From NCBI RefSeq assembly GCF_006345805.1, contig NW_021832868.1:1-64000 (forward strand): DNA of 64,000 bases, read 5' to 3'. The stretch is from Octopus sinensis. Lineage: Eukaryota. Below the pieces are notes generated by a model. The model did no database searches and was not told the origin of the DNA. It saw only the letters and a list, made by a program, of their open reading frames with translations. Both the position numbers and the translations under genes were made by a program. Positions 1 to 64,000 of this stretch are shown in pieces (the stretch's first letter is position 1; each line of letters opens with the position of its first letter).

Positions 1-298
1 TGTCAGGCGACTTGCGAAGCCCTGGCCTCCGTCTCCAACCAACACCAACTTGTGAGTAATGATAAAATGTACATATGCAACGATAGAAGTAGGGCAACTA
101 CCAGACACAGACTGTCATAATTGGGTGTTTTAAAGGCATTCCACGTAAATATTTAATGAGCAAAATAAATTCTTAGTCGTTCAACACAATCTAGTGGTGA
201 CTACAACAAAATAAGTATTATTTAGTGCCACTTTACATGAAGGTTCTAAAAATCGACAAATGATATCTGTGTTCAACTACAAATGTGATATTTTTATT

Positions 299-535
299 TC
301 AAAAACAACGTATGCGGGAGGAGATTGATGGGGAGCAGAGGGAGAGATCTGGAGATGTATTAGTGTCGTTTGCTCTCAGAGCACACCTTGTGTTTGTATG
401 AGGGTCGTTCAGTATGACTAGATCTTCCAGTTGCGACATTAGATGAAGGCCTCGCTGGTCAAGGCATTGATTAGACAGCCAGACTGGATTTTTAGCATTT
501 AGATCTCCGCAGATTATAATATTTTTGATAGACAT
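299..535 (-). mobile_element. LINE apurinic-like endonuclease (APE) fragment
   Basis: IIICGDLNAKNPVW and TSPDLSLCS match APE motifs GDxNA and SxxDL; no flanking ORF. Confidence 0.7.
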
Positions 536-619
536 GATAGCGGCGAGGGAAGGAATGTAGCCTCTAGAGCAGCTCGATGGGGGAGGGATATAAATGTTTG
601 CAATTGTGTATGGTGTATT

Positions 620-752
620 ATTATCTGAATGGCTATTACTCCCTTGATATCAAATGGAAGTCGGGTTCGATAGCTGGAACGGGGACTTCTATATTTTACA
701 AATCAACTTTGAGAGTGAAAAATTTGAAAATTGTTTCTGAAGAACTCTGTTT
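620..752 (+). mobile_element. LINE APE N-terminal fragment
   Basis: LNGYYSLDIKWKSGSIAGTGTSIFYKSTLRVKNL aligns with family B ORF2 LPGYRSVDLKWGSCSTPGTGSSIFYAEKLQVRNL. Confidence 0.6.
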
Positions 753-789
753 AAACAAAGATTAATAAAAATATATGATTTAATAAATA

Positions 790-945
790 TAAATATGACC
801 TAACAAAAAAAATATGACCTAACGGCATAAAATATGACCTATAAGACCTAAAAAAATTAATAAAACTATTAAAAAATATAATAATAGTTTATTAATTATA
901 GAAATAACATCAATATGACCAATAAAAAATAATATGACTTATATG
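790..945. repeat. Cluster of short AATATGACC/T repeats, probably subterminal repeats of a DNA transposon
   Basis: At least five ATATGAC(C/T) copies with irregular A-rich spacing. Confidence 0.55.
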
Positions 946-968
946 ACTTTTGGTTGCCCTACTGATTA

Positions 969-1816
969 CTAACTGTTAGTAATGCCAAAAGTTCTTGCCT
1001 CAGGAAACCTCGAAACACATAACGAACAAACAGAGACACCTAAGTATGACATGAACAATGATACTTGTGCAATGTCATTTATTGAAATTGAATTAGACAA
1101 TTTCACGTCAGAAACTTGTTGAACAGATACATTCGAAGACATCTTAAAAGTCCTGTCGGCTACTATTTTCGCAGATAAAGGTATATTCATTATCTTACTC
1201 ACGATTTCTGCCTTATTTGAAAAATCGTGAAAAAGTTCTTCAGAGGTTTTAATGAAACATGCCTTTATAAATTCCCCATCGGTAAATGGTTTTCCCCTTT
1301 TTGCGATCTCGTGGCTTATCAAAAAACTTGCAATATACGCAGTCCTGGCATTGTCAGACCAACATTTAAAAGCAGAATTCTCGAATTGAATATTCTTTGT
1401 AAATTCTTCTACAGCTTTCTTTCGGGAATCACCAATTGGATATTTTTTAGCGAAATTTAAGTGTTTTGTGTTAAAGTGTCTCTCTAAATTTGACTTTTTA
1501 TTTTGATTCAATGTTTCTTGGCAAATGAGACATTTCGGTAGTTGTTCTGAATTAGACGTGAATGCAAAAGTTTCAGTCCATTTTGATTGAAAATGTCGCG
1601 CATTATCGATTTTTTATTAATTTTTCTTGCTAGGCATATATCGATGTACTACAAAAAATTAATGTTAAACGTGCAAAGATTTTTTGTTATTAACAAAACA
1701 AAAAAAATAGTTAAAAATTGAAATCATTTATAAAAAAATAGTTAAAAATTGAAAGAGCCTACCGTAAGAGTTGAAGAGCCTTCAAAGGCTCGCGAGCCTG
1801 CTTTTGCCGACCCCTG
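969..1816 (-). mobile_element. hAT transposon 5' part (GTF2IRD2/SPIN-like transposase fragment)
   Basis: CLICQETLNQNKKSNLERHFNTKH zinc finger, IAKRGKPFTDGEFIKAC motif; terminal CAGGGGTCGGCAAA (revcomp at 1803-1816) and GGCTCGCGAGCC palindrome. Confidence 0.8.
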
Positions 1817-2004
1817 GCCTATACAACCCTTCTAATTTTCCATCTGGGGAGGTAATCCATAAAGCGTTGTTTGATACAGTCCGACCTCGATTTGGAACAT
1901 ACCTCGGAACTGGAACACCTCAGTTTTTGGAACACTTTGTAGGATCTCTGCCTATTATTATTATTTTAACCCAAGAATCACCAACAGTTAATTAGGGTAA
2001 TTAA

Positions 2005-3083
2005 TTAGGTGATTCCAACAACCCTCAAAATCTTTCTCAGCTTTTCCCGATGTTGGACTCTGGACCCAACGCAAGTGCGGGATGGGCGGGGAGCAGTTTT
2101 TGTGAGGAATTGAATTGGGGTGATGTGCTTCTGGTTGTTAGAGTCTTTTGGCAGGTGGTCTTGTTGGATGGCTAAGAAACCCTTTCCATCTTTCTTAATA
2201 AGTTGGTCAAGCGGAGTTGGGGTAATGTTGTTCAGTTTGGAAATTTTCGTTATGCTAGCCGCGGCTCGGCATAGTGTAGTCTCAATTTTAAGGCGGTTAG
2301 ACCATGAGAGATTAGAACCCCAAGCGGCGCAGGCATAGCCAATTGTTGGTTCGATGAATTGTTTGTAGAGAGTGCCGAGAGCCGGGAACGGTGTCTTTAG
2401 TTCACCAAAAATCGATTTGATTAGTCCAATCCTTCTCTGACTGGATCCGATGGCCTTCTTTAAATGGGAAGTAAAACACATGTGGGTGTCAAAAATGACC
2501 CCCAGAATTTTAGGGTTCTTCGTGAATGAGATCTTTTCGTTGTCCAGAAAAAGATCAATAGTAAGGCTTCCAAGTCTCTTTTCCGACGTAAATAGGGTAT
2601 TGGACGATTTGTCGGGGGAGATGTTCATCCTGTTTTGATATAGCCAAGTTCGAATTTGTAATAAGAGATCTTGTGTTCTTTTGAAAGCTTTCGAGAGGTC
2701 TTGGTTACGTGATCCAATGAGTAGGTGTCAGCGTAGGCGAGAAAGATTGAGTCTTCCATTTCAGGGTTAGGAATGTCGGATAGGTATAAATTGAATAGAG
2801 CAGGAGAGAGGGGGGAGCCTTGGGGAACTCCGTTTGGAAGTAATCTCGAGATTTAATTGATTCCATTCAGGCATACACGCCCTCTCCTTCCGCTGAGGTA
2901 ATTCGAAAGCCAGAGTTTTATGTTCGAGTCGATCGATAGGTCAAATATTTTTCGAGTCAGTATCTTTCTAGAGACCGAATCAAAGGCCTTCTGAAGATCG
3001 AGTGAGCATACAATTGATTTGAGATGAGGTCTAGTTGCAAAACCTTCCATTATAAACTGGGTTAATGTGGTAAGATGTGTCAA
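2005..3083 (-). mobile_element. 5'-truncated degenerate LINE RT fragment
   Basis: SLDLQKAFDSV, GVPQGSPLSPALFNLY, YAD and KILGVIFD motifs across broken frames. Confidence 0.85.
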
Positions 3084-3089
3084 AGATTA

Positions 3090-4282
3090 CGGCTCCAAAA
3101 TATTCCAGTTTCAGGTCCTCTTATCAAAAAAATTGGTAATTTTACTTTTTCTCACATTGTTTTAAGGTTTGAAAATTGCGGGTAAATTGAACATTACAAG
3201 CTTTAAAACATCGAATGGTTGGTTAATGAATTTTAAAAAAAGACATGAACTCAAATTCAAAATCCTTAGCGGCGAAAAAAACTCATGTAATCGTGATGGA
3301 ATTCAATCATTTTTAAAAGTTTTCCATGAAAAAATTGATCAATTTGGAAAAAATAATATCTTTAACATTGATGAAACTTGTCTTTTTATAAAAAAGACCC
3401 CAAAAAAATCATTCGTACAAAAAAATAAAAAAGCGTTAGGGTCTAAAATAAATAAGGAAAAAATTTCTTTGCTCTTTTGCTGCAGTTATTCAGGTCAAAA
3501 ATTTGATCCTTTAATAATCGGGAAATTTAAAAATCCCAGATGTTTCAGAAATTTTAACCCTGAGGATTATGGTGCTATGTACTCATCTTCCAAAAATGCC
3601 TGGATGACAAGAGATATTTTTATTCAATGGTTATTCTTAGTGAATGAACGAATTAAAATGGAAAAGAGAAAAATTTTAATAATTCTTGATAACGCTTCGT
3701 GTCATGAAAATAAATCGCTCTCAAATATCGAATTGCTGTTTTTACCCAAAAATACAACTCCGATTCTCCAACCATTGGATAATGGGATAATCAAAGCTTT
3801 TAAAGATAATTATTCGAAGGCGTTAATTGAATTTATTTGTTGTATAGATGAAGAAGATTTTTACTGCGACTTACTTAAAAAAATTAATTTACGCCAATCA
3901 TTGATAATAGTATCGAAATCGTGGCAAAGTATCCTCCGAAATAATTACAAATTGTTGGGATAATACTTTCGGCAATGAAATATTTGTTGTTTCTGATAAT
4001 CTGACGGATGATGTTATAGAACAAGTTGTAGACGAAGTGTTGGAAAATACGGAAAGCAGCGATAATGAAGAAATTTTTTACAGTGGTATGCAAAATAAAC
4101 AGACTACGGTCAAAGAAGTAGTAGCAAAAGTGAATGAATTGGAAGAATCAGTTCTAGATATAGCTCCAATTTTGTTAAATGATTTTTACTGCTTCAGACA
4201 AAATTTGTTCAGTAGTTTGAAGAAAAATTATGGTTATGGAAAAAGGATCGATGACTATTTTTCAATAAATAATAATATTTAA
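3090..4282 (+). pseudogene. Tigger/pogo transposase with a predicted 31-nt intron (3136-3166) and a frameshift near 3960
   Basis: Removing GTAATT...TTTAAG gives IKKIGLKIAGKLNITSFKTSNGWL in frame. Confidence 0.75.
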
Positions 4283-4371
4283 GACTTTTTTGCATTAATT
4301 AATTATTAAATTTATATTGATATTAATTTTTTTGACAAAACCTCAGTTTTTGGAACACTTAGTGTTCCAAC

Positions 4372-4833
4372 TTCAAATGGGAAAAGGGAAAGGACATCGC
4401 TAAGGCTGAGGGAAGTTATGCAACGGTCTGGTCAGCTTTCCATCAAGACTAACAGCCACTGAAGGAGATGGAAGCTGACCCGTACCGCGACATAATGGCT
4501 TTCCCTTCCATCTGGAGGAGGCAGGACGATGGAGAGTGGAGGACCTTAGATGTGCGTGTGAGCGACCTTGTCAATGCCTTTGTTGAAATACTCAACGATG
4601 GCAAGCAATCCATACGCCGTGGGGTCGGTGCCTTCAGGTCAGCTAAGAACCTGATGATGGCGGGTCGATATCTTGGTATGTCCAACAAGCAGAAACAGGA
4701 ACTGGCTCAAGAGCTGCTTCGACACCGTGATTCAGCGAGCATCCGAGAGCCTTTCCAAAATATTGGAGTGAATGCCCTTAAGAATTTATATGGCTATCTT
4801 GGAACTGAGAGATTCTTGACAAATGTTGAGTGA
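4372..4833 (+). other. Unidentified virus-like reading frame, possibly a negative-strand virus nucleoprotein fragment
   Basis: GC-rich frame of about 150 codons with one internal stop (4450); VWSAF...DP...SIWRRQDDGEW is reminiscent of orthomyxovirus NP (recalled similarity only). Confidence 0.3.
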
Positions 4834-4860
4834 TCCTTTTGCAAGTTGTAATTGTAATTA

Positions 4861-5025
4861 ACAGAGAAAGAAAAGGCACAATTAAGGAGAAACATAAAGA
4901 TGAAGATGCTCGCACAAGGAGATAACCAAATTATATGTGTAACGTATAAGTTATTATCGGGAGATGCTGAATCTGTGAGACAAAGAGAACTCTCTGACAC
5001 ATCGAACCATATGAAATTTTGCTGA
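4861..5025 (+). other. Endogenous viral element: rhabdovirus-like L (RdRp) motif C fragment
   Basis: RRNIKMKMLAQGDNQIICVTYKL; GDNQ at 4918-4929; compare VSV VKVLAQGDNQVICTQYK and rabies TKILAQGDNQVLCPTY. Confidence 0.85.
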
Positions 5026-5309
5026 TTACAAAAAAAGATACTACAATCATACTGAGCTTACATAGTCACTGTGTAAACATATATGAAAAATATTGCTGAT
5101 TTCGTGAAAGACTCGATTGGGGAAAATGAGTACGAACAAATAGAGAAGGTACATGGATTGAAAGAAGGAGATGAGGTAAAGCCTCGCACAATTCCTCTCG
5201 GGGAATTCTCACAACCTTAGGACGAGGACTGGGACAACCCAAACTACCAGAAAATATACATGAGCGGGGGCCAATCCTTCTTAACATGAATGTTAAGATG
5301 GAGGTTGGC

Positions 5310-5635
5310 ACCTTTGCTCGAGAACACAGACCCTTTTGCAAGTTCAATCACTTTTGCAACTGCAAGAACATTGGGCACTTGGCGTGCTACGGTGGATGTC
5401 CGTCTGCCAAAGCAGCAACAGCAGCCTCAAGGGTTGCGAAGAGCCCACAGACTAAAAGCCCAGTACGCTGGGTAAAAGCCGAACCGATAGAATCAGTCTG
5501 GACAAAAGGGTCTCCCCCAAGTCCGTCCAAAGTCGATGTCTCTATTTAGACGTTGCCGACCCCCAGCACTCTCACAAGCGCGAAGTCAACTTGGAGTGGA
5601 TATGAATATGCTGCAAGAGCTCCTTTTGCAAGTTG
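5310..5635 (+). mobile_element. Family B-like LINE ORF1 (gag) fragment
   Basis: CKNIGHLACYGGCP...RWVKAE...SVWTK and LGVDMNMLQELLLQ match B ORF1 at 53500-53978. Confidence 0.8.
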
Positions 5636-8515
5636 AATGAATGAAGAATTTTATTGTAAGAAAGAAGAGCGAGACAGAAGCTTAGTGCGGAAAATAATTT
5701 TGACGAGACGATTGCTTTGGGCATTCGAGCTCTTCCATGGTTCGTCCGCTTTGTCTGTCTATGAGCAGGGACACCTGCTATTCTCCACGATCGATGAATA
5801 GGTCAGCCACTTTAGAACGTTTCCGAAAAGTTCGGATAGAATCCTCGATGGCCTGCCGTAGCTCTGGAGACTTGCTCTCCGCCCAGCTTGGGACAGGGTC
5901 CCATGGATTTAGCATATAGGCTAGTTTTAGAGCGTATCTCCGTATTTTTTCGCATTTTCGCAGAATTTTCTAATATTGTTTCGAGTAGAACCAAGCTTCC
6001 ATACCATACAGTAGGCTGGGCAAGATTGTTGCATGGTATACAAATAGGAAGGTATTTGGATTCAAGTGCATGCTTCTTAGGAGTCGGAAAGCGGCGATGG
6101 CTTTCCCTTTTCTCCGTTTGAAATGCAAATGGTATCTCGAGTTTGCGTCGATTGTAAGCCCCAGGTAACGTATGCTCTCAGGGCGAGCGATTTCCATCAA
6201 AGAGCCGGGTTTGCGATCTTGCGACTTTCTTGGGTTGATTTTGAGATATGCAGATTTGTCCATGGCCAGCGAGAGTCGCTTACCAATGCACCAATTCTTT
6301 ATCTCCTCAATGTAGCCGGCAAGTCGTTTCTCCGAGGCATTGGTGTCCATCGAGGTGTCCAGAACGAGAACATCGTCCGCGTAGAGGAGTAGGGATGTCC
6401 TGGGATCGGAGGGTGTGGGGAAACTGCTCATTACCAAATTGAAAAAGATTGGGCTGAGACAGGACCCCTGCGGAACCCCCCTTCGGAGCGAAATATATCT
6501 TGAGAAGAAGCCCGACTCAGAGATAAAAGAGTAACGATTTGAGAGGAAGCAGCGCATCCAGAAAAAGACTTCCGCTGTTGGCTCACAGAGTTCGATCCTT
6601 TCCAGTAGGTCTCTGTGCCAGACGCTGTCAAAAGCTTTTGAGATGTCCAGACATACAAGAGATAAAGTTTCTTTAAACTCCATTGCTCTCGAGATGGTGG
6701 ACTGTACCATAATGAAACAGTCACCGCAGCTACGTCCAGAGCGAAAACCCCATTGCTGCGGGAGAAGTACTTTCTTCTCTTCGGCGTGGAAGTCGAGGCG
6801 CTTGGCCATAATTTTCTCCATCAGCATTGAGATAGTTGGGATTAGGCTTATGGGACGGTAGCTGCTAGCGAGATTCACCGGTTTCGTAGGCTTTTTGATC
6901 ATCCGGACCTCTGAGATTTTCCATTTTCCCGGCACATGGCCCCACTTGAGACTTGCCGTAAACAAATCCGCGAAGAACACATGTAGGTCTTCGGGTGCTT
7001 CCTTAAACAATCGCATCGCTATTTTGTCATGGCCCAATGCGTTGCCTTTTGACGAACGGATGGCCCAGGTCACCTCTGCAATGGTGATCGGGTGATGGTC
7101 CGACGACAGTCGGCGCGGCAGTGGCTCCGACTCCCGGTTTTGCGACGTTTCCGGATTGGCCTCCTGGATAGTGGCCAGGTGTTCTGCGAATATGTTTGGC
7201 ATCTCTTGTGGCGAGGCGGGCATACCAGACTGGTTGCACAACCTCGGGGGTGAGGATTTTCCTTCGAGGTAGCCACTTTGTGGAAACAGTCCCAGAAATT
7301 TGGGTTTCTGTAGTCCAGGTTTTGACAAACCTTCTGCCATTTCCTGGCTGCTTCCAGCTTTGTCGCGACGTGGACCTTATAACCAATTTCCGAGATTATG
7401 TTCCTAAGTCTTCCCCTGTCAGCTGGGTCCACACAGCGTTTGAGTTTATTTCTCAGCCGCTTCCTTTCGTTGAGGATGATCTTCACTTTCACGCTCGGAG
7501 TGGTCCTCCGTGCGCGGTCTGCACTTGGCAATTCTCCGTACGACGTTAGATACTGAAGCATGAATTTGCTTAACTTATCGCTTACGGAGTCGATGTCGAG
7601 GGCTGAGTTATACCCAACAGAGCGACCGTTGTCGTGCAGGAATGCACTTGTGGAGCTCCTGTAGTGTGGCCAGTTGATCTTTGAGAGATTGTAGTGAGAG
7701 AAAATGCGTTCTTGTCTAACAATGCTAGTGTGAATTTTGATCTCCATTGGTAGGTGGTCACTTCCGATATCGTCAAGCATTGTAGGCTTTTCCATAAGGT
7801 TACCGACAGAGTGAGAACAGATGCACAGGCACAGGTTGTCCCCGCCAAAGGGCGAGTGGTGGTTCGGGTCTTCGGATGTTCTGACGAAAACACCAAGCTT
7901 GTCAGTGTACTTCTTCAGTGTTCGATTATCTTGGTTGGTTAACCGACATCCAAACGCCGTGTGCTTCGAGTTTAAGTCTCCGATAAGAAAGCAATGAGCT
8001 GTGCTTGAAAAGAATTCGTCAATCAATCTGATGCAGGGGGGGAGATATTTGCAATATATTCCACCGACCTTTATCCAGAAGGAATCAGTTTTCACCTCAA
8101 GAGAGAGGAATTCACACACCGTGCTCTCGATGATGGTGAGGTTACGGACTTGGAGTTTTTCAGCGTAGAAGATGCTCGAGCCAGTCCCTGGCGTAGAGCA
8201 GCTTCCCCATTTTAGATCCACTGACCGGTAGCCCGGAAGTTCGTACGAGTGGTTTTCTTTGAGCTTAGACTCGTTGACGACAATAATGTCTGGATGGCCG
8301 CTGTTTACCATCTCAACAAAGTCCTGGTGCCGTCTCTTGACAGATCGGGCATTCACAGCGATGATTTTGACTGGGGCTATGTTGCTGGCGTGCTCCCCTC
8401 TAATAGGAGCCGTTGCAGCATCTCAGGTTCCACACCAAGTTTGGTTAGAGCTCCCACACAACGACGAAAGAATTCCATAAGGGCATCTCTGTTGTGCAGG
8501 TCCTGGTCAGAGAAA
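5636..8515 (-). mobile_element. Family B LINE, 3' part (ORF1 end, ORF2 APE-RT, 3' UTR, (TTCA)n tail)
   Basis: ORFs 7070-8356 (APE) and 5970-7340 (RT: LDISKAFDSV, GVPQGS, YADD); near-identical to 53840-56717. Confidence 0.93.
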
Positions 8516-8566
8516 CCAGGACAAAAAAGAGCCTGAATTTTGAAACAAAGTTATTAAAAAAAACAG

Positions 8567-9415
8567 ATGGCACCTAAAGTTATCAAAAAGAAACAAATTG
8601 AAACAAAGTTATTAAAGAAAAACAAACCCAAAGTTATTAAAGAGAAACAAACTGACACCGCATCCTCAGTTGGCGATGAAGTGCGATAACTCGAGCCTGT
8701 TGTTTACCCTCACGATTGACAATCCAGCACTGGGGAAAATCAAGAGGTTTAATCTCCTGTCAAAGTCCCCAAATGCGTCGAAAGCTCGGATTACTCTACA
8801 GAAGTCCGGGTCTTTCCGACTACAATTCCGGTGCGCCGAGGATGCAGCCGCATTCAAGGCGGAGTTAACTCATACTAAATTGTTTGGCGAAGGCGGCCAT
8901 AAACTTGCCTCAATACCTGAGAAAGCTTCCGTCCTGATCCTAAAGGGAATCCCCCGCTGGATCTCGACTAACGACCTTGACCTCCACCTCCGGGAAACTC
9001 TCGATTCGGACTTCAAGTTCGAGAGATACTCTCGGAATGGAACCGACATTCCAGTCGGAAAGCTTACGCTGGACTCTCGAGCTGAGGCCAACACCCTCAT
9101 CCGCTTCGGGATTACTGTGGGTTTCAGCCATATCCGATGTGAATGGCACAAGCCCCCGGCTGTCAGATGCTTCCGGTGTCACCAATTTGGGCACACGTCC
9201 CATAAGTGCACCGAAAAAGTTCGTTGCTTGCTCTGTGGAGGCGAACACCGACACAAGAACTGTCCGAACTCAGACCCCAGACCTAACGACCCTGCTGTCA
9301 AGACCTGCATAAATTGCAACAGTCCTGGACACTGGGCATGTTACGGTGGATGCCCATTCGCCAAAGCCGCGTCAGCAGCCTTACGGGCTGTGAAAAACCC
9401 GCCGGCCAGTAATCC
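8567..9415 (+). mobile_element. Family B ORF1 5' part with CCHC zinc knuckles, preceded by an H2B-like start
   Basis: CFRCHQFGHTSHKC, CLLCGGEHRHKNC, CINCNSPGHWACYGGC; 9180-9415 near-identical to 53380-53610; ATGGCACCTAAAGTT at 8567. Confidence 0.88.
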
Positions 9416-9422
9416 AAAAAGT

Positions 9423-9474
9423 CATTCCGAAATTTTGTGTGATTTGTTGAGTAATCGAAAAGTATCATTCCGAA
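9423..9474 (-). promoter_or_regulatory. Two copies of the histone-upstream motif TTCGGAATG (revcomp)
   Basis: CATTCCGAA at 9423 and 9466; the same motif occurs upstream of H4, H2A and H3 copies. Confidence 0.45.
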
Positions 9475-9879
9475 ATTTTGTTGAGTAATACAAATCCAAA
9501 AAGCAATTTTGGAAGTTGACGGGATGACCCTTTTCCCATTTGAGATCGGAAAAGTCCTCGGATGGGATGCACCTGCTGGAGACATTTTTCTGCTTCACAT
9601 CTAACCTCGTGTGCGTGAGTCCTAAAATCAGTTCGACTCCCGAGGACCATCTTGTTGTATGGACGCCAAAACGATTTTGTACCAGTCTCCTTGTTCTTTA
9701 CAATAAAAAATTCTGTTCTGTTATTTGTCATTTTATAATATTTATCTTTGCAAAATAAAGTTTGAATAGATTCAAAATATTTTTTTGAATTTTTTGCTAA
9801 GTCCAAGTATACCACCCAGGCCTGTGACATAATACTTTATAAACATAATATAACAATAATTAAATTCGTGTTCAGTTTA

Positions 9880-10922
9880 AAAAACTGAAGATCTTGCCTT
9901 GGGTTCGTTCTTGTGCAGATCTTGCTTTGCCTTGTTATCTCTCGTCGATGTCTGCTTCCGGCAATTTCGTTCGCTCTGTTCTTATCAACTCACTCGAACT
10001 TGATGAGCTTACGGAATACCCTGTTGCTGTTCTCGCCTGGAGATCGCTCGGACTTGGCCTTCCGGAGATTCCTTCAATACAGAAGAGTTGGGATGTCATC
10101 CGGTGCACACACCTGTTGGAGAGTCTTCGCACGCGAGTCGACGATTTGGAACTGGCTTCTTTGAACTGTGCCTGTCAGCCTCACTCTGGAGACTGGCTAA
10201 ACGCACTTCCGTTGGCGTCCATGGTCTGCTTATGGAAGACGAAACTATACGTATCGGAGTGTGTCTTCGACTTGGACTTGAAATCTGCCAACCTCACCGT
10301 TGTCGCTGTGGTTTTTTGATTCCTTCGAACGTTTACACGCATTGTCCTGTAGGAGGAGTGCTGGCCGATTTCCCCGCCACGTCCTCCTCAATGAAGTGGT
10401 GAAAAAGGCTTTGGATTCTGCGGGATTCCCATCGACCCTTGAACCTATTGGGCTCTGCCGCAGTGACGGAAGCGTCCTGACGGGATGACTATATTCCCCT
10501 TTAGAGGAGGAAGGTCTCTTGTTTGGGATGTAACTTGCGTCGACTCCTTTTCAGATACTGTGCTCACAGGACATCCAGTCACACCAGGCTACGCATGTGC
10601 GCTGGCAGAAGAAAGGAAGTTGACGAATTACGCTGTGCTTCCGAACGTCGTTGAGTTTGTCCCCCTAGCCTTTGAGACCTCCGGTGTGGTTGGAAAGAAG
10701 GTAGAAAATCTGTTACGGGTTGTGGGAGGAAGAATCTCACAGAATACAAATGACCGGAGGGAGACGAGCTGGCTTTCCAGCGCATCTCGGTTGCAATTCT
10801 TCGCGGGAACTGCCTCTCTATCCGCAGTGCATCGTCGTCGGACTAACCCTCAAGTTCACGACATTAATTCTCTTTTAATTAATTTGACTGTAAATACTAA
10901 AATAGTTTAGAAAAAAAAAAAA
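9880..10922 (+). mobile_element. CRE-like (REL-type) retrotransposon 3' fragment with poly(A)
   Basis: [41 protein letters not shown]; A-tail at about 10910-10922; frameshifted. Confidence 0.88.
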
Positions 10923-10924
10923 GT

Positions 10925-11425
10925 TTAAAATAATTAACAATAATGATTAAAATTTGGTAGAATTGAAATCATTAGATTTTAGGACGCTAAAATATAGGAT
11001 CGCCAAATCCAGGAACAAAATAAATAAAAGTTTGCCATAAGAATATAAATAAAAGAACTTTCTATCAAAAAATAAGATGAAATTCAATGAACAAAGATAA
11101 ATGAGAAGATTTCAAATAGCGATATAAACAGATTGAAAGAATAAACTCGCAAATATTACAAAATGATGAAATTTCAGATAATTTTTCATTAAAAGAAAAC
11201 ACGCAAAATATTCCTTCTAATCCAATTAAATAAAAAAATAAAGATTGACCAAATAATGTAACAGGACAACAAGGTATGTCAAAAGTGTGCTCACACGTGC
11301 CACAATTTATTATGTTTTCTATTAATAATTGGGTAACTAAAAATTAAGATAATTTTAATTAAAACACAATTCACCTAGTAGCTTATAAGCAGTGTAAATA
11401 CCAGAGCGGATATCTCAATGATGGT
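10925..11425. repeat. Unclassified AT-rich interspersed repeat D
   Basis: Related copies at about 43285-43611 (same strand) and 57689-58100 (inverted). Confidence 0.75.
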
Positions 11426-11715
11426 CCAGATATCTGAAATAAGACTGCGATAATAATATTTATTTCTGTTTCATAGAGAATCGACAATTAATTTGCAAGG
11501 AGATTGTATTTCTGAAATTTCCACGTGCCAAATTTTTTTAACAAAAATCTATACAAATCAATTTATGATAGGCGTTTTCTAGAAAGGCGATTCTAGAAAA
11601 TAAAGAGTAAATTTTTTTTAAATCTGAATATGCAAAACAATCATCATTTTTTAGATGTGGCGCGCACATCTTTGTTTATAAGAGGTTTATAGCATCATTG
11701 TGTTATTCACCAGAA

Positions 11716-12110
11716 ATAAAGTTGAAGTCCGATTCTAGACTTTCTCTCAAGTGAAGGTTAAAGTCCTCTGTCGACATCCAATGAGGGATTCCTTTAAGGA
11801 CCAAGACTGAGGCCTTCTCAGCTACTGAGGCAAGTTTACGGCCGCCTCGTCCAAACATATTCGATCGAGACAGCTCTGCTTAGAAAGCAGCAGCATCCTT
11901 GGGCGATCTGAATTTTAGAATGAAGGTGCCGGACTTCTGTCATCTGATGGGATTAGGTCTCACTGTGTTTTTGAGGCACAGTAGGGTTCGGAAGTTCGGT
12001 GGGATATTTAGCTTTGATGGGTTCGCAAGAGGGGTGTAGTTTTACTGCTGTTCGTCTTTGAACTTTGGAGCAAGCTTCAATTGATGAGAGATTTTGATTC
12101 TTCTTGACCA
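11716..12110 (-). mobile_element. Degenerate B-related ORF1 5' fragment
   Basis: KSGTFILKFRSPKDAAAF.AELSRSNMFGRGGRKLASVAEKASVLVLKGIP aligns to the 8670 ORF1. Confidence 0.75.
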
Positions 12111-12169
12111 TTTTTTCAATCAATCAATTTCAATTTGCCGAACCACAATGACAATTATTTTCCGTCTCT

Positions 12170-14512
12170 TGATATAGAATAGAATAGTGTTTATTGAGCG
12201 AAAAGAAAAAAAAACAAAGAAGAAATCATCGGCGGGGAGATAAAAACAAGGCACCGAAGTGTCTCTTTCCATGCGTATCCCCAATACTAGTCATGTTTGA
12301 CGACAATTCTCCAAGACCATCCGGATCGTGGGCACAGAGGATTCTTGTGAGTCTTTTAACCTTCCGTCAAGTTGTACTCCGTAAGCCAATTTCATAGCGA
12401 AACGTCTTGTCTTTTCCAACTGTTCGATCAAGTAGTCACTCTCCTCCGTACCGTACCAGCCCTCGTAGCCATATGTGAGGACTGGCTGCACACACGTTTT
12501 GTATACGTAGATGTACGTTTCGGATCCAGATGGAACCTGGTTAAGCTTTTAGGATCTTCACACTCCTCTTTCTCTGATTTGCTATATGCTCTACGTACGA
12601 GCCACGACAGTTGATGGTTGCTCCCAGGTAAGAAAGATTTTTGCTTTTCGAGAGATCCATCACATAGCTACTCATCCCATATGCACACAACTCCGCATAG
12701 CGACTCCCTCTCCGCAACCATGAAATGGTGCTCTTCTCCGGTGCTAGGGTCAAACCCTTCTCTATAGTCCACATCTTTAGCGTTGCAATGTATGATTTCA
12801 GTCGTCTCCAAGACTGCGATATCCTTTTCGAGATATCCATGACCAGGATATCGTCAGCATAGATAACGAGCTTGCCAGTACGTGTCGACAACAGAGGAAT
12901 GTCCGCCAAGAAGAGGTTGAACAGAAGTGGACTCAAGATAGATCCCTGCGAGACTCCCCTTCTAAGTTCCACACACCCCGATAGGCGGTTTCCACAGCGG
13001 ACAAATGATTGTCTTCCTGACAAGAAGCTCTCCAGCCATCGATAGGTCTTTATCCCGGCTCCGATGTCATGGATTCTGGAGAGTAGGACCGGGTGCCACA
13101 CGCTATCGAAGGCTTTGGCCAAATCCAGACACACCACAGTTAGCCATGCTTCATTTCTGTCAGCACGGGATAATTGGTGCTCTAACTCCCTGAGGCAGTC
13201 CCTGCTGTGGATCTTCCTCCACGAAATCCCCATTGTTCGGGTAAAAGCAAATTTGTGATTCTATATATGACCAGAGAGTCTGTTAAAGACAATCTTTTCC
13301 ATTGTCTTAGAGAAAGCACAAATGAGGCTAATTGGCCGGTAGTTCTGTGCCAGCAGTGTCGATTTACCAGATTTTGGAATCATTCGAACAATCGTATGCT
13401 TCCACGCCGATGGAAGGTGTCCGAACGTCCAGCTGGCGTGAAACAACATAGTCAATGCTCGTATCAAGATTTCAGGGGCCTTCTTTAACAACTTCGGAGG
13501 GATGTAGTCGAAGCCAGGCGCCTTGTTCTTCAACCCAGCAATTGCCCTTTTAATCTCTTCCTGTGTTATCGCCCCACATAATGGTCCCTCCGATAATTGC
13601 GAAGAGCCAAGCTTCTTCACAATTCGGTCATAAGTCCCGCGTGGAACGGTAGATTCGACCTCTTGAACCTGACTGAGTTGGTTCCTGAGTACTTCCGGGA
13701 TACGATCAGAGGAGATATATTTCCCGTCTGGTTCTTTTAGTGAAATTTCAAATCCTTTGGCATCATTTCTGGTAAGGCGTTGATATGCTTTCCAGAAATT
13801 AGGGTTTCGCTTATCCAGTTTTCTGCATTCAGACCTCCATTTACTTTCGACCTCAGTCTTGGCCATTTTTGCAATAGTAGATTTTATCTTGTCGATCTCC
13901 AATTTCAGGCGGCATTTGATTGACTCAACCCGAAATCTTCTCCTGCGATTTTCCAGGGTACCTTTCGTTCTGATCAGAGTGACAAGTTTCGAATTTATCC
14001 GCTTTTGCGTTCCTTTGGGTTTCCATACATTTTTTAATGCATAAACATCTAGGAATTTTATGATTGACGATCTAAGGTGATCATCGAGATTGTCAATATC
14101 ATCTCTGCTTCTCAGAGGCTGGGACACGACATTTCGAAGAGAATTCCGCATATATGATTCGAATAAACTCCAGTTCATGTTCACGAGGTTGTAACCAATG
14201 AACAAGTCCTCCGTAACATTCATAGTCATCTTTATCAACATCGTTTGCGGCACGTGGTCAGAGCCAATGTCCGCTTCCAACCTCGGTATGTAACATAAAG
14301 GACTAATTGATGCCGAGCATAGAAAGAGACCCAAGCGATCAGCCCTGCCTCTGTCTGCATAATGATTCAGTTCTTCCGAAGTAAAGACCGAAAAACCCAA
14401 GCTACTGGCCAAGTCCTCAAGGACAGTTCCATCCATATTCGTAGTTTCACATCCATAACTCACATTTTTGGCATTAAGATCTCCTGCTAGGATTGACAGG
14501 CAATTTTCCTCA
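12170..14512 (-). mobile_element. Family E LINE, 5'-truncated ORF2 (APE end plus RT), (ATTCT)n tail
   Basis: ILAGDLNAKN, DIGSDHVP, YRPISLI, LDLAKAFDSV, GVSQGS, YADD; AATAAACACTATTCTATTCT at the 3' end. Confidence 0.9.
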
Positions 14513-15068
14513 CCGAATGCCAGTAGGAATTCCTGCCGCAGTATATATGTGCGCAGTATTGGAATATGCTGTGGCTGAAATGCTTGAACTTGCTTGAAAT
14601 TTTTTTTTTATTTTTTTTAACACAGATAATTTTATGAAGGTTAATTACTTAAACTAATCATTTAGTATTTAATTAGCAGCAGAGGATAAGATGGAATGGC
14701 AATTCCCACGCAAGATGGCTATTGATATTGGAAAAGCCATGTCCGTTCCCGATGATAATTTCTTCTTCTGCTTGCCAAATCCCCCAGTTTAATAAGGAAT
14801 TTTTTAGTTCTGGGGCCGAGGACTCCCGATGTCTCCACTGCGATCGGGGCAAAGATATGGCGGTGAGATAATGCACTGTATTTCTTGATTTTTAGCGTTT
14901 CGCTGGAAATACAGCAGTAAAATGTGGAAAAAGAAGAATTAAACCACGTCACGTTGTCGTTGCAATTGGAAATGACGACGAATTAAAAGAATTAACTCAG
15001 AAAGCTATTATTTCATTTGGTGGATTTATGATTCGCAAGACTGCATAAACTCCTAAACCAACTTACTA
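14513..15068 (+). pseudogene. H2A: Histone H2A pseudogene, 5'-truncated by LINE E, interrupted by a CRE insertion, with a premature stop
   Basis: [24 protein letters not shown] at 14523-14594 continues as [16 protein letters not shown] from 14902; GAA>TAA near 15046. Confidence 0.9.
14601..14901 (-). mobile_element. Short CRE-like 3' insertion in H2A with an imperfect 9-bp TSD
   Basis: KKYSALSHRHIFAPIAVETSG; poly(A); flanks GCTTGAAAT (14592-14600) and GCTGGAAAT (14902-14910). Confidence 0.85.
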
Positions 15069-16102
15069 ACTTTAAATTTATTATTTGAATAATGCACTGT
15101 TATTTTGTAATAGAAGCTACTCAAGTATGGAAGTGAAAAGCTAAATGCATCGTATATTTTCCATCAAGTTTATCTACTACAAACGAGGCCTCATTATTTT
15201 CATCTAAATTAAAAGTGAGATTATAACCTAATATTTCACGAATGGCACGTTTAATTCCAGAAATATCTCTATACTTTTTGAACAAGTCTCATTTATCGCC
15301 GAGTGATGTGTCGTATTATAAAAACGTAACTTTGTCTAAAAATGTTTTCAATTTTTATTATCTATCAGTTTTTCCATACCCCGTGTCAATGTTTGATTAA
15401 AGCGCTCAATTACACCCTATTTCTTCAAATTATTTTTTTCTGCAAATAACCATCCTTTTTTATCAGTTTCATGTCGCTAATCGCTATTTACAAATGACAC
15501 GAGCTATTTATAAAGCGATCATAGTTAGTTAAACAAAAGATTTAGTTCAGAGACATATCCTCTCTCCTAGTAGAAAAAAACTTCATTAAAAGCTGGGCTT
15601 TTCATTTAATTCTTGGATTTGCTAGTTAGATTTGGCTGACTTTTTTTCTTTCTAGAAATCGATCTTGGAATCTCTTTAGTTGATTATTACTTTTTTGATC
15701 AGAGTCAACCTTACATCCCTTCAATTTACATGCATCCTATTTATATCCCCCTACAAGTAAAAGTACAGAACCCTAAATCGCTGTTTCCTCCCAATCTGAC
15801 TTTACAAATGAAGCGATAGAAGATTTAAAAAAGCAGGTACTTCCACTAAAATCTAAAATGACTAAACGAAAAAAACTCTAGCCCAACGCACAAACTCAGC
15901 TGTTTTCGAGTTAGTCACAGTCTTTCTGAAACAGTGGACTTTAACATGATGGAAAAAGCTCTCCCTTAAGCAGGCACCACTTATACGGATGGTTCTACTA
16001 TCGAACATAGATATTTTAGACGATGAGTGTCAAACATGCAGGCCGCAAACTTCATGTGCAACACTAATAAAACAGTACCCTGCAGTCCGATTTTATGTCT
16101 CT

Positions 16103-16800
16103 CAGTGATTCTCAACATTTTTAGCTCAAGGGCCAGATCAATAATTAAGAGGATGAGTTCTCAAACTTTTTAGCTTAAGGACTAAATCGATAATTATGAG
16201 TATCATTCCGGCCGCACAAAAAATATTTTATTTGATCAAAAAAGGCTTATTAGTTTAATAAGAGAATCAATGTGAGACTTGATTTTGCTTGGCGTCTACT
16301 ATTTGATTTAAAAGAGGGGTAAAAATCAAAGACAAAGTTCGTAAAGTTGAATTAGGTGTTCACTAGTTAATCGATTTCGATACTTACTTTTTATTCGCAT
16401 AAGTTTACTGAAAAGATCTACACATCATACGTATTTCCAAAGACTGATGCATTTTTAGCATTATCGACCAAGTTCAGATATTTTCATTCTCGAATTTGAC
16501 TCCAAAAATCCAATAGTTTACTTAAATTAAATAGCGCTGTAAATCTGCCTCAATTTAAATTAGCTCCAGCTCATACATAAAGCGTTTACAGTATTTTTTT
16601 CCATAGGTGACGGAAATATTTTCATAATATGTAGAGCTTCTTTAAAATCATTCAAACGTGTTTCAAATTCATTGATTAAATCACTAATAACAGAGATATA
16701 TTTTTTGATTGAGTTCCCTATTTTTTTAATGATATCAAAACTTTCTTGACACTTTTTTACTTGCCCAAGACGATCCACCGTCTCTATTTGATAAGAATGC
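16103..16800. mobile_element. hAT (SPIN/GTF2IRD2-like) relic
   Basis: CAGTGATTCTCAA TIR-like sequence at 16103; DLINEFETRLNDFK..IFPSP on the minus strand (16560-16778). Confidence 0.55.
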
Positions 16801-16884
16801 CCATCATATCAACATTTCATTCAGGAAAGTTTTAATAACTGACTAATCAGGCAATACATAATTTCATCATTTATTTTTTAAAAA

Positions 16885-16990
16885 GTGTTAATAAATATTT
16901 AATTAGCAGCAGAGGATAAAATGAATGGAAATTCCCACTCAAGATCACTATTGATACGCGTTGGAATAGCTATGTCCGTTCCCGATGATC
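16885..16990 (-). mobile_element. CRE-like extreme 3' fragment
   Basis: Similar to 14665-14760 (TTAATTAGCAGCAGAGGATAA...ATGTCCGTTCCCGATGAT). Confidence 0.7.
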
Positions 16991-17033
16991 ATTTCTCCTT
17001 GATCGTTTCTCCTTGAATATATAATAATTATAA

Positions 17034-17113
17034 GCGCAATTCACGGAAAAAGAGTAACTATAATGCCAAACGATATGCATTTATCGAGAAGAATTCGAGG
17101 TGAAAAAACATAA
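17034..17113 (+). pseudogene. H3: Histone H3 3' fragment
   Basis: [25 protein letters not shown], followed by the same downstream flank as H3 at 27759-27990. Confidence 0.9.
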
Positions 17114-17356
17114 TTTGTATTTTAAATAAAAAATGATTTATTGTTTGGATAATTCTGAGACAATTTTTAAATTTTTTGTTGAAGTTTGTAGAAAATGTAA
17201 TGTTGCACCTCGTTTAGATAAAAGAGCATACTCGTTGTGTATTTTAGAAAATATATAATTAAAAATTGTTTAATACGGATTTGTTGGATAATTAATATAT
17301 AGCAGGAAAACAAACAAAAACCTATAACCATGAACAAGCTATAGTGAACAAAAATA

Positions 17357-18408
17357 TTTATTTTAAAAACACAAGAAAAAAAATATCAGTTAATAAATTC
17401 GGAGAAGAGATTGATTTGAGAAATCAATTGAGGAAGCCCGCTGCCTGTATGGAAAGCGAGTTCCCTCGGAGTATGGCTATTCCGATCCTTTGTCTTAGCC
17501 ATACTCCTTCACGAGGATCATTCTTCTTTGTGGCGAGCATTCTTCCGAGTTCGCGCAAGAACTCGGCAGTCGCTGGGCCAACTGCTCCTGATGACTCAGC
17601 CGCAACAGGGGTGAATCTGTAGCGGTCCCCGAGGAAGGAATATTTTTTGGTTTTAAGGTTTTCCGCGATTGAGGCAGCTGCTCCAGGTGTCTGAACCGAT
17701 TTAAGGAGATTCGTGCTTGAGTAAGTATCGACGCAAGTTGCGTCCCAGACCAAAGATCGTCCGGAGTTGAAAGGGAAAAGAGTCATCCCGTCAGGTCTCT
17801 TTCCATCACCTCGATCGAGACCCACTGGTTCAAGCTGTGCTGGGAAGCCTGCAGCCTTCAGAGCTCTGACGATCACGTCGTTCAGAGCGGCGTGACGTGG
17901 TCCTCTTCCGGCGGATCTCCTGCAGGATAGCGGGTGCAATCCCTTCGCATCGACCGTTTTCCCGCAGCGGCATCGGTGCTCCTTGGCAAACGTCTAGTCC
18001 AAGTCTTTGTCCGACTCCAATCCTCAAAGAATCGTCGTCCAAAAAAGTCCCGAGATTTGGGCAAGGGATTGCACCAAGCCATGCTCCGCTCCCTCCACTT
18101 GAGGCTGACACCAGGCAAGCAAGACGATGTTGATTTGCTTCTTTTTTAAGCCCTTCTGAAATTTTGGAGCAGACAATGTTATCCCAGTTCCTTTGTTTCG
18201 TTGTGTCTTCGGGGATTTTGAGTCCTGACCTGTTCCAATCCCGGCAAGCTTCATCAAATGACTCATTCCAGCGAAGTCCAATAGTGTGACGAAGGACTTG
18301 CCGTGTCAAATGGTTGCAGCTTGAGAGAGACGAAAAATATGCCGGGTACGCGACCTCCAGCGCCGATCTTAGACCGACACCCCCAAATCCAGAAGGAAGC
18401 TTCCCGCC
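17357..18408 (-). mobile_element. 5'-truncated CRE-like element inserted in the Tc1 left TIR, 13-bp TSD
   Basis: KRPDGMTLFPFNSGRSLVWDATCVD, RFTPVAAESSG; GTGAACAAAAATA at 17344-17356 and 18409-18421. Confidence 0.9.
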
Positions 18409-19888
18409 GTGAACAAAAATAAAAACTGAACATGCTTTTTCTTATAAATTTACAATTGGACAATATTGCAAATATGTCTCAAATTTATTTTTAACATAGA
18501 TTAAAGTATTTTACATTTTTTTAGTTTTTTTTAATAAATATATATTTATGCCCTTTTTTATAATATCGAAAATTTAAAACCAAAAAAATACTGAACAAAT
18601 TTAAATTACTTATATATATATCAAAAAAAAGGTTTTATTTTTTAAAATTCGTTCAAATTGAATCATTTGTAACCTCTCTACATAGCCAATCATTGAACAT
18701 TTGAAGAAAAAGGCAGAATAATTGGCATGTATAAATCTGGAAAAACATACAGAGAAATACAAGATATCACGAAAAAGTATGCTTGGCACGATATTGCAAA
18801 TTATCAAAAGCTATTCAAATAAGTGCTTGACGGACAAAAAAGTTAAGTCTGGTTGACCATTCGTTGCTCAATCGTCACAAATATTTTAAATTAAAGAGGC
18901 TTGAAAAGTGGATGTCAATTTCAACTGTTTTTAATTACTAAAACATTTACAGAAAAAAGGGAAATCAGTAACAGCTCAAACAATAAGAAATACCACGAAA
19001 AATTGGTCTGAATGCATATCCGCCCACGAAAAGACCACTTCTTACCAAAAACCCTAAACTTCAATGATTAAAGCTATGCCAAACATGCAATATGCTCTCA
19101 AAATATTTCGGGAGCGAGTTATTTTAAGTGATGAAAGTAAATTTAATATGTAAAATAGTGATGTAAGAACTTTAGTATGGAGAAATCGCAAGGAAAAATA
19201 TTTAACAAACAATCTTAAAAAAACAGTAAAATTCGGTAAAGGAACTATCATGAACTATAATGCCATAATCAATATTGGATTCATTAATTTGGTTTTGATA
19301 AAAGAGAAGATTGGTGGAGCTTTGTATGTTAACATATTAACGAATAATATGATCTCATTTCTGAACAAAATCGAACACAAAGATCCTAGTTTCCAACAAG
19401 ACAATGATCTGAAACATACTTCGGCAATAGCAAAGAGCTTTTTTCAAGTAAATAATATCGAATTACTACTATGGCCAACACAAAGCCCAGATTTAAACCC
19501 TATAGAGAATGTTTGGGCCTTTATTAAAGAAAAAATCAAAGGAAGAGAATTTTTGAAAAAGGAACATTTATTTGCAAAAATATCATCAATTTGGAATTAA
19601 CTCAAAATAGAATATGCAAAAAGTCTTATTAATAGCATGCCAGGCCGAATACTAGATGTAATTAGAGCTAATGGAGGACATAATAGATATTAAATAAATT
19701 TGTGCATTTTTTGGGTTCTGAATTATGAATGAATGGAAAACCGTATAAATATAATATTTTTTAGACAAACTAAAAAATAAAGCAAAACTTTATTTAATTT
19801 TTTTAAATCAATAGAAGTTATTTTGTAAATATTGTTTCATAGTAAATTCATGAGAAAATGCTTTTTCAGTTTTTATTTTTGTTCACTG
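18409..19888 (+). mobile_element. Tc1-like DNA transposon with degenerate transposase
   Basis: TIRs (CA)GTGAACAAAAATAAAA / TTTTATTTTTGTTCACTG+TA; FQQDNDLKH and WPTQSPDLNPIENVW (DD34E-type). Confidence 0.9.
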
Positions 19889-19917
19889 TATATTTTTACT
19901 ATTTTTTGGGATAATTT

Positions 19918-20030
19918 CTCCATCTACGAGGCGGGGAAGTCCTCTTGTTAACTCTCTTTTCTCTCTGTTTTCGTTTACAGTTATTATTAAAAAAAAAAAA
20001 AAAAAAAAAACAAAACAAAAAATAAAATTT
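19918..20030 (+). mobile_element. Short poly(A)-tailed retro-insertion
   Basis: About 113 bp absent from the paralogous spacers at 29060 and 35060; long A-tail; AATTT on both sides. Confidence 0.7.
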
Positions 20031-20252
20031 AGCCTAAGTAAATAAATTATATTGGACTAAAAAAATATTTCGCCAATGATAAAATAACACAGTATTGCGA
20101 TATTTTATCTATAATTACTTCTAAATGTTTATTCGTTGATTGTGTTTGAAATTTTTTTGAAATTCGTTAAAAAAACTTAACTGGTTGATCTATTGTATTT
20201 CGAAAACAATATTACAAAATAACAGTGCATTATTCAAATAATTAATTTAAAG

Positions 20253-20612
20253 TTAGGAAGTTGTTTTAGGAGTTTCTGCAGTTTTGCGAATCATAAATCC
20301 ACCAGATAAAATAATAGCTTTCTGAGTTAATTCTTTTAATTCGTCGTCATTTCCAATTGCAACGACAATGTGACGTGGTTTAATTCTTCTTTTTCCACAT
20401 TTTACTGCTGTATTTCCAGCAAGTTCAAGCATTTCAGCCACAGCATATTCCAATACTGCGCACATATATACTGCGGCAGGAATTCCTACTCGCATTCTGG
20501 TTTCATGACGGAGACACCGGTGAATGCGTCCAACTGGAAACTGTAACCCGGCCCGAACGGATTTGCTTTTAGCCTTTGACCGTACTTTTCCTCCTTTTCC
20601 TCTTGAAGACAT
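20253..20612 (-). CDS. H2A: Histone H2A (divergent, short C-terminus)
   Basis: [41 protein letters not shown]; intact 119 aa. Confidence 0.95.
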
Positions 20613-20653
20613 TATACTCTGCTAACTATTTTTTATTTACATAATAAAAAAAA

Positions 20654-23600
20654 TTCTACTTCTTGTGTTGTTGGATTTCAGTGGCACGTTGTGTTGTTGT
20701 GGTGCACTTTTTTCTTTTTCTGTTCATTGTTATTTGCTATTCAATAATCCATTGTTGCCTCTTTTTCTCTTTTTTGTTTTTCTTTTTATCTCACCAACAA
20801 TCCATTTATTGATTCTTTTCTTATGTCATCTTGTTTTTCTTGCAAAACAACCAATTCTCGTAAGAGGGGCCGCTCGTGCTCTTCTTGCTCTCTTTATTTT
20901 CACTTATCCTGCGCCGGTCTTTCTAAGGCCAGTTCCGCTATGATCGAATGCTGGAAGTGCCCAAAATATCTCGTGCCTGACCTACCCGAGCAGACTAATC
21001 TTCCACCCTCCATTCCCGCATCCATTCCCAATCCCTTGGTTTTTCTCAAACTCCTATCAGCATTCCGGAGTCATTCAATCATTCCTGCCAGAATCCCAAA
21101 ATCAGCCAGACTTACCGTGGCTAAGTCCCTCTCGGTCTTGATCGACCAGGCACTGTTATCCAACGATCCCGAAACCTGGTTCAAGTTATTCTGTTTCTTC
21201 CCTGTCTGCCTTAATTCTACATCAATTCGCTCACACGATGCCAAACTCGTTTCTTCCGCTCAGCGGATCAAAGATCGCTGTTTATCCTTTATTCATTCTG
21301 AATTCAACTCTGACTGGCTGTCCGTCCCTTGTTCTCCGTCTAGTAATGAGCCGTCTCCCAAACAAAGCGGTTCAGCTGAAATGCGCCTATATCGAGCAGT
21401 TCAAAGCAAACTTCTCCAGGGGGACATCTCCGGTGCTGTACGTGCAATCTCGTCGGACTCCTCAGTGGCTCCCCGGTGTGACACTGTCCTAAATCAACTC
21501 CGAAGTAAACACCCTCGCACTCCCGCCGATATACGAGCAATTCCGACTTTGGACACGGTCCCGCCTATCCCGATCACACCGGCCGAGGTCTCGGCTGCCC
21601 TGGGGTCTTTTGTTCCCAGCAGCAGCGGGGGCTTAGACGGTTTAAAGCCCATCCATATCCGGGATCTCGTATCACCCCTAACCCTCGATTCCGGTAGGGA
21701 CTTATTATCCTCCATCACCCGTCTTTGTTCGCGCATTGTGTCCGGCACGATCCCAGCCGTCGCAAGGGAGCTTCTCTTTTCTGCGGGGCTTATTGCCCTG
21801 AAGAAAGTCGAGGGCGGTGTGAGACCGATTGCTATCGGCAACGTCTTCAGAAGGCTCTCAGCCAAAATCATGTCATTCAGGGTGGTTCCAACTCTGAGTT
21901 CGGAGTTCTTACCCTTCCAGTACGGTGTTGGTGTTAAGGGTGCCTGCGAAATCCTAGCGCACGGTACCCGCCAACTCCTACATTCTAAACCCAACGACTG
22001 TGAGTTTATTGTCAAACTGGATGTCAGTAATGCTTTTAATTGTGTCCGTCGTGACCACATGCTCGAGGTGGTCTCAAAACGGTGCCCAGAGCTCTGGCCA
22101 ATCGTAAATCTTGCATATTCTTCTCCAAGCTGCCTCCTGTTTCATGGCGAAACCATTATGTCCGAATGCTGTATTCAGCAGGGTGACCCCCTTGGGCCAT
22201 TGCTGTTTGCCCTCTCTGTTGATCATATTGCACGCAACCTTGCTTTCAATGTCAATTTTTGGTACTTAGACGATGTTACTATTGGAGGACCTTTGGATGT
22301 CGTTATGGAGGACATTAACAAAATCACGTCTGGTTTCGCGGAGATCGGTCTATCTTTGAATGGTCGTAAGTGCGAACTCGTAAATATTTCGTTATCCTCG
22401 GGGGCTCTTTCTCACGCATCTTTTTCCCTACGAGGTCTGATTGCAGGGTTAAGGCTCACACCTACCAACGATCTAGTTATTCTGGGGTCACCAATTTCCG
22501 AACATGGAATCTTAAAGAGCTTATTGTCTAAATTGGAAGAAATCAAGCTGCTTACCGAGCGGATCCGCGGGCTTGACTCGCACATGGCTTTTTTCTTGCT
22601 GAGGAATTTCCTCTTTATCCCGAGGCTAACATACATCCTACGTTCTTCGCCTTGTTTCGTGGCTCCCGATGCTTTACTTGCAATCGACAATTTTATCCTC
22701 AGCTCGCTGGTATCCCATCTCAACACGAGACTCACTGGCGTCGGTCTTACCCGTGCGTGCCTACCTATACGTTTCGGGGGGATCGGGATTCGCTCCTGCA
22801 AGGACCTAGCCTTGCCTTGCTATCTTTCTTCGACCTCGGCATCCAGGAATTCGGTCTGCTCGGTTCTTTTTCCCTCTCTCGAACTCAACGAGCTTTCCGA
22901 ATTCTCATCAGCCTCGCGCATTTGGTCGTCACTCGGTCTGGTTTTTCCGACGATCCCTTCAGTCCAAAAGAACTGGGACGAGTCTTTTGCTCAGACACTC
23001 TGTGCAAACTCCGGTCAAAGTTGGACCAAGTCCAACTGGCATCTCTCAACTGCGCTTGCCAGCCGCATACGGGAGACTGGCTCAATGCACTCCCTACCCC
23101 TAGTACGGGACATCTCTTGGACGACGAATCCTTACGGATTGGTGTCTGCTTACGCTTGGGCCTGGACATCTGTCAGCCCCACCCATGCCGGTGCGGGTCC
23201 ACGATCTCTCCGAACGGTTTGCACGCCCTCTCGTGCAAGAAGAGTGCTGGTAGAATTCCTCGCCACACTCACCTCAATGACGTCGTGAAAAGGGCTCTAG
23301 AGTCGGCAGGTTTCCCCTCCACTCTAGAGCCAGTCGGTCTCTGCCGGAGTGATAGAAAGCGTCCTGACGGGATGACTACCTTCCCTTTCAGGGAAGGCAA
23401 GTCCCTGATTTGGGACGCAACTTGTGTTGACTCGTTCTCCGCGTCGGTGTTACTCAAGTCCATCACTAACCCGGGTTCCGCCAGTGCTCAGGCTGAGGAG
23501 GCTAAGAGGTCGAAGTATGGAAATATTTCGGACTCTTACGAGTTTGTCCCCCTCGCCTTTGAAACATCTGGAATTGTCGGCAGGTCTGCGACTCGCCTTC

Positions 23601-23812
23601 TTGCCGACATTGCCAAGAGAATCGCCAAGAAGACCAACGACCGGAGGGAGACGAGCTGGCTCTTCCAGCGAATCTCGGTCGCAGTGCTCCGCGGAAACTG
23701 TCACTCGATACGCAGTGCGGCGACTTTGAGCTGACCTCCAGGCTCTTTATTAATTCGTGTATAACTTATTCCTCTTTTATATGAAATAAATTAAATTATG
23801 AATTTAAAAAAA
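20654..23812 (+). mobile_element. Near full-length CRE-like retrotransposon (PHD finger, RT, REL endonuclease) with one frameshift near 23000
   Basis: CFSC...CSSCSLYFHLSC...CWKC; RPIAIG, KLDVSNAFN, QQGDPLGP, WYLDD; RPDG...IWDATC...AFETSG; poly(A) at about 23806-23812. Confidence 0.93.
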
Positions 23813-26800
23813 GGAAGGAAAATTTTTATTTTAAATAATTAGTTAGAGAGGCTGTTAGTGAGGTAACATAAGGAGACCTTCGGCATTCCTGCCTTTTCGG
23901 TCCAGCACACACGCTCGCCTCTCTACACAACCACAGGTTAGGACTTACCGTCTTACCTGCCACCCAGTCATTATCTTCTCTAGGACCTCAGGGAGGCCTT
24001 TGAGGGACAATTCCTGGGCGTTGGAGAGCTCATCATGCCATCCTAAGCCATAGGCTAGCCGGATGGCTCGTCTTCTTACTTTCTTAAGCGCGTCAACGTA
24101 CTTCTCCCTGTCCTCGCAGAAGTGCCAAGCGTGCACGCCATAGGTTAACACGGGTAACACCATGGCGTTGAACACACGGAACCAGGCACCTCTCCTCAAG
24201 TGGAAAGCACGCAACGCGCCTAATCGCTGCATTGCACGCATTTTGGTACGTGCAATGTGATCATCGAACTTACCTGACTGCTTGAAGACCACGCCCAAGT
24301 AAGTCGTCCGATCAACTACAGCGATCGCTGACCCGTCCAGCGATAACCTAGGGATAAAATTAGTGTAACCCCTCGTCCTTTTACAGACTTTAAGGACACT
24401 GCACTTGTCCGCACACATCTTTAGACCCCTACTCCCACACCAGTTTACAAGTTCATCCACAGCAACCTGTAGCCTACGACACGCACACTCTGGTTTCATC
24501 GACTGATCCCAGAGGATAATGTCGTCTGCATAGATCACCATTTCAGTACGAGCATTGACTGGCATAGGCGCAGAGGCCATAAAGATATTAAATAGTGTGG
24601 GACTCAGCACAGAACCCTGAGGGACCCCGCGAAGGACTGTTGCGACTTTAGAAAAGACCCCCTGATGTCGCACGACCTGACCGCGAGATTCGAGGAACCC
24701 CGACAGCCAGCGCCTTAGACATGGAGAAACCCCACACGTGGCGAGGGAACTCCGCAGGCCGTCGTGCCACACCGAGTCGAAGGCCTTTTCTATGTCAAGA
24801 CTAACTAACATACCAAACTCACTTTTCTGGAGGGCGTTCTTCATTTCGGAAGACACCTTCCACAAGCAGTCTCCACATGAACGACCGTCCCTGAAGCCCC
24901 ATTGGAACTCCGGGAGGGCGACAGCCACCATCAGCTCCTCCAGGAGCCTTTGGTGCATGATCCTTTCTAGGATTTTAGATATAGCGGGAAGCAAGGAAAT
25001 GGGCCTATATCCCCCGGGGACATCATGAGGCTTCTCAGGTTTTCCAATGAGGATTACCTCAGCCACTTTCCACCTGGAAGGAATCATCCCAAGTCGCAAG
25101 CTCCCGCTAAACAAAACCTGTAAGGCTGTGATCAACAACGGCGGGGCCTTTTTGAAGATGGACATAGGGATCCGATCTAGCCCCGCCGCGGTGTTCTTAC
25201 TTCGGGAGATCGCTGCCAGGATCTCCCTTTCGGAAACTTCGCCTGCATCGACCCTTGATATGTCCAGCTGGCAGCGCTTGTCCCAAGACAATACCTCCTG
25301 GATAGTAACAAAAGACGACGTCTCTACGAACTGACTTCCGTCAGTTCCCGAGATGTTGTTGAGGTGGGTTGAAAATATATCAGCCACCTCAACCGGGTCC
25401 GAGGCGAGGGTTCCATCAGAGCGCTTAAGGCGCACTGACTTTGCCTCCCCTCTCCCCGACAGGCTCTTCAGTTGTTTCCAGAAGTCCGGAAAGCGCGGGT
25501 CCACTCTTTGGCAGGCCCGCTCCCACCGTGAACTTTCGTGTTCACGGATTTCCCTCCGGATCTCCCTCTGAAGCCGGCTGATCCAGCCGCGAAACCAGAC
25601 ACGGTTCTCCTGGTAGACGCATTTGTCCCGCAGTCTGGACAGCCGGCGCTTGAATCTAATTTTATTTAGCACCCGGTACGGGAGCGTGGAATGTGCCTGG
25701 CCCTGTACTGGGTTCTGTTTGAAATTATCTCGCATATAATCAGACAGGGCAGCATTGATTCCATTATCTAACGCCTCCAACTCTCGTATGTTGGCGCAGG
25801 TATTCCCCACCAGGAGTGAGGGCAACCTGCTGGCCATGAACCTCTCCAGGTTGGCCCAGGAACCGGACCGGAGGTCAAAGTATCCTGGGGCCCTTTGAGG
25901 AACTGGCTCACGGAGTTCGTGCAATAGAGGCAGATGGTCGCTCCCAATATCAGGCAATAAAATTGTGTTACTAACCCAATTTAGCATCCCGGGGCTGACC
26001 AGAGCAAGGCCTAGCCAGTCTTGTCCTCCCCGCGAATCGATGTGATTTGGCTCGCTTGAAGATCTGATTTCCAACCCGAGGTCTTCAACCAGCGTCTTTA
26101 GAGCCAAACCATGCGCGTTGGTTACCCTGAAACCGAGCTCATGGTGCTTGGCATTCAGGTCCCCAACGACCATCGCCTTCGGATGCTTTCCAAAGAACTC
26201 CCGTACGTGCCAAGAACACGCCGTAAAGTTCTTCGAATACATCGCCCCTAGGTAAAAAGTTAAATTACCTATGCGAATCCTCACTTGGAGGAATTCACAT
26301 AGGCTACAAGAACATATACCTGAGCTCCGGAGAGCAAGGTACGGCTTGTAGAAGAGGCTAGTTCCAGTGCCACATGTTGACCCCTGTTTCCAGGGTATGT
26401 GACAGCAGTTGTAGACATCAACTACGTACCGATCCTGCTTTAACTTTGTTTCGTTGACCACCAGGATGTCCGCACTAGTGGTGGCCAACATCCTCCGAAT
26501 CGGGTCTCCTTTGCCTGACAAGGAGCGCGCGTTCACCGATATGATGTTGAGCATCATATCGGCTCTTCGCCAAGGATCTTCTTGGCCTCGGCATAGTTGC
26601 GGCGTAGCATATCCGCTACGCTGCACTTCATCTCCCTACAAAGTGTTATCAGGCGTATACATAACTCCACCGCAGGACTAACACTGTCCTGCGGCTCACG
26701 CTCGCAAGGGGGTGAGTGCAATGGCATCTCCACGTATGGAGGAAGCCTTTTCGCCCCCAGGTTTTGCTGGGCGGTGTCACCTGTAGCCGACTCGGAGGGC

Positions 26801-27192
26801 ATCGCAGGCTTCGGCATCCGAGCTGACTCGGATGCTTCCACCCGCTTTGCCGGCTTTGTCGGCGACGGCGGAACCGACCCGCTAGCAATGTGGCTCGCAG
26901 GCTTCGCCACCCAAGCGGACTTGGGAGGTTTGGCCTGCTTTGCCTGTTTGCCAGGTTGTGGAGCGGGGGCCGCGACGCTGGGGGTGCGGTGGCTTGCAGG
27001 CATCACAGGCTTCGCCACGCAAGCGGACTTGGGAGGTTTGGCCTGCTTTGCTTGTTTGCCAGGTTTTGGCGCTGGGGCCGCGACGCTAGGGGTGCGGTGG
27101 CTTGCAGGCTTCACAGGCCTCGCCACCCAAGCGGACTTGGGAGGTTTGGCCTGCTTTACCTGTTTGCCGGTTGGTTGCGCGGGGGCCGCGAC
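23813..27192 (-). mobile_element. Family A1 LINE, 5'-truncated inside ORF1
   Basis: ORF1 C-terminus with 36-aa repeats, complete ORF2, 3' UTR ending AATAAAAATTTTCC plus a short tail. Confidence 0.95.
23945..26557 (-). CDS. A1 ORF2, APE endonuclease plus reverse transcriptase (intact frame)
   Basis: MMLNIISVNARS, VVNET, GDLNAKH, GSDHLP, YRPISLL, LDIEKAFDSV, GVPQGS, YADD, YLGV. Confidence 0.93.
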   Translation of the reverse strand: MMLNIISVNARSLSGKGDPIRRMLATTSADILVVNETKLKQDRYVVDVYNCCHIPWKQGSTCGTGTSLFYKPYLALRSSGICSCSLCEFLQVRIRIGNLTFYLGAMYSKNFTACSWHVREFFGKHPKAMVVGDLNAKHHELGFRVTNAHGLALKTLVEDLGLEIRSSSEPNHIDSRGGQDWLGLALVSPGMLNWVSNTILLPDIGSDHLPLLHELREPVPQRAPGYFDLRSGSWANLERFMASRLPSLLVGNTCANIRELEALDNGINAALSDYMRDNFKQNPVQGQAHSTLPYRVLNKIRFKRRLSRLRDKCVYQENRVWFRGWISRLQREIRREIREHESSRWERACQRVDPRFPDFWKQLKSLSGRGEAKSVRLKRSDGTLASDPVEVADIFSTHLNNISGTDGSQFVETSSFVTIQEVLSWDKRCQLDISRVDAGEVSEREILAAISRSKNTAAGLDRIPMSIFKKAPPLLITALQVLFSGSLRLGMIPSRWKVAEVILIGKPEKPHDVPGGYRPISLLPAISKILERIMHQRLLEELMVAVALPEFQWGFRDGRSCGDCLWKVSSEMKNALQKSEFGMLVSLDIEKAFDSVWHDGLRSSLATCGVSPCLRRWLSGFLESRGQVVRHQGVFSKVATVLRGVPQGSVLSPTLFNIFMASAPMPVNARTEMVIYADDIILWDQSMKPECACRRLQVAVDELVNWCGSRGLKMCADKCSVLKVCKRTRGYTNFIPRLSLDGSAIAVVDRTTYLGVVFKQSGKFDDHIARTKMRAMQRLGALRAFHLRRGAWFRVFNAMVLPVLTYGVHAWHFCEDREKYVDALKKVRRRAIRLAYGLGWHDELSNAQELSLKGLPEVLEKIMTGWQVRR

Positions 27193-27317
27193 AGATGAAT
27201 TGGACGCAAGCTCAGAAGAGTTCAGTTGCCTTTGCATCAGTCTCGTCCTATCACCGTCCTTAATTCCTGTCACTTTCTCTTTCTCTGTTAATTACAATAA
27301 ACTTCATTCATTCATTC
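27193..27317 (+). mobile_element. Family C (B-related) LINE 3' end with (TTCA)n tail, 30 nt upstream of the H3 ATG
   Basis: Shares GGACG, GAAGAG.TC, GTCTCGTC and TTACAATAAA with the B 3' UTR; ends TTCATTCATTCATTC. Confidence 0.75.
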
Positions 27318-27347
27318 CTGAAACTGTTTTGTCTGAAATAAAAAAAT

Positions 27348-27758
27348 ATGGCTAGAACAAAACAAACGGCTCGAAAATCTACTGGTGCAAAAGTACCAAG
27401 GAAACAGTTGTCTGCAAAATCTGCTCTCAAGTCTGTTTCACAATTTGGAGGAGTAAAGAAACCTCATCGATTTCGACCTGGAGTTGTTGCAATGCGAGAA
27501 ATTAGACGATATCAAAAGAGCACTGATTTGTTACTACGAAAACTTCCATTCCAGAGACTCGTGAGAGAAACCGCTCAGTTTATCAAAACTGATTTGCGTT
27601 TTCAATCGTCAGCGATTGTCGCTCTCCAAAAAGCGGCAGAGAGTTACCTAGTTGGAATTTTTGAAGACAGTAATTTGTGCGCAATTCACGGAAAAAAAGT
27701 AACTATAATGCCAAACGATATGCATTTATCGAGAAGAATTCGAGGTGAAAAAACATAA
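27348..27758 (+). CDS. H3: Histone H3 (divergent, full-length)
   Basis: [58 protein letters not shown]; 136 aa. Confidence 0.96.
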
Positions 27759-27989
27759 CTTGTTTTTTTAAATAAAAAAATGATTTATTGTTTGTATAAC
27801 TCTGAGACAATTTTTAAATTTTTTGTTGAAGTTTGTAGAAAATGTAATGTTGCACCTCGTTTAGATAAAAAGAAGATACTAGTTGTGTATTTTAGAAAAA
27901 ATATAATTAAAAATTGTTCAATTCGGATTTGTTGGATAATTAATAAATAGTAGGAAAACAAACAAAAACCTATAACCATGAACAAGCTA

Positions 27990-29037
27990 CAGTGAACAAA
28001 AATAAAAACTGGACATGCTACAGTGAACAAAAATAAAATTAAAGAAGCTTGAAAAGTGGATGCCAATTTCAACTGTTTTAAATTTACCAAAACATTTACA
28101 AAAAAGGGAAATCAGTAACAGCTCAAACAATAAGAAATACCACGAAAAAATTGGTCTGAATGCATATCCACCCACGAAAAGACCACTTTTTACTAAAAAC
28201 CCTAAACTTCAATGATTAAAGCTATGCCAAACATGCAATATGCTCTCGAAATATTTTGGGAGCGAGTTATTTTAAGTGATGAAAGTAAATTTAATATGTA
28301 AAATAGTGATGTAAGAACTTTAGTATCGAGAAATCGCAAGGAAAAATATTTAACAAACAATCTTACAAAAACAGTAAAATTCGGTAAAGGAACTATCATG
28401 AACTATCATGCCATAATCAATATTGGATTTATTAATTTGGTTTTGATAAAAGAGAAGATTGGTGGAGCTTTGCATGTTAACATATTAACGAATAATATGA
28501 TCTCATTTCTGAACAAAATCAAACATAAAGATCCTAGTTTCCAACAAGACAATGATCTGAAACATACTTCGGCAATAGCAAAGAGCTTTTTTTCAAGTAA
28601 ATAATATCGAATTACTACTATGGCCAACACAAAGCCCAGATTTAAACCCTATAGATAATGTTTGGGCCTTTATTAAAGAAAAAATCAAAAGAAGAGAATT
28701 TTTGAAAAAAGAACATTTATTTGCAAAAATATCATCCATTTGGAATTAACTCAAAATAGAATACGCAAAAAGTCTTATTAATAGCATGCCAGGCCGAACA
28801 CTAGATGTAATTAGAGCTAATGGAGGATATAATGGATATTAAATAAATTTGTTCATTTTTTTGGGTTCTGAATTATCAATGAATGGAAAACCGTATAAAT
28901 ATAATATTTTTTAGACAAACTAAAAAATAAAGCAAAACTTTATTTAATGTTTTAAATCGATAGAAGTTATTTTTTAAATATTGTTTCATAGTAAATTCAT
29001 GAGAAAATGCCTTTTCAATTTTTATTTTTGTTCACTG
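27990..29037 (+). mobile_element. Tc1-like copy with internal deletion
   Basis: Both TIRs present; jumps from the left TIR to internal sequence equivalent to about 18887; otherwise near-identical to 18890-19888. Confidence 0.9.
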
Positions 29038-29287
29038 TATATATTTACTATTTTTTGGGATAATTTAGCTTAAGTAAATAAATTATATTGGACTAAAAAA
29101 TATTTTGCCAATGATAGAATAACACAGTATTGCGATATTTTATTTATAATTACTTCTAAACGTTTATTCGTTAATTGTGTTTGAAATTATTTTGAAATTC
29201 TTTAAAAAAACTTAACTGGTTGATCTATTGTATTTCGAAAACAATATTACAAAATAACAGCGCATTATTCAAATAATTAATTTAAAG

Positions 29288-29647
29288 TTAAGAAGTTGGT
29301 TTAGGAGTTTCTGCAGTTTTGCGAATCATAAATCCACCAGATGAAATAATAGCTTTCTGAGTTAATTCTTTTAATTCGTCGTCATTTCCAATTGCAACGA
29401 CAATGTGACGTGGTTTAATTCTTCTTTTTCCACATTTTACTGCTGTATTTCCAGCAAGTTCAAGCATTTCAGCCACAGCATATTCCAATACTGCGCACAT
29501 ATATACTGCGGCAGGAATTCCTACTCGCATTCGGGTTTCATGACGGAGACACCGGTGAATGCGTCCAACTGGAAACTGTAACCCGGCCCGAACGGATTTG
29601 CTTTTAGCCTTTGACCGTACTTTTCCTCCTTTTCCTCTTGAAGACAT
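29288..29647 (-). CDS. H2A: Histone H2A
   Basis: Intact, near-identical to 20253-20612; true ATG at 29645-29647. Confidence 0.95.
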
Positions 29648-29657
29648 TATACTCTGC

Positions 29658-32600
29658 GGAAAAAACATTATTAGTTAAGGGAGTTAAAAACTAACTAAGT
29701 AGACCTTCGGCATCGCTGCCTTTTCAGTCTCCATCTCACACACGCCTCCCTACACACAACCACAGGTTAAGACTTACCGCCTTACCTGCCATCCAGAAAT
29801 AATCTTCTCTAGGACCTCAGAGAGGCCTTTGAGAGATGATTCCTGGGCGTCGGAGAGCTCAGTCCGGAATCCTAAGCCATAGGCTAGCCTTATGGCTCGT
29901 CTTCTTACTTTTTTAAGCACGTCAACATGCTTATCCCTGTCCTCATAGAGGTACCAAGCGTGGACGCCATAGGTCAAGACGGGTAACACCATGGCGTTAA
30001 ACACGCGGAACCAGGCACCTCTGCTCAAGCGGAAAGCACGCAACGCACCTAATCGCTGCATTGCACGCATTTTCGTACGTGCAATGTGATCATCAAACTT
30101 ACCGGACGGCTTAAAGAGCACGCCCAAATAAGTCATCCGATCAACTGCAGCGATTGCTGACCCGCTCAGCAATAACCTAGGAACAAAATTAGTGTAACCC
30201 CTCGTCCTTTTACAGACTTTAAGGACACTGCACTTGTCCGCGCACATTCTCAGACCCCTACTCCCACACCAGTTTGCAAGTCCATCCACAGCAACCTGAA
30301 GCCTACGACACGCACACTCGGTTTCATTGAGTGATCCCAGAGGATAATGTCGTCTGCATAGATTACCATTTCAGTACGAGCATTGACTGGCATAGGCGCA
30401 GTGGCCATAAACACATTGAATAGTGTCGGACTGAGCACAGAGCCCTGAGGGACCCCGCGAAGGACTGTTGCGACTTTAGAAAAGACCCCCTGATGCCGCA
30501 CGACCTGCCTGCGAGATTCAAGAAACCCCGACAGCCAGCGCCTTAGACACGGAGAAACCCCACACGTGGCAAGGGAACTCCGGAGGCCGTCGTGCCACAC
30601 CGAGTCGAAGGCCTTTTCAATGTCGAGACTAACTAAAATACCGCATTCCCTTTTCTGGAGGGCGTTCTTCATACCAGACGACACCTTGTGAAGGCAGTCC
30701 CCGCATGAGCGGCCCTCCCTGAAGCCCCATTGGAACTCAGGGAGGGCGTCTGCAACCATCAGCTCCTCCAGGAGCCTTTGGTGCATAATTCTTTCTAGGA
30801 TTTTAGATATTGCGGGGAGCAAGGAAATGGGCCTATATCCCCCGGGGACATCATGTGGCTTCCCGGGCTTTCCGATAAGGATTACCTCAGCCACTTTCCA
30901 CCTGGAGGGAATCATCCCAAGTCGCAAGCTCCCGTTAAATAAAACCTTTAGTGCAGTGATTAACCGCGGCGGGGCCTTCTTAAAGATGGCCATCGGGATC
31001 CGATCCAAACCCGCCGCGGTGTTCTTACTTCGGGAGATTGCTGCCAGAATCTCCGCTTCAGTAATTTCGCCTGCATCGTTCCTTGATATGCCCAGCTGGC
31101 AGCGCTTGTCCCACGACAATATCTGCTGGACAGTATCAAAGGACGATGTCTCTACGAACTGACCTCCGTCAGTTCCCGAGATGCCATTGAGATGGGCTGA
31201 AAGTATTTCAACCACCTCAACCGGGTCCGAAGCGAGGTTTCCATCAGAGCGTTTAAGGCGCACTGACTTAGCCCCCCTTCTCCCCGACAGGCTCTTCAAC
31301 TGCTTCCAGAAGTCCGGAAAGCGAGGGTCCACCCTTCGGCAGGCCCTCTCCCACCGCGAACTTTCGAGTTCGCGGATTTCTCTTCGGATCTCCCTCTGAA
31401 GCCGGCTAATCCAGCCACGAAACCAAACACGGTTCTCCTCGTAAATGCATTTGTCCCGTAGTCTGGATAGCCGGCGCTTGAACCTAATTTTATTTAAGAT
31501 CCGGTGAGGGAGCGTGGAATGTGACTGACCCTGCACTGAGTTCTGTTTGAAATTATCTCGCATGTAATCAGTCAGGGCAGCATTGATTCCATTATCAAGC
31601 GCCTCCAACTCACGTATGTTGGCGCAGGTATTCCCCACCAGAAGTGAGGGCAACCTGCTGGCCATGAAACTCTCCAGGTTAGCCCAGGAACCCACCCGGA
31701 GGTCAAAGTATCCTGGGACCCTTTGAGGAACTGGCTCACGGAGTTCGTGCAATAGAGGCAGATGGTCGCTCCCAATATCGGGCAATAAAATAGTTTTACT
31801 AACCCAATTTAGAAGACCGGGACTGACCAGAGCAAGCCCTAGCCAGTCACGTCCTCCCCTCGCGTCGACGTGGTTTGGCTCGCTCGAAGTCCGGATTTCC
31901 AGCCCGAGGTCTTCAACCAGCGTCTTCAGAGCCAAACCATGCGAGTTGGTTACCCTGAAACCAAGATCTTGATGCTTGGCATTCAGGTCCCCAACAACCA
32001 TGGCCTTCGGATGCTTTTCAAAGAACTCCCGTACGTGCCAGGAGCACGCCGTAAAGTTCTTCGAGTACATCCCACCTAGGTAAAATGTTAACTCGCCTAT
32101 GCGAATTCTCACTTGGAGGAATTCACACAAGCTACATGAACATATACCTGGACTCTGCAAGGCAAGGTAGGGCTTGTAGAAGAGGCTAGTTCCTGTGCCA
32201 CATATTGACCCCTGTTTCCAGGGTATGTGACGACAGTTGTAGCCATCAACTACGTACGGACCCCCCTTTACCTTCGTTTCGTTGACCACCAGAATGTCCG
32301 CACTCGTGGTGGCCAACATCCTCTGAACGGCGTCCCTTTTTCCTTCCAAGGAACGCGCGTTCACCGATATGATGTTGAGCATCATATCGGTTCTTCGCCA
32401 AGGATCTTCTTGGCCTCGGCAACGTTGCAGTGTAGCATTTCCTCTACACTGCAATTCATCTCCCTACAAAATTTTAATAGGGAAACGCATAATTGCACCG
32501 CAGGACTAATACTGTCCTGCGGTACACGCTCGCCAGGGGCTGAGTGCAATGGCATCTCCACGTATGGAGGACGCCTTTTCAGCCCCAGGTTGTGCCGGAC

Positions 32601-34221
32601 GGCGCCGCCGTTAGCCGCCTCAGAAGGCATTGCCGGCTTAGGCAACCAAGCGGACTCGGAAGCTTTCACCTGCTTTGCCAACTTTGTCGGCGAAGGCTGC
32701 ACCGACCCACACGTAGCATGGCTCACAGGTTCCACTGTCTTCGCCACCCAAACGGATTTGGAAGGTTTGGCCAGTATCGCCTGCTTGCCAGGTTTTGGCG
32801 CAGGGTGCGCGACGCGACGCGGGCGACTTACTGTTGGGATTACATCCCCACCTACCTTTCGGGTTGCCTCCTTGAACTTGGGGCAACCTCTGAAGTTGGC
32901 AGTGTGTCCCAACTTACCACAGTTGACACACTGCCTCTCCTTGGATGGTGAGGGGCACGTCTTGCGACCATGCTCCCCACCGCAAATAAGGCACTTCGCC
33001 TTATCCGGGCACTTTGTGGAGATGTGCCCGAACCCCTGACACCGAAAGCATTGGGTGGCTTTCGGGCGGGGCCAGGCAGCTCTCATCCTAATGTAGCCGA
33101 TCCTAGTACCCAGAAGTACTAGGCGCTCGGCTTCCGCAGGAGATCCCAGGATGACCTCCACCACTTCAAGAGGGCGGTTACCCTGCTTGAAGCGTGCAAG
33201 GGCAGAGGCACTGGGGTACTCCCGCTGTATGTGTCCTAAAAGGTCATTATCCTCGAAGTCCCGGGGGACCCCGAGGAGCAGGACTCTTACCTGCCTTACC
33301 TTTTGTTCAATCCTGACAAGCCGATGCATGCCAGGACCGAACGGGCTGGACTTCTCCAGCTCTCCTTTAAAGCTGAAGAAGTCCTCCTCCTTCTCCCACC
33401 CAAGCAGGAATTGGGTGGGCTCCCTCTTCAGGACTCTATACAGCTTTGAAGGCTGGATAGAGTCTAACGTACCTAAGATCTTTATGACCGAGGCCTTCCC
33501 ACTTGTAGGGAGGACCTCAAGTCGTGCCACAGCACCGAAGGTAATTCTGCCCCCGGCGCCAGTGGTCTTCTTTGGGTGTGCATCCACCTGATCGGACACA
33601 CACCCAGTACCTAAAACATTAGGGGGGGTTGGACGGCCAGCCGCACGTTTGGGTTTCCCCACCGTGTACCAACCGTCCTCAAGGGCAACCTTATTTCCTG
33701 CCGTACCCACCGGACGGCCTCAGGAGACGACACCCTGTTGGCATTAATTGACTTACCTAGGCTGGGTTTGGCACCACTAGACAAACCGCAAACACGTGGC
33801 GAACCAGCATGCTGTGCGGTTGTCGTGGCTACCAAACAATTAGTACCTGTTGCAGCTGCTGCTCCCCCGACACCAGCCAAAGGGGCAGCAGAGGAGAAGA
33901 GTCTTCAGTGAGTGCTGAACCCATCTGGGAGGGTCCAGGCTTCGACCTCCTGCTTTGACCTAAAGAATTAAAAACACCACTAGAATAGCCGGAAGCACGT
34001 GGCGGTGAACCACGGCTCCGGCAGTTCATCGTAGTGGCACACTGAACCGTCTTGTCCTCCGGGGAGTGCGAAGCGGGAACGCCTCCACTTCTGCATAGTC
34101 TTCTTAGTGCAGACAGCTTGCGAGCAGATTTTGCAGACAACTGTTTCCTTGGTACTTTTGCACCAGTAGATTTTCGAGCCGTTTGTTTTGTTCTAGCCAT
34201 ATTTTTTTTTTATTTCAGACA
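29658..34221 (-). mobile_element. Family A2 LINE, full-length, starting with the H3 5' UTR plus codons 1-28; 3' end 10 nt upstream of the H2A ATG
   Basis: ORF1 32382-33710 (three CCHC knuckles), ORF2 to 29774 with one frameshift near 30320, 3' end TAATGTTTTTTCC joined to GCAGAGTATA-ATG. Confidence 0.93.
34117..34200 (-). other. H3: H3 N-terminal tail segment (M-A1..K27) fused to A2 ORF1
   Basis: [28 protein letters not shown], then element sequence LSALRRLCRSGGV. Confidence 0.93.
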
Positions 34222-34225
34222 GGAC

Positions 34226-35038
34226 CTATGCCAAACATGCAATATGCTCTCGAAATATTTTGGGAGCGAGTTATTTTAAGTGATGAAAGTAAATTTAATA
34301 TGTAAAATAGTGATGTAAGAACTTTAGTATCGAGAAATCGCAAGGAAAAATATTTAACAAACAATCTTACAAAAACAGTAAAATTCGGTAAAGGAACTAT
34401 CATGAACTATCATGCCATAATCAATATTGGATTTATTAATTTGGTTTTGATAAAAGAGAAGATTGGTGGAGCTTTGCATGTTAACATATTAACGAATAAT
34501 ATGATCATTTCTGAACAAAATCAAACATAAAGATCCTAGTTTCCAACAAGACAATGATCTGAAACATACTTCGGCAATAGCAAAGAGCTTTTTTTCAAGT
34601 AAATAATATCGAATTACTACTATGGCCAACACAAAGCCCAGATTTAAACCCTATAGATAATGTTTGGGCCTTTATTAAAGAAAAAATCAAAAGAAGAGAT
34701 TTTTGAAAAAAGAACATTTATTTGCAAAAATATCATCCATTTGGAATTAACTCAAAATAGAATACGCAAAAAGTCTTATTAATAGCATGCCAGGCCGAAC
34801 ACTAGATGTAATTAGAGCTAATGGAGGATATAATGGGTATTAAATAAATTTGTTCATTTTTTTGGGTTCTGAATTATCAATGAATGGAAAACCGTATAAA
34901 TATAATATTTTTTAGACAAACTAAAAAATAAAGCAAAACTTTATTTAATGTTTTAAATCGATAGAAGTTATTTTTTAAATATTGTTTCATAGTAAATTCA
35001 TGAGAAAATGCCTTTTCAATTTTTATTTTTGTTCACTG
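34226..35038 (+). mobile_element. Tc1-like 3' part (within a 1.43-kb duplication)
   Basis: Near-identical to 28222-29037; right TIR present. Confidence 0.9.
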
Positions 35039-35287
35039 TATATATTACTATTTTTTGGGATAATTTAGCTTAAGTAAATAAATTATATTGGACTAAAAAA
35101 TATTTTGCCAATGATAGAATAACACAGTATTGCGATATTTTATTTATAATTACTTCTAAACGTTTATTCGTTAATTGTGTTTGAAATTATTTTGAAATTC
35201 TTTAAAAAAACTTAACTGGTTGATCTATTGTATTTCGAAAACAATATTACAAAATAACAGCGCATTATTCAAATAATTAATTTAAAG

Positions 35288-35646
35288 TTAAGAAGTTGGT
35301 TTAGGAGTTTCTGCAGTTTTGCGAATCATAAATCCACCAGATGAAATAATAGCTTTCTGAGTTAATTCTTTTAATTCGTCGTCATTTCCAATTGCAACGA
35401 CAATGTGACGTGGTTTAATTCTTCTTTTTCCACATTTTACTGCTGTATTTCCAGCAAGTTCAAGCATTTCAGCCACAGCATATTCCAATACTGCGCACAT
35501 ATATACTGCGGCAGGAATTCCTACTCGCATTCGGGTTTCATGACGGAGACACGGTGAATGCGTCCAACTGGAAACTGTAACCCGGCCCGAACGGATTTGC
35601 TTTTAGCCTTTGACCGTACTTTTCCTCCTTTTCCTCTTGAAGACAT
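35288..35646 (-). pseudogene. H2A: Histone H2A with a 1-nt deletion (possibly a sequencing error)
   Basis: Matches 29288-29647 except for a missing C near 35550. Confidence 0.88.
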
Positions 35647-35814
35647 TATACTCTGCTAACTATTTTTTGTTTACATAATAAAAAAATGGCATTCCGAAAT
35701 TTCGTTGAAGATTTTTTTCGGAATGGTCCTTTTTTGCATCAGTCGAAAAAAATTTGGCAATGATACTTTTTTTGCATAGGTTGAAAATAGTGTTTATTTA
35801 GAGAATTTTTCCTA
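35647..35814. promoter_or_regulatory. Bidirectional H2A/H4 promoter region
   Basis: 168 bp between divergent ATGs; inverted CATTCCGAA (35690) and TTCGGAATG (35717); AATGATACTTTTTTTGCAT. Confidence 0.7.
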
Positions 35815-35964
35815 ATGTCTGGACGTGGTAAAGGTGGCAAAGGAGGAAAGAGTGGTGCAAAACGATTTCGAAAGATATTAATTGACAATATACAAGGAAT
35901 TACTAAGCCAGCAATAAGAAGACTATGTCGAAGAGGAGGTGTTCGAAGAATTTCTGGAAAAATT
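35815..35964 (+). other. H4: Histone H4 codons 1-50 fused to the A1 5' end
   Basis: MSGRGKGG...[18 protein letters not shown], then [10 protein letters not shown] instead of YEETR. Confidence 0.93.
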
Positions 35965-36254
35965 CATGCAATTACAAGACTGTCTCGAGGAGGACCTCTT
36001 CCCAACGAAAAGGTTCCTGATGCGGACGGTTGGCATACCGTGGGGAAACCCAAACGTGTTGCCAGCCGTTTTTAATAGTTTAGGTACTGGGTGTGTGTCT
36101 GCGCAGGTAGATGCACACCCAAAGAAGACTGCTCGCGCCGGGGGTAGAATTACCTTCGGCGTGGTGGCTAGAGAGGTCTAGTGGCCTCGGGCAAAAAGGC
36201 CTCGGTCATAAAGATCCTGGGGACGCTTGACTCTATACAGCCATCTAGGCGGTA
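35965..36254 (+). mobile_element. Family A1 5' end (ORF1 N-terminus)
   Basis: [26 protein letters not shown] and KILGTLDSIQPSR match A2 ORF1 and overlap the A1 ends at 43255 and 47720. Confidence 0.88.
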
Positions 36255-37247
36255 TGACTCGAATGAAGTTCGTTTTATTGACTCGACAGAAAAATTCGGA
36301 AATTATAGCATTTCTTAAGGATGGTGAAATGCCAGATGAAGTGACTCAGAATCAGAATGAGTCAAATTTCAGGAGAACGGCATCATTATTCAGATTGTCG
36401 GACTCCAAAAATGACATTTTTTACTTCAAAACTTCGGGAATCTTACTACGTACCTTTGCTCTCGAGGAAGTAGAAGAAAAGAAACTTTTTATTGAAAATC
36501 TCCATTTAAAAAATGGACATCCAGGTCAAGACAAGCTGCTTTTTCTCCTTAAAGATACTGTTTATGGGTCTTGTCGGAATGAGGTTATGTCAGTCCTCAA
36601 ATCATGCTGCCAATGTCAGGCGAGAAAGCTTATGAACACCAGACCTGTAATTAAGCCAATAAGAGCCTATAGCGTGAGAGAAAGGTATCACTATTCAGTC
36701 TAATGTTAGATATATTTTTGATCTAATCGATTTACGTCATTATGCTCATGAGAACGAAAATTACGCGTGGCTTTTGGTTGGCCTCGATTCATTCTCAAAG
36801 TTTTGTTGGACGTCACCGTCATTGTCCAAATCAGCTATGGAAGTGTCTAAAGCAATAAATAAAATAATATTAATTTTTGGAAAACCATTAATTCTTCATA
36901 TGGACAATGGGAAGGAATTTGTCAACGAAAGGATTTCCCGATTGTGCGATGAGTACAAGATAAAGCACGTGAGAGGTCGTGCAAGGTGCCCTTGGGTGCA
37001 GGGGCAGATGGAAAGACTAAACCAATCTCTGAAATATATGTTGTCCTCCACCTGTTTGTCTGAAAACCTCTATTATAAATGGATTTCGATTATAGACCGG
37101 ATAACCAGTTCATATAACTCACCCATTTGGCAACTCGATGCAATAGAATGCATAATTCCGAGTAAACAAGGCGACATAACGAAATTGTTAAATGCATACA
37201 CATGCACCTATGCAGAAAATTTGGATTCAAAAAATCAAAAAGGTTAA
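36255..37247 (+). mobile_element. Ginger/KRBA2-type DDE integrase with a predicted 25-nt intron (36685-36709)
   Basis: LHLKNGHPG...CCQC (HHCC); spliced ERYIFDLIDL, LDSFSKF, LHMDNGKEF, QGQMERLNQSLK. Confidence 0.85.
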
Positions 37248-37578
37248 AGACTCACTCTATCCAAAGAGTTGACACTACTATCCTTAGTTAATTTACTAAA
37301 TAATTAAGATTAATTTATTCAAGTTTAATGCAACTTGGGTCACTCGTCTTCTGAAAAAGTTAAATTTGTTGACTTAAATAGCAATATCAAAAAAATGACA
37401 AATTGGGAAATTAATTATTTTAAAAATAAAATGAATAACAACGTCATTAAGAAATGCCAAATCGCATAAAAAAAGCTCATTCGAAGCGTAAAGAAAAAAA
37501 GTAAATTTACAAAAAATAACACTTATAGATGAATTAAAACACAACACTGATCACCAACCCGTAATAGCGACCACTCCA

Positions 37579-38265
37579 ATGCAGTTAAGCATTATTGAAC
37601 TCCAAAAACAAGCCCGTAAACAGATGACCGTACAGGAGAAACTTCTGGAAGTAGTGGACAGTTTTGACGTTCTGTCCCAATCAGAGGCCAACTACTTAGT
37701 CCTAGACCAGAAATTACTTGACAGAGCTAAAATAATCGAAAATCCACCAACATATGCCCCTTCAGAACACAGCCTTAGTCTTGAATCTATCGAAGCTCCA
37801 ATTCAAAGAAAGCCTTACAAACCTTATGTTAAACCACATTCAACAAGCGCGTTTATACTTTCCTCAATTATATTTAGTATAATTTGTATGTTTATATTTT
37901 AGCTGTAATCGCACTTTTGGTTCACCATAACGCATTCAGACCACAAATGAACGACATTAAGCCTATTGAACAGCTTTGTGAAAAAATGTCTCCACATATA
38001 TTGATCACAAATAACCAAGTGAATGTCACATATATGAAGGCTCTGAATGTCGGATAATTGGAATATGAGACTTCAGATGTCAACGAACTTAGTTATTTTA
38101 TTAAATATAAAAAATGTCGGAATATTTGGACCTGGATATTTTCTTGTTAATAGAAATGATAAAGAGGGAACAAACTACATAATGCATAGATTTATTGGAA
38201 AATATGAATATCCGATGGAATTTGTGGAAATAGTTTGCAACAAATATTTGTTGCCTTTTAAGTAA
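37579..38265 (+). other. Unidentified, probably frameshifted membrane-protein ORF(s)
   Basis: Hydrophobic FILSSIIFSIICMFIF extends to LAVIALLV if one T is added near 37900; no recognisable domain. Confidence 0.3.
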
Positions 38266-38361
38266 ATTACTTTTTGATGTAAAAATAAATTTATCTGAAA
38301 AATTATCTTTTATAAATACAGATAAGCTGTTTTTAATCCAAATATTTTTTTTGACTTTAAA

Positions 38362-38550
38362 TCAGTTCGACTCTTTCGAGCAACCATCTTGTTGTATAGG
38401 CGTCAAAAATAATTCAGTACCAGTCTGTTCCATGCTCGTCCATGCCCCTCTGTTGCGGGCGAAATCCCGCAAAGATTTTAGGTCGTCCCAGTTTTTGAAA
38501 CTTTTGTCATGAAGTTTGAGATCCCTTTCAAGAACTGTGTGTGATGACAT
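38362..38550 (-). mobile_element. RTE-like 3' fragment
   Basis: LERDLK...DDLKSLRDFARNRGAW resembles the RTE C-terminus at 58919; CCATCTTGTTGTAT motif is also seen at about 9647. Confidence 0.6.
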
Positions 38551-38642
38551 GGGATGAACTGGTCACCAAATACCACAAGCGGTACTTAAGACAGTTGGAT
38601 GTAGATAAGTCTCTACAGGCTTATATACAGTCAGCCCTTTCC
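38551..38642 (+). mobile_element. R2/NeSL-like REL-domain fragment
   Basis: WDELVTKYHKRYLRQLDVDKSLQAYIQS aligns with TWDGVVSKFFKSHMDKLSIEEGTRTYIQS in the 61200 ORF. Confidence 0.65.
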
Positions 38643-38892
38643 TGACGTTTAGTCAGCAAGAGGCGCTAGACTGCACCTTCTCGAAGGTCTACAGTGCCAG
38701 AGAAGAAAAGGAAGAAAAAGAGGAGGTGCGTGGAGTGCCACCTTCTGCTCACTTCGAAGGCTCTGGACTTAGTAAAATTACTTAGTTTCTTTTTTTAATA
38801 AAGCTAGTTAGTATATTTATGAAATTGCTAATTTTTATCTGGTTAATTTGTAAGGAATATCAATGTATTTTATTAAAAAAATTATGTATAAT

Positions 38893-39197
38893 TTATCCAC
38901 CAAATCCGTAAATTGTCCTACCTTGACGTTTCAAGGCATTAACAACGTCCATTGCGATAACAGTTTTTCTTTTGGCATGCTCAGTGTAAGAAATACAATC
39001 ACGAACAGTTTGCTCAATAAAAATCTTAAGGACAGAACGTGTCTCCTCGTAAATTTTTCCAGAAATTCTTCGAACACCCCCTCTTCGACATAGTCTTCTT
39101 ATTGCTGGCTTAGTAATTCCTTGTATATTGTCAATTAATATCTTTCGAAATCGTTTTGCACCACTCTTTCCTCCTTTGCCCCTTACCACGTCCAGAC
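38893..39197 (-). pseudogene. H4: Histone H4, full body with small indels at the start (ATG damaged)
   Basis: [14 protein letters not shown]...TEHAKRKTV...[13 protein letters not shown]; the A1 3' end lies about 19 nt upstream. Confidence 0.9.
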
Positions 39198-39216
39198 TAG
39201 GAAAAATTCTCTAAAT

Positions 39217-42200
39217 TGGAAAATTTTTATTTAATAATTAATTAGAGAGGCTGTTAGTGAGGTAACATAAGGAGACCTTCGGCATTCCTGCGTTTTCGGT
39301 CCAGCACACACGCTCGCCTCTCTACACAACCACAGGTTAGGACTTACCGTCTTACCTGCCACCCAGTCATTATCTTCTCTAGGACCTCAGGGAGGCCTTT
39401 GAGGGACAATTTTTGGGCGTTGGAGAGCTCATCACGCCATCCTAAGCCATAGGCTAGCCGGATAGCTCGTCTTCTTACTTTCTTAAGCGCGTCAACGTGC
39501 TTCTCCCTGTCCTCGCAGAAGTGCCAAGCGTGCACGCCATAGGTTAACACGGGTAACACCATGGCGTTGAACACACGGAACCAGGCACCTCTCCTCAAGT
39601 GGAAAGCACGCAACGCGCCTAATCGCTGCATTGCACGCATTTTAGTGCGTGCAATGTGATCATCGAACTTACCTGACTGCTTGAAGACCACGCCCAAGTA
39701 GGTCGTCCGATCAACTATAGCGATCGCTGACCCGTCCAGCGATAACCTAGGGATAAAATTAGTGTAACCCCTCGTCCTTTTACAGACTTTAAGGACACTG
39801 CACTTGTCCGCACACATCTTTAGACCCCTACTCCCACACCAGTGTACAAGTTCATCCACAGCAACCTGTAGCCTACGACACGCACACTCTGGTTTCATCG
39901 ACTGATTCCAGAGGATAATGTCGTCTGCATAGATCACCATTTCAGTACGAGCATTGACTGGCATAGGCGCAGAGGCCATAAAGATATTAAACAGTGTGGG
40001 ACTCAGCACAGAACACTGAGGGACCCCGCGAAGGACTGTTCCGACTTTAGAAAAGACCCCCTGGTGTCGCACGACCTGACCGCGAGATTCGAGGAACCCC
40101 GACAGCCAGCGCCTTAGACACGGAGAAACCCCACACGTGGCGAGGGAACTCCGCAGGCCGTCGTGCCACACCGAGTCGAAGGCCTTTTCTATGTCAAGAC
40201 TAACTAACATACCAAACTCACTTTTCTGGAGGGCGTTCTTCATTTCGGAAGACACCTTCCACAAGCAGTCTCCACATGAACGACCCTCCCTGAAGCCCCA
40301 TTGGAACTCCGGGAGGGCGTCAACCACCGTCAGCTCCTCCAGGAGCCTTCGGTGCATGATCCTTTCTAGGATTTTAGATATAGCGGGAAGCAAGGAAATG
40401 GGCCTATATCCCCCGGGGACATCATGCTGCTTCCCAGGTTTTCCAATGAGGATTACCTCAGCCACTTTCCACCTGGAAGGAATCATCCCAAGTCGCAAGC
40501 TCCCGCTAAACAAAACCTGTAAGGCCGTGATCAACAACGGCGGGGCCTTTTTGAAGATGGACATAGGGATCCGATCTAGCCCCGCCGCGGTGTTCTTACT
40601 TCGGGAGATCGCTGCCAGGATCTCCCTTTCGGAAACTTCGCCTGCATCGACCCTTGATATGTCCAGCTGGCAGCGCTTGTCCCAAGACAATACCTCCTGG
40701 ATAGTAACAAAAGACGACGTCTCTACGAACTGACTTCCGTCAGTTCCCGAGATGTTGTTGAGGTGGGTTGAAAATATATCAGCCACCTCAACCGGGTCCG
40801 AGGCGAGGGTTCCATCAGAGCGCTTAAGGCGCACTGACTTTGCCTCCCCTCTCCCCGACAGGCTCTTCAGTTGTTTCCAGAAGTCCGGAAAGCGCGGGTC
40901 CACTCTTTGGCAGGCCCGCTCCCACCGTGAACTTTCGTGTTCACGGATTTCCCTCCGGATCTCCCTCTGAAGCCGGCTGATCCAGCCGCGAAACCAGACA
41001 CGGTTCTCCTGGTAGACGCATTTGTCCCGCAGTCTGGACAGCCGGCGCTTGAATCTAATTTTATTTAGCACCCGGTACGGGAGCGTGGAATGTGCCTGGC
41101 CCTGTACTGGGTTCTGTTTGAAATTATCTCGCATATAATCAGACAGGGCAGCATTGATTCCATTATCTAACGCCTCCAACTCTCGTATGTTGGCGCAGGT
41201 ATTCCCCACCAGGAGTGAGGGCAACCTGCTGGCCATGAACCTCTCCAGGTTGGCCCAGGAACCGGACCGGAGGTCAAAGTATCCTGGGGCCCTTTGAGGA
41301 ACTGGCTCACGGAGTTCGTGCAATAGAGGCAGATGGTCGCTCCCAATATCAGGCAATAAAATTGTGTTACTAACCCAATTTAGCATCCCGGGGCTGACCA
41401 GAGCAAGGCCTAGCCAGTCTTGTCCTCCCCGCGAATCGATGTGGTTTGGCTCGCTTGAAGATCTGATTTCCAACCCGAGGTCTTCAACCAGCGTCTTTAG
41501 AGCCAAACCATGCGCGTTGGTTACCCTGAAACTGAGCTCTTGGTGCTTGGCATTCAGGTCCCCAACGACCATCGCCTTCGGATGCTTTCCAAAGAACTCC
41601 CGTACGTGCCAAGAACACGCCGTAAAGTTCTTCGAATACATCGCCCCTAGGTAAAAGTTTAAATTACCTATGCGAATCCTCACTTGGAGGAATTCACATA
41701 GGCTACAAGAACATATACCTGAGCTCCGGAGAGCAAGGTACGGCTTGTAGAAGAGGCTAGTTCCAGTGCCACATGTTGACCCCTGTTTCCAGGGTATGTG
41801 ACAGCAGTTGTAGCCATCAACTACGTACCGATCCTGCTTTAACTTTGTTTCGTTGACCACCAGGATGTCCGCACTAGTGGTGGCCAACATCCTCCGAATC
41901 GCGTCTCCTTTGCCTGACAAGGAGCGCGCGTTCACCGATATGATGTTGAGCATCATATCGGCTCCTCACCAAGAAACTTCTTGGCCTCGGCATAGTTGCG
42001 GCGTAGCATATCCGCTACGCTGCACTTCATCTCCCTACAAAGTGTTATCAGGCGTATACATAACTCCACCGCAGGACTAACACTGTCCTGCGGCTCACGC
42101 TCGCAAGGGGGTGAGTGCAATGGCATCTCCACGTATGGAGGAAGCCTTTTCGCCCCCAGGTTTTGCTGGGTGGTGTCACCTGTAGCCGATTCGGAGGGCA

Positions 42201-43255
42201 TCGCAGGCTTCGGCATCCGAGCTGACTCGGATGCTTCCACCCGCTTTGCCGGCTTTGTCGGCGACGGCGGAACCGACCCGCTAGCAATGTGGCTAGCAGG
42301 CTTCGCCACCCAAGCGGACTTGGGAGGTTTGGCCTGCTTTGCCTGTTTGCCAGGTTGTGGAGCGGGGGCCGCGACGCTGGGGGTGCGGTGGCTTGCAGGC
42401 ATCACAGGCTTCGCCACGCAAGCGGACTTGGGAGGTTTGGCCTGCTTTGCTTGTTTGCCAGGTTTTGGCGCTGGGGCCGCGACGCTAGGGGTGCGGTGGC
42501 TTGCAGGCTTCACAGGCCTCGCCACCCAAGCGGACTTGGGAGGTTTGGCCTGCTTTACCTGTTTGCCGGTTGGTTGCGCGGGGGCCGCGACGCTAGGGGG
42601 GCGACTTACCTTCGGGATTACATCCCCACCAACCTGTCGGGTTGCCTCCTTGAACTTACGACAACCCTTGAAGTTGGCAGTGTGTCCTAACTTACCACAG
42701 TTGACACACTGCCTCACCATAGGTGGTGAGGGGCATGTCTTGCGATCATGCTTCCCACCGCAGATTAGGCATTTCGCCTTCTCCGGACACTTCGTGCTTA
42801 TGTGTCCGAACCCCTGACACCGAAAGCATTGGGTGGCTTTCGGGCGGGGCCGGACAGCACGAAGCCTGACGTAGCCGATCCTAGTACCCAGAAGTACTAG
42901 GCGCTCGGCTTCCGCAGGAGATCCCAGGATGACCTCCACCACTTCAAGAGGGCGGTTACCCTGCTTGAAGCGTGCAAGGGCAGAGGCACTGGGGTACTCC
43001 CGCTGTATGTGTCCTAAAAGGTCATTATCCTCGAAGTCCCGGGGGACCCCGAGGAGCAGGACTCTTACCTGCCTTACCTTTCGTTCAATCCTGACAAGCC
43101 GATGCATGCCAGGACCGAACGGGCTGGACTTCTCCAGCTCTCCTTTAAAGCTGAAGAAGTCCTCCTCCTTCTCCCACCCAAGCAGGAATTGGGTGGGCTC
43201 CCTCTTCAGGACTCTATACCGCCTAGATGGCTGTATAGAGTCAAGCGTCCCCAGG
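39217..43255 (-). mobile_element. Family A1 LINE, 5'-truncated, intact ORF2 (39344-41956) and most of ORF1
   Basis: 870-aa ORF2; ORF1 with three CCHC knuckles and three 36-aa repeats; 3' end joined to ATTTAGAGAATTTTTCCTA upstream of H4. Confidence 0.96.
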
Positions 43256-43611
43256 AGTTTAAAAACAGTTTAGAAAAAAAATATAACAAAAATAATTAAA
43301 ATTTGGTAGAAATTGATCATTTTAGATTTTAGGGCGCTAAAATACAAGATCGCCGAATCCGGGAACAAATAAATAAAAGTTTGCCATAAGAATATAAAGA
43401 ATAGAACTTTCTATCAAAAAATAAGGTAAAATTCAATGAATAAAGATAAATGAGAATATTTCAAATAAGCGATATAAACAAATTGAAAGAATAAACTCGC
43501 AAATATTACACAAATGAAATTTCAGATAATTTATTAATTAAAAGAAACTACATCGCAAAATATTCCTTCTAATCCAAATAAATAAAAAAATAAAGATTGA
43601 CCAAATAATGG

Positions 43612-43699
43612 CAAATTGTGAAACAGAATTGCGAGCAGATTGTTTCCTTGGAAATTTTGCTCCAGTAGATTTTTGAGCAGTTTGTTGTGTTCTAGCCAT
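43612..43699 (-). pseudogene. H3: Variant H3 5' fragment
   Basis: MARTQQTAQKSTGAKFPRKQSARNSVSQF (12-nt deletion), joined to repeat D. Confidence 0.8.
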
Positions 43700-43779
43700 A
43701 TTTTTGTTATTTCAGACAGAACCGATTCAGACAAGTTATTTTTGATTTATATTATTCCGAATTTTTAAACAACGTTATT

Positions 43780-46700
43780 AGGAGGAGGAAAATTTTTATT
43801 TAATAATTAATTAGAGAGGCTGTTAGTGAGGTAACATAAGGAGACCTTCGGCATTCCTGCCTTTTCGGTCCAGCACACACGCTCGCCTCTCTACACAACC
43901 ACAGGTTAGGACTTACCGTCTTACCTGCCACCCAGTCATTATCTTCTCTAGGACCTCAGGGAGGCCTTTGAGGGACAATTCCTGGGCGTTGGAGAGCTCA
44001 TCACGCCATCCTAAGCCATAGGCTAGCCGGATAGCTTGTCTTCTTACTTTCTTAAGCGCGTCAACGTGCTTCTCCCTGTCCTCGCAGAAGTGCCAAGCGT
44101 GCACGCCATAGGTTAACACGGGTAACACCATGGCGTTGAACACACGGAACCAGGCACCTCTCCTCAAGTGGAAAGCACGCAACGCGCCTAATCGCTGCAT
44201 TGCACGCATTTTAGTGCGTGCAATGTGATCATCGTACTTACCTGACTGCTTGAAGACCACGCCCAAGTAGGTCGTCCGATCAACTATAGCGATCGCTGAC
44301 CCGTCCAGCGATAACCTAGGGATAAAATTAGTGTAACCCCTCGTCCTTTTACAGACTTTAAGGACACTGCACTTGTCCGCACACATCTTTAGACCCCTAC
44401 TCCCACACCAGTGTACAAGTTCATCCACAGCAACCTGTAGCCTACGACACGCACACTCTGGTTTCATCGACTGATTCCAGAGGATAATGTCGTCTGCATA
44501 GATCACCATTTCAGTACGAGCATTGACTGGCATAGGCGCAGAGGCCATATAGATATTAAACAGTGTGGGACTCAGCACAGAACACTGAGGGACCCCGCGA
44601 AGGACTGTTCCGACTTTAGAAAAGACCCCCTGGTGTCGCACGACCTGACCGCGAGATTCGAGGAACCCCGACAGCCAGCGCCTTAGACACGGAGAAACCC
44701 CACACGTGGCGAGGGAACTCCGCAGGCCGTCGTGCCACACCGAGTCGAAGGCCTTTTCTATGTCAAGACTAACTAACATACCAAACTCACTTTTCTGGAG
44801 GGCGTTCTTCATTTCGGAAGACACCTTCCACAAGCAGTCTCCACATGAACGACCCTCCCTGAAGCCCCATTGGAACTCCGGGAGGGCGTCAACCACCGTC
44901 AGCTCCTCCAGGAGCCTTCGGTGCATGATCCTTTCTAGGATTTTAGATATAGCGGGAAGCAAGGAAATGGGCCTATATCCCCCGGGGACATCATGCTGCT
45001 TCCCAGGTTTTCCAATGAGGATTACCTCAGCCACTTTCCACCTGGAAGGAATCATCCCAAGTCGCAAGCTCCCGCTAAACAAAACCTGTAAGGCCGTGAT
45101 CAACAACGGCGGGGCCTTTTTGAAGATGGACATAGGGATCCGATCTAGCCCCGCCGCGGTGTTCTTACTTCGGGAGATCGCTGCCAGGATCTCCCTTTCG
45201 GAAACTTCGCCTGCATCGACCCTTGATATGTCCAGCTGGCAGCGCTTGTCCCAAGACAATACCTCCTGGATAGTAACAAAAGACGACGTCTCTACGAACT
45301 GACTTCCGTCAGTTCCCGAGATGTTGTTGAGGTGGGTTGAAAATATATCAGCCACCTCAACCGGGTCCGAGGCGAGGGTTCCATCAGAGCGCTTAAGGCG
45401 CACTGACTTTGCCTCCCCTCTCCCCGACAGGCTCTTCAGTTGTTTCCAGAAGTCCGGAAAGCGCGGGTCCACTCTTTGGCAGGCCCGCTCCCACCGTGAA
45501 CTTTCGTGTTCACGGATTTCCCTCCGGATCTCCCTCTGAAGCCGGCTGATCCAGCCGCGAAACCAGACACGGTTCTCCTGGTAGACGCATTTGTCCCGCA
45601 GTCTGGACAGCCGCGCTTGAATCTAATTTTATTTAGCACCCGGTACGGGAGCGTGGAATGTGCCTGGCCCTGTACTGGGTTCTGTTTGAAATTATCTCGC
45701 ATATAATCAGACAGGGCAGCATTGATTCCATTATCTAACGCCTCCAACTCTCGTATGTTGGCGCAGGTATTCCCCACCAGGAGTGAGGGCAACCTGCTGG
45801 CCATGAACCTCTCCAGGTTGGCCCAGGAACCGGACCGGAGGTCAAAGTATCCTGGGGCCCTTTGAGGAACTGGCTCACGGAGTTCGTGCAATAGAGGCAG
45901 ATGGTCGCTCCCAATATCAGGCAATAAAATTGTGTTACTAACCCAATTTAGCATCCGGGGCTGACCAGAGCAAGGCCTAGCCAGCCTTGTCCTCCCCGCG
46001 AATCGATGTGGTTTGGCTCGCTTGAAGATCTGATTTCCAACCCGAGGTCTTCAACCAGCGTCTTTAGAGCCAACCATGCGCGTTGGTTACCCTGAAACCG
46101 AGCTCTTGGTGCTTGGCATTCAGGTCCCCAACGACCATCGCCTTCGGATGCTTTCCAAAGAACTCCCGTACGTGCCAAGAACACGCCGTAAAGTTCTTCG
46201 AATACATCGCCCCTAGGTAAAAAGTTAAATTACCTATGCGAATCCTCACTTGGAGGAATTCACATAGGCTACAAGAACATATACCTGAGCTCCGGAGAGC
46301 AAGGTACGGCTTGTAGAAGAGGCTAGTTCCAGTGCCACATGTTGACCCCTGTTTCCAGGGTATGTGACAGCAGTTGTAGCCATCAACTACGTACCGATCC
46401 TGCTTTAACTTTGTTTCGTTGACCACCAGGATGTCCGCACTAGTGGTGGCCAACATCCTCCGAATCGCGTCTCCTTTGCCTGACAAGGAGCGCGCGTTCA
46501 CCGATATGATGTTGAGCATCATATCGGCTCCTCACCAAGGAACTTCTTGGCCTCGGCATAGTTGCGGCGTAGCATATCTGCTACGCTGCACTTCATCTCC
46601 TCACAAAGTGTTATCAGGCGTATACATAACTCCACCGCAGGACTAACACTGTCCTGCGGCTCACGCTCGCAAGGGGGTGAATGCAGTGGCATCTCCACGT

Positions 46701-47720
46701 ATGGAGGAAGCCTTTTCGCCCCCAGGTTTTGCTGGGCGGTGTCACCTGTAGCCGACTCGGAAGGCATCGCAGGCTTCGGCATCCGAGCTGACTCGGATGC
46801 TTTCACCCGCTTTGCCGGCTTTGTCGGCGACGGCGGTACCGACCCGCTAGCAATGTGGCTCGCAGGCTTCGCCACCCAAGCGGACTTGGGAGGTTTGGCC
46901 TGCTTTGCCTGTTTGCTAGGTTGTGGAGCGGGGGCCGCGATGCTGGGGGTGCGGTGGCTTGCAGGCATCACAGGCTTCGCCACGCAAGCGGACTTGGGAG
47001 GTTTGGCCTGCTTTGCTTGTTTGCCAGGTTTTTGCGCTTGGGCCGCGACGCTAGGGGTGCGGTGGCTTGCAGGCTTCACAGGCCTCGCCACCCAAGCGGA
47101 CTTGGGAGGTTTGGCCTGATTTACCTGTTTGCCGGTTGGTTGCGCGGGGGCCGCGACGCTAGGGGGGCGACTTACCTTCGGGATTACATCCCCACCAACC
47201 TGTCGGGTTGCCTCCTTGAACTTACGACAACCCTTGAAGTTGGCAGTGTGTCCTAACTTACCACAGTTGACACACTGCCTCACCATAGGTTGTGAGGGGC
47301 ATGTCTTGCGACCATGCTACCCACCGCAGATTAGGCATTTCGCCTTCTCCGGACACTTCGTGCTTATGTGTCCGAACCCCTGACACCGAAAGCATTGGGT
47401 GGCTTTCGGGCGGGGCCGGACAGCACGTCAAGAGGGCGGTTACCCTGCTTAAAGCGTGCTAGGGCAGAGGCACTGGGGTACTCCCGCTGTATGTGTCCTA
47501 AAAGGTCATTATCCTCGAAGTCCCGGGGGACCCCGAGGAGCAGGACTCTTACCTGCCTTACCTTTCGTTCAATCCTGACAAGCCGATGCATGCCAGGACC
47601 GAACGGGCTTGACTTCTCCAGCTCTCCTTTAAAGTTAAAGAAGTCCTCCTCCTTCTCCCACCCAAGCAGGAATTGGGTGGGCTCCCTCTTCAGGACTCTA
47701 TACCGCCTAGATGGCTGTAT
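43780..47720 (-). mobile_element. Family A1 LINE, 5'-truncated tandem copy with frameshifts and a small deletion near 47427
   Basis: Near-identical to 39217-43220; 3' end about 80 nt upstream of the variant H3 ATG. Confidence 0.95.
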
Positions 47721-47792
47721 GGTCCTTTTTTGCATCAGTCGAAAAAAATTTGGCAATGATACTTTTTTTGCATAGGTTGAAAATAGTGTTTA

Positions 47793-48588
47793 TTTAGAGA
47801 ATTTTTCCTAATGTCTGGACGTGGTAAAGGTGGCAAAGGAGGAAAGAGTGGTGCAAAACGATTTCGAAAGATATTAATTGACAATATACAGGAATTACTA
47901 AGCCAGCAATAAGAAGACTATGTCGAAGAGGGGGTGTTCGAAAAATTTCTGGAAAAATTTACGAGGAGACACGTTCTGTCCTTAAGATTTTTATTGAGCA
48001 AACTGTTCGTGATTGTATTTCTTACACTGAGCATGCCAAAAGAAAAACTGTTATCGCAATGGACGTTGTTAATGCCTTGAAACGTCAAGGTAGGACAATT
48101 TACGGATTTGGTGGATAAATTATACATAATTTTTTTAATAAAATACATTGATATTCCTTACAAATTAACCAGATAAAAATTAGCAATTTCATAAATATAC
48201 TAACTAGCTTTATTAAAAAAAGAAACTAAGTAATTTTACTAAGTCCAGAGCCTTCGAAGTGAGCAGAAGGTGGCACTCCACGCACCTCCTCTTTTTCTTC
48301 CTTTTCTTCTCTGGCACTGTAGACCTTCGAGAAGGTGCAGTCTAGCGCCTCTTGCTGACTAAACGTCAGGAAAGGGCTGACTGTATATAAGCCTGTAGAG
48401 ACTTATCTACATCCAACTGTCTTAAGTACCGCTTGTGGTATTTGGTGACCAGTTCATCCCATGTCATCACACACAGTTCTTGAAAGGGATCTCAAACTTC
48501 ATGGCAAAAGTTTCAAAAACTGGGACGACCTAAAATCTTTGCGGGATTTCGCCCGCAACAGAGGGGCATGGACGAGCAAGGAACAGAA
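47793..48588. repeat. Inverted duplicate of 38423-39216 (H4 plus downstream flank)
   Basis: Reverse-complement near-identity through H4, the REL fragment and the RTE fragment. Confidence 0.9.
47811..48118 (+). CDS. H4: Histone H4 (one 1-nt deletion near 47889, possibly a sequencing error)
   Basis: Intact upstream region identical to 35726-35814; full H4 to GFGG TAA. Confidence 0.85.
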
Positions 48589-48792
48589 GATTGTTTTGCT
48601 TGTGACACGTGTCGGATTATAACTTTGTTAATGTTCCTACGGAATGTATTATAATAATAATTTCCTCATGACATTAACTAATTTATAACTTTCCGTTTAC
48701 TTATTGTTTTATTTATTAAGAAATATTTTAATTATCTACTATTACAAATTATCCTCTCAAAAAATTCGGAATGCTACTTTTAAAAAAATTTT

Positions 48793-51700
48793 GGAAATAA
48801 AAAAAAATGGCTAGAACAAAACAAACGGCTCGAAATCTACTGGTGCAAAAGTACCAAGGAAACAGTTGTCTGCAAAATCTGCTCGCAAGCTGTCTGCACT
48901 AAGAAGACTATGCAGAAGTGGAGGCGTTCCCGCTTCGCACTCCCCGGAGGACAAGACGGTTCAGTGTGCCACTACGATGAACTGCCGGAGCCGTGGTTCA
49001 CCGCCACGTGCTTCCGGCTATTATGTGGTGTTTAATTCTTTAGGTCAAAGCAGGAGGTCGAAGCCTGGACCCTCCCAGATGGGTTCAGCACTCACTGAAG
49101 ACTCTTCTCCCTCTGCTCCCCCTTTGGCTGGTGTCGGGGGAGCAGCAGCTGCAACAGGTACTAATTGTTTGGTAGCACGACAACCGCACAGCATGCTGGT
49201 TCGCCACGTGTTTGCGGTTTGTCTAGTGGTGCCAAACCCAGCCTAGGTAAGTCAATTAATGCCAACAGGGTGTCGTCTCCTGAGGCCGTCCCGGTGGGTA
49301 CGGCAGGAAATAAGGTTGCCCTTGAGGACGGTTGGTACACGGTGGGGAAACCCAAACGTGCGGCTGGCCGTCCAACCCCCCCTAATGTTTTAGGTACTGG
49401 GTGTGTGTCCGATCAGGTGGATGCACACCCAAAGAAGACCACTGGCGCCGGGGGCAGAATTACCTTCGGTGCTGTGGCACGACTTGAGGTCCTCCCTACA
49501 AGTGGGAAGGCCTCGGTCATAAAGATCTTAGGTACGTTAGACTCTATCCAGCCTTCAAAGCTGTATAGAGTCCTGAAGAGGGAGCCCACCCAATTCCTGC
49601 TTGGGTGGGAGAAGGAGGAGGACTTCTTCAGCTTTAAAGGAGAGCTGGAGAACAGCCCGTTCGGTCCTGGCATGCATCGGCTTGTCAGGATTGAACAAAG
49701 GTAAGGCAGGTAAGAGTCCTGCTCCTCGGGGTCCCCCGGGACTTCGAGGATAATGACCTTTTAGGACACATACAGCGGGAGTACCCCAGTGCCTCTGCCC
49801 TTGCACGCTTCAAGCAGGGTAACCGCCCTCTTGAAGTGGTGGAGGTCATCCTGGGATCTCCTGCGGAAGCCGAGCGCCTAGTACTTCTGGTACTAGGATC
49901 GGCTACATTAGGATGAGAGCTGCCTGGCCCCGCCCGAAAGCCACCCAATGCTTTCGGTGTCAGGGGTTCGGGCACATCTCCACAAAGTGCCCGGATAAGG
50001 CGAAGTGCCTTATTTGCGGTGGGGAGCATGGTCGCAAGACGTGCCCCTCACCATCCAAGGAGAGGCAGTGTGTCAACTGTGGTAAGTTGGGACACACTGC
50101 CAACTTCAGAGGTTGCCCCAAGTTCAAGGAGGCAACCCGAAAGGTAGGTGGGGATGTAATCCCAACAGTAAGTCGCCCGCGTCGCGTCGCGCGCCCTGCG
50201 CCAAAACCTGGCAAGCAGGCGATACTGGCCAAACCTTCCAAATCCGTTGGGTGGCGAAGACAGTGGAACCGTGAGCCATGCTACGTGTGGGTCGGTGCAG
50301 CCTTCGCCGACAAAGTTGGCAAAGCAGGTGAAAGCTTCCGAGTCCGCTTGGTTGCCTAAGCCGGCAATGCCTTCTGAGGCGGCTAACGGCGGCGCCGTCC
50401 GGCACACCTGGGGCTGAAAAGGCGTCCTCCATACGTGGAGATGCCATTGCACTCAGCCCCTGGCGAGCGTGTACCGCAGGACAGTATTAGTCCTGCGGTG
50501 CAATTATGCGTTTCCCTATTAAAATTTTGTAGGGAGATGAATTGCAGTGTAGAGGAAATGCTACACTGCAACGTTGCCGAGGCCAAGAAGATCCTTGGCG
50601 AAGAACCGATATGATGCTCAACATCATATCGGTGAACGCGCGTTCCTTGGAAGGAAAAAGGGACGCCGTTCAGAGGATGTTGGCCACCACGAGTGCGGAC
50701 ATTCTGGTGGTCAACGAAACGAAGGTAAAGGGGGGTCCGTACGTAGTTGATGGCTACAACTGTCGTCACATACCCTGGAAACAGGGGTCAATATGTGGCA
50801 CAGGAACTAGCCTCTTCTACAAGCCCTACCTTGCCTTGCAGAGTCCAGGTATATGTTCATGTAGCTTGTGTGAATTCCTCCAAGTGAGAATTCGCATAGG
50901 CGAGTTAACATTTTACCTAGGTGGGATGTACTCGAAGAACTTTACGGCGTGCTCCTGGCACGTACGGGAGTTCTTTGAAAAGCATCCGAAGGCCATGGTT
51001 GTTGGGGACCTGAATGCCAAGCATCAAGATCTTGGTTTCAGGGTAACCAACTCGCATGGTTTGGCTCTGAAGCGCTGGTTGAAGACCTCGGGCTGGAAAT
51101 CCGGACTTCGAGCGAGCCAAACCACGTCGACGAGGGGGAGGGGACGTGACTGGCTAGGGCTTGCTCTGGTCAGTCCCGGTCTTCTAAATTGGGTTAGTAA
51201 AACTATTTTATTGTCCGATATTGGGAGCGACCATCTGCCTCTATTGCACGAACTCCGTGAGCCAGTTCCTCAAAGGGTCCCAGGATACTTTGACCTCCGG
51301 GTGGGTTCCTGGGCTAACCTGGAGAGTTTCATGGCCAGCAGGTTGCCCTCACTTCTGGTGGGGAATACCTGCGCCAACATACGTGAGTTGGAGGCGCTTG
51401 ATAATGGAATCAATGCTGCCCTGACTGATTACATGCGAGATAATTTCAAACAAACTCAGTGCAGGGTCAGGCACATTCCACGCTCCCTCACCGGATCTTA
51501 AATAAAATTAGGTTCAAGCGCCGGCTATCCAGACTACGGGACAAATGCGTTTACGAGGAGAACCGTGTTTGGTTTCGTGGCTGGATTAGCCGGCTTCAGA
51601 GGGAGATCCGAAGAGAAATCCGCGAACTCGAAAGTTCGCGGTGGGAGAGGGCCTGCCGAAGGGTGGACCCTCGCTTTCCGGACTTCTGGAAGCAGTTGAA

Positions 51701-53346
51701 GAGCCTGTCGGGGAGAAGGGGGGCTAAGTCAGTGCGCCTTAAACGCTCTGATGGAACCCTCGCTTCGGACCCGGTTGAGGTGGTTGAAATACTTTCAGCC
51801 CATCTCAATGGCATCTCGGGAACTGACGGAAGTCAGTTCGTAGAGACATCGTCCTTTGATACTGTCCAGCAGATATTGTCGTGGGACAAGCGCTGCCAGC
51901 TGGGCATATCAAGGAACGATGCATGCAGGCGAAATTACTGAAGCGGAGATTCTGGCAGCAATCTCCCGAAGTAAGAACACCGCGGCGGGTTTGGATCGGA
52001 TCCCGATGGCCATCTTTAAGAAGGCCCCGCCGCGGTTAATCACTGCACTAAAGGTTTTATTTAACGGGAGCTTGCGACTTGGGATGATTCCCTCCAGGTG
52101 GAAAGTGGCTGAGGTAATCCTTATCGGAAAGCCCGGGAAGCCACATGATGTCCCCGGGGGATATAGGCCCATTTCCTTGCTCCCCGCAATATCTAAAATC
52201 CTAGAAAGAATTATGCACCAAAGGCTCCTGGAGGAGCTGATGGTTGCAGACGCCCTCCCTGAGTTCCAATGGGGCTTCAGGGAGGGCCGCTCATGCGGGG
52301 ACTGCCTTCACAAGGTGTCGTCTGGTATGAAGAACGCCCTCCAGAAAAGGGAATGCGGTATTTTAGTTAGTCTCGACATTGAAAAGGCCTTTGACTCGGT
52401 GTGGCACGACGGCCTCCGGAGTTCCCTTGCCACGTGTGGGGTTTCTCCGTGTCTAAGGCGCTGGCTGTCGGGTTTCTTGAATCTCGCAGGCAGGTCGTGC
52501 GGCATCAGGGGGTCTTTTCTAAAGTCGCAACAGTCCTTCGCGGGGTCCCTCAGGGCTCTGTGCTCAGTCCGACACTATTCAATGTGTTTATGGCCACTGC
52601 GCCTATGCCAGTCAATGCTCGTACTGAAATGGTAATCTATGCAGACGACATTATCCTCTGGGATCACTCAATGAAACCGGAGTGTGCGTGTCGTAGGCTT
52701 CAGGTTGCTGTGGATGGACTTGCAAACTGGTGTGGGAGTAGGGGTCTGAGAATGTGCGCGGACAAGTGCAGTGTCCTTAAAGTCTGTAAAAGGACGAGGG
52801 GTTACACTAATTTTGTTCCTAGGTTATTGCTGAGCGGGTCAGCAATCGCTGCAGTTGATCGGATGACTTATTTGGGCGTGCTCTTTAAGCCGTCCGGTAA
52901 GTTTGATGATCACATTGCACGTACGAAAATGCGTGCAATGCAGCGATTAGGTGCGTTGCGTGCTTTCCGCTTGAGCAGAGGTGCCTGGTTCCGCGTGTTT
53001 AACGCCATGGTGTTACCCGTCTTGACCTATGGCGTCCACGCTTGGTACCTCTATGAGGACAGGGATAAGCATGTTGACGTGCTTAAAAAAGTAAGAAGAC
53101 GAGCCATAAGGCTAGCCTATGGCTTAGGATTCCGGACTGAGCTCTCCGACGCCCAGGAATCATCTCTCAAAGGCCTCTCTGAGGTCCTAGAGAAGATTAT
53201 TTCTGGATGGCAGGTAAGGCGGTAAGTCTTAACCTGTGGTTGTGTGTAGGGAGGCGTGTGTGAGATGGAGACTGAAAAGGCAGCGATGCCGAAGGTCTAC
53301 TTAGTTAGTTTTTAACTCCCTTAACTTATAATGTTTTTTTTTCCCC
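48793..53346 (+). mobile_element. Family A2 LINE, full-length second copy with the same H3 5' fusion; 3' end inserted in B ORF1
   Basis: H3 ATG at 48807, junction AAG-CTGTCTGCA identical to 34117; many homopolymer frameshifts; 3' TAATGTTTTTTTTTCCCC then CACCAATTTGG. Confidence 0.92.
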
Positions 53347-56300
53347 CACCAATTTGGACAATTTGGACACACGTCCAATTTGGACACACGTCCCATAAGT
53401 GCACCGAAAAAGTTCGTTGCTTGGTCTGTGGTGGCGAACACCGACACAATAGGTGTCCGAACTCAGACCCCAGACCAAATGACCCTGCTGTCAAGACCTG
53501 CATAAACTGCAACAGTCCTGGACACTGGGCATGTTACGGTGGATGCCCACTCGCCAAAGCCGCGTCTGCAGCCTTACGGGCTGTGAGAAATCCGCCGGCC
53601 AGCAACCCAGCTCGCTGGGTGAAAGCCGAACGCACAGAGTCGATCTGGACAAAGAGGCCAGTTGTGAATCCGATCAAGACTGATGTCTGCATTCAGACAT
53701 CGGCGGACTCCGACTTTGATTTTAAACTCGACCCGAAGCCGACGGCTGACTCTTGTTCCAGTACCAGAGCTGGCCGCACGGCTGCTGCTCGCAAGAAGAC
53801 AAACACCCCTCCAGACAATATCTCATCGCAAAGAGGTGCCCTCTCGGACGAAGACCTGCACAACAGAGACTCCCTTATGGAATTCTTTCATCGTTGTGTG
53901 GGAGCTCTAACCAAACTTGGTGTGGAACCTGAGGTGCTGCAACGGCTCCTATTAGAGGGGAGCACGCCAGCAAAATAGCCCCAGTCAAAATCATCGCTGT
54001 GAATGCCCGATCTATCAAGAGACGGCACCAGGACTTCGTTGAGATGGTAAACAGCGGCCATCCAGACATTATTGTCGTCAACGAGTCTAAGCTCAAAGAA
54101 AACCACTCGTACGAACTTCCGGGCTACCGGTCAGTGGACCTAAAATGGGGAAGCTGCTCTACGCCAGGGACTGGCTCGAGCATCTTCTACGCCGAAAACC
54201 TCCAAATCCGTAACCTCACCATCATCGAGAGCACGGTGTGCGAATTCCTCTCTCTTGAGGTGAAAACTGATTCCTTCTGGATAAAGGTCGGTGGAATATA
54301 TTGCAAATATCTCCCCCCCTGCATCAGATTGATTGACGAATTCTTCTCAAGCACAGCTCATTGCTTCTTATCGGAGACTTAAACTCGAAGCACACGGCGT
54401 TTGGATGTCGGTTAACCAACCAAGATGGTCGAACACTGAAGAAGGTCACTGACAAGCTTGGTATTTTCGTCAGGACATCCGAAGACCCGAACCACCACTC
54501 GCCCTTTGGCGGGGACAACCTGTGCCTGTGCATCTGTTCTCACTCTGTCGCTAACCTTATGGAAAAGCCTACAGTCCTTGACGATATCGGAAGTGACCAC
54601 CTACCAATGGAGATCAAAATTCACACTAGCATTGTTAGACAAGAACACATTTCCTCTCACTACAATCTCTCAAAGATCAACTGGCCACACTACAGGAGCT
54701 CCATAAGTGCATTCCTGCATGACAACGGTCGCCCTGTTGGGTATAACTCAGCCCTCGACATCGACTCCGCAAGCGATAAGCTAAGCAAATTCATGCTTCA
54801 GTATCTAACGTCGTACGGAGAATTGTCAAGTGCAGACCGCGCACGGAGGACCACTCTGAGCGTGAAAGTGAAGATCATCCTCAACGAAAGGAAGCGGCTG
54901 AGAAATAAACTCAAACGCTGTGTGGACCCAGCTGACAGGGGAAGACTTAGGAACATGATCTCGGAAATTGGTTATAAGGTCCACGTCGCGACAAAGCTGG
55001 AAGCAGCCAGGAAATGGCAGAAGGCTTGTCAAAACCGACTACAGAAACCCAAATTTCTGGGACTGTTTCCACAAAGTGGCTAACCTCGAAGGAAAATCCT
55101 CACCCCGAGGTTGTGCAACCAGTCTGGTATGCCCGCCTCGCCACAAGAGATGCCAACATATTTGCAGAACACCTGGCCACTATCCAGGAGGCCAATCCGG
55201 AAACGTCGCAAAACCGGGAGTCGGAGCCACTGCCGCGCCCACTGTCGCCGGACCATCACCCGATCACCATTGCAGAGGTGACCTGGGCCATCCGTTCGTC
55301 AAAAGGCAACGCACCGGGCCATGACAAAATACCGATGCGATTGTTTAAGGAAGCACCCGAAGACCTACATGTGTTCCTCGCGGATCTGTTTACGGCAAGT
55401 CTCAAATGGGGCCATGTGCCGGAAAAATGGAAAATCTCAGAGGTCCGGATGATCAAAAAGCCTGCGAAACCGGTGAATCTCGCTAGCAGCTACCGTCCCA
55501 TAAGCCTAATCCCAACTATCTCAAGGCTGATGGAGAAAATTATGGCCAAGCGCCTCGACTTCCACGCCGAAGAGAAGAAAGTGCTGCTCCCGCAGCAATG
55601 GGGTTTTCGCTCTGGACGTAGCTGCGGTGACTGTTTCATTACGGTACAGTCCACCATCTCGAGAGCAACGGAGTTTAAAGAAACTTTATCTCTTGTATGT
55701 CTGGACATCTCAAAGGCTTTTGACAGCGTCTGGCACAGAGACCTCCTGGAAAGGATCGAACTCTGTGAGCCAACAGCGGAAGTCTTCCTCTGGATGCGCT
55801 GCTTCCTCTCAAATCGCTACTCTTTTATCTCTGAGTCGGGCTTCTTCTCAAGATATATTTCGCTCCGAAGGGGGGTTCCGCAGGGGTCCTGTCTCAGCCC
55901 AATCTTTTTCAATTTGGTAATGAGCAGTTTCCCCACACCCTCCGATCCCAGGACATCCCTACTCCTCTACGCGGACGATGTTCTCGTTCTGGACACCTCG
56001 ATGGACACCAATGCCTCGGAGAAACGACTTGCCGGCTACATTGAGGAGATAAAGAATTGGTGCATTGGTAAGCGACTCTCGCTGGCCATGGACAAATCTG
56101 CATATCTCCAAATTAACCCAAGAAAGTCGCAAGATCGCAAACCCGGCTCTTTGGTGGAAATTGCTCGCCCTGAGAGCATACGTTACCTGGGGCTCACAAT
56201 CGACGCAAACTCGAGATACCATTTGCATTTCAAACGGAGAAAAGGGAAAGCCATCGCCGCTCTCCGACTCCTAAGAAGCATGCACTTGAATACAAATACC

Positions 56301-56717
56301 TTCCTATTTGTATACCATGCAACAATCTTGCCCAGCCTACTGTATGGTATGGAAGCTTGGTTCTACTCGAAACAATATGAGAAAATTCTGCGAAAATGCG
56401 AAAAAATACGGAGATACGCTCTAAAACTAGCCTATATGCTAAATCCATGGGAGCCTGTCCCAAGCTGGGCGGAGAGCAAGTCTCCAGAGCTACGGCAGGC
56501 CATCGAGGCTTCTATCCGAACTTTTCGGAAACGCTCTAAAGTAACTGACCTATTCATCGATCGTGGAGAATAGCAGGTGTCCCTGCTCATAGACAGACAA
56601 AGCGGACGAACCATGGAAGAGCTCGAATGCCCAAAGCAATCGTCTCGTCAAAATTACTTTCCGCACTAATTTTCTGTCTCGCTCTTCTTTCTTACAATAA
56701 AATTCTTCGTTCGTTCG
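53347..56717 (+). mobile_element. Family B LINE (ORF1 3' half, ORF2, 3' UTR, (TTCG)n tail), 20 nt upstream of H2B
   Basis: Zinc knuckles, APE and RT motifs; tail TTCGTTCGTTCG, then AATATACAAATTTTGTTAAT and the H2B start. Confidence 0.94.
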
Positions 56718-56737
56718 AATATACAAATTTTGTTAAT

Positions 56738-57102
56738 ATTGGCACCTAAAGTTAGCACAAAAGGACAAAAAAGAGCTCCCATTAAAACAAAAAAATGTTT
56801 CCGTCGCTACAAAGAAAAAAAAGAAAAGGAAAACTTTTTCGATATATCTTATGAAAATTTTAAAGACAGTACATAATCAACTTGGGATGTCAAAGAGGCT
56901 ATGATGGCTATGGACAGTTTACATTCGATGTTTATGACAAAATAAAAACCGAGGCTTCAAATTTAGTCTATCAGAATTCGAAGGCTACCATTACCTCACG
57001 TGAAATACAGACTGCAGTTCGTCTGATTCTTCGGGTGAATTGGCAAAACATGCTATTACAGAAGGGTGCAAGGCAGTTACTAAGTACACAAATACAAAAT
57101 AA
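56738..57102 (+). pseudogene. H2B: Histone H2B with several 1-nt indels
   Basis: (M)[68 protein letters not shown] across frames. Confidence 0.9.
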
Positions 57103-57171
57103 CACTTTAAAATAATTTTTATTCATTTGTTCTCTAAATAACTATTGCAACAATCGAAATCTAACTAGTAA

Positions 57172-57365
57172 TTGTTCCTTTGCCATTCGAGACCTCCGCA
57201 GCCTTCTCAAACATCCAAGTTCTTAAAAGATGTCGGCCTCCTTATAGCTCGGAGAAACATGTATGCACGCGAATCTTCTGGCTGAAACAGAGGATCTCGG
57301 TTACAATCATGCGCGACAACTTGCAAGCTATTCTCTTTGACCGGGATCTGATCGTTCTCTGCTTT
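57172..57365 (+). mobile_element. CRE-like 3' fragment
   Basis: VPLPFETS...WLKQRISVTIMRDNLQAI matches the CRE end FVPLAFETSG...WLFQRISVAVLRGN. Confidence 0.75.
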
Positions 57366-57509
57366 TTGTTTAATTGATTAACTAGTAATTTAGTCTGTAA
57401 TCTCGCAAAATTCATCAATTTAAGCAATAGTTACAATTATTTGATGGTGCTAATAAAATATTATTTTAAAAATATTTAATTTTTAAAAATGATGAGTGAA
57501 TTAACCAAA

Positions 57510-57635
57510 AAATTTTCGGAATGATACTTTTTTGCATTACTCCAAAAAATTTCGGAATAACGTTGTTTAAAAATTCGGAATAATATAAAACAAAAATAAC
57601 TTGTCTGAATCGGTTCTGTCTGAAATAACAAAAAT
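57510..57635 (+). promoter_or_regulatory. H3-type upstream region with three TTCGGAAT motifs
   Basis: TTCGGAATG at 57515, TTCGGAATA at 57551 and 57574; the proximal part matches 43700-43779 inverted. Confidence 0.55.
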
Positions 57636-57685
57636 ATGGCTAGAACACAACAAACTGCTCGAAAATCTACTGGAGCAAAATTTCT
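57636..57685 (+). pseudogene. H3: Variant H3 5' fragment
   Basis: [16 protein letters not shown], then repeat D. Confidence 0.8.
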
Positions 57686-58879
57686 TTGCCATCATTGAGA
57701 TATCCTTTCTGGTATTTACACTGTTTATAAGCTACTAGGTAGAATTGTGTTTTAATTAAAATTATCTTGATTCTTAGTTACCCAATTATTAATAGAAAAC
57801 ATAATAAATTGTGGCACGTGTGAGCACTCTTTTTGACCAACCTTGTTGTCCTGTTGCATTATTTGGTCAATCTTTATTTTTTAATTTAATTGGATTAGAA
57901 GGAATATTTTGCGATGTAGTTTCTTTTAATTAATAAATTGTCTGAAATTTCATCATTTTGTAATATTTGCAAGTTTATTCTTTCAATCTGTTTATTCCAC
58001 TTATTTTGACATCTGCTTTATCTTTATTTATTGAATTCTACGTTTTTTTTTTGATAGAAAGTTTTATTTTATATATTCTTATAGCAGATTTTTATTTTTT
58101 TAAATTTTGAAAATATTCTTTTATTTTAAAATTGAATGATAATTTGTGACATGGGTTCCTGTTCATTTCTCTTCTTTAACATATTTTATCCGTTAAATAA
58201 AGTTGATTGATTTACCTCGTCTCGATTATTTGATAAAATGTTAATTATTTCAGCGGCCTGATAGAATGGAGATTCGAATTTATCCAATCACAACGAAGGG
58301 TTTGTTTCATAGTCTTTTTAACTCGAACCTATCTATAATTTTTTTATCTAAACTTATTTCCGACACTAAATTCGTATTTACTATTCTGTCATTTATTTTC
58401 CTATTCATTGCCTTATAGTAGGCTAAGTTTCCATCAATCGGATTTAAATTTGAATTTTTTGGAATTGGACAATTATTATAGCACTATCGGAAAAACAAAA
58501 TTTGGCTAAGGTTGTCGTCAATTATGGTTGTCGCCAATTATGAGTGTGCTCGCTCTACGGAATGGGATTTATAAACAAAATATTAAAACAGCAATACATA
58601 AGAAATTATTTCAAGTACAATGGGCCTTGTTTATCACTTGGTAGTTTTGTAACTCCTCCTTTGTCATCTCTCTCGATCAACCGTGGAGGTCGACAACAAA
58701 ATTGGTATAGAAAGTGTGATCATTGATGTAATGCTCGAACCTCTCATAATAACTATTGAATACTGCAGTGATCTAATAAATATAAACGTTCAGATCAAAT
58801 TACTTGAAAAAATTCTTTTAAATTCAGGATGGTCAATGAAATGGCGATAATCAGAATCATATGGATTTATGATTGTTTT

Positions 58880-59450
58880 GTATTATTATTATTTGCAACA
58901 TACGTAGAATCATATTAGTTATAATTTTACTCGTGCAGCATTAAAAACAATCCTTTGAACCAGCCTCCTCCAACCTCCTCTGTCGTGAGCGAGTTTCCTC
59001 AGCTCGTCCAGATCCTCACCACTCCTTAGCCTTTTCTTCACACATTTCAGGTCTCCGTCAAGTGTTTCCGGCAGCGTAACACGTGGACGTCCACGGAAGC
59101 TCGATCCCTCTTTCAGGAAGTAGCCCTCCATTGCTATGTTAGCTGGGGCAAGCATGTCCATTCGTAGAATATGGCCAAATAACCTCCACCGCATATTGAC
59201 GATTTCCACACTCAGAGGGCCAGTTCTGCATCTATTGTATAGCGATTCCTGGTTGATTCTTATAGGCCAGTTCAATCCCAGTAGGGATCTAAGTTGCCTG
59301 CGGTGAAAAGAATCGAGTCCACGTTGTTCAGTACTAGACATTCCCCAGGTCGCCGAATTATATGTCAGGATTGGTTTGACAAAGGCTTCATACATCCTCA
59401 GACGAAGTGACGTACACGAAGTGTTTTGTATTAAGTTTTCTAAAAATTTG
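58880..59450 (-). mobile_element. RTE-clade LINE 3' fragment with (AAT)n tail
   Basis: LRMYEAFVKPILTYNSATW, RWRLFGHILRM, RGRPR, LAHDRGGWRRLV; ATTATTATT at about 58881. Confidence 0.88.
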
Positions 59451-60039
59451 TTCTTGGGCAAATTTAAATCAGTTGTTAAGAAAAGAAAATTTTATTAAAA
59501 ATATACAAGTGTCCCAAGACTAATTTGACCCACTGTAAATAATTACAAGGAGGACGCGACACTATAAACATCCTCTGGCTCACTCAATTCGTCCACACTA
59601 CTATCAAAATGGGTAATGTGGGCTACAAATAAGGGGACAAAGGAAACGTTTGCTAAAGAAATAGTTATCTTCCAAGTCAGAATCGTCTTCTTCTGATTCC
59701 GAATCCACAAACCTCTCGGGATCCACAGCCAACCAGTTCAACTGAACATTACAACAGCACATACTCGACTACGAGTGGACACACACTTCCAGCGCCCAGG
59801 CCAGAACACTTTCAAGTGGGTGATCGAACCCACTTAAATCAGTTGATTCAAAATATTCACCACCATAAACAGGAAGCATTGATTGCATCGCTCTTTATTT
59901 ATTAAATATTAAATAACATCCGACATAACCCGATCTTATTAACAAATTTAAATACTTTAAAAAATATACCTTTATTTTATTACTTTTAAAGCATTTAACA
60001 GTGCTTGCACGGTGTTAGTCGGTATAATGAATAACCAAA

Positions 60040-60200
60040 AATCAAAACAACGATACCTCCCAAACGGGGTCCCACAAGGATTTTCCTTATAACCAATCCT
60101 GTTCAATTTATTTACAAGAGATCTCCCAAATCCAAACGACGAAGATACAATCCTTTTATCATACGCTGACAATCTAATTATTGCAGCTCCGATGCATGTT
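60040..60200 (+). mobile_element. Degenerate LINE RT fragment
   Basis: PNGVPQGFSL.PILFNLF...LSYADNLII. Confidence 0.7.
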
Positions 60201-61199
60201 TATGCCAAAACCAAATTCTTCCAAAAAAATTTTATAAGCTAAAAAAATGTTTTATGTAAATTCAATTTCAAAAAATAATCTGAAATCCCTTTCCACTAAG
60301 TTGAGTTTAAGTAGTCCCGTGACGAAGTTACGCACAACATTCCCATTTGAGTTGATAAGGACATTACTCTTCTCCACAACGTCCAAATAGCACATGTTGT
60401 TAGAGTACTAGTGTCCTTCAAGAGACGGAATCTCTCACGGAGGTGGAGACTTTAGTAATCCGAGGCTTATGGACAATCAACGACTGGAATTTTGAAATTG
60501 GTTTTATAGAAGGATCCCGGGGTCAGTGATTTGGGGGATCCCTAACGAGTTCCTCTATTAGTTCATATATCAATTGGCAGTTGTCAATTTCGGGAATTCA
60601 GGTAAAATCACAGAAATATTGTTAGAATACACATATTATAGGAATTCAAAGCACTGTATTTGTGTTGGTGTGGATGAGAACGACAACTAGAGGTGATATT
60701 ATCACAATAAAATAATAATTATTGTTTTTTATATATAAATAATATATGTCCTCGTCTACGAATATGGGAGAATTGTGTCCTTCCTTGTCGAACAGTAAAA
60801 GGTGGAATGATCTGATGGACTTTGGGGATATATTGGGGATGTATTAAAGACATATTAGTGGCTAGAGAAGGTTTGGTTACACATTATGGTTACACTTTTT
60901 TTATATTCAATTATTAATACATTATTTTTACTTTCTTTATTAAGGTTTTCGGGATCAAAAAAACAAAAAAATTAATATTAATGTTATACTCCTTTGTGTA
61001 TTTGAACCCACGACGTCTGAGAACTGTTCTCGTTGTCTGAATGATTCATCACAACTTAAAATGAGTTTTCTTAGTTGCCTGTTACTACAACAGATCTACA
61101 TTTTAAAAGTAATGTAACATTAAAAAATTATTTGTAATAACTTTAAACATTTATCAATGTTTAATAAAAATTAATTATGTAAATTCTATCTTAAATTAT

Positions 61200-63395
61200 T
61201 TAAGAATCCAGATCGTCAGTGATTTCTCTTCTTCGTTTGGAAGAAGAGTTTGCAACAAAATTCTCATCATTTTCCATTTCTGCGTCAAAGTAATTGTTCA
61301 ACTGAGTGTCCTCACGACATGCCAGCTCCGCAAGTTGATTGGCGGCAGAGGCGTACTCCTCGTTGTCTACCTTCATCCCATGTCTGTGTTCAATAAGCAT
61401 ACTCTCTAGAGTCCTCTTCAGCACAACCGACTGGATGTATGTCCTCGTTCCTTCTTCAATGGATAACTTGTCCATATGACTTTTAAAGAACTTTGAGACA
61501 ACTCCATCCCATGTCAAGACAATTGGAATAATCTTCACTTTTGCTTCATAGAGAACTGACAGTTCGTTTGCAAGCAGGTCATATTTGTGAAATTTCTCCA
61601 CTTCAACTTGCTTTAAACGGTCTTGCGAGGTAACTCCCACTTCGATTAAATGAATTTCTCTTTTCCTCTTGTCATAAACGAAGATATCAGGTTTATTGAA
61701 TTGAACCTTTGTTTCAGTCATAATTGAAGTGTCAACTCTGATTTCGACATTTTGGGTCGACATTGTTGACACGACTGAATGTCCTTTCAATTTCCTGCTT
61801 CGTTTTATTCCATACATTCGACACAAGTGGAGATGAATACACTTTACCACTTCGTTGTGTCTTCGGAGATAATCACTGTTTAGCATCCTACCACACCGCG
61901 TGGCTAGATGGTCAACAGTCTGCCTGCTTTTTTTGAAGTGGACGCATAGTGATCCCGTGTATGCAAAGAACAAATTCCTATCTTGCAAAAGACAGTACAA
62001 TGCTTCGCTTCGTGGACCATTGTTCCCTTTCGATAGCCATTGCGAAGAAGTAGATATGTCGACATCTGATTCCTCCATACATTTGAACATCACCGAGTGT
62101 AGTGATTTACTGTTAATTCGGTTAAGCAAGAGTTTCCTTTGTGCGTCCTTCAGTAACTCAATGGTCAGATTTTCCCTGCCGACAGCTGCATATTTGGAGA
62201 CAAGAAATTCTGCGATTGTGGCTAAGTGCCATTTTTTTCCTTTTATTACTCGCAGAATACCCGACCTCCGCAGACAGGTAGTCGACTGTTTTTCCAAACT
62301 TTTAAGAAACTGGAAGAGCATTAATTCGCTTTTGAAAGAAATTGAGGCAAGTCCTCTTCCAATGGTCTTGCGGTCCAAATACAACCTCTCCTTATTTGCA
62401 GGCTGGAGGTGTAACTTGAGAGTCGTAAGTAATCGGCGTATTTGTTGGTCAATCTCATCAAATTCGTAAGGTTCGATATTGATTAGCCCAATATAATAAT
62501 TATATAGGGATAATGCATATTCATTGATTCCACGAAACAAATTTACAGCATTCAGGTTTGTTTTTGACAACATAGTTATCCTCTTCTTGACATTCTCCAA
62601 TATGGAGTCCATAACTTTATTCTTGAGAACATTACTTCCGCCATCTTCAAGTACACCCAAGTAGCGATATCCGTTGATTCCATCGACAGTCTCACAGCAT
62701 GATAAAGATTCCACATTAGATGCTGATTTTTCGGAATTCATCTCTAGGCCGACACTTTCAAAAAATCCATTAACAGCCTCCATCATTTTGACTAACACAT
62801 CTTCTTTGAGGGCAACTATTTTCAGATCGTCAATAAAGAAGAAATGATTGGTGGAGTATGTCAAAATATTGGGATCTTCCCGACTAATTTCGAGTTTGGG
62901 AAACATGGAGTTAAGCATCCTGCTTAGGGGATCCATCGCCATAACGAATAGCAGCGGGGACAATGAATCTCCTTGGAGTATTCCCCGGCTTAACTTTACT
63001 TTCCCAATTCTTTTCCCATCGATATGTAAGTTTACTGTCCACTTCTTGACTATATTCTTTACAAAGCTGACAATCCAATGTGGTATTCCAGAGCAATCCA
63101 ATACGTGGAACAAGAACTCGTGATCAACTGAGTCAAATGCCTTCTTCACATCGACCCAAGCAGAATAGAGGCCATTTCCATACTCCTTATTTAAGCATTG
63201 GTTAATGAGGGCTTGCTCTTTGGCGCCTTGACATTGCTTCCTCGTCCAAAGCTGATTATCTGAGATTAAGCCAAATGCCTCGATGAAATCGGCCAGTTTG
63301 GCATTAACACATTTGGTGACAAGTTTATACAAAGTTGGCATACACGTTATAGGGCGTAAGTCCTTCGGGGTCTCACACTCACTTTTTTTAGGAAA
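61200..63395 (-). mobile_element. R2/NeSL-like REL-type retrotransposon, 5'-truncated, open 713-aa RT-CCHC-REL frame
   Basis: [68 protein letters not shown]. Confidence 0.92.
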
Positions 63396-63404
63396 TCGTA
63401 TATT

Positions 63405-63493
63405 GTAATTCCTTGTATATTGTCAATTAATATCTTTCGAAATCGTTTTGCACCACTCTTTCCTCCTTTGCCACCTTTACCACGTCCAGACAT
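63405..63493 (-). pseudogene. H4: Histone H4 codons 1-30 joined to the REL element
   Basis: [30 protein letters not shown]; the A1 3' end lies 19 nt upstream. Confidence 0.9.
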
Positions 63494-63512
63494 TAGGAAA
63501 AATTCTCTAAAT

Positions 63513-64000
63513 TGGAAATTTTTTATTTAATAATTAATTAGAGAGGCTGTTAGTGAGGTAACATAAGGAGACCTTCGGCATTCCTGCCTTTTCGGTCCAG
63601 CACACACGCTCGCCTCTCTACACAACCACAGGTTAGGACTTACCGTCTTACCTGCCACCCAGTCATTATCTTCTCTAGGACCTCAGGGAGGCCTTTGAGG
63701 GACAATTCCTGGGCGTTGGAGAGCTCATCACGCCATCCTAAGCCATAGGCTAGCCGGATGGCTCGTCTTCTTACTTTCTTAAGCGCGTCAACGTACTTCT
63801 CCCTGTCCTCGCAGAAGTGCCAAGCGTGCACGCCATAGGTTAACACGGGTAACACCATGGCGTTGAACACACGGAACCAGGCACCTCTCCTCAAGTGGAA
63901 AGCACGCAACGCGCCTAATCGCTGCATTGCACGCATTTTAGTGCGACCCCCTGGTGTCGCACGACCTGACCGCGAGATTCGAGGAACCCCGACAGCCAGC
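63513..64000 (-). mobile_element. Family A1 LINE 3' end (internal deletion near 63946), runs off the window
   Basis: Same 3' UTR and ORF2 end as the 39217 copy, and the same junction upstream of H4. Confidence 0.93.

Follow-up and report, generated by a model that had tools for sequence, protein, structure and literature searches.

Histone-variant genes and LINEs in the window

The window analyzed here is a 64,000-nucleotide stretch of Octopus sinensis DNA (positions 1 to 64,000 of contig NW_021832868.1, assembly GCF_006345805.1) in which genes for divergent histone variants are crowded together with LINEs. Segmental repeats are abundant in this region. Large inverted repeats are present as well, but their centers differ, which rules out a palindromic read artefact. 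The other loci used for comparison (L003, L005, L006, L007, L008 and L010) are unplaced long-read contigs of one assembly and contain many indels; about 150 kb were examined. An Rfam search of the whole window matched neither a histone 3' stem-loop nor any other family. The very divergent histones raised the idea that the contig derives from a parasite contaminant, which we rejected because LINEs of the A1 family also lie beside an ordinary octopus gene, Ferlin, on another contig, and because annotation places the histone variants on several O. sinensis contigs.

An intact H3-variant gene encoding 136 amino acids lies on the plus strand at 27348..27758, and a B-like LINE has its 3' end 33 nt before the ATG of this gene. 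This is the kind of gene that donated a leader and an N-terminal tail to a LINE of the A2 family, hereafter H3::A2. Two copies of this element are present in the window, copy 1 on the minus strand (about 34216..29660) and copy 2 on the plus strand (48794..53347, with about 12 small deletions), and they are 99.1% identical across 4,566 nt. In both, the leader, ATG and first 27 tail residues of an H3 variant come first and join ORF1 at an identical junction, AAG|CTGTCTGCA; the translated start is likewise the same, a 30-residue opening followed by CTGTCTGCACTAAG.

In copy 1, the 5' leader (..GGTCCTGTCTGAAATAAAAAAAAAAT) occupies 34201..34226 on the minus strand, comes from H3-variant mRNA and was delimited by alignment with the upstream regions of the H3-variant and H3-like genes. 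The H3 match upstream of the ATG ends after about 24-26 nt, where a Tc1-like (DDE_3) repeat takes over, in keeping with the short H3 stretch before Tc1 described in the earlier note. The H3 start codon and residues 1-27 follow at 34117..34200 (minus). Over nucleotides 1-89, the H3 segment of A2 is 97.8% identical to the resident H3-variant gene, and residues 1-28 of copy 1 are identical to the H3-variant allele in L007. K4, K9, K14, K18, K23 and K27 are all kept, as had been claimed from the letters alone.

The segment after K27 had been read as simply A2 sequence, but it is instead derived from histone H4. A junction, CTGTCT, leads into a relic of the local H4 variant, ALRRLCRSGGV (H4 residues 33-43; 34078..34116, minus). 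By blastn, nucleotides 95-128 of the H4 variant match nucleotides 91-124 of A2 with 82-85% identity; the relic is in the same frame, carries the locus-specific Cys and aligns with the H4 part of a second fusion, in the A4 subfamily. A low-complexity linker of about 130 codons (33681..34077, minus) then separates the histone pieces from the conserved N-terminal motif of ORF1. An idea that this linker contains tandem "monomers" was dropped, as a single 30-nt internal match was found.

ORF1 proper (32382..33680, minus) consists of the EDGWYTVGKPKR motif, an RRM-like middle, three CCHC knuckles (Pfam zf-CCHC) and a C-terminal region that runs to the stop codon. In copy 1 this stop is overlapped by the ATG of ORF2 (29774..32386, minus), which encodes an APE endonuclease and a reverse transcriptase; Exo_endo_phos or Exo_endo_phos_2 and RVT_1 domains were found by Pfam in the ORF2 of both A2 and A1. 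ORF2 of copy 1 has one 1-nt deletion, at 30320, and taking the copy 1 alleles with this one fix gives a progenitor ORF2 with an open frame of 896 amino acids. The 3' tail of copy 1 (CTTAACTAATAATGTTTTTTCC; 29658..29679, minus) has no poly(A) and is followed after 10 nt by the start codon of an H2A-variant gene (29647-29288); a tail of the form CTTAACT(A/T)ATAA..T(n)C(n) is conserved. In copy 2, on the plus strand, the corresponding parts are the leader (about 48794-48806), H3 codons (48807-48889), junction and H4 relic (48890-48928) and tail (53320-53347).

Judged from this sequence, A2 is an autonomous LINE of the APE type without a poly(A) tail. Its ORF1 is of the Jockey-superfamily type, a call made from ORF1 features, namely the CCHC knuckles and RRM-like region. 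HMMER returned 8,454 ORF1 relatives, aligned over residues about 270-420, and a protein search with ORF2 found relatives that are only about 25% identical. At the protein level the H3 joint is spanned by ..SAR/K-LSALR... Because only H3 residues 1-28 match in A2 ORF1 by tblastn, and Pfam finds no Histone domain in the 606-residue ORF1, the predicted ORF1p, the RNA-binding protein of the LINE, is a bearer of an H3 tail and not a histone.

The H3 tail and ORF1 form one reconstructed reading frame

The earlier note had described the consensus of the two copies as one continuous frame from the H3 tail through ORF1. This holds, in that the consensus of the window pair is a single ORF of 606 amino acids from the H3 ATG to the ORF1 stop. 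The longer allele was taken at each indel, a rule that was not fitted to the frame. All four H3::A2 copies known to us (see below) are frameshifted as assembled, and the open frame is therefore a reconstruction. In copy 1, a single C is missing at each of 33895 and 33714, and both of these ORF1 deletions are private to it, the base being present in three of the four copies. Copy 2 lacks bases at CGAAAA (48832/48833, corresponding to copy 1 base 34174) and at GCCA (49175/49176, copy 1 position 33828). These positions are as previously described, but the description of the differences as single-base homopolymer indels was too narrow, as a 3-nt GTC deletion and a 4-nt ATGC duplication are also among them. 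The ratio of indels to substitutions is about 1:1 in the A2 pair compared to 1:30 in A1 pairs, and the A2 indels may be long-read errors.

The A2 copies fall into two sublineages about 4% apart, and the parsimony consensus of each is open from the H3 ATG through ORF1, with an in-frame 6-nt insertion in one of them. The frame is open across 174 codons in both sublineages. Within the 438 nt from K27 to the conserved EDGWY motif, the linking frame has no stops, while the two alternative frames have 5 and 9; the probability of an open linking frame was 0.0046 when sequences were simulated with a first-order Markov model. Divergence between the sublineages is patchy along the sequence, which suggests recombination.

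Rates of substitution differ between parts of the frame. The ORF1 core has a dN/dS of 0.21 between the A2 sublineages and of 0.26 between A2 and A4, values indicating that it is under purifying selection, and the linker, at 0.62 between sublineages, is weakly constrained. The H3 segment has zero substitutions across the four A2 copies, so that its codons allow no dN/dS reading. As also pointed out in the earlier note, A2 has internal in-frame ATGs; these lie at residues 57 and 93 and are potential alternative starts.

The H3 piece moves with the element

The junction AAG|CTGTCTGCA also occurs on two further contigs, giving four copies on three contigs. Their 5' flanks are unrelated, consisting of a Tc1-like repeat, an H2B-variant promoter, the tail of another A2 and a region downstream of an H2B-variant gene, and their leaders begin at about -26, -16, -18 and -9. 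The 3' ends differ too: copy 1 adjoins the H2A-variant gene, and copy 2 another, 5'-truncated LINE. An identical junction with different 5' flanks and 3' sites, first noticed for the window pair, is therefore confirmed and extended. No remainder of an H3 gene follows the 3' end of any H3::A2 copy.

Copy 1 is bracketed by a target duplication that is flush with the H3 leader on one side and with the 3' tail on the other, so that the leader is the 5' terminus of the mobile unit. Its upstream copy (34226..35656) contains an H2A-variant gene with its promoter, and its downstream copy (28222..29657) a promoterless H2A-variant gene and a Tc1-like fragment; the two are 99.6% identical, differing by 1 substitution and 4 indels. 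An empty site for this insertion is present in the same window at 20565-20665. At 1,436 bp, the duplication is unusually long for a target duplication.

Copy 2 lies directly behind an H2B-variant promoter, and in L007 and L008 the same flank runs straight into the leader and gene of the H2B variant. A histone-promoter motif, TTCGGAATG, is found at 48765..48773 (plus), 42 nt upstream of the copy 2 ATG. This motif occurs 9 times compared with 1.5 expected, and 7 of the 9 occurrences precede histone starts, the exceptions being the pair at 9423/9466. Between the tail of copy 2 and the H2B-variant leader (ATG near 56737) is a 5'-truncated LINE of family B (53348..56716, plus). An 8-bp target-site duplication, AAATTTTG, seemed to flank copy 2 and the B element together but was rejected, because both octamers lie 50 nt apart in the native promoter-gene arrangement of L007 and L008. 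No target duplication can be demonstrated for copy 2.

Because the four flanks differ, the leaders vary and the duplication around copy 1 ends exactly at the leader, the H3 piece is mobile with the element, and the proposal that it travels with A2 is strongly supported. Host H3 sequence at the 5' end, inside a target duplication, together with one junction shared by differently flanked copies, would mark H3::A2 as a 5'-transduced subfamily. In H3-like paralogues, TATAAA at -52..-47 predicts a transcription start site near -27..-21 from TATA spacing, and the longest leader begins at -26.

These observations bear on the idea that the H3 piece is immobile, the copies having been multiplied at the DNA level from one dead insertion in an H3 gene, through segmental duplication or array homogenization, or being assembly artefacts. 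The region is indeed rich in segmental repeats, and the loci are all unplaced long-read contigs with many indels. Yet the idea does not account for four different 5' flanks with different leader lengths, differing 3' flanks, a duplication whose boundaries coincide with the unit ends, two sublineages with ORF1 under purifying selection, or the lack of an H3 gene remainder after any 3' end. We regard it as largely refuted and highly improbable.

H4-led sister fusions and a canonical relative

Sister subfamilies A3 and A4 carry in-frame fusions of H4(1-50/53) to ORF1. H4(1-53)::ORF1, whose joint is spanned by ..IYEER/KKKPGPSHVGSALTGDSSSSAGNK.., was found in L005, L007 and L010, and in L005 it is an intact ORF of 513 amino acids in the raw assembly, with ORF2 broken only once. 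Support for the earlier note's reading of ORF1p as an H3-tail fusion is at the DNA level and comes from this intact parallel, from the two open sublineages and from selection on the ORF1 core.

Within the window, the promoter, leader and codons 1-50 of an H4 variant are in frame with the 5' region of an A3 ORF1 (..GKI|..) at 35826..36255 (plus), in a fragment that is broken at 36255 and sits behind the native H4-variant promoter. In A3 there is no ATG besides the H4 start before the conserved DGW motif, and in A4 the sole other ATG before DGW, at an M1-S2 overlap, opens a 9-codon ORF that is out of frame. A stretch in A3, AITRLSRGG, was considered as a second H4 relic and set aside because its alignments are ambiguous. 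At 63400..63491 (minus), the leader and codons 1-30 of an H4 variant are joined out of frame to a LINE from a different family that is cut short in its RT domain. This is a dead junction, with an A1 tail 20 nt before the ATG.

By contrast with these histone-led forms, an A1 copy in L003 has nine 169-bp monomers and its own ATG, with 38 amino acids before the DGW motif. From this arrangement, we take a monomer-repeat 5' UTR with an own start codon to be the canonical state. A D-G-(P)-W-x-T-V..K-K-P-R motif is conserved near the native N-terminus of ORF1 relatives, and none of the best 150 of the 8,454 relatives has a histone motif. Among full-length lineages, we count four in-frame captures: H4 by the A2 ancestor, H3 by A2, H4 by A4 and H4 by A3.

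A-type LINEs integrate preferentially at histone 5' ends

At 10-11 of the 15 A-type tails listed (some of them duplicates), a same-strand histone ATG is found 10-85 nt downstream, compared with a chance expectation that we estimate at about 1% per junction. The distance from tail to ATG is fixed for each histone type, at about 10 nt for H2A, 20 nt for H4 and 22 nt for H2B, in independent events with differing tails. Head-to-tail joints also occur, with an A2 tail joined to an H3 leader in L006 and an A2-type tail to an H4 leader in L007. As the four histone targets share no obvious sequence and A1 copies are also present at non-histone sites (window position 23812 and L003), A-type LINEs appear to have a strong regional preference and not strict, R1/R2-like site specificity. 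This tendency, which the earlier note had missed along with the H4-led sister subfamilies and the canonical relative, would explain how the fusions come about. That four different histone genes are hit at their 5' ends, in some cases with target duplications of kilobase length, suggests a route of integration linked to transcription start sites and could shed light on target choice by non-LTR elements.

Probable origin and possible role of the histone tail

The model that fits best, and that we consider probable, is that the 5' end of A2 has been rebuilt by serial 5' transduction from histone promoters, with the histone piece providing leader and start codon. A-type elements would insert in the sense orientation, with the 3' tail 10-22 nt before a histone-variant ATG, and the 5' junction would often form some way downstream, generating long target duplications. 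An inserted copy would thus regularly be placed downstream of a histone promoter, and in some cases its 5' end would fall within the histone coding sequence. If that junction is in frame, the promoter would yield a chimeric RNA of leader, N-terminal codons and LINE, which would retrotranspose as a unit, that is, by 5' transduction. Repeated rounds with a slight 5' truncation each time would stack the H3 piece on the older H4 piece. The present element RNA would begin with about 9-26 nt of H3-variant mRNA leader and have the H3 start codon as its first ATG, followed in one frame by H3 residues 1-27, the 11-residue H4 relic (33-43), a linker of about 130 residues and ORF1 proper. The histone piece would in this way supply the leader and start codon that the canonical A1 relative supplies itself. 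We infer both promoter use and translation from the H3 ATG.

No founder locus, in which an H3 promoter and H3 5' piece precede A2 and an H3 leader and gene follow it, was found in the approximately 150 kb examined, and the promoter ahead of copy 2 belongs to an H2B variant, not H3. This speaks for a different source of the first H3|A2 joint: reverse transcriptase, on arriving at the 5' end of an A2 RNA that was H4-led and slightly shortened, would have switched to an H3-variant mRNA near nt 84-90 and continued to its cap, and the chimera would then have spread by retrotransposition. The leader does start where H3 mRNA is predicted to start, CTGT is a possible microhomology at the junction, and the joints in L006 and L007 show units placed head to tail. 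Chimeric retrocopies of the U6/L1 type arise by template switching of reverse transcriptase; the octopus joints are similar in being head-to-tail joints of RNA-derived units, one of which starts exactly at an RNA 5' end. They differ in that the A2 junction is inherited, being identical in four copies, and in that the acceptor was entered internally (H3 +84; H4 +89, +148, +156 and +213), which does not fit end-to-end jumping. In addition, the H4::A3 fusion is behind the native H4-variant promoter, the arrangement that insertion into a resident gene should produce, and copy 1 shows that a long target duplication can start at a histone 5' end. We therefore doubt that template switching made the joint. 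Alternatively, the H3 tail may be a neutral passenger without a function: leader and ATG would still have been acquired by 5' transduction, and translation would start at the H3 ATG merely by in-frame chance or mainly at an internal ATG. The weakly constrained linker, the short N-terminus that canonical A1 has of its own, the absence of histone tails from the best 150 of 8,454 ORF1 relatives and the in-frame ATGs at A2 residues 57 and 93 all agree with this, and the existence of histone|LINE junctions that are out of frame or RT-truncated shows that such joints arise whether or not they are of use. It is nevertheless unlikely in view of four independent in-frame captures among full-length lineages, a frame open over 174 codons in two sublineages, an H4 ATG that is the only in-frame start before DGW in A3 and A4, and captured pieces that cover yeast-mapped nuclear localization signal (NLS) regions nearly (H3) or fully (H4).

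Under the serial-transduction model, the most likely added role of a basic histone tail on ORF1p would be nuclear import, the tail acting as an NLS, by analogy with budding yeast, in which H3 residues 1-28 and H4 residues 1-34 are designated NLSs (PMC5677370). The captured H3 residues 1-27 nearly cover the first of these regions, and H4 residues 1-50/53 fully cover the second. A more ambitious and rather doubtful proposal is that the tails are adaptive in a LINE lineage specialized on the histone-variant cluster, which integrates at histone transcription start sites and borrows their promoters; by means of the tails, the RNP would enter the pathway of histone import and chaperoning or return to histone loci, in a self-reinforcing homing cycle. 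A linked idea is that the template strand may be nicked in a transcribed histone gene, with reverse transcriptase extending on nascent RNA to its 5' end and then jumping to LINE RNA. This would explain tails that abut transcription start sites, the sense orientation and long duplications reaching from start site to nick.

Relation to known systems

5' transduction is known for non-LTR elements, including human SVA-F1, which carries MAST2 exon 1, and L1. As in those cases, host first-exon sequence, predicted to begin at the transcription start site, has been copied along with the octopus element, lies inside the target duplication and defines a subfamily with one junction. Unlike in SVA-F1 and L1, the captured piece is coding and in frame with ORF1, the element is autonomous and the donors are histone genes; moreover, there have been at least four captures in the octopus LINEs, with native leader and start codon replaced. 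The renewal of LINE 5' ends, mostly inferred from ancient events, is here caught in progress within one young family that shows the canonical form, derived in-frame histone-led forms and dead by-products.

Several target-specific LINEs use host transcription, among them R1/R2 in rDNA, TRAS/SART in telomeric repeats, NeSL/CRE in spliced-leader genes and Dictyostelium TRE5 upstream of tRNA genes. The octopus LINEs resemble them in recurrent sense insertion at one position of a multicopy gene, head-to-tail stacking and probable use of a host promoter. In contrast to them, the octopus elements lie at the 5' ends of four histone genes without a visible shared target, and at non-histone sites as well, and their target duplications can reach 1,436 bp.

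The ORF1 proteins of Jockey-superfamily LINEs have modular N-termini, an RRM with CCHC knuckles, and variable added domains. Octopus A2 shares this core, with its N-terminal region as the variable module, and no member of the superfamily is known to have been reported as histone-tailed. Among parasite proteins, histone mimicry is exemplified by the ARSK tail of influenza NS1, and a search of the literature on mimicry yielded no retrotransposon example. Like NS1, A2 ORF1p would be a parasite protein bearing H3-tail-like sequence that host chromatin machinery could read or modify. Where NS1 has a convergent four-residue motif, the A2 protein is predicted to begin with a true stretch of 27 H3 residues derived from a histone gene. 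We found no precedent in the literature for a histone-tailed retrotransposon protein or a histone-gene-specific LINE, and a LINE ORF1p encoded with a real H3 or H4 tail appears not to have been described before. Should the tails prove functional, these LINEs would provide the first Gag-like protein of a transposon with a true histone tail, and parasite use of histone import, modification and chaperone pathways would become directly testable.

For genome annotation, the "sperm-like" histone-variant clusters of octopus are also a nest of LINEs, and several annotated proteins in these clusters are fragments of LINE ORF1.

An H3 tail is part of the mobile A2 element

The LINE A2 occurs twice in the window, on the minus strand at 34216..29660 (copy 1) and on the plus strand at 48794..53339 (copy 2), with 99.1% identity between copies. 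Both open with a short histone H3 leader, an ATG and the H3 tail through K27, followed by CTGTCTGCACTAAG. This H3 segment matches nt 1-89 of the resident H3 variant gene (H3v) at 97.8%, and its residues 1-28 are identical to those of an H3v allele on another contig.

Copy 1 inserted cleanly. It is flanked by a direct repeat of 1,436 bp (28222-29657 and 34226-35656; one substitution, four indels) that runs right up to the 3' tail at one end of the element and to the first base of the H3 leader at the other. The duplicated sequence occurs a third time, around 20565-20665, as the uninterrupted site. The 3' tail ends 10 nt 5' of the ATG of an H2A variant, where the duplication also begins. Because the duplication is flush with both the H3 leader and the 3' tail, the mobile unit begins with the H3 leader. 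Target-site duplications of LINEs are usually shorter than these 1,436 bp by one to two orders of magnitude.

Using the H2A variant as query, we retrieved four more O. sinensis contigs whose histone clusters are similar; all data are from unplaced long-read contigs of a single assembly. The exact H3-A2 junction recurs in contigs L006 (position 18478, plus strand) and L008 (position 1667, minus strand). The 5' flanks of the four H3-led copies all differ: a Tc1-like repeat for copy 1, the H2B-variant promoter for copy 2 (the same flank in L007 and L008 continues directly into the leader and gene of the H2B variant, H2Bv), the tail of another A2 arranged head-to-tail in L006, and the region downstream of H2Bv in L008. 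Leader lengths are about 26, 16, 18 and 9 nt, respectively. Differing flanks and leader lengths match the variable 5' ends expected of LINEs and establish the H3 piece as a component of A2. An earlier note had proposed that both window copies start with the H3 tail and that the H3 piece travels with A2, and both proposals are borne out, the second by one junction shared among four copies with four flanks and variable leaders.

A fragment of about 22 nt resembling the A2 3' tail (TTATATAATGTTTTTCCCCTCC) lies between the H2B-variant promoter and leader at L008 ~2330-2350 and L007 ~5380-5400 (both minus strand), the spot where copy 2 and LINE B, a separate family, lie in the window. Either a deleted insertion left this remnant, or the fragment is itself an insertion with extreme 5' truncation.

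In reconstruction, the H3 tail and ORF1 share an open frame

As assembled, every H3-led copy contains frameshifts. Copies 1 and 2 are separated by 16 substitutions and 18 indel events, whereas copies of the canonical relative A1 on this contig, compared in pairs, show 30-41 substitutions and just 1-3 indels; because of this difference, the indel excess of A2 looks like regional consensus error. Choosing the longer allele at each indel of the window pair, we reconstructed a single frame of 606 aa from the H3 ATG to the ORF1 stop. Between K27 and EDGWY, a conserved motif near the ORF1 N-terminus, the 438-nt stretch has no stops in the linking frame versus 5 and 9 in the others (P(open) = 0.0046 by simulation). 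ORF2 is restored to 896 aa from copy 1 alleles and one 1-nt correction, so that copy 1 has only three frameshifts in total; its two in ORF1 are private.

The sublineages formed by copies 1 and 2 and by the L006 and L008 copies differ by 67-71 patchily distributed substitutions per 1.68 kb. After private indels were settled by parsimony, with the opposite lineage as reference, the consensus of each sublineage was open from the H3 ATG through ORF1, the L006/L008 lineage carrying an in-frame 6-nt insertion. Between sublineages, dN/dS was 0.21 for ORF1 residues 175-380 (22 synonymous, 15 non-synonymous) and 0.62 for the linker, and there were no differences in the H3 codons or in residues 381-549. 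The open consensus frames and the ORF1 dN/dS argue that H3-led A2 spread as a working element, the selection signal being that on ORF1. The continuous H3-tail::ORF1 frame that the earlier note had described is thus supported in reconstruction; its observation is confirmed, and copies, flanks and open frames together support the H3-tail::ORF1 mobile unit that it had deduced.

H4 was captured in parallel

Nucleotides 91-124 of A2 align at 82-85% identity with nt 95-128 of the H4 variant found locally (H4v). They are in the H4 reading frame and encode ALRRLCRSGGV, with the Cys that locally replaces the canonical Ala. With this H4-derived segment after K27, the A2 5' end is an H3 piece stacked on an older H4 remnant.

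Two sister subfamilies are led by H4 itself. In A3 (window 35826-36255), H4v codons 1-50, preceded by their promoter and leader, run in frame into the 5' region of an A-family ORF1, and no ATG besides that of H4 precedes the conserved DGW motif. In A4, H4v(1-53) is fused in frame to ORF1 on three other contigs (L005 1672-3213; L007 8826, minus strand; L010 7898); the sole other ATG before DGW, overlapping M1-S2, opens a 9-codon out-of-frame ORF. The L005 ORF1 is intact as assembled (513 aa), the downstream ORF2 is broken just once, and the A2 and A4 ORF1 cores give a dN/dS of 0.26. Dead junctions also exist: H4v(1-30) out of frame with an RT-truncated LINE of another family (window 63400-63491, minus strand) and H4v(1-71) with an RT-truncated A element (L005 ~17980-18192, minus strand).

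At the H4::A3 break (36255), Integrase_H2C2 and rve domains of LTR-retroelement or Ginger type start exactly (36227-37247). Overlap of 20 nt (TACAGCCATCTAGGCGGTAT) with the 5' end of the A1 copy lying inverted at 47720 gives a hint of rearrangement.

Histone-led 5' ends are probably derived

An A1 copy in L003, a contig without histone genes, lies beside a Ferlin gene and has a native N-terminus with its own ATG and 38 residues up to DGW (MVVFPVMRKNDNLKAEKRGAKPSRTEGDVVEPAQVAHEDGWRTVGKPKR). Directly 5' of this ATG are 9.1 tandem 169-bp monomers (7756-9295), resembling the monomer-type 5'UTR of mouse L1; no target duplication tying the array to the element was found. An exhaustive HMMER search returned 8,454 ORF1 relatives. 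A histone-tail motif is absent from all of the best 150, and the nearest octopus relatives begin with ordinary N-termini. The canonical A1 state and these tail-less relatives indicate that histone-led 5' ends are derived and, among the best 150 of 8,454, confined to this LINE family.

The C-terminal part of A1 ORF1 contains 108-bp tandem repeats (window 26892-27204, 42294-42603, 46857-47169) encoding ..KPPKSAWVAKPV.PASHRTPSVAAPAP.PGKQAKQA.. units, fragments of which RefSeq labels 'vegetative cell wall protein gp1-like' and 'DKFZp434B061-like'.

LINE tails lie at histone 5' ends

Among 15 A-type 3' tails in the window and the extra loci, duplicates included, 10-11 have a same-strand histone ATG 10-85 nt downstream, against an estimated chance expectation of about 1% per junction. 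The distance is typical of each histone type (H2A, 10 nt; H4, 20-21 nt; H2B, ~22 nt; H3, 18-85 nt) and recurs in events with different tails. Two other LINE families follow the same pattern, B ahead of H2Bv and a B-like fragment 33 nt ahead of H3v. Sense-strand LINE tails just 5' of histone starts are at window 29658, 39218, 43787, 56716, 27313 and 63514, L005 5910 and 7068, L007 8872, 9965 and 12539, and L006 18452. Tails landing at these sites result in head-to-tail LINE-LINE and LINE-histone chains. H3-like paralogues have TATAAA at -52..-47, predicting a transcription start near -27..-21; this position makes the transcription start site the probable insertion boundary.

An 821-aa ORF (window 20823-23288) immediately follows the promoter region of the H2A variant. 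It encodes a PHD-finger-like part (a weak, sub-threshold match, 19.1 bits against a cut-off of 28) and then RVT_1, and adds a further retroelement family to those at histone 5' regions.

A model for histone capture

We propose that a LINE integrating in the sense orientation would leave its tail at the 5' end of a histone gene and its 5' junction some way downstream, duplicating the intervening stretch, as in the 1,436 bp of copy 1. The element would thereby come to lie behind a histone promoter, with the leader and first histone codons ahead of it. With an in-frame junction and a full-length element, a viable chimeric RNA could carry the histone piece on, a 5' transduction; repeated cycles, each with slight 5' truncation, would stack H3 over H4. 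Alternatively, template switching onto H3 mRNA could have created the first H3-A2 junction. Integration could also involve reverse transcriptase extending the nicked template strand on nascent histone RNA to its 5' end and then jumping to LINE RNA.

We infer that the captured piece supplies a leader and start codon. H3 1-28 and H4 1-34 are designated nuclear localization signals in yeast (PMC5677370), and so the tail may by analogy supply nuclear import to ORF1p; histone mimicry and tethering are possible. No precedent for a histone-tailed retrotransposon protein or a histone-gene-specific LINE was found in the literature searched, and we place H3-led A2 among known kinds, as a 5'-transduced subfamily of LINEs that also prefers certain targets.

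The histone-variant cluster

By exact look-up, the H3v protein (27348-27758) occurs only on contig VCDQ01007429.1 (92,792 bp) of assembly GCA_006345805.1, which papers and protein names assign to Octopus sinensis; the window covers positions 1-64000 of this contig. It is AT-rich (GC ~33-37%), with LINEs as GC-rich islands. Divergent core-histone variants lie at 14499-15030, 20253-20612, 27348-27758 (H3v), 29288-29647, 35288-35646, 38893-39189, 47812-48116 and 56737-57100; identity to the canonical protein is 58% for H2A (annotated 'H2A-beta, sperm-like'), 76% for H3 and 77% for H4, and the set includes an H2B variant. The remainder is transposon sequence, comprising several LINE families, Tc1-like and pogo-like DDE fragments and integrase. 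The cluster recurs on at least five O. sinensis contigs. Rfam detected no histone 3' stem-loop at the variant genes in the window, and AATAAA lies shortly 3' of the H3v and H4v stop codons. TTCGGAATR occurs nine times in the window versus 1.5 expected (9423, 9466, 35690, 35717, 43753, 48765, 57515, 57551 and 57574), in seven of nine cases ~40-110 nt upstream of variant starts, the pair at 9423/9466 being the exception; the motif may serve this histone-variant family as a promoter element. The nearest named non-octopus relative of the H2A variant (71% identical) is annotated on a 2.2-kb contig of the ant Vollenhovia emeryi and may reflect contamination or mis-assignment.
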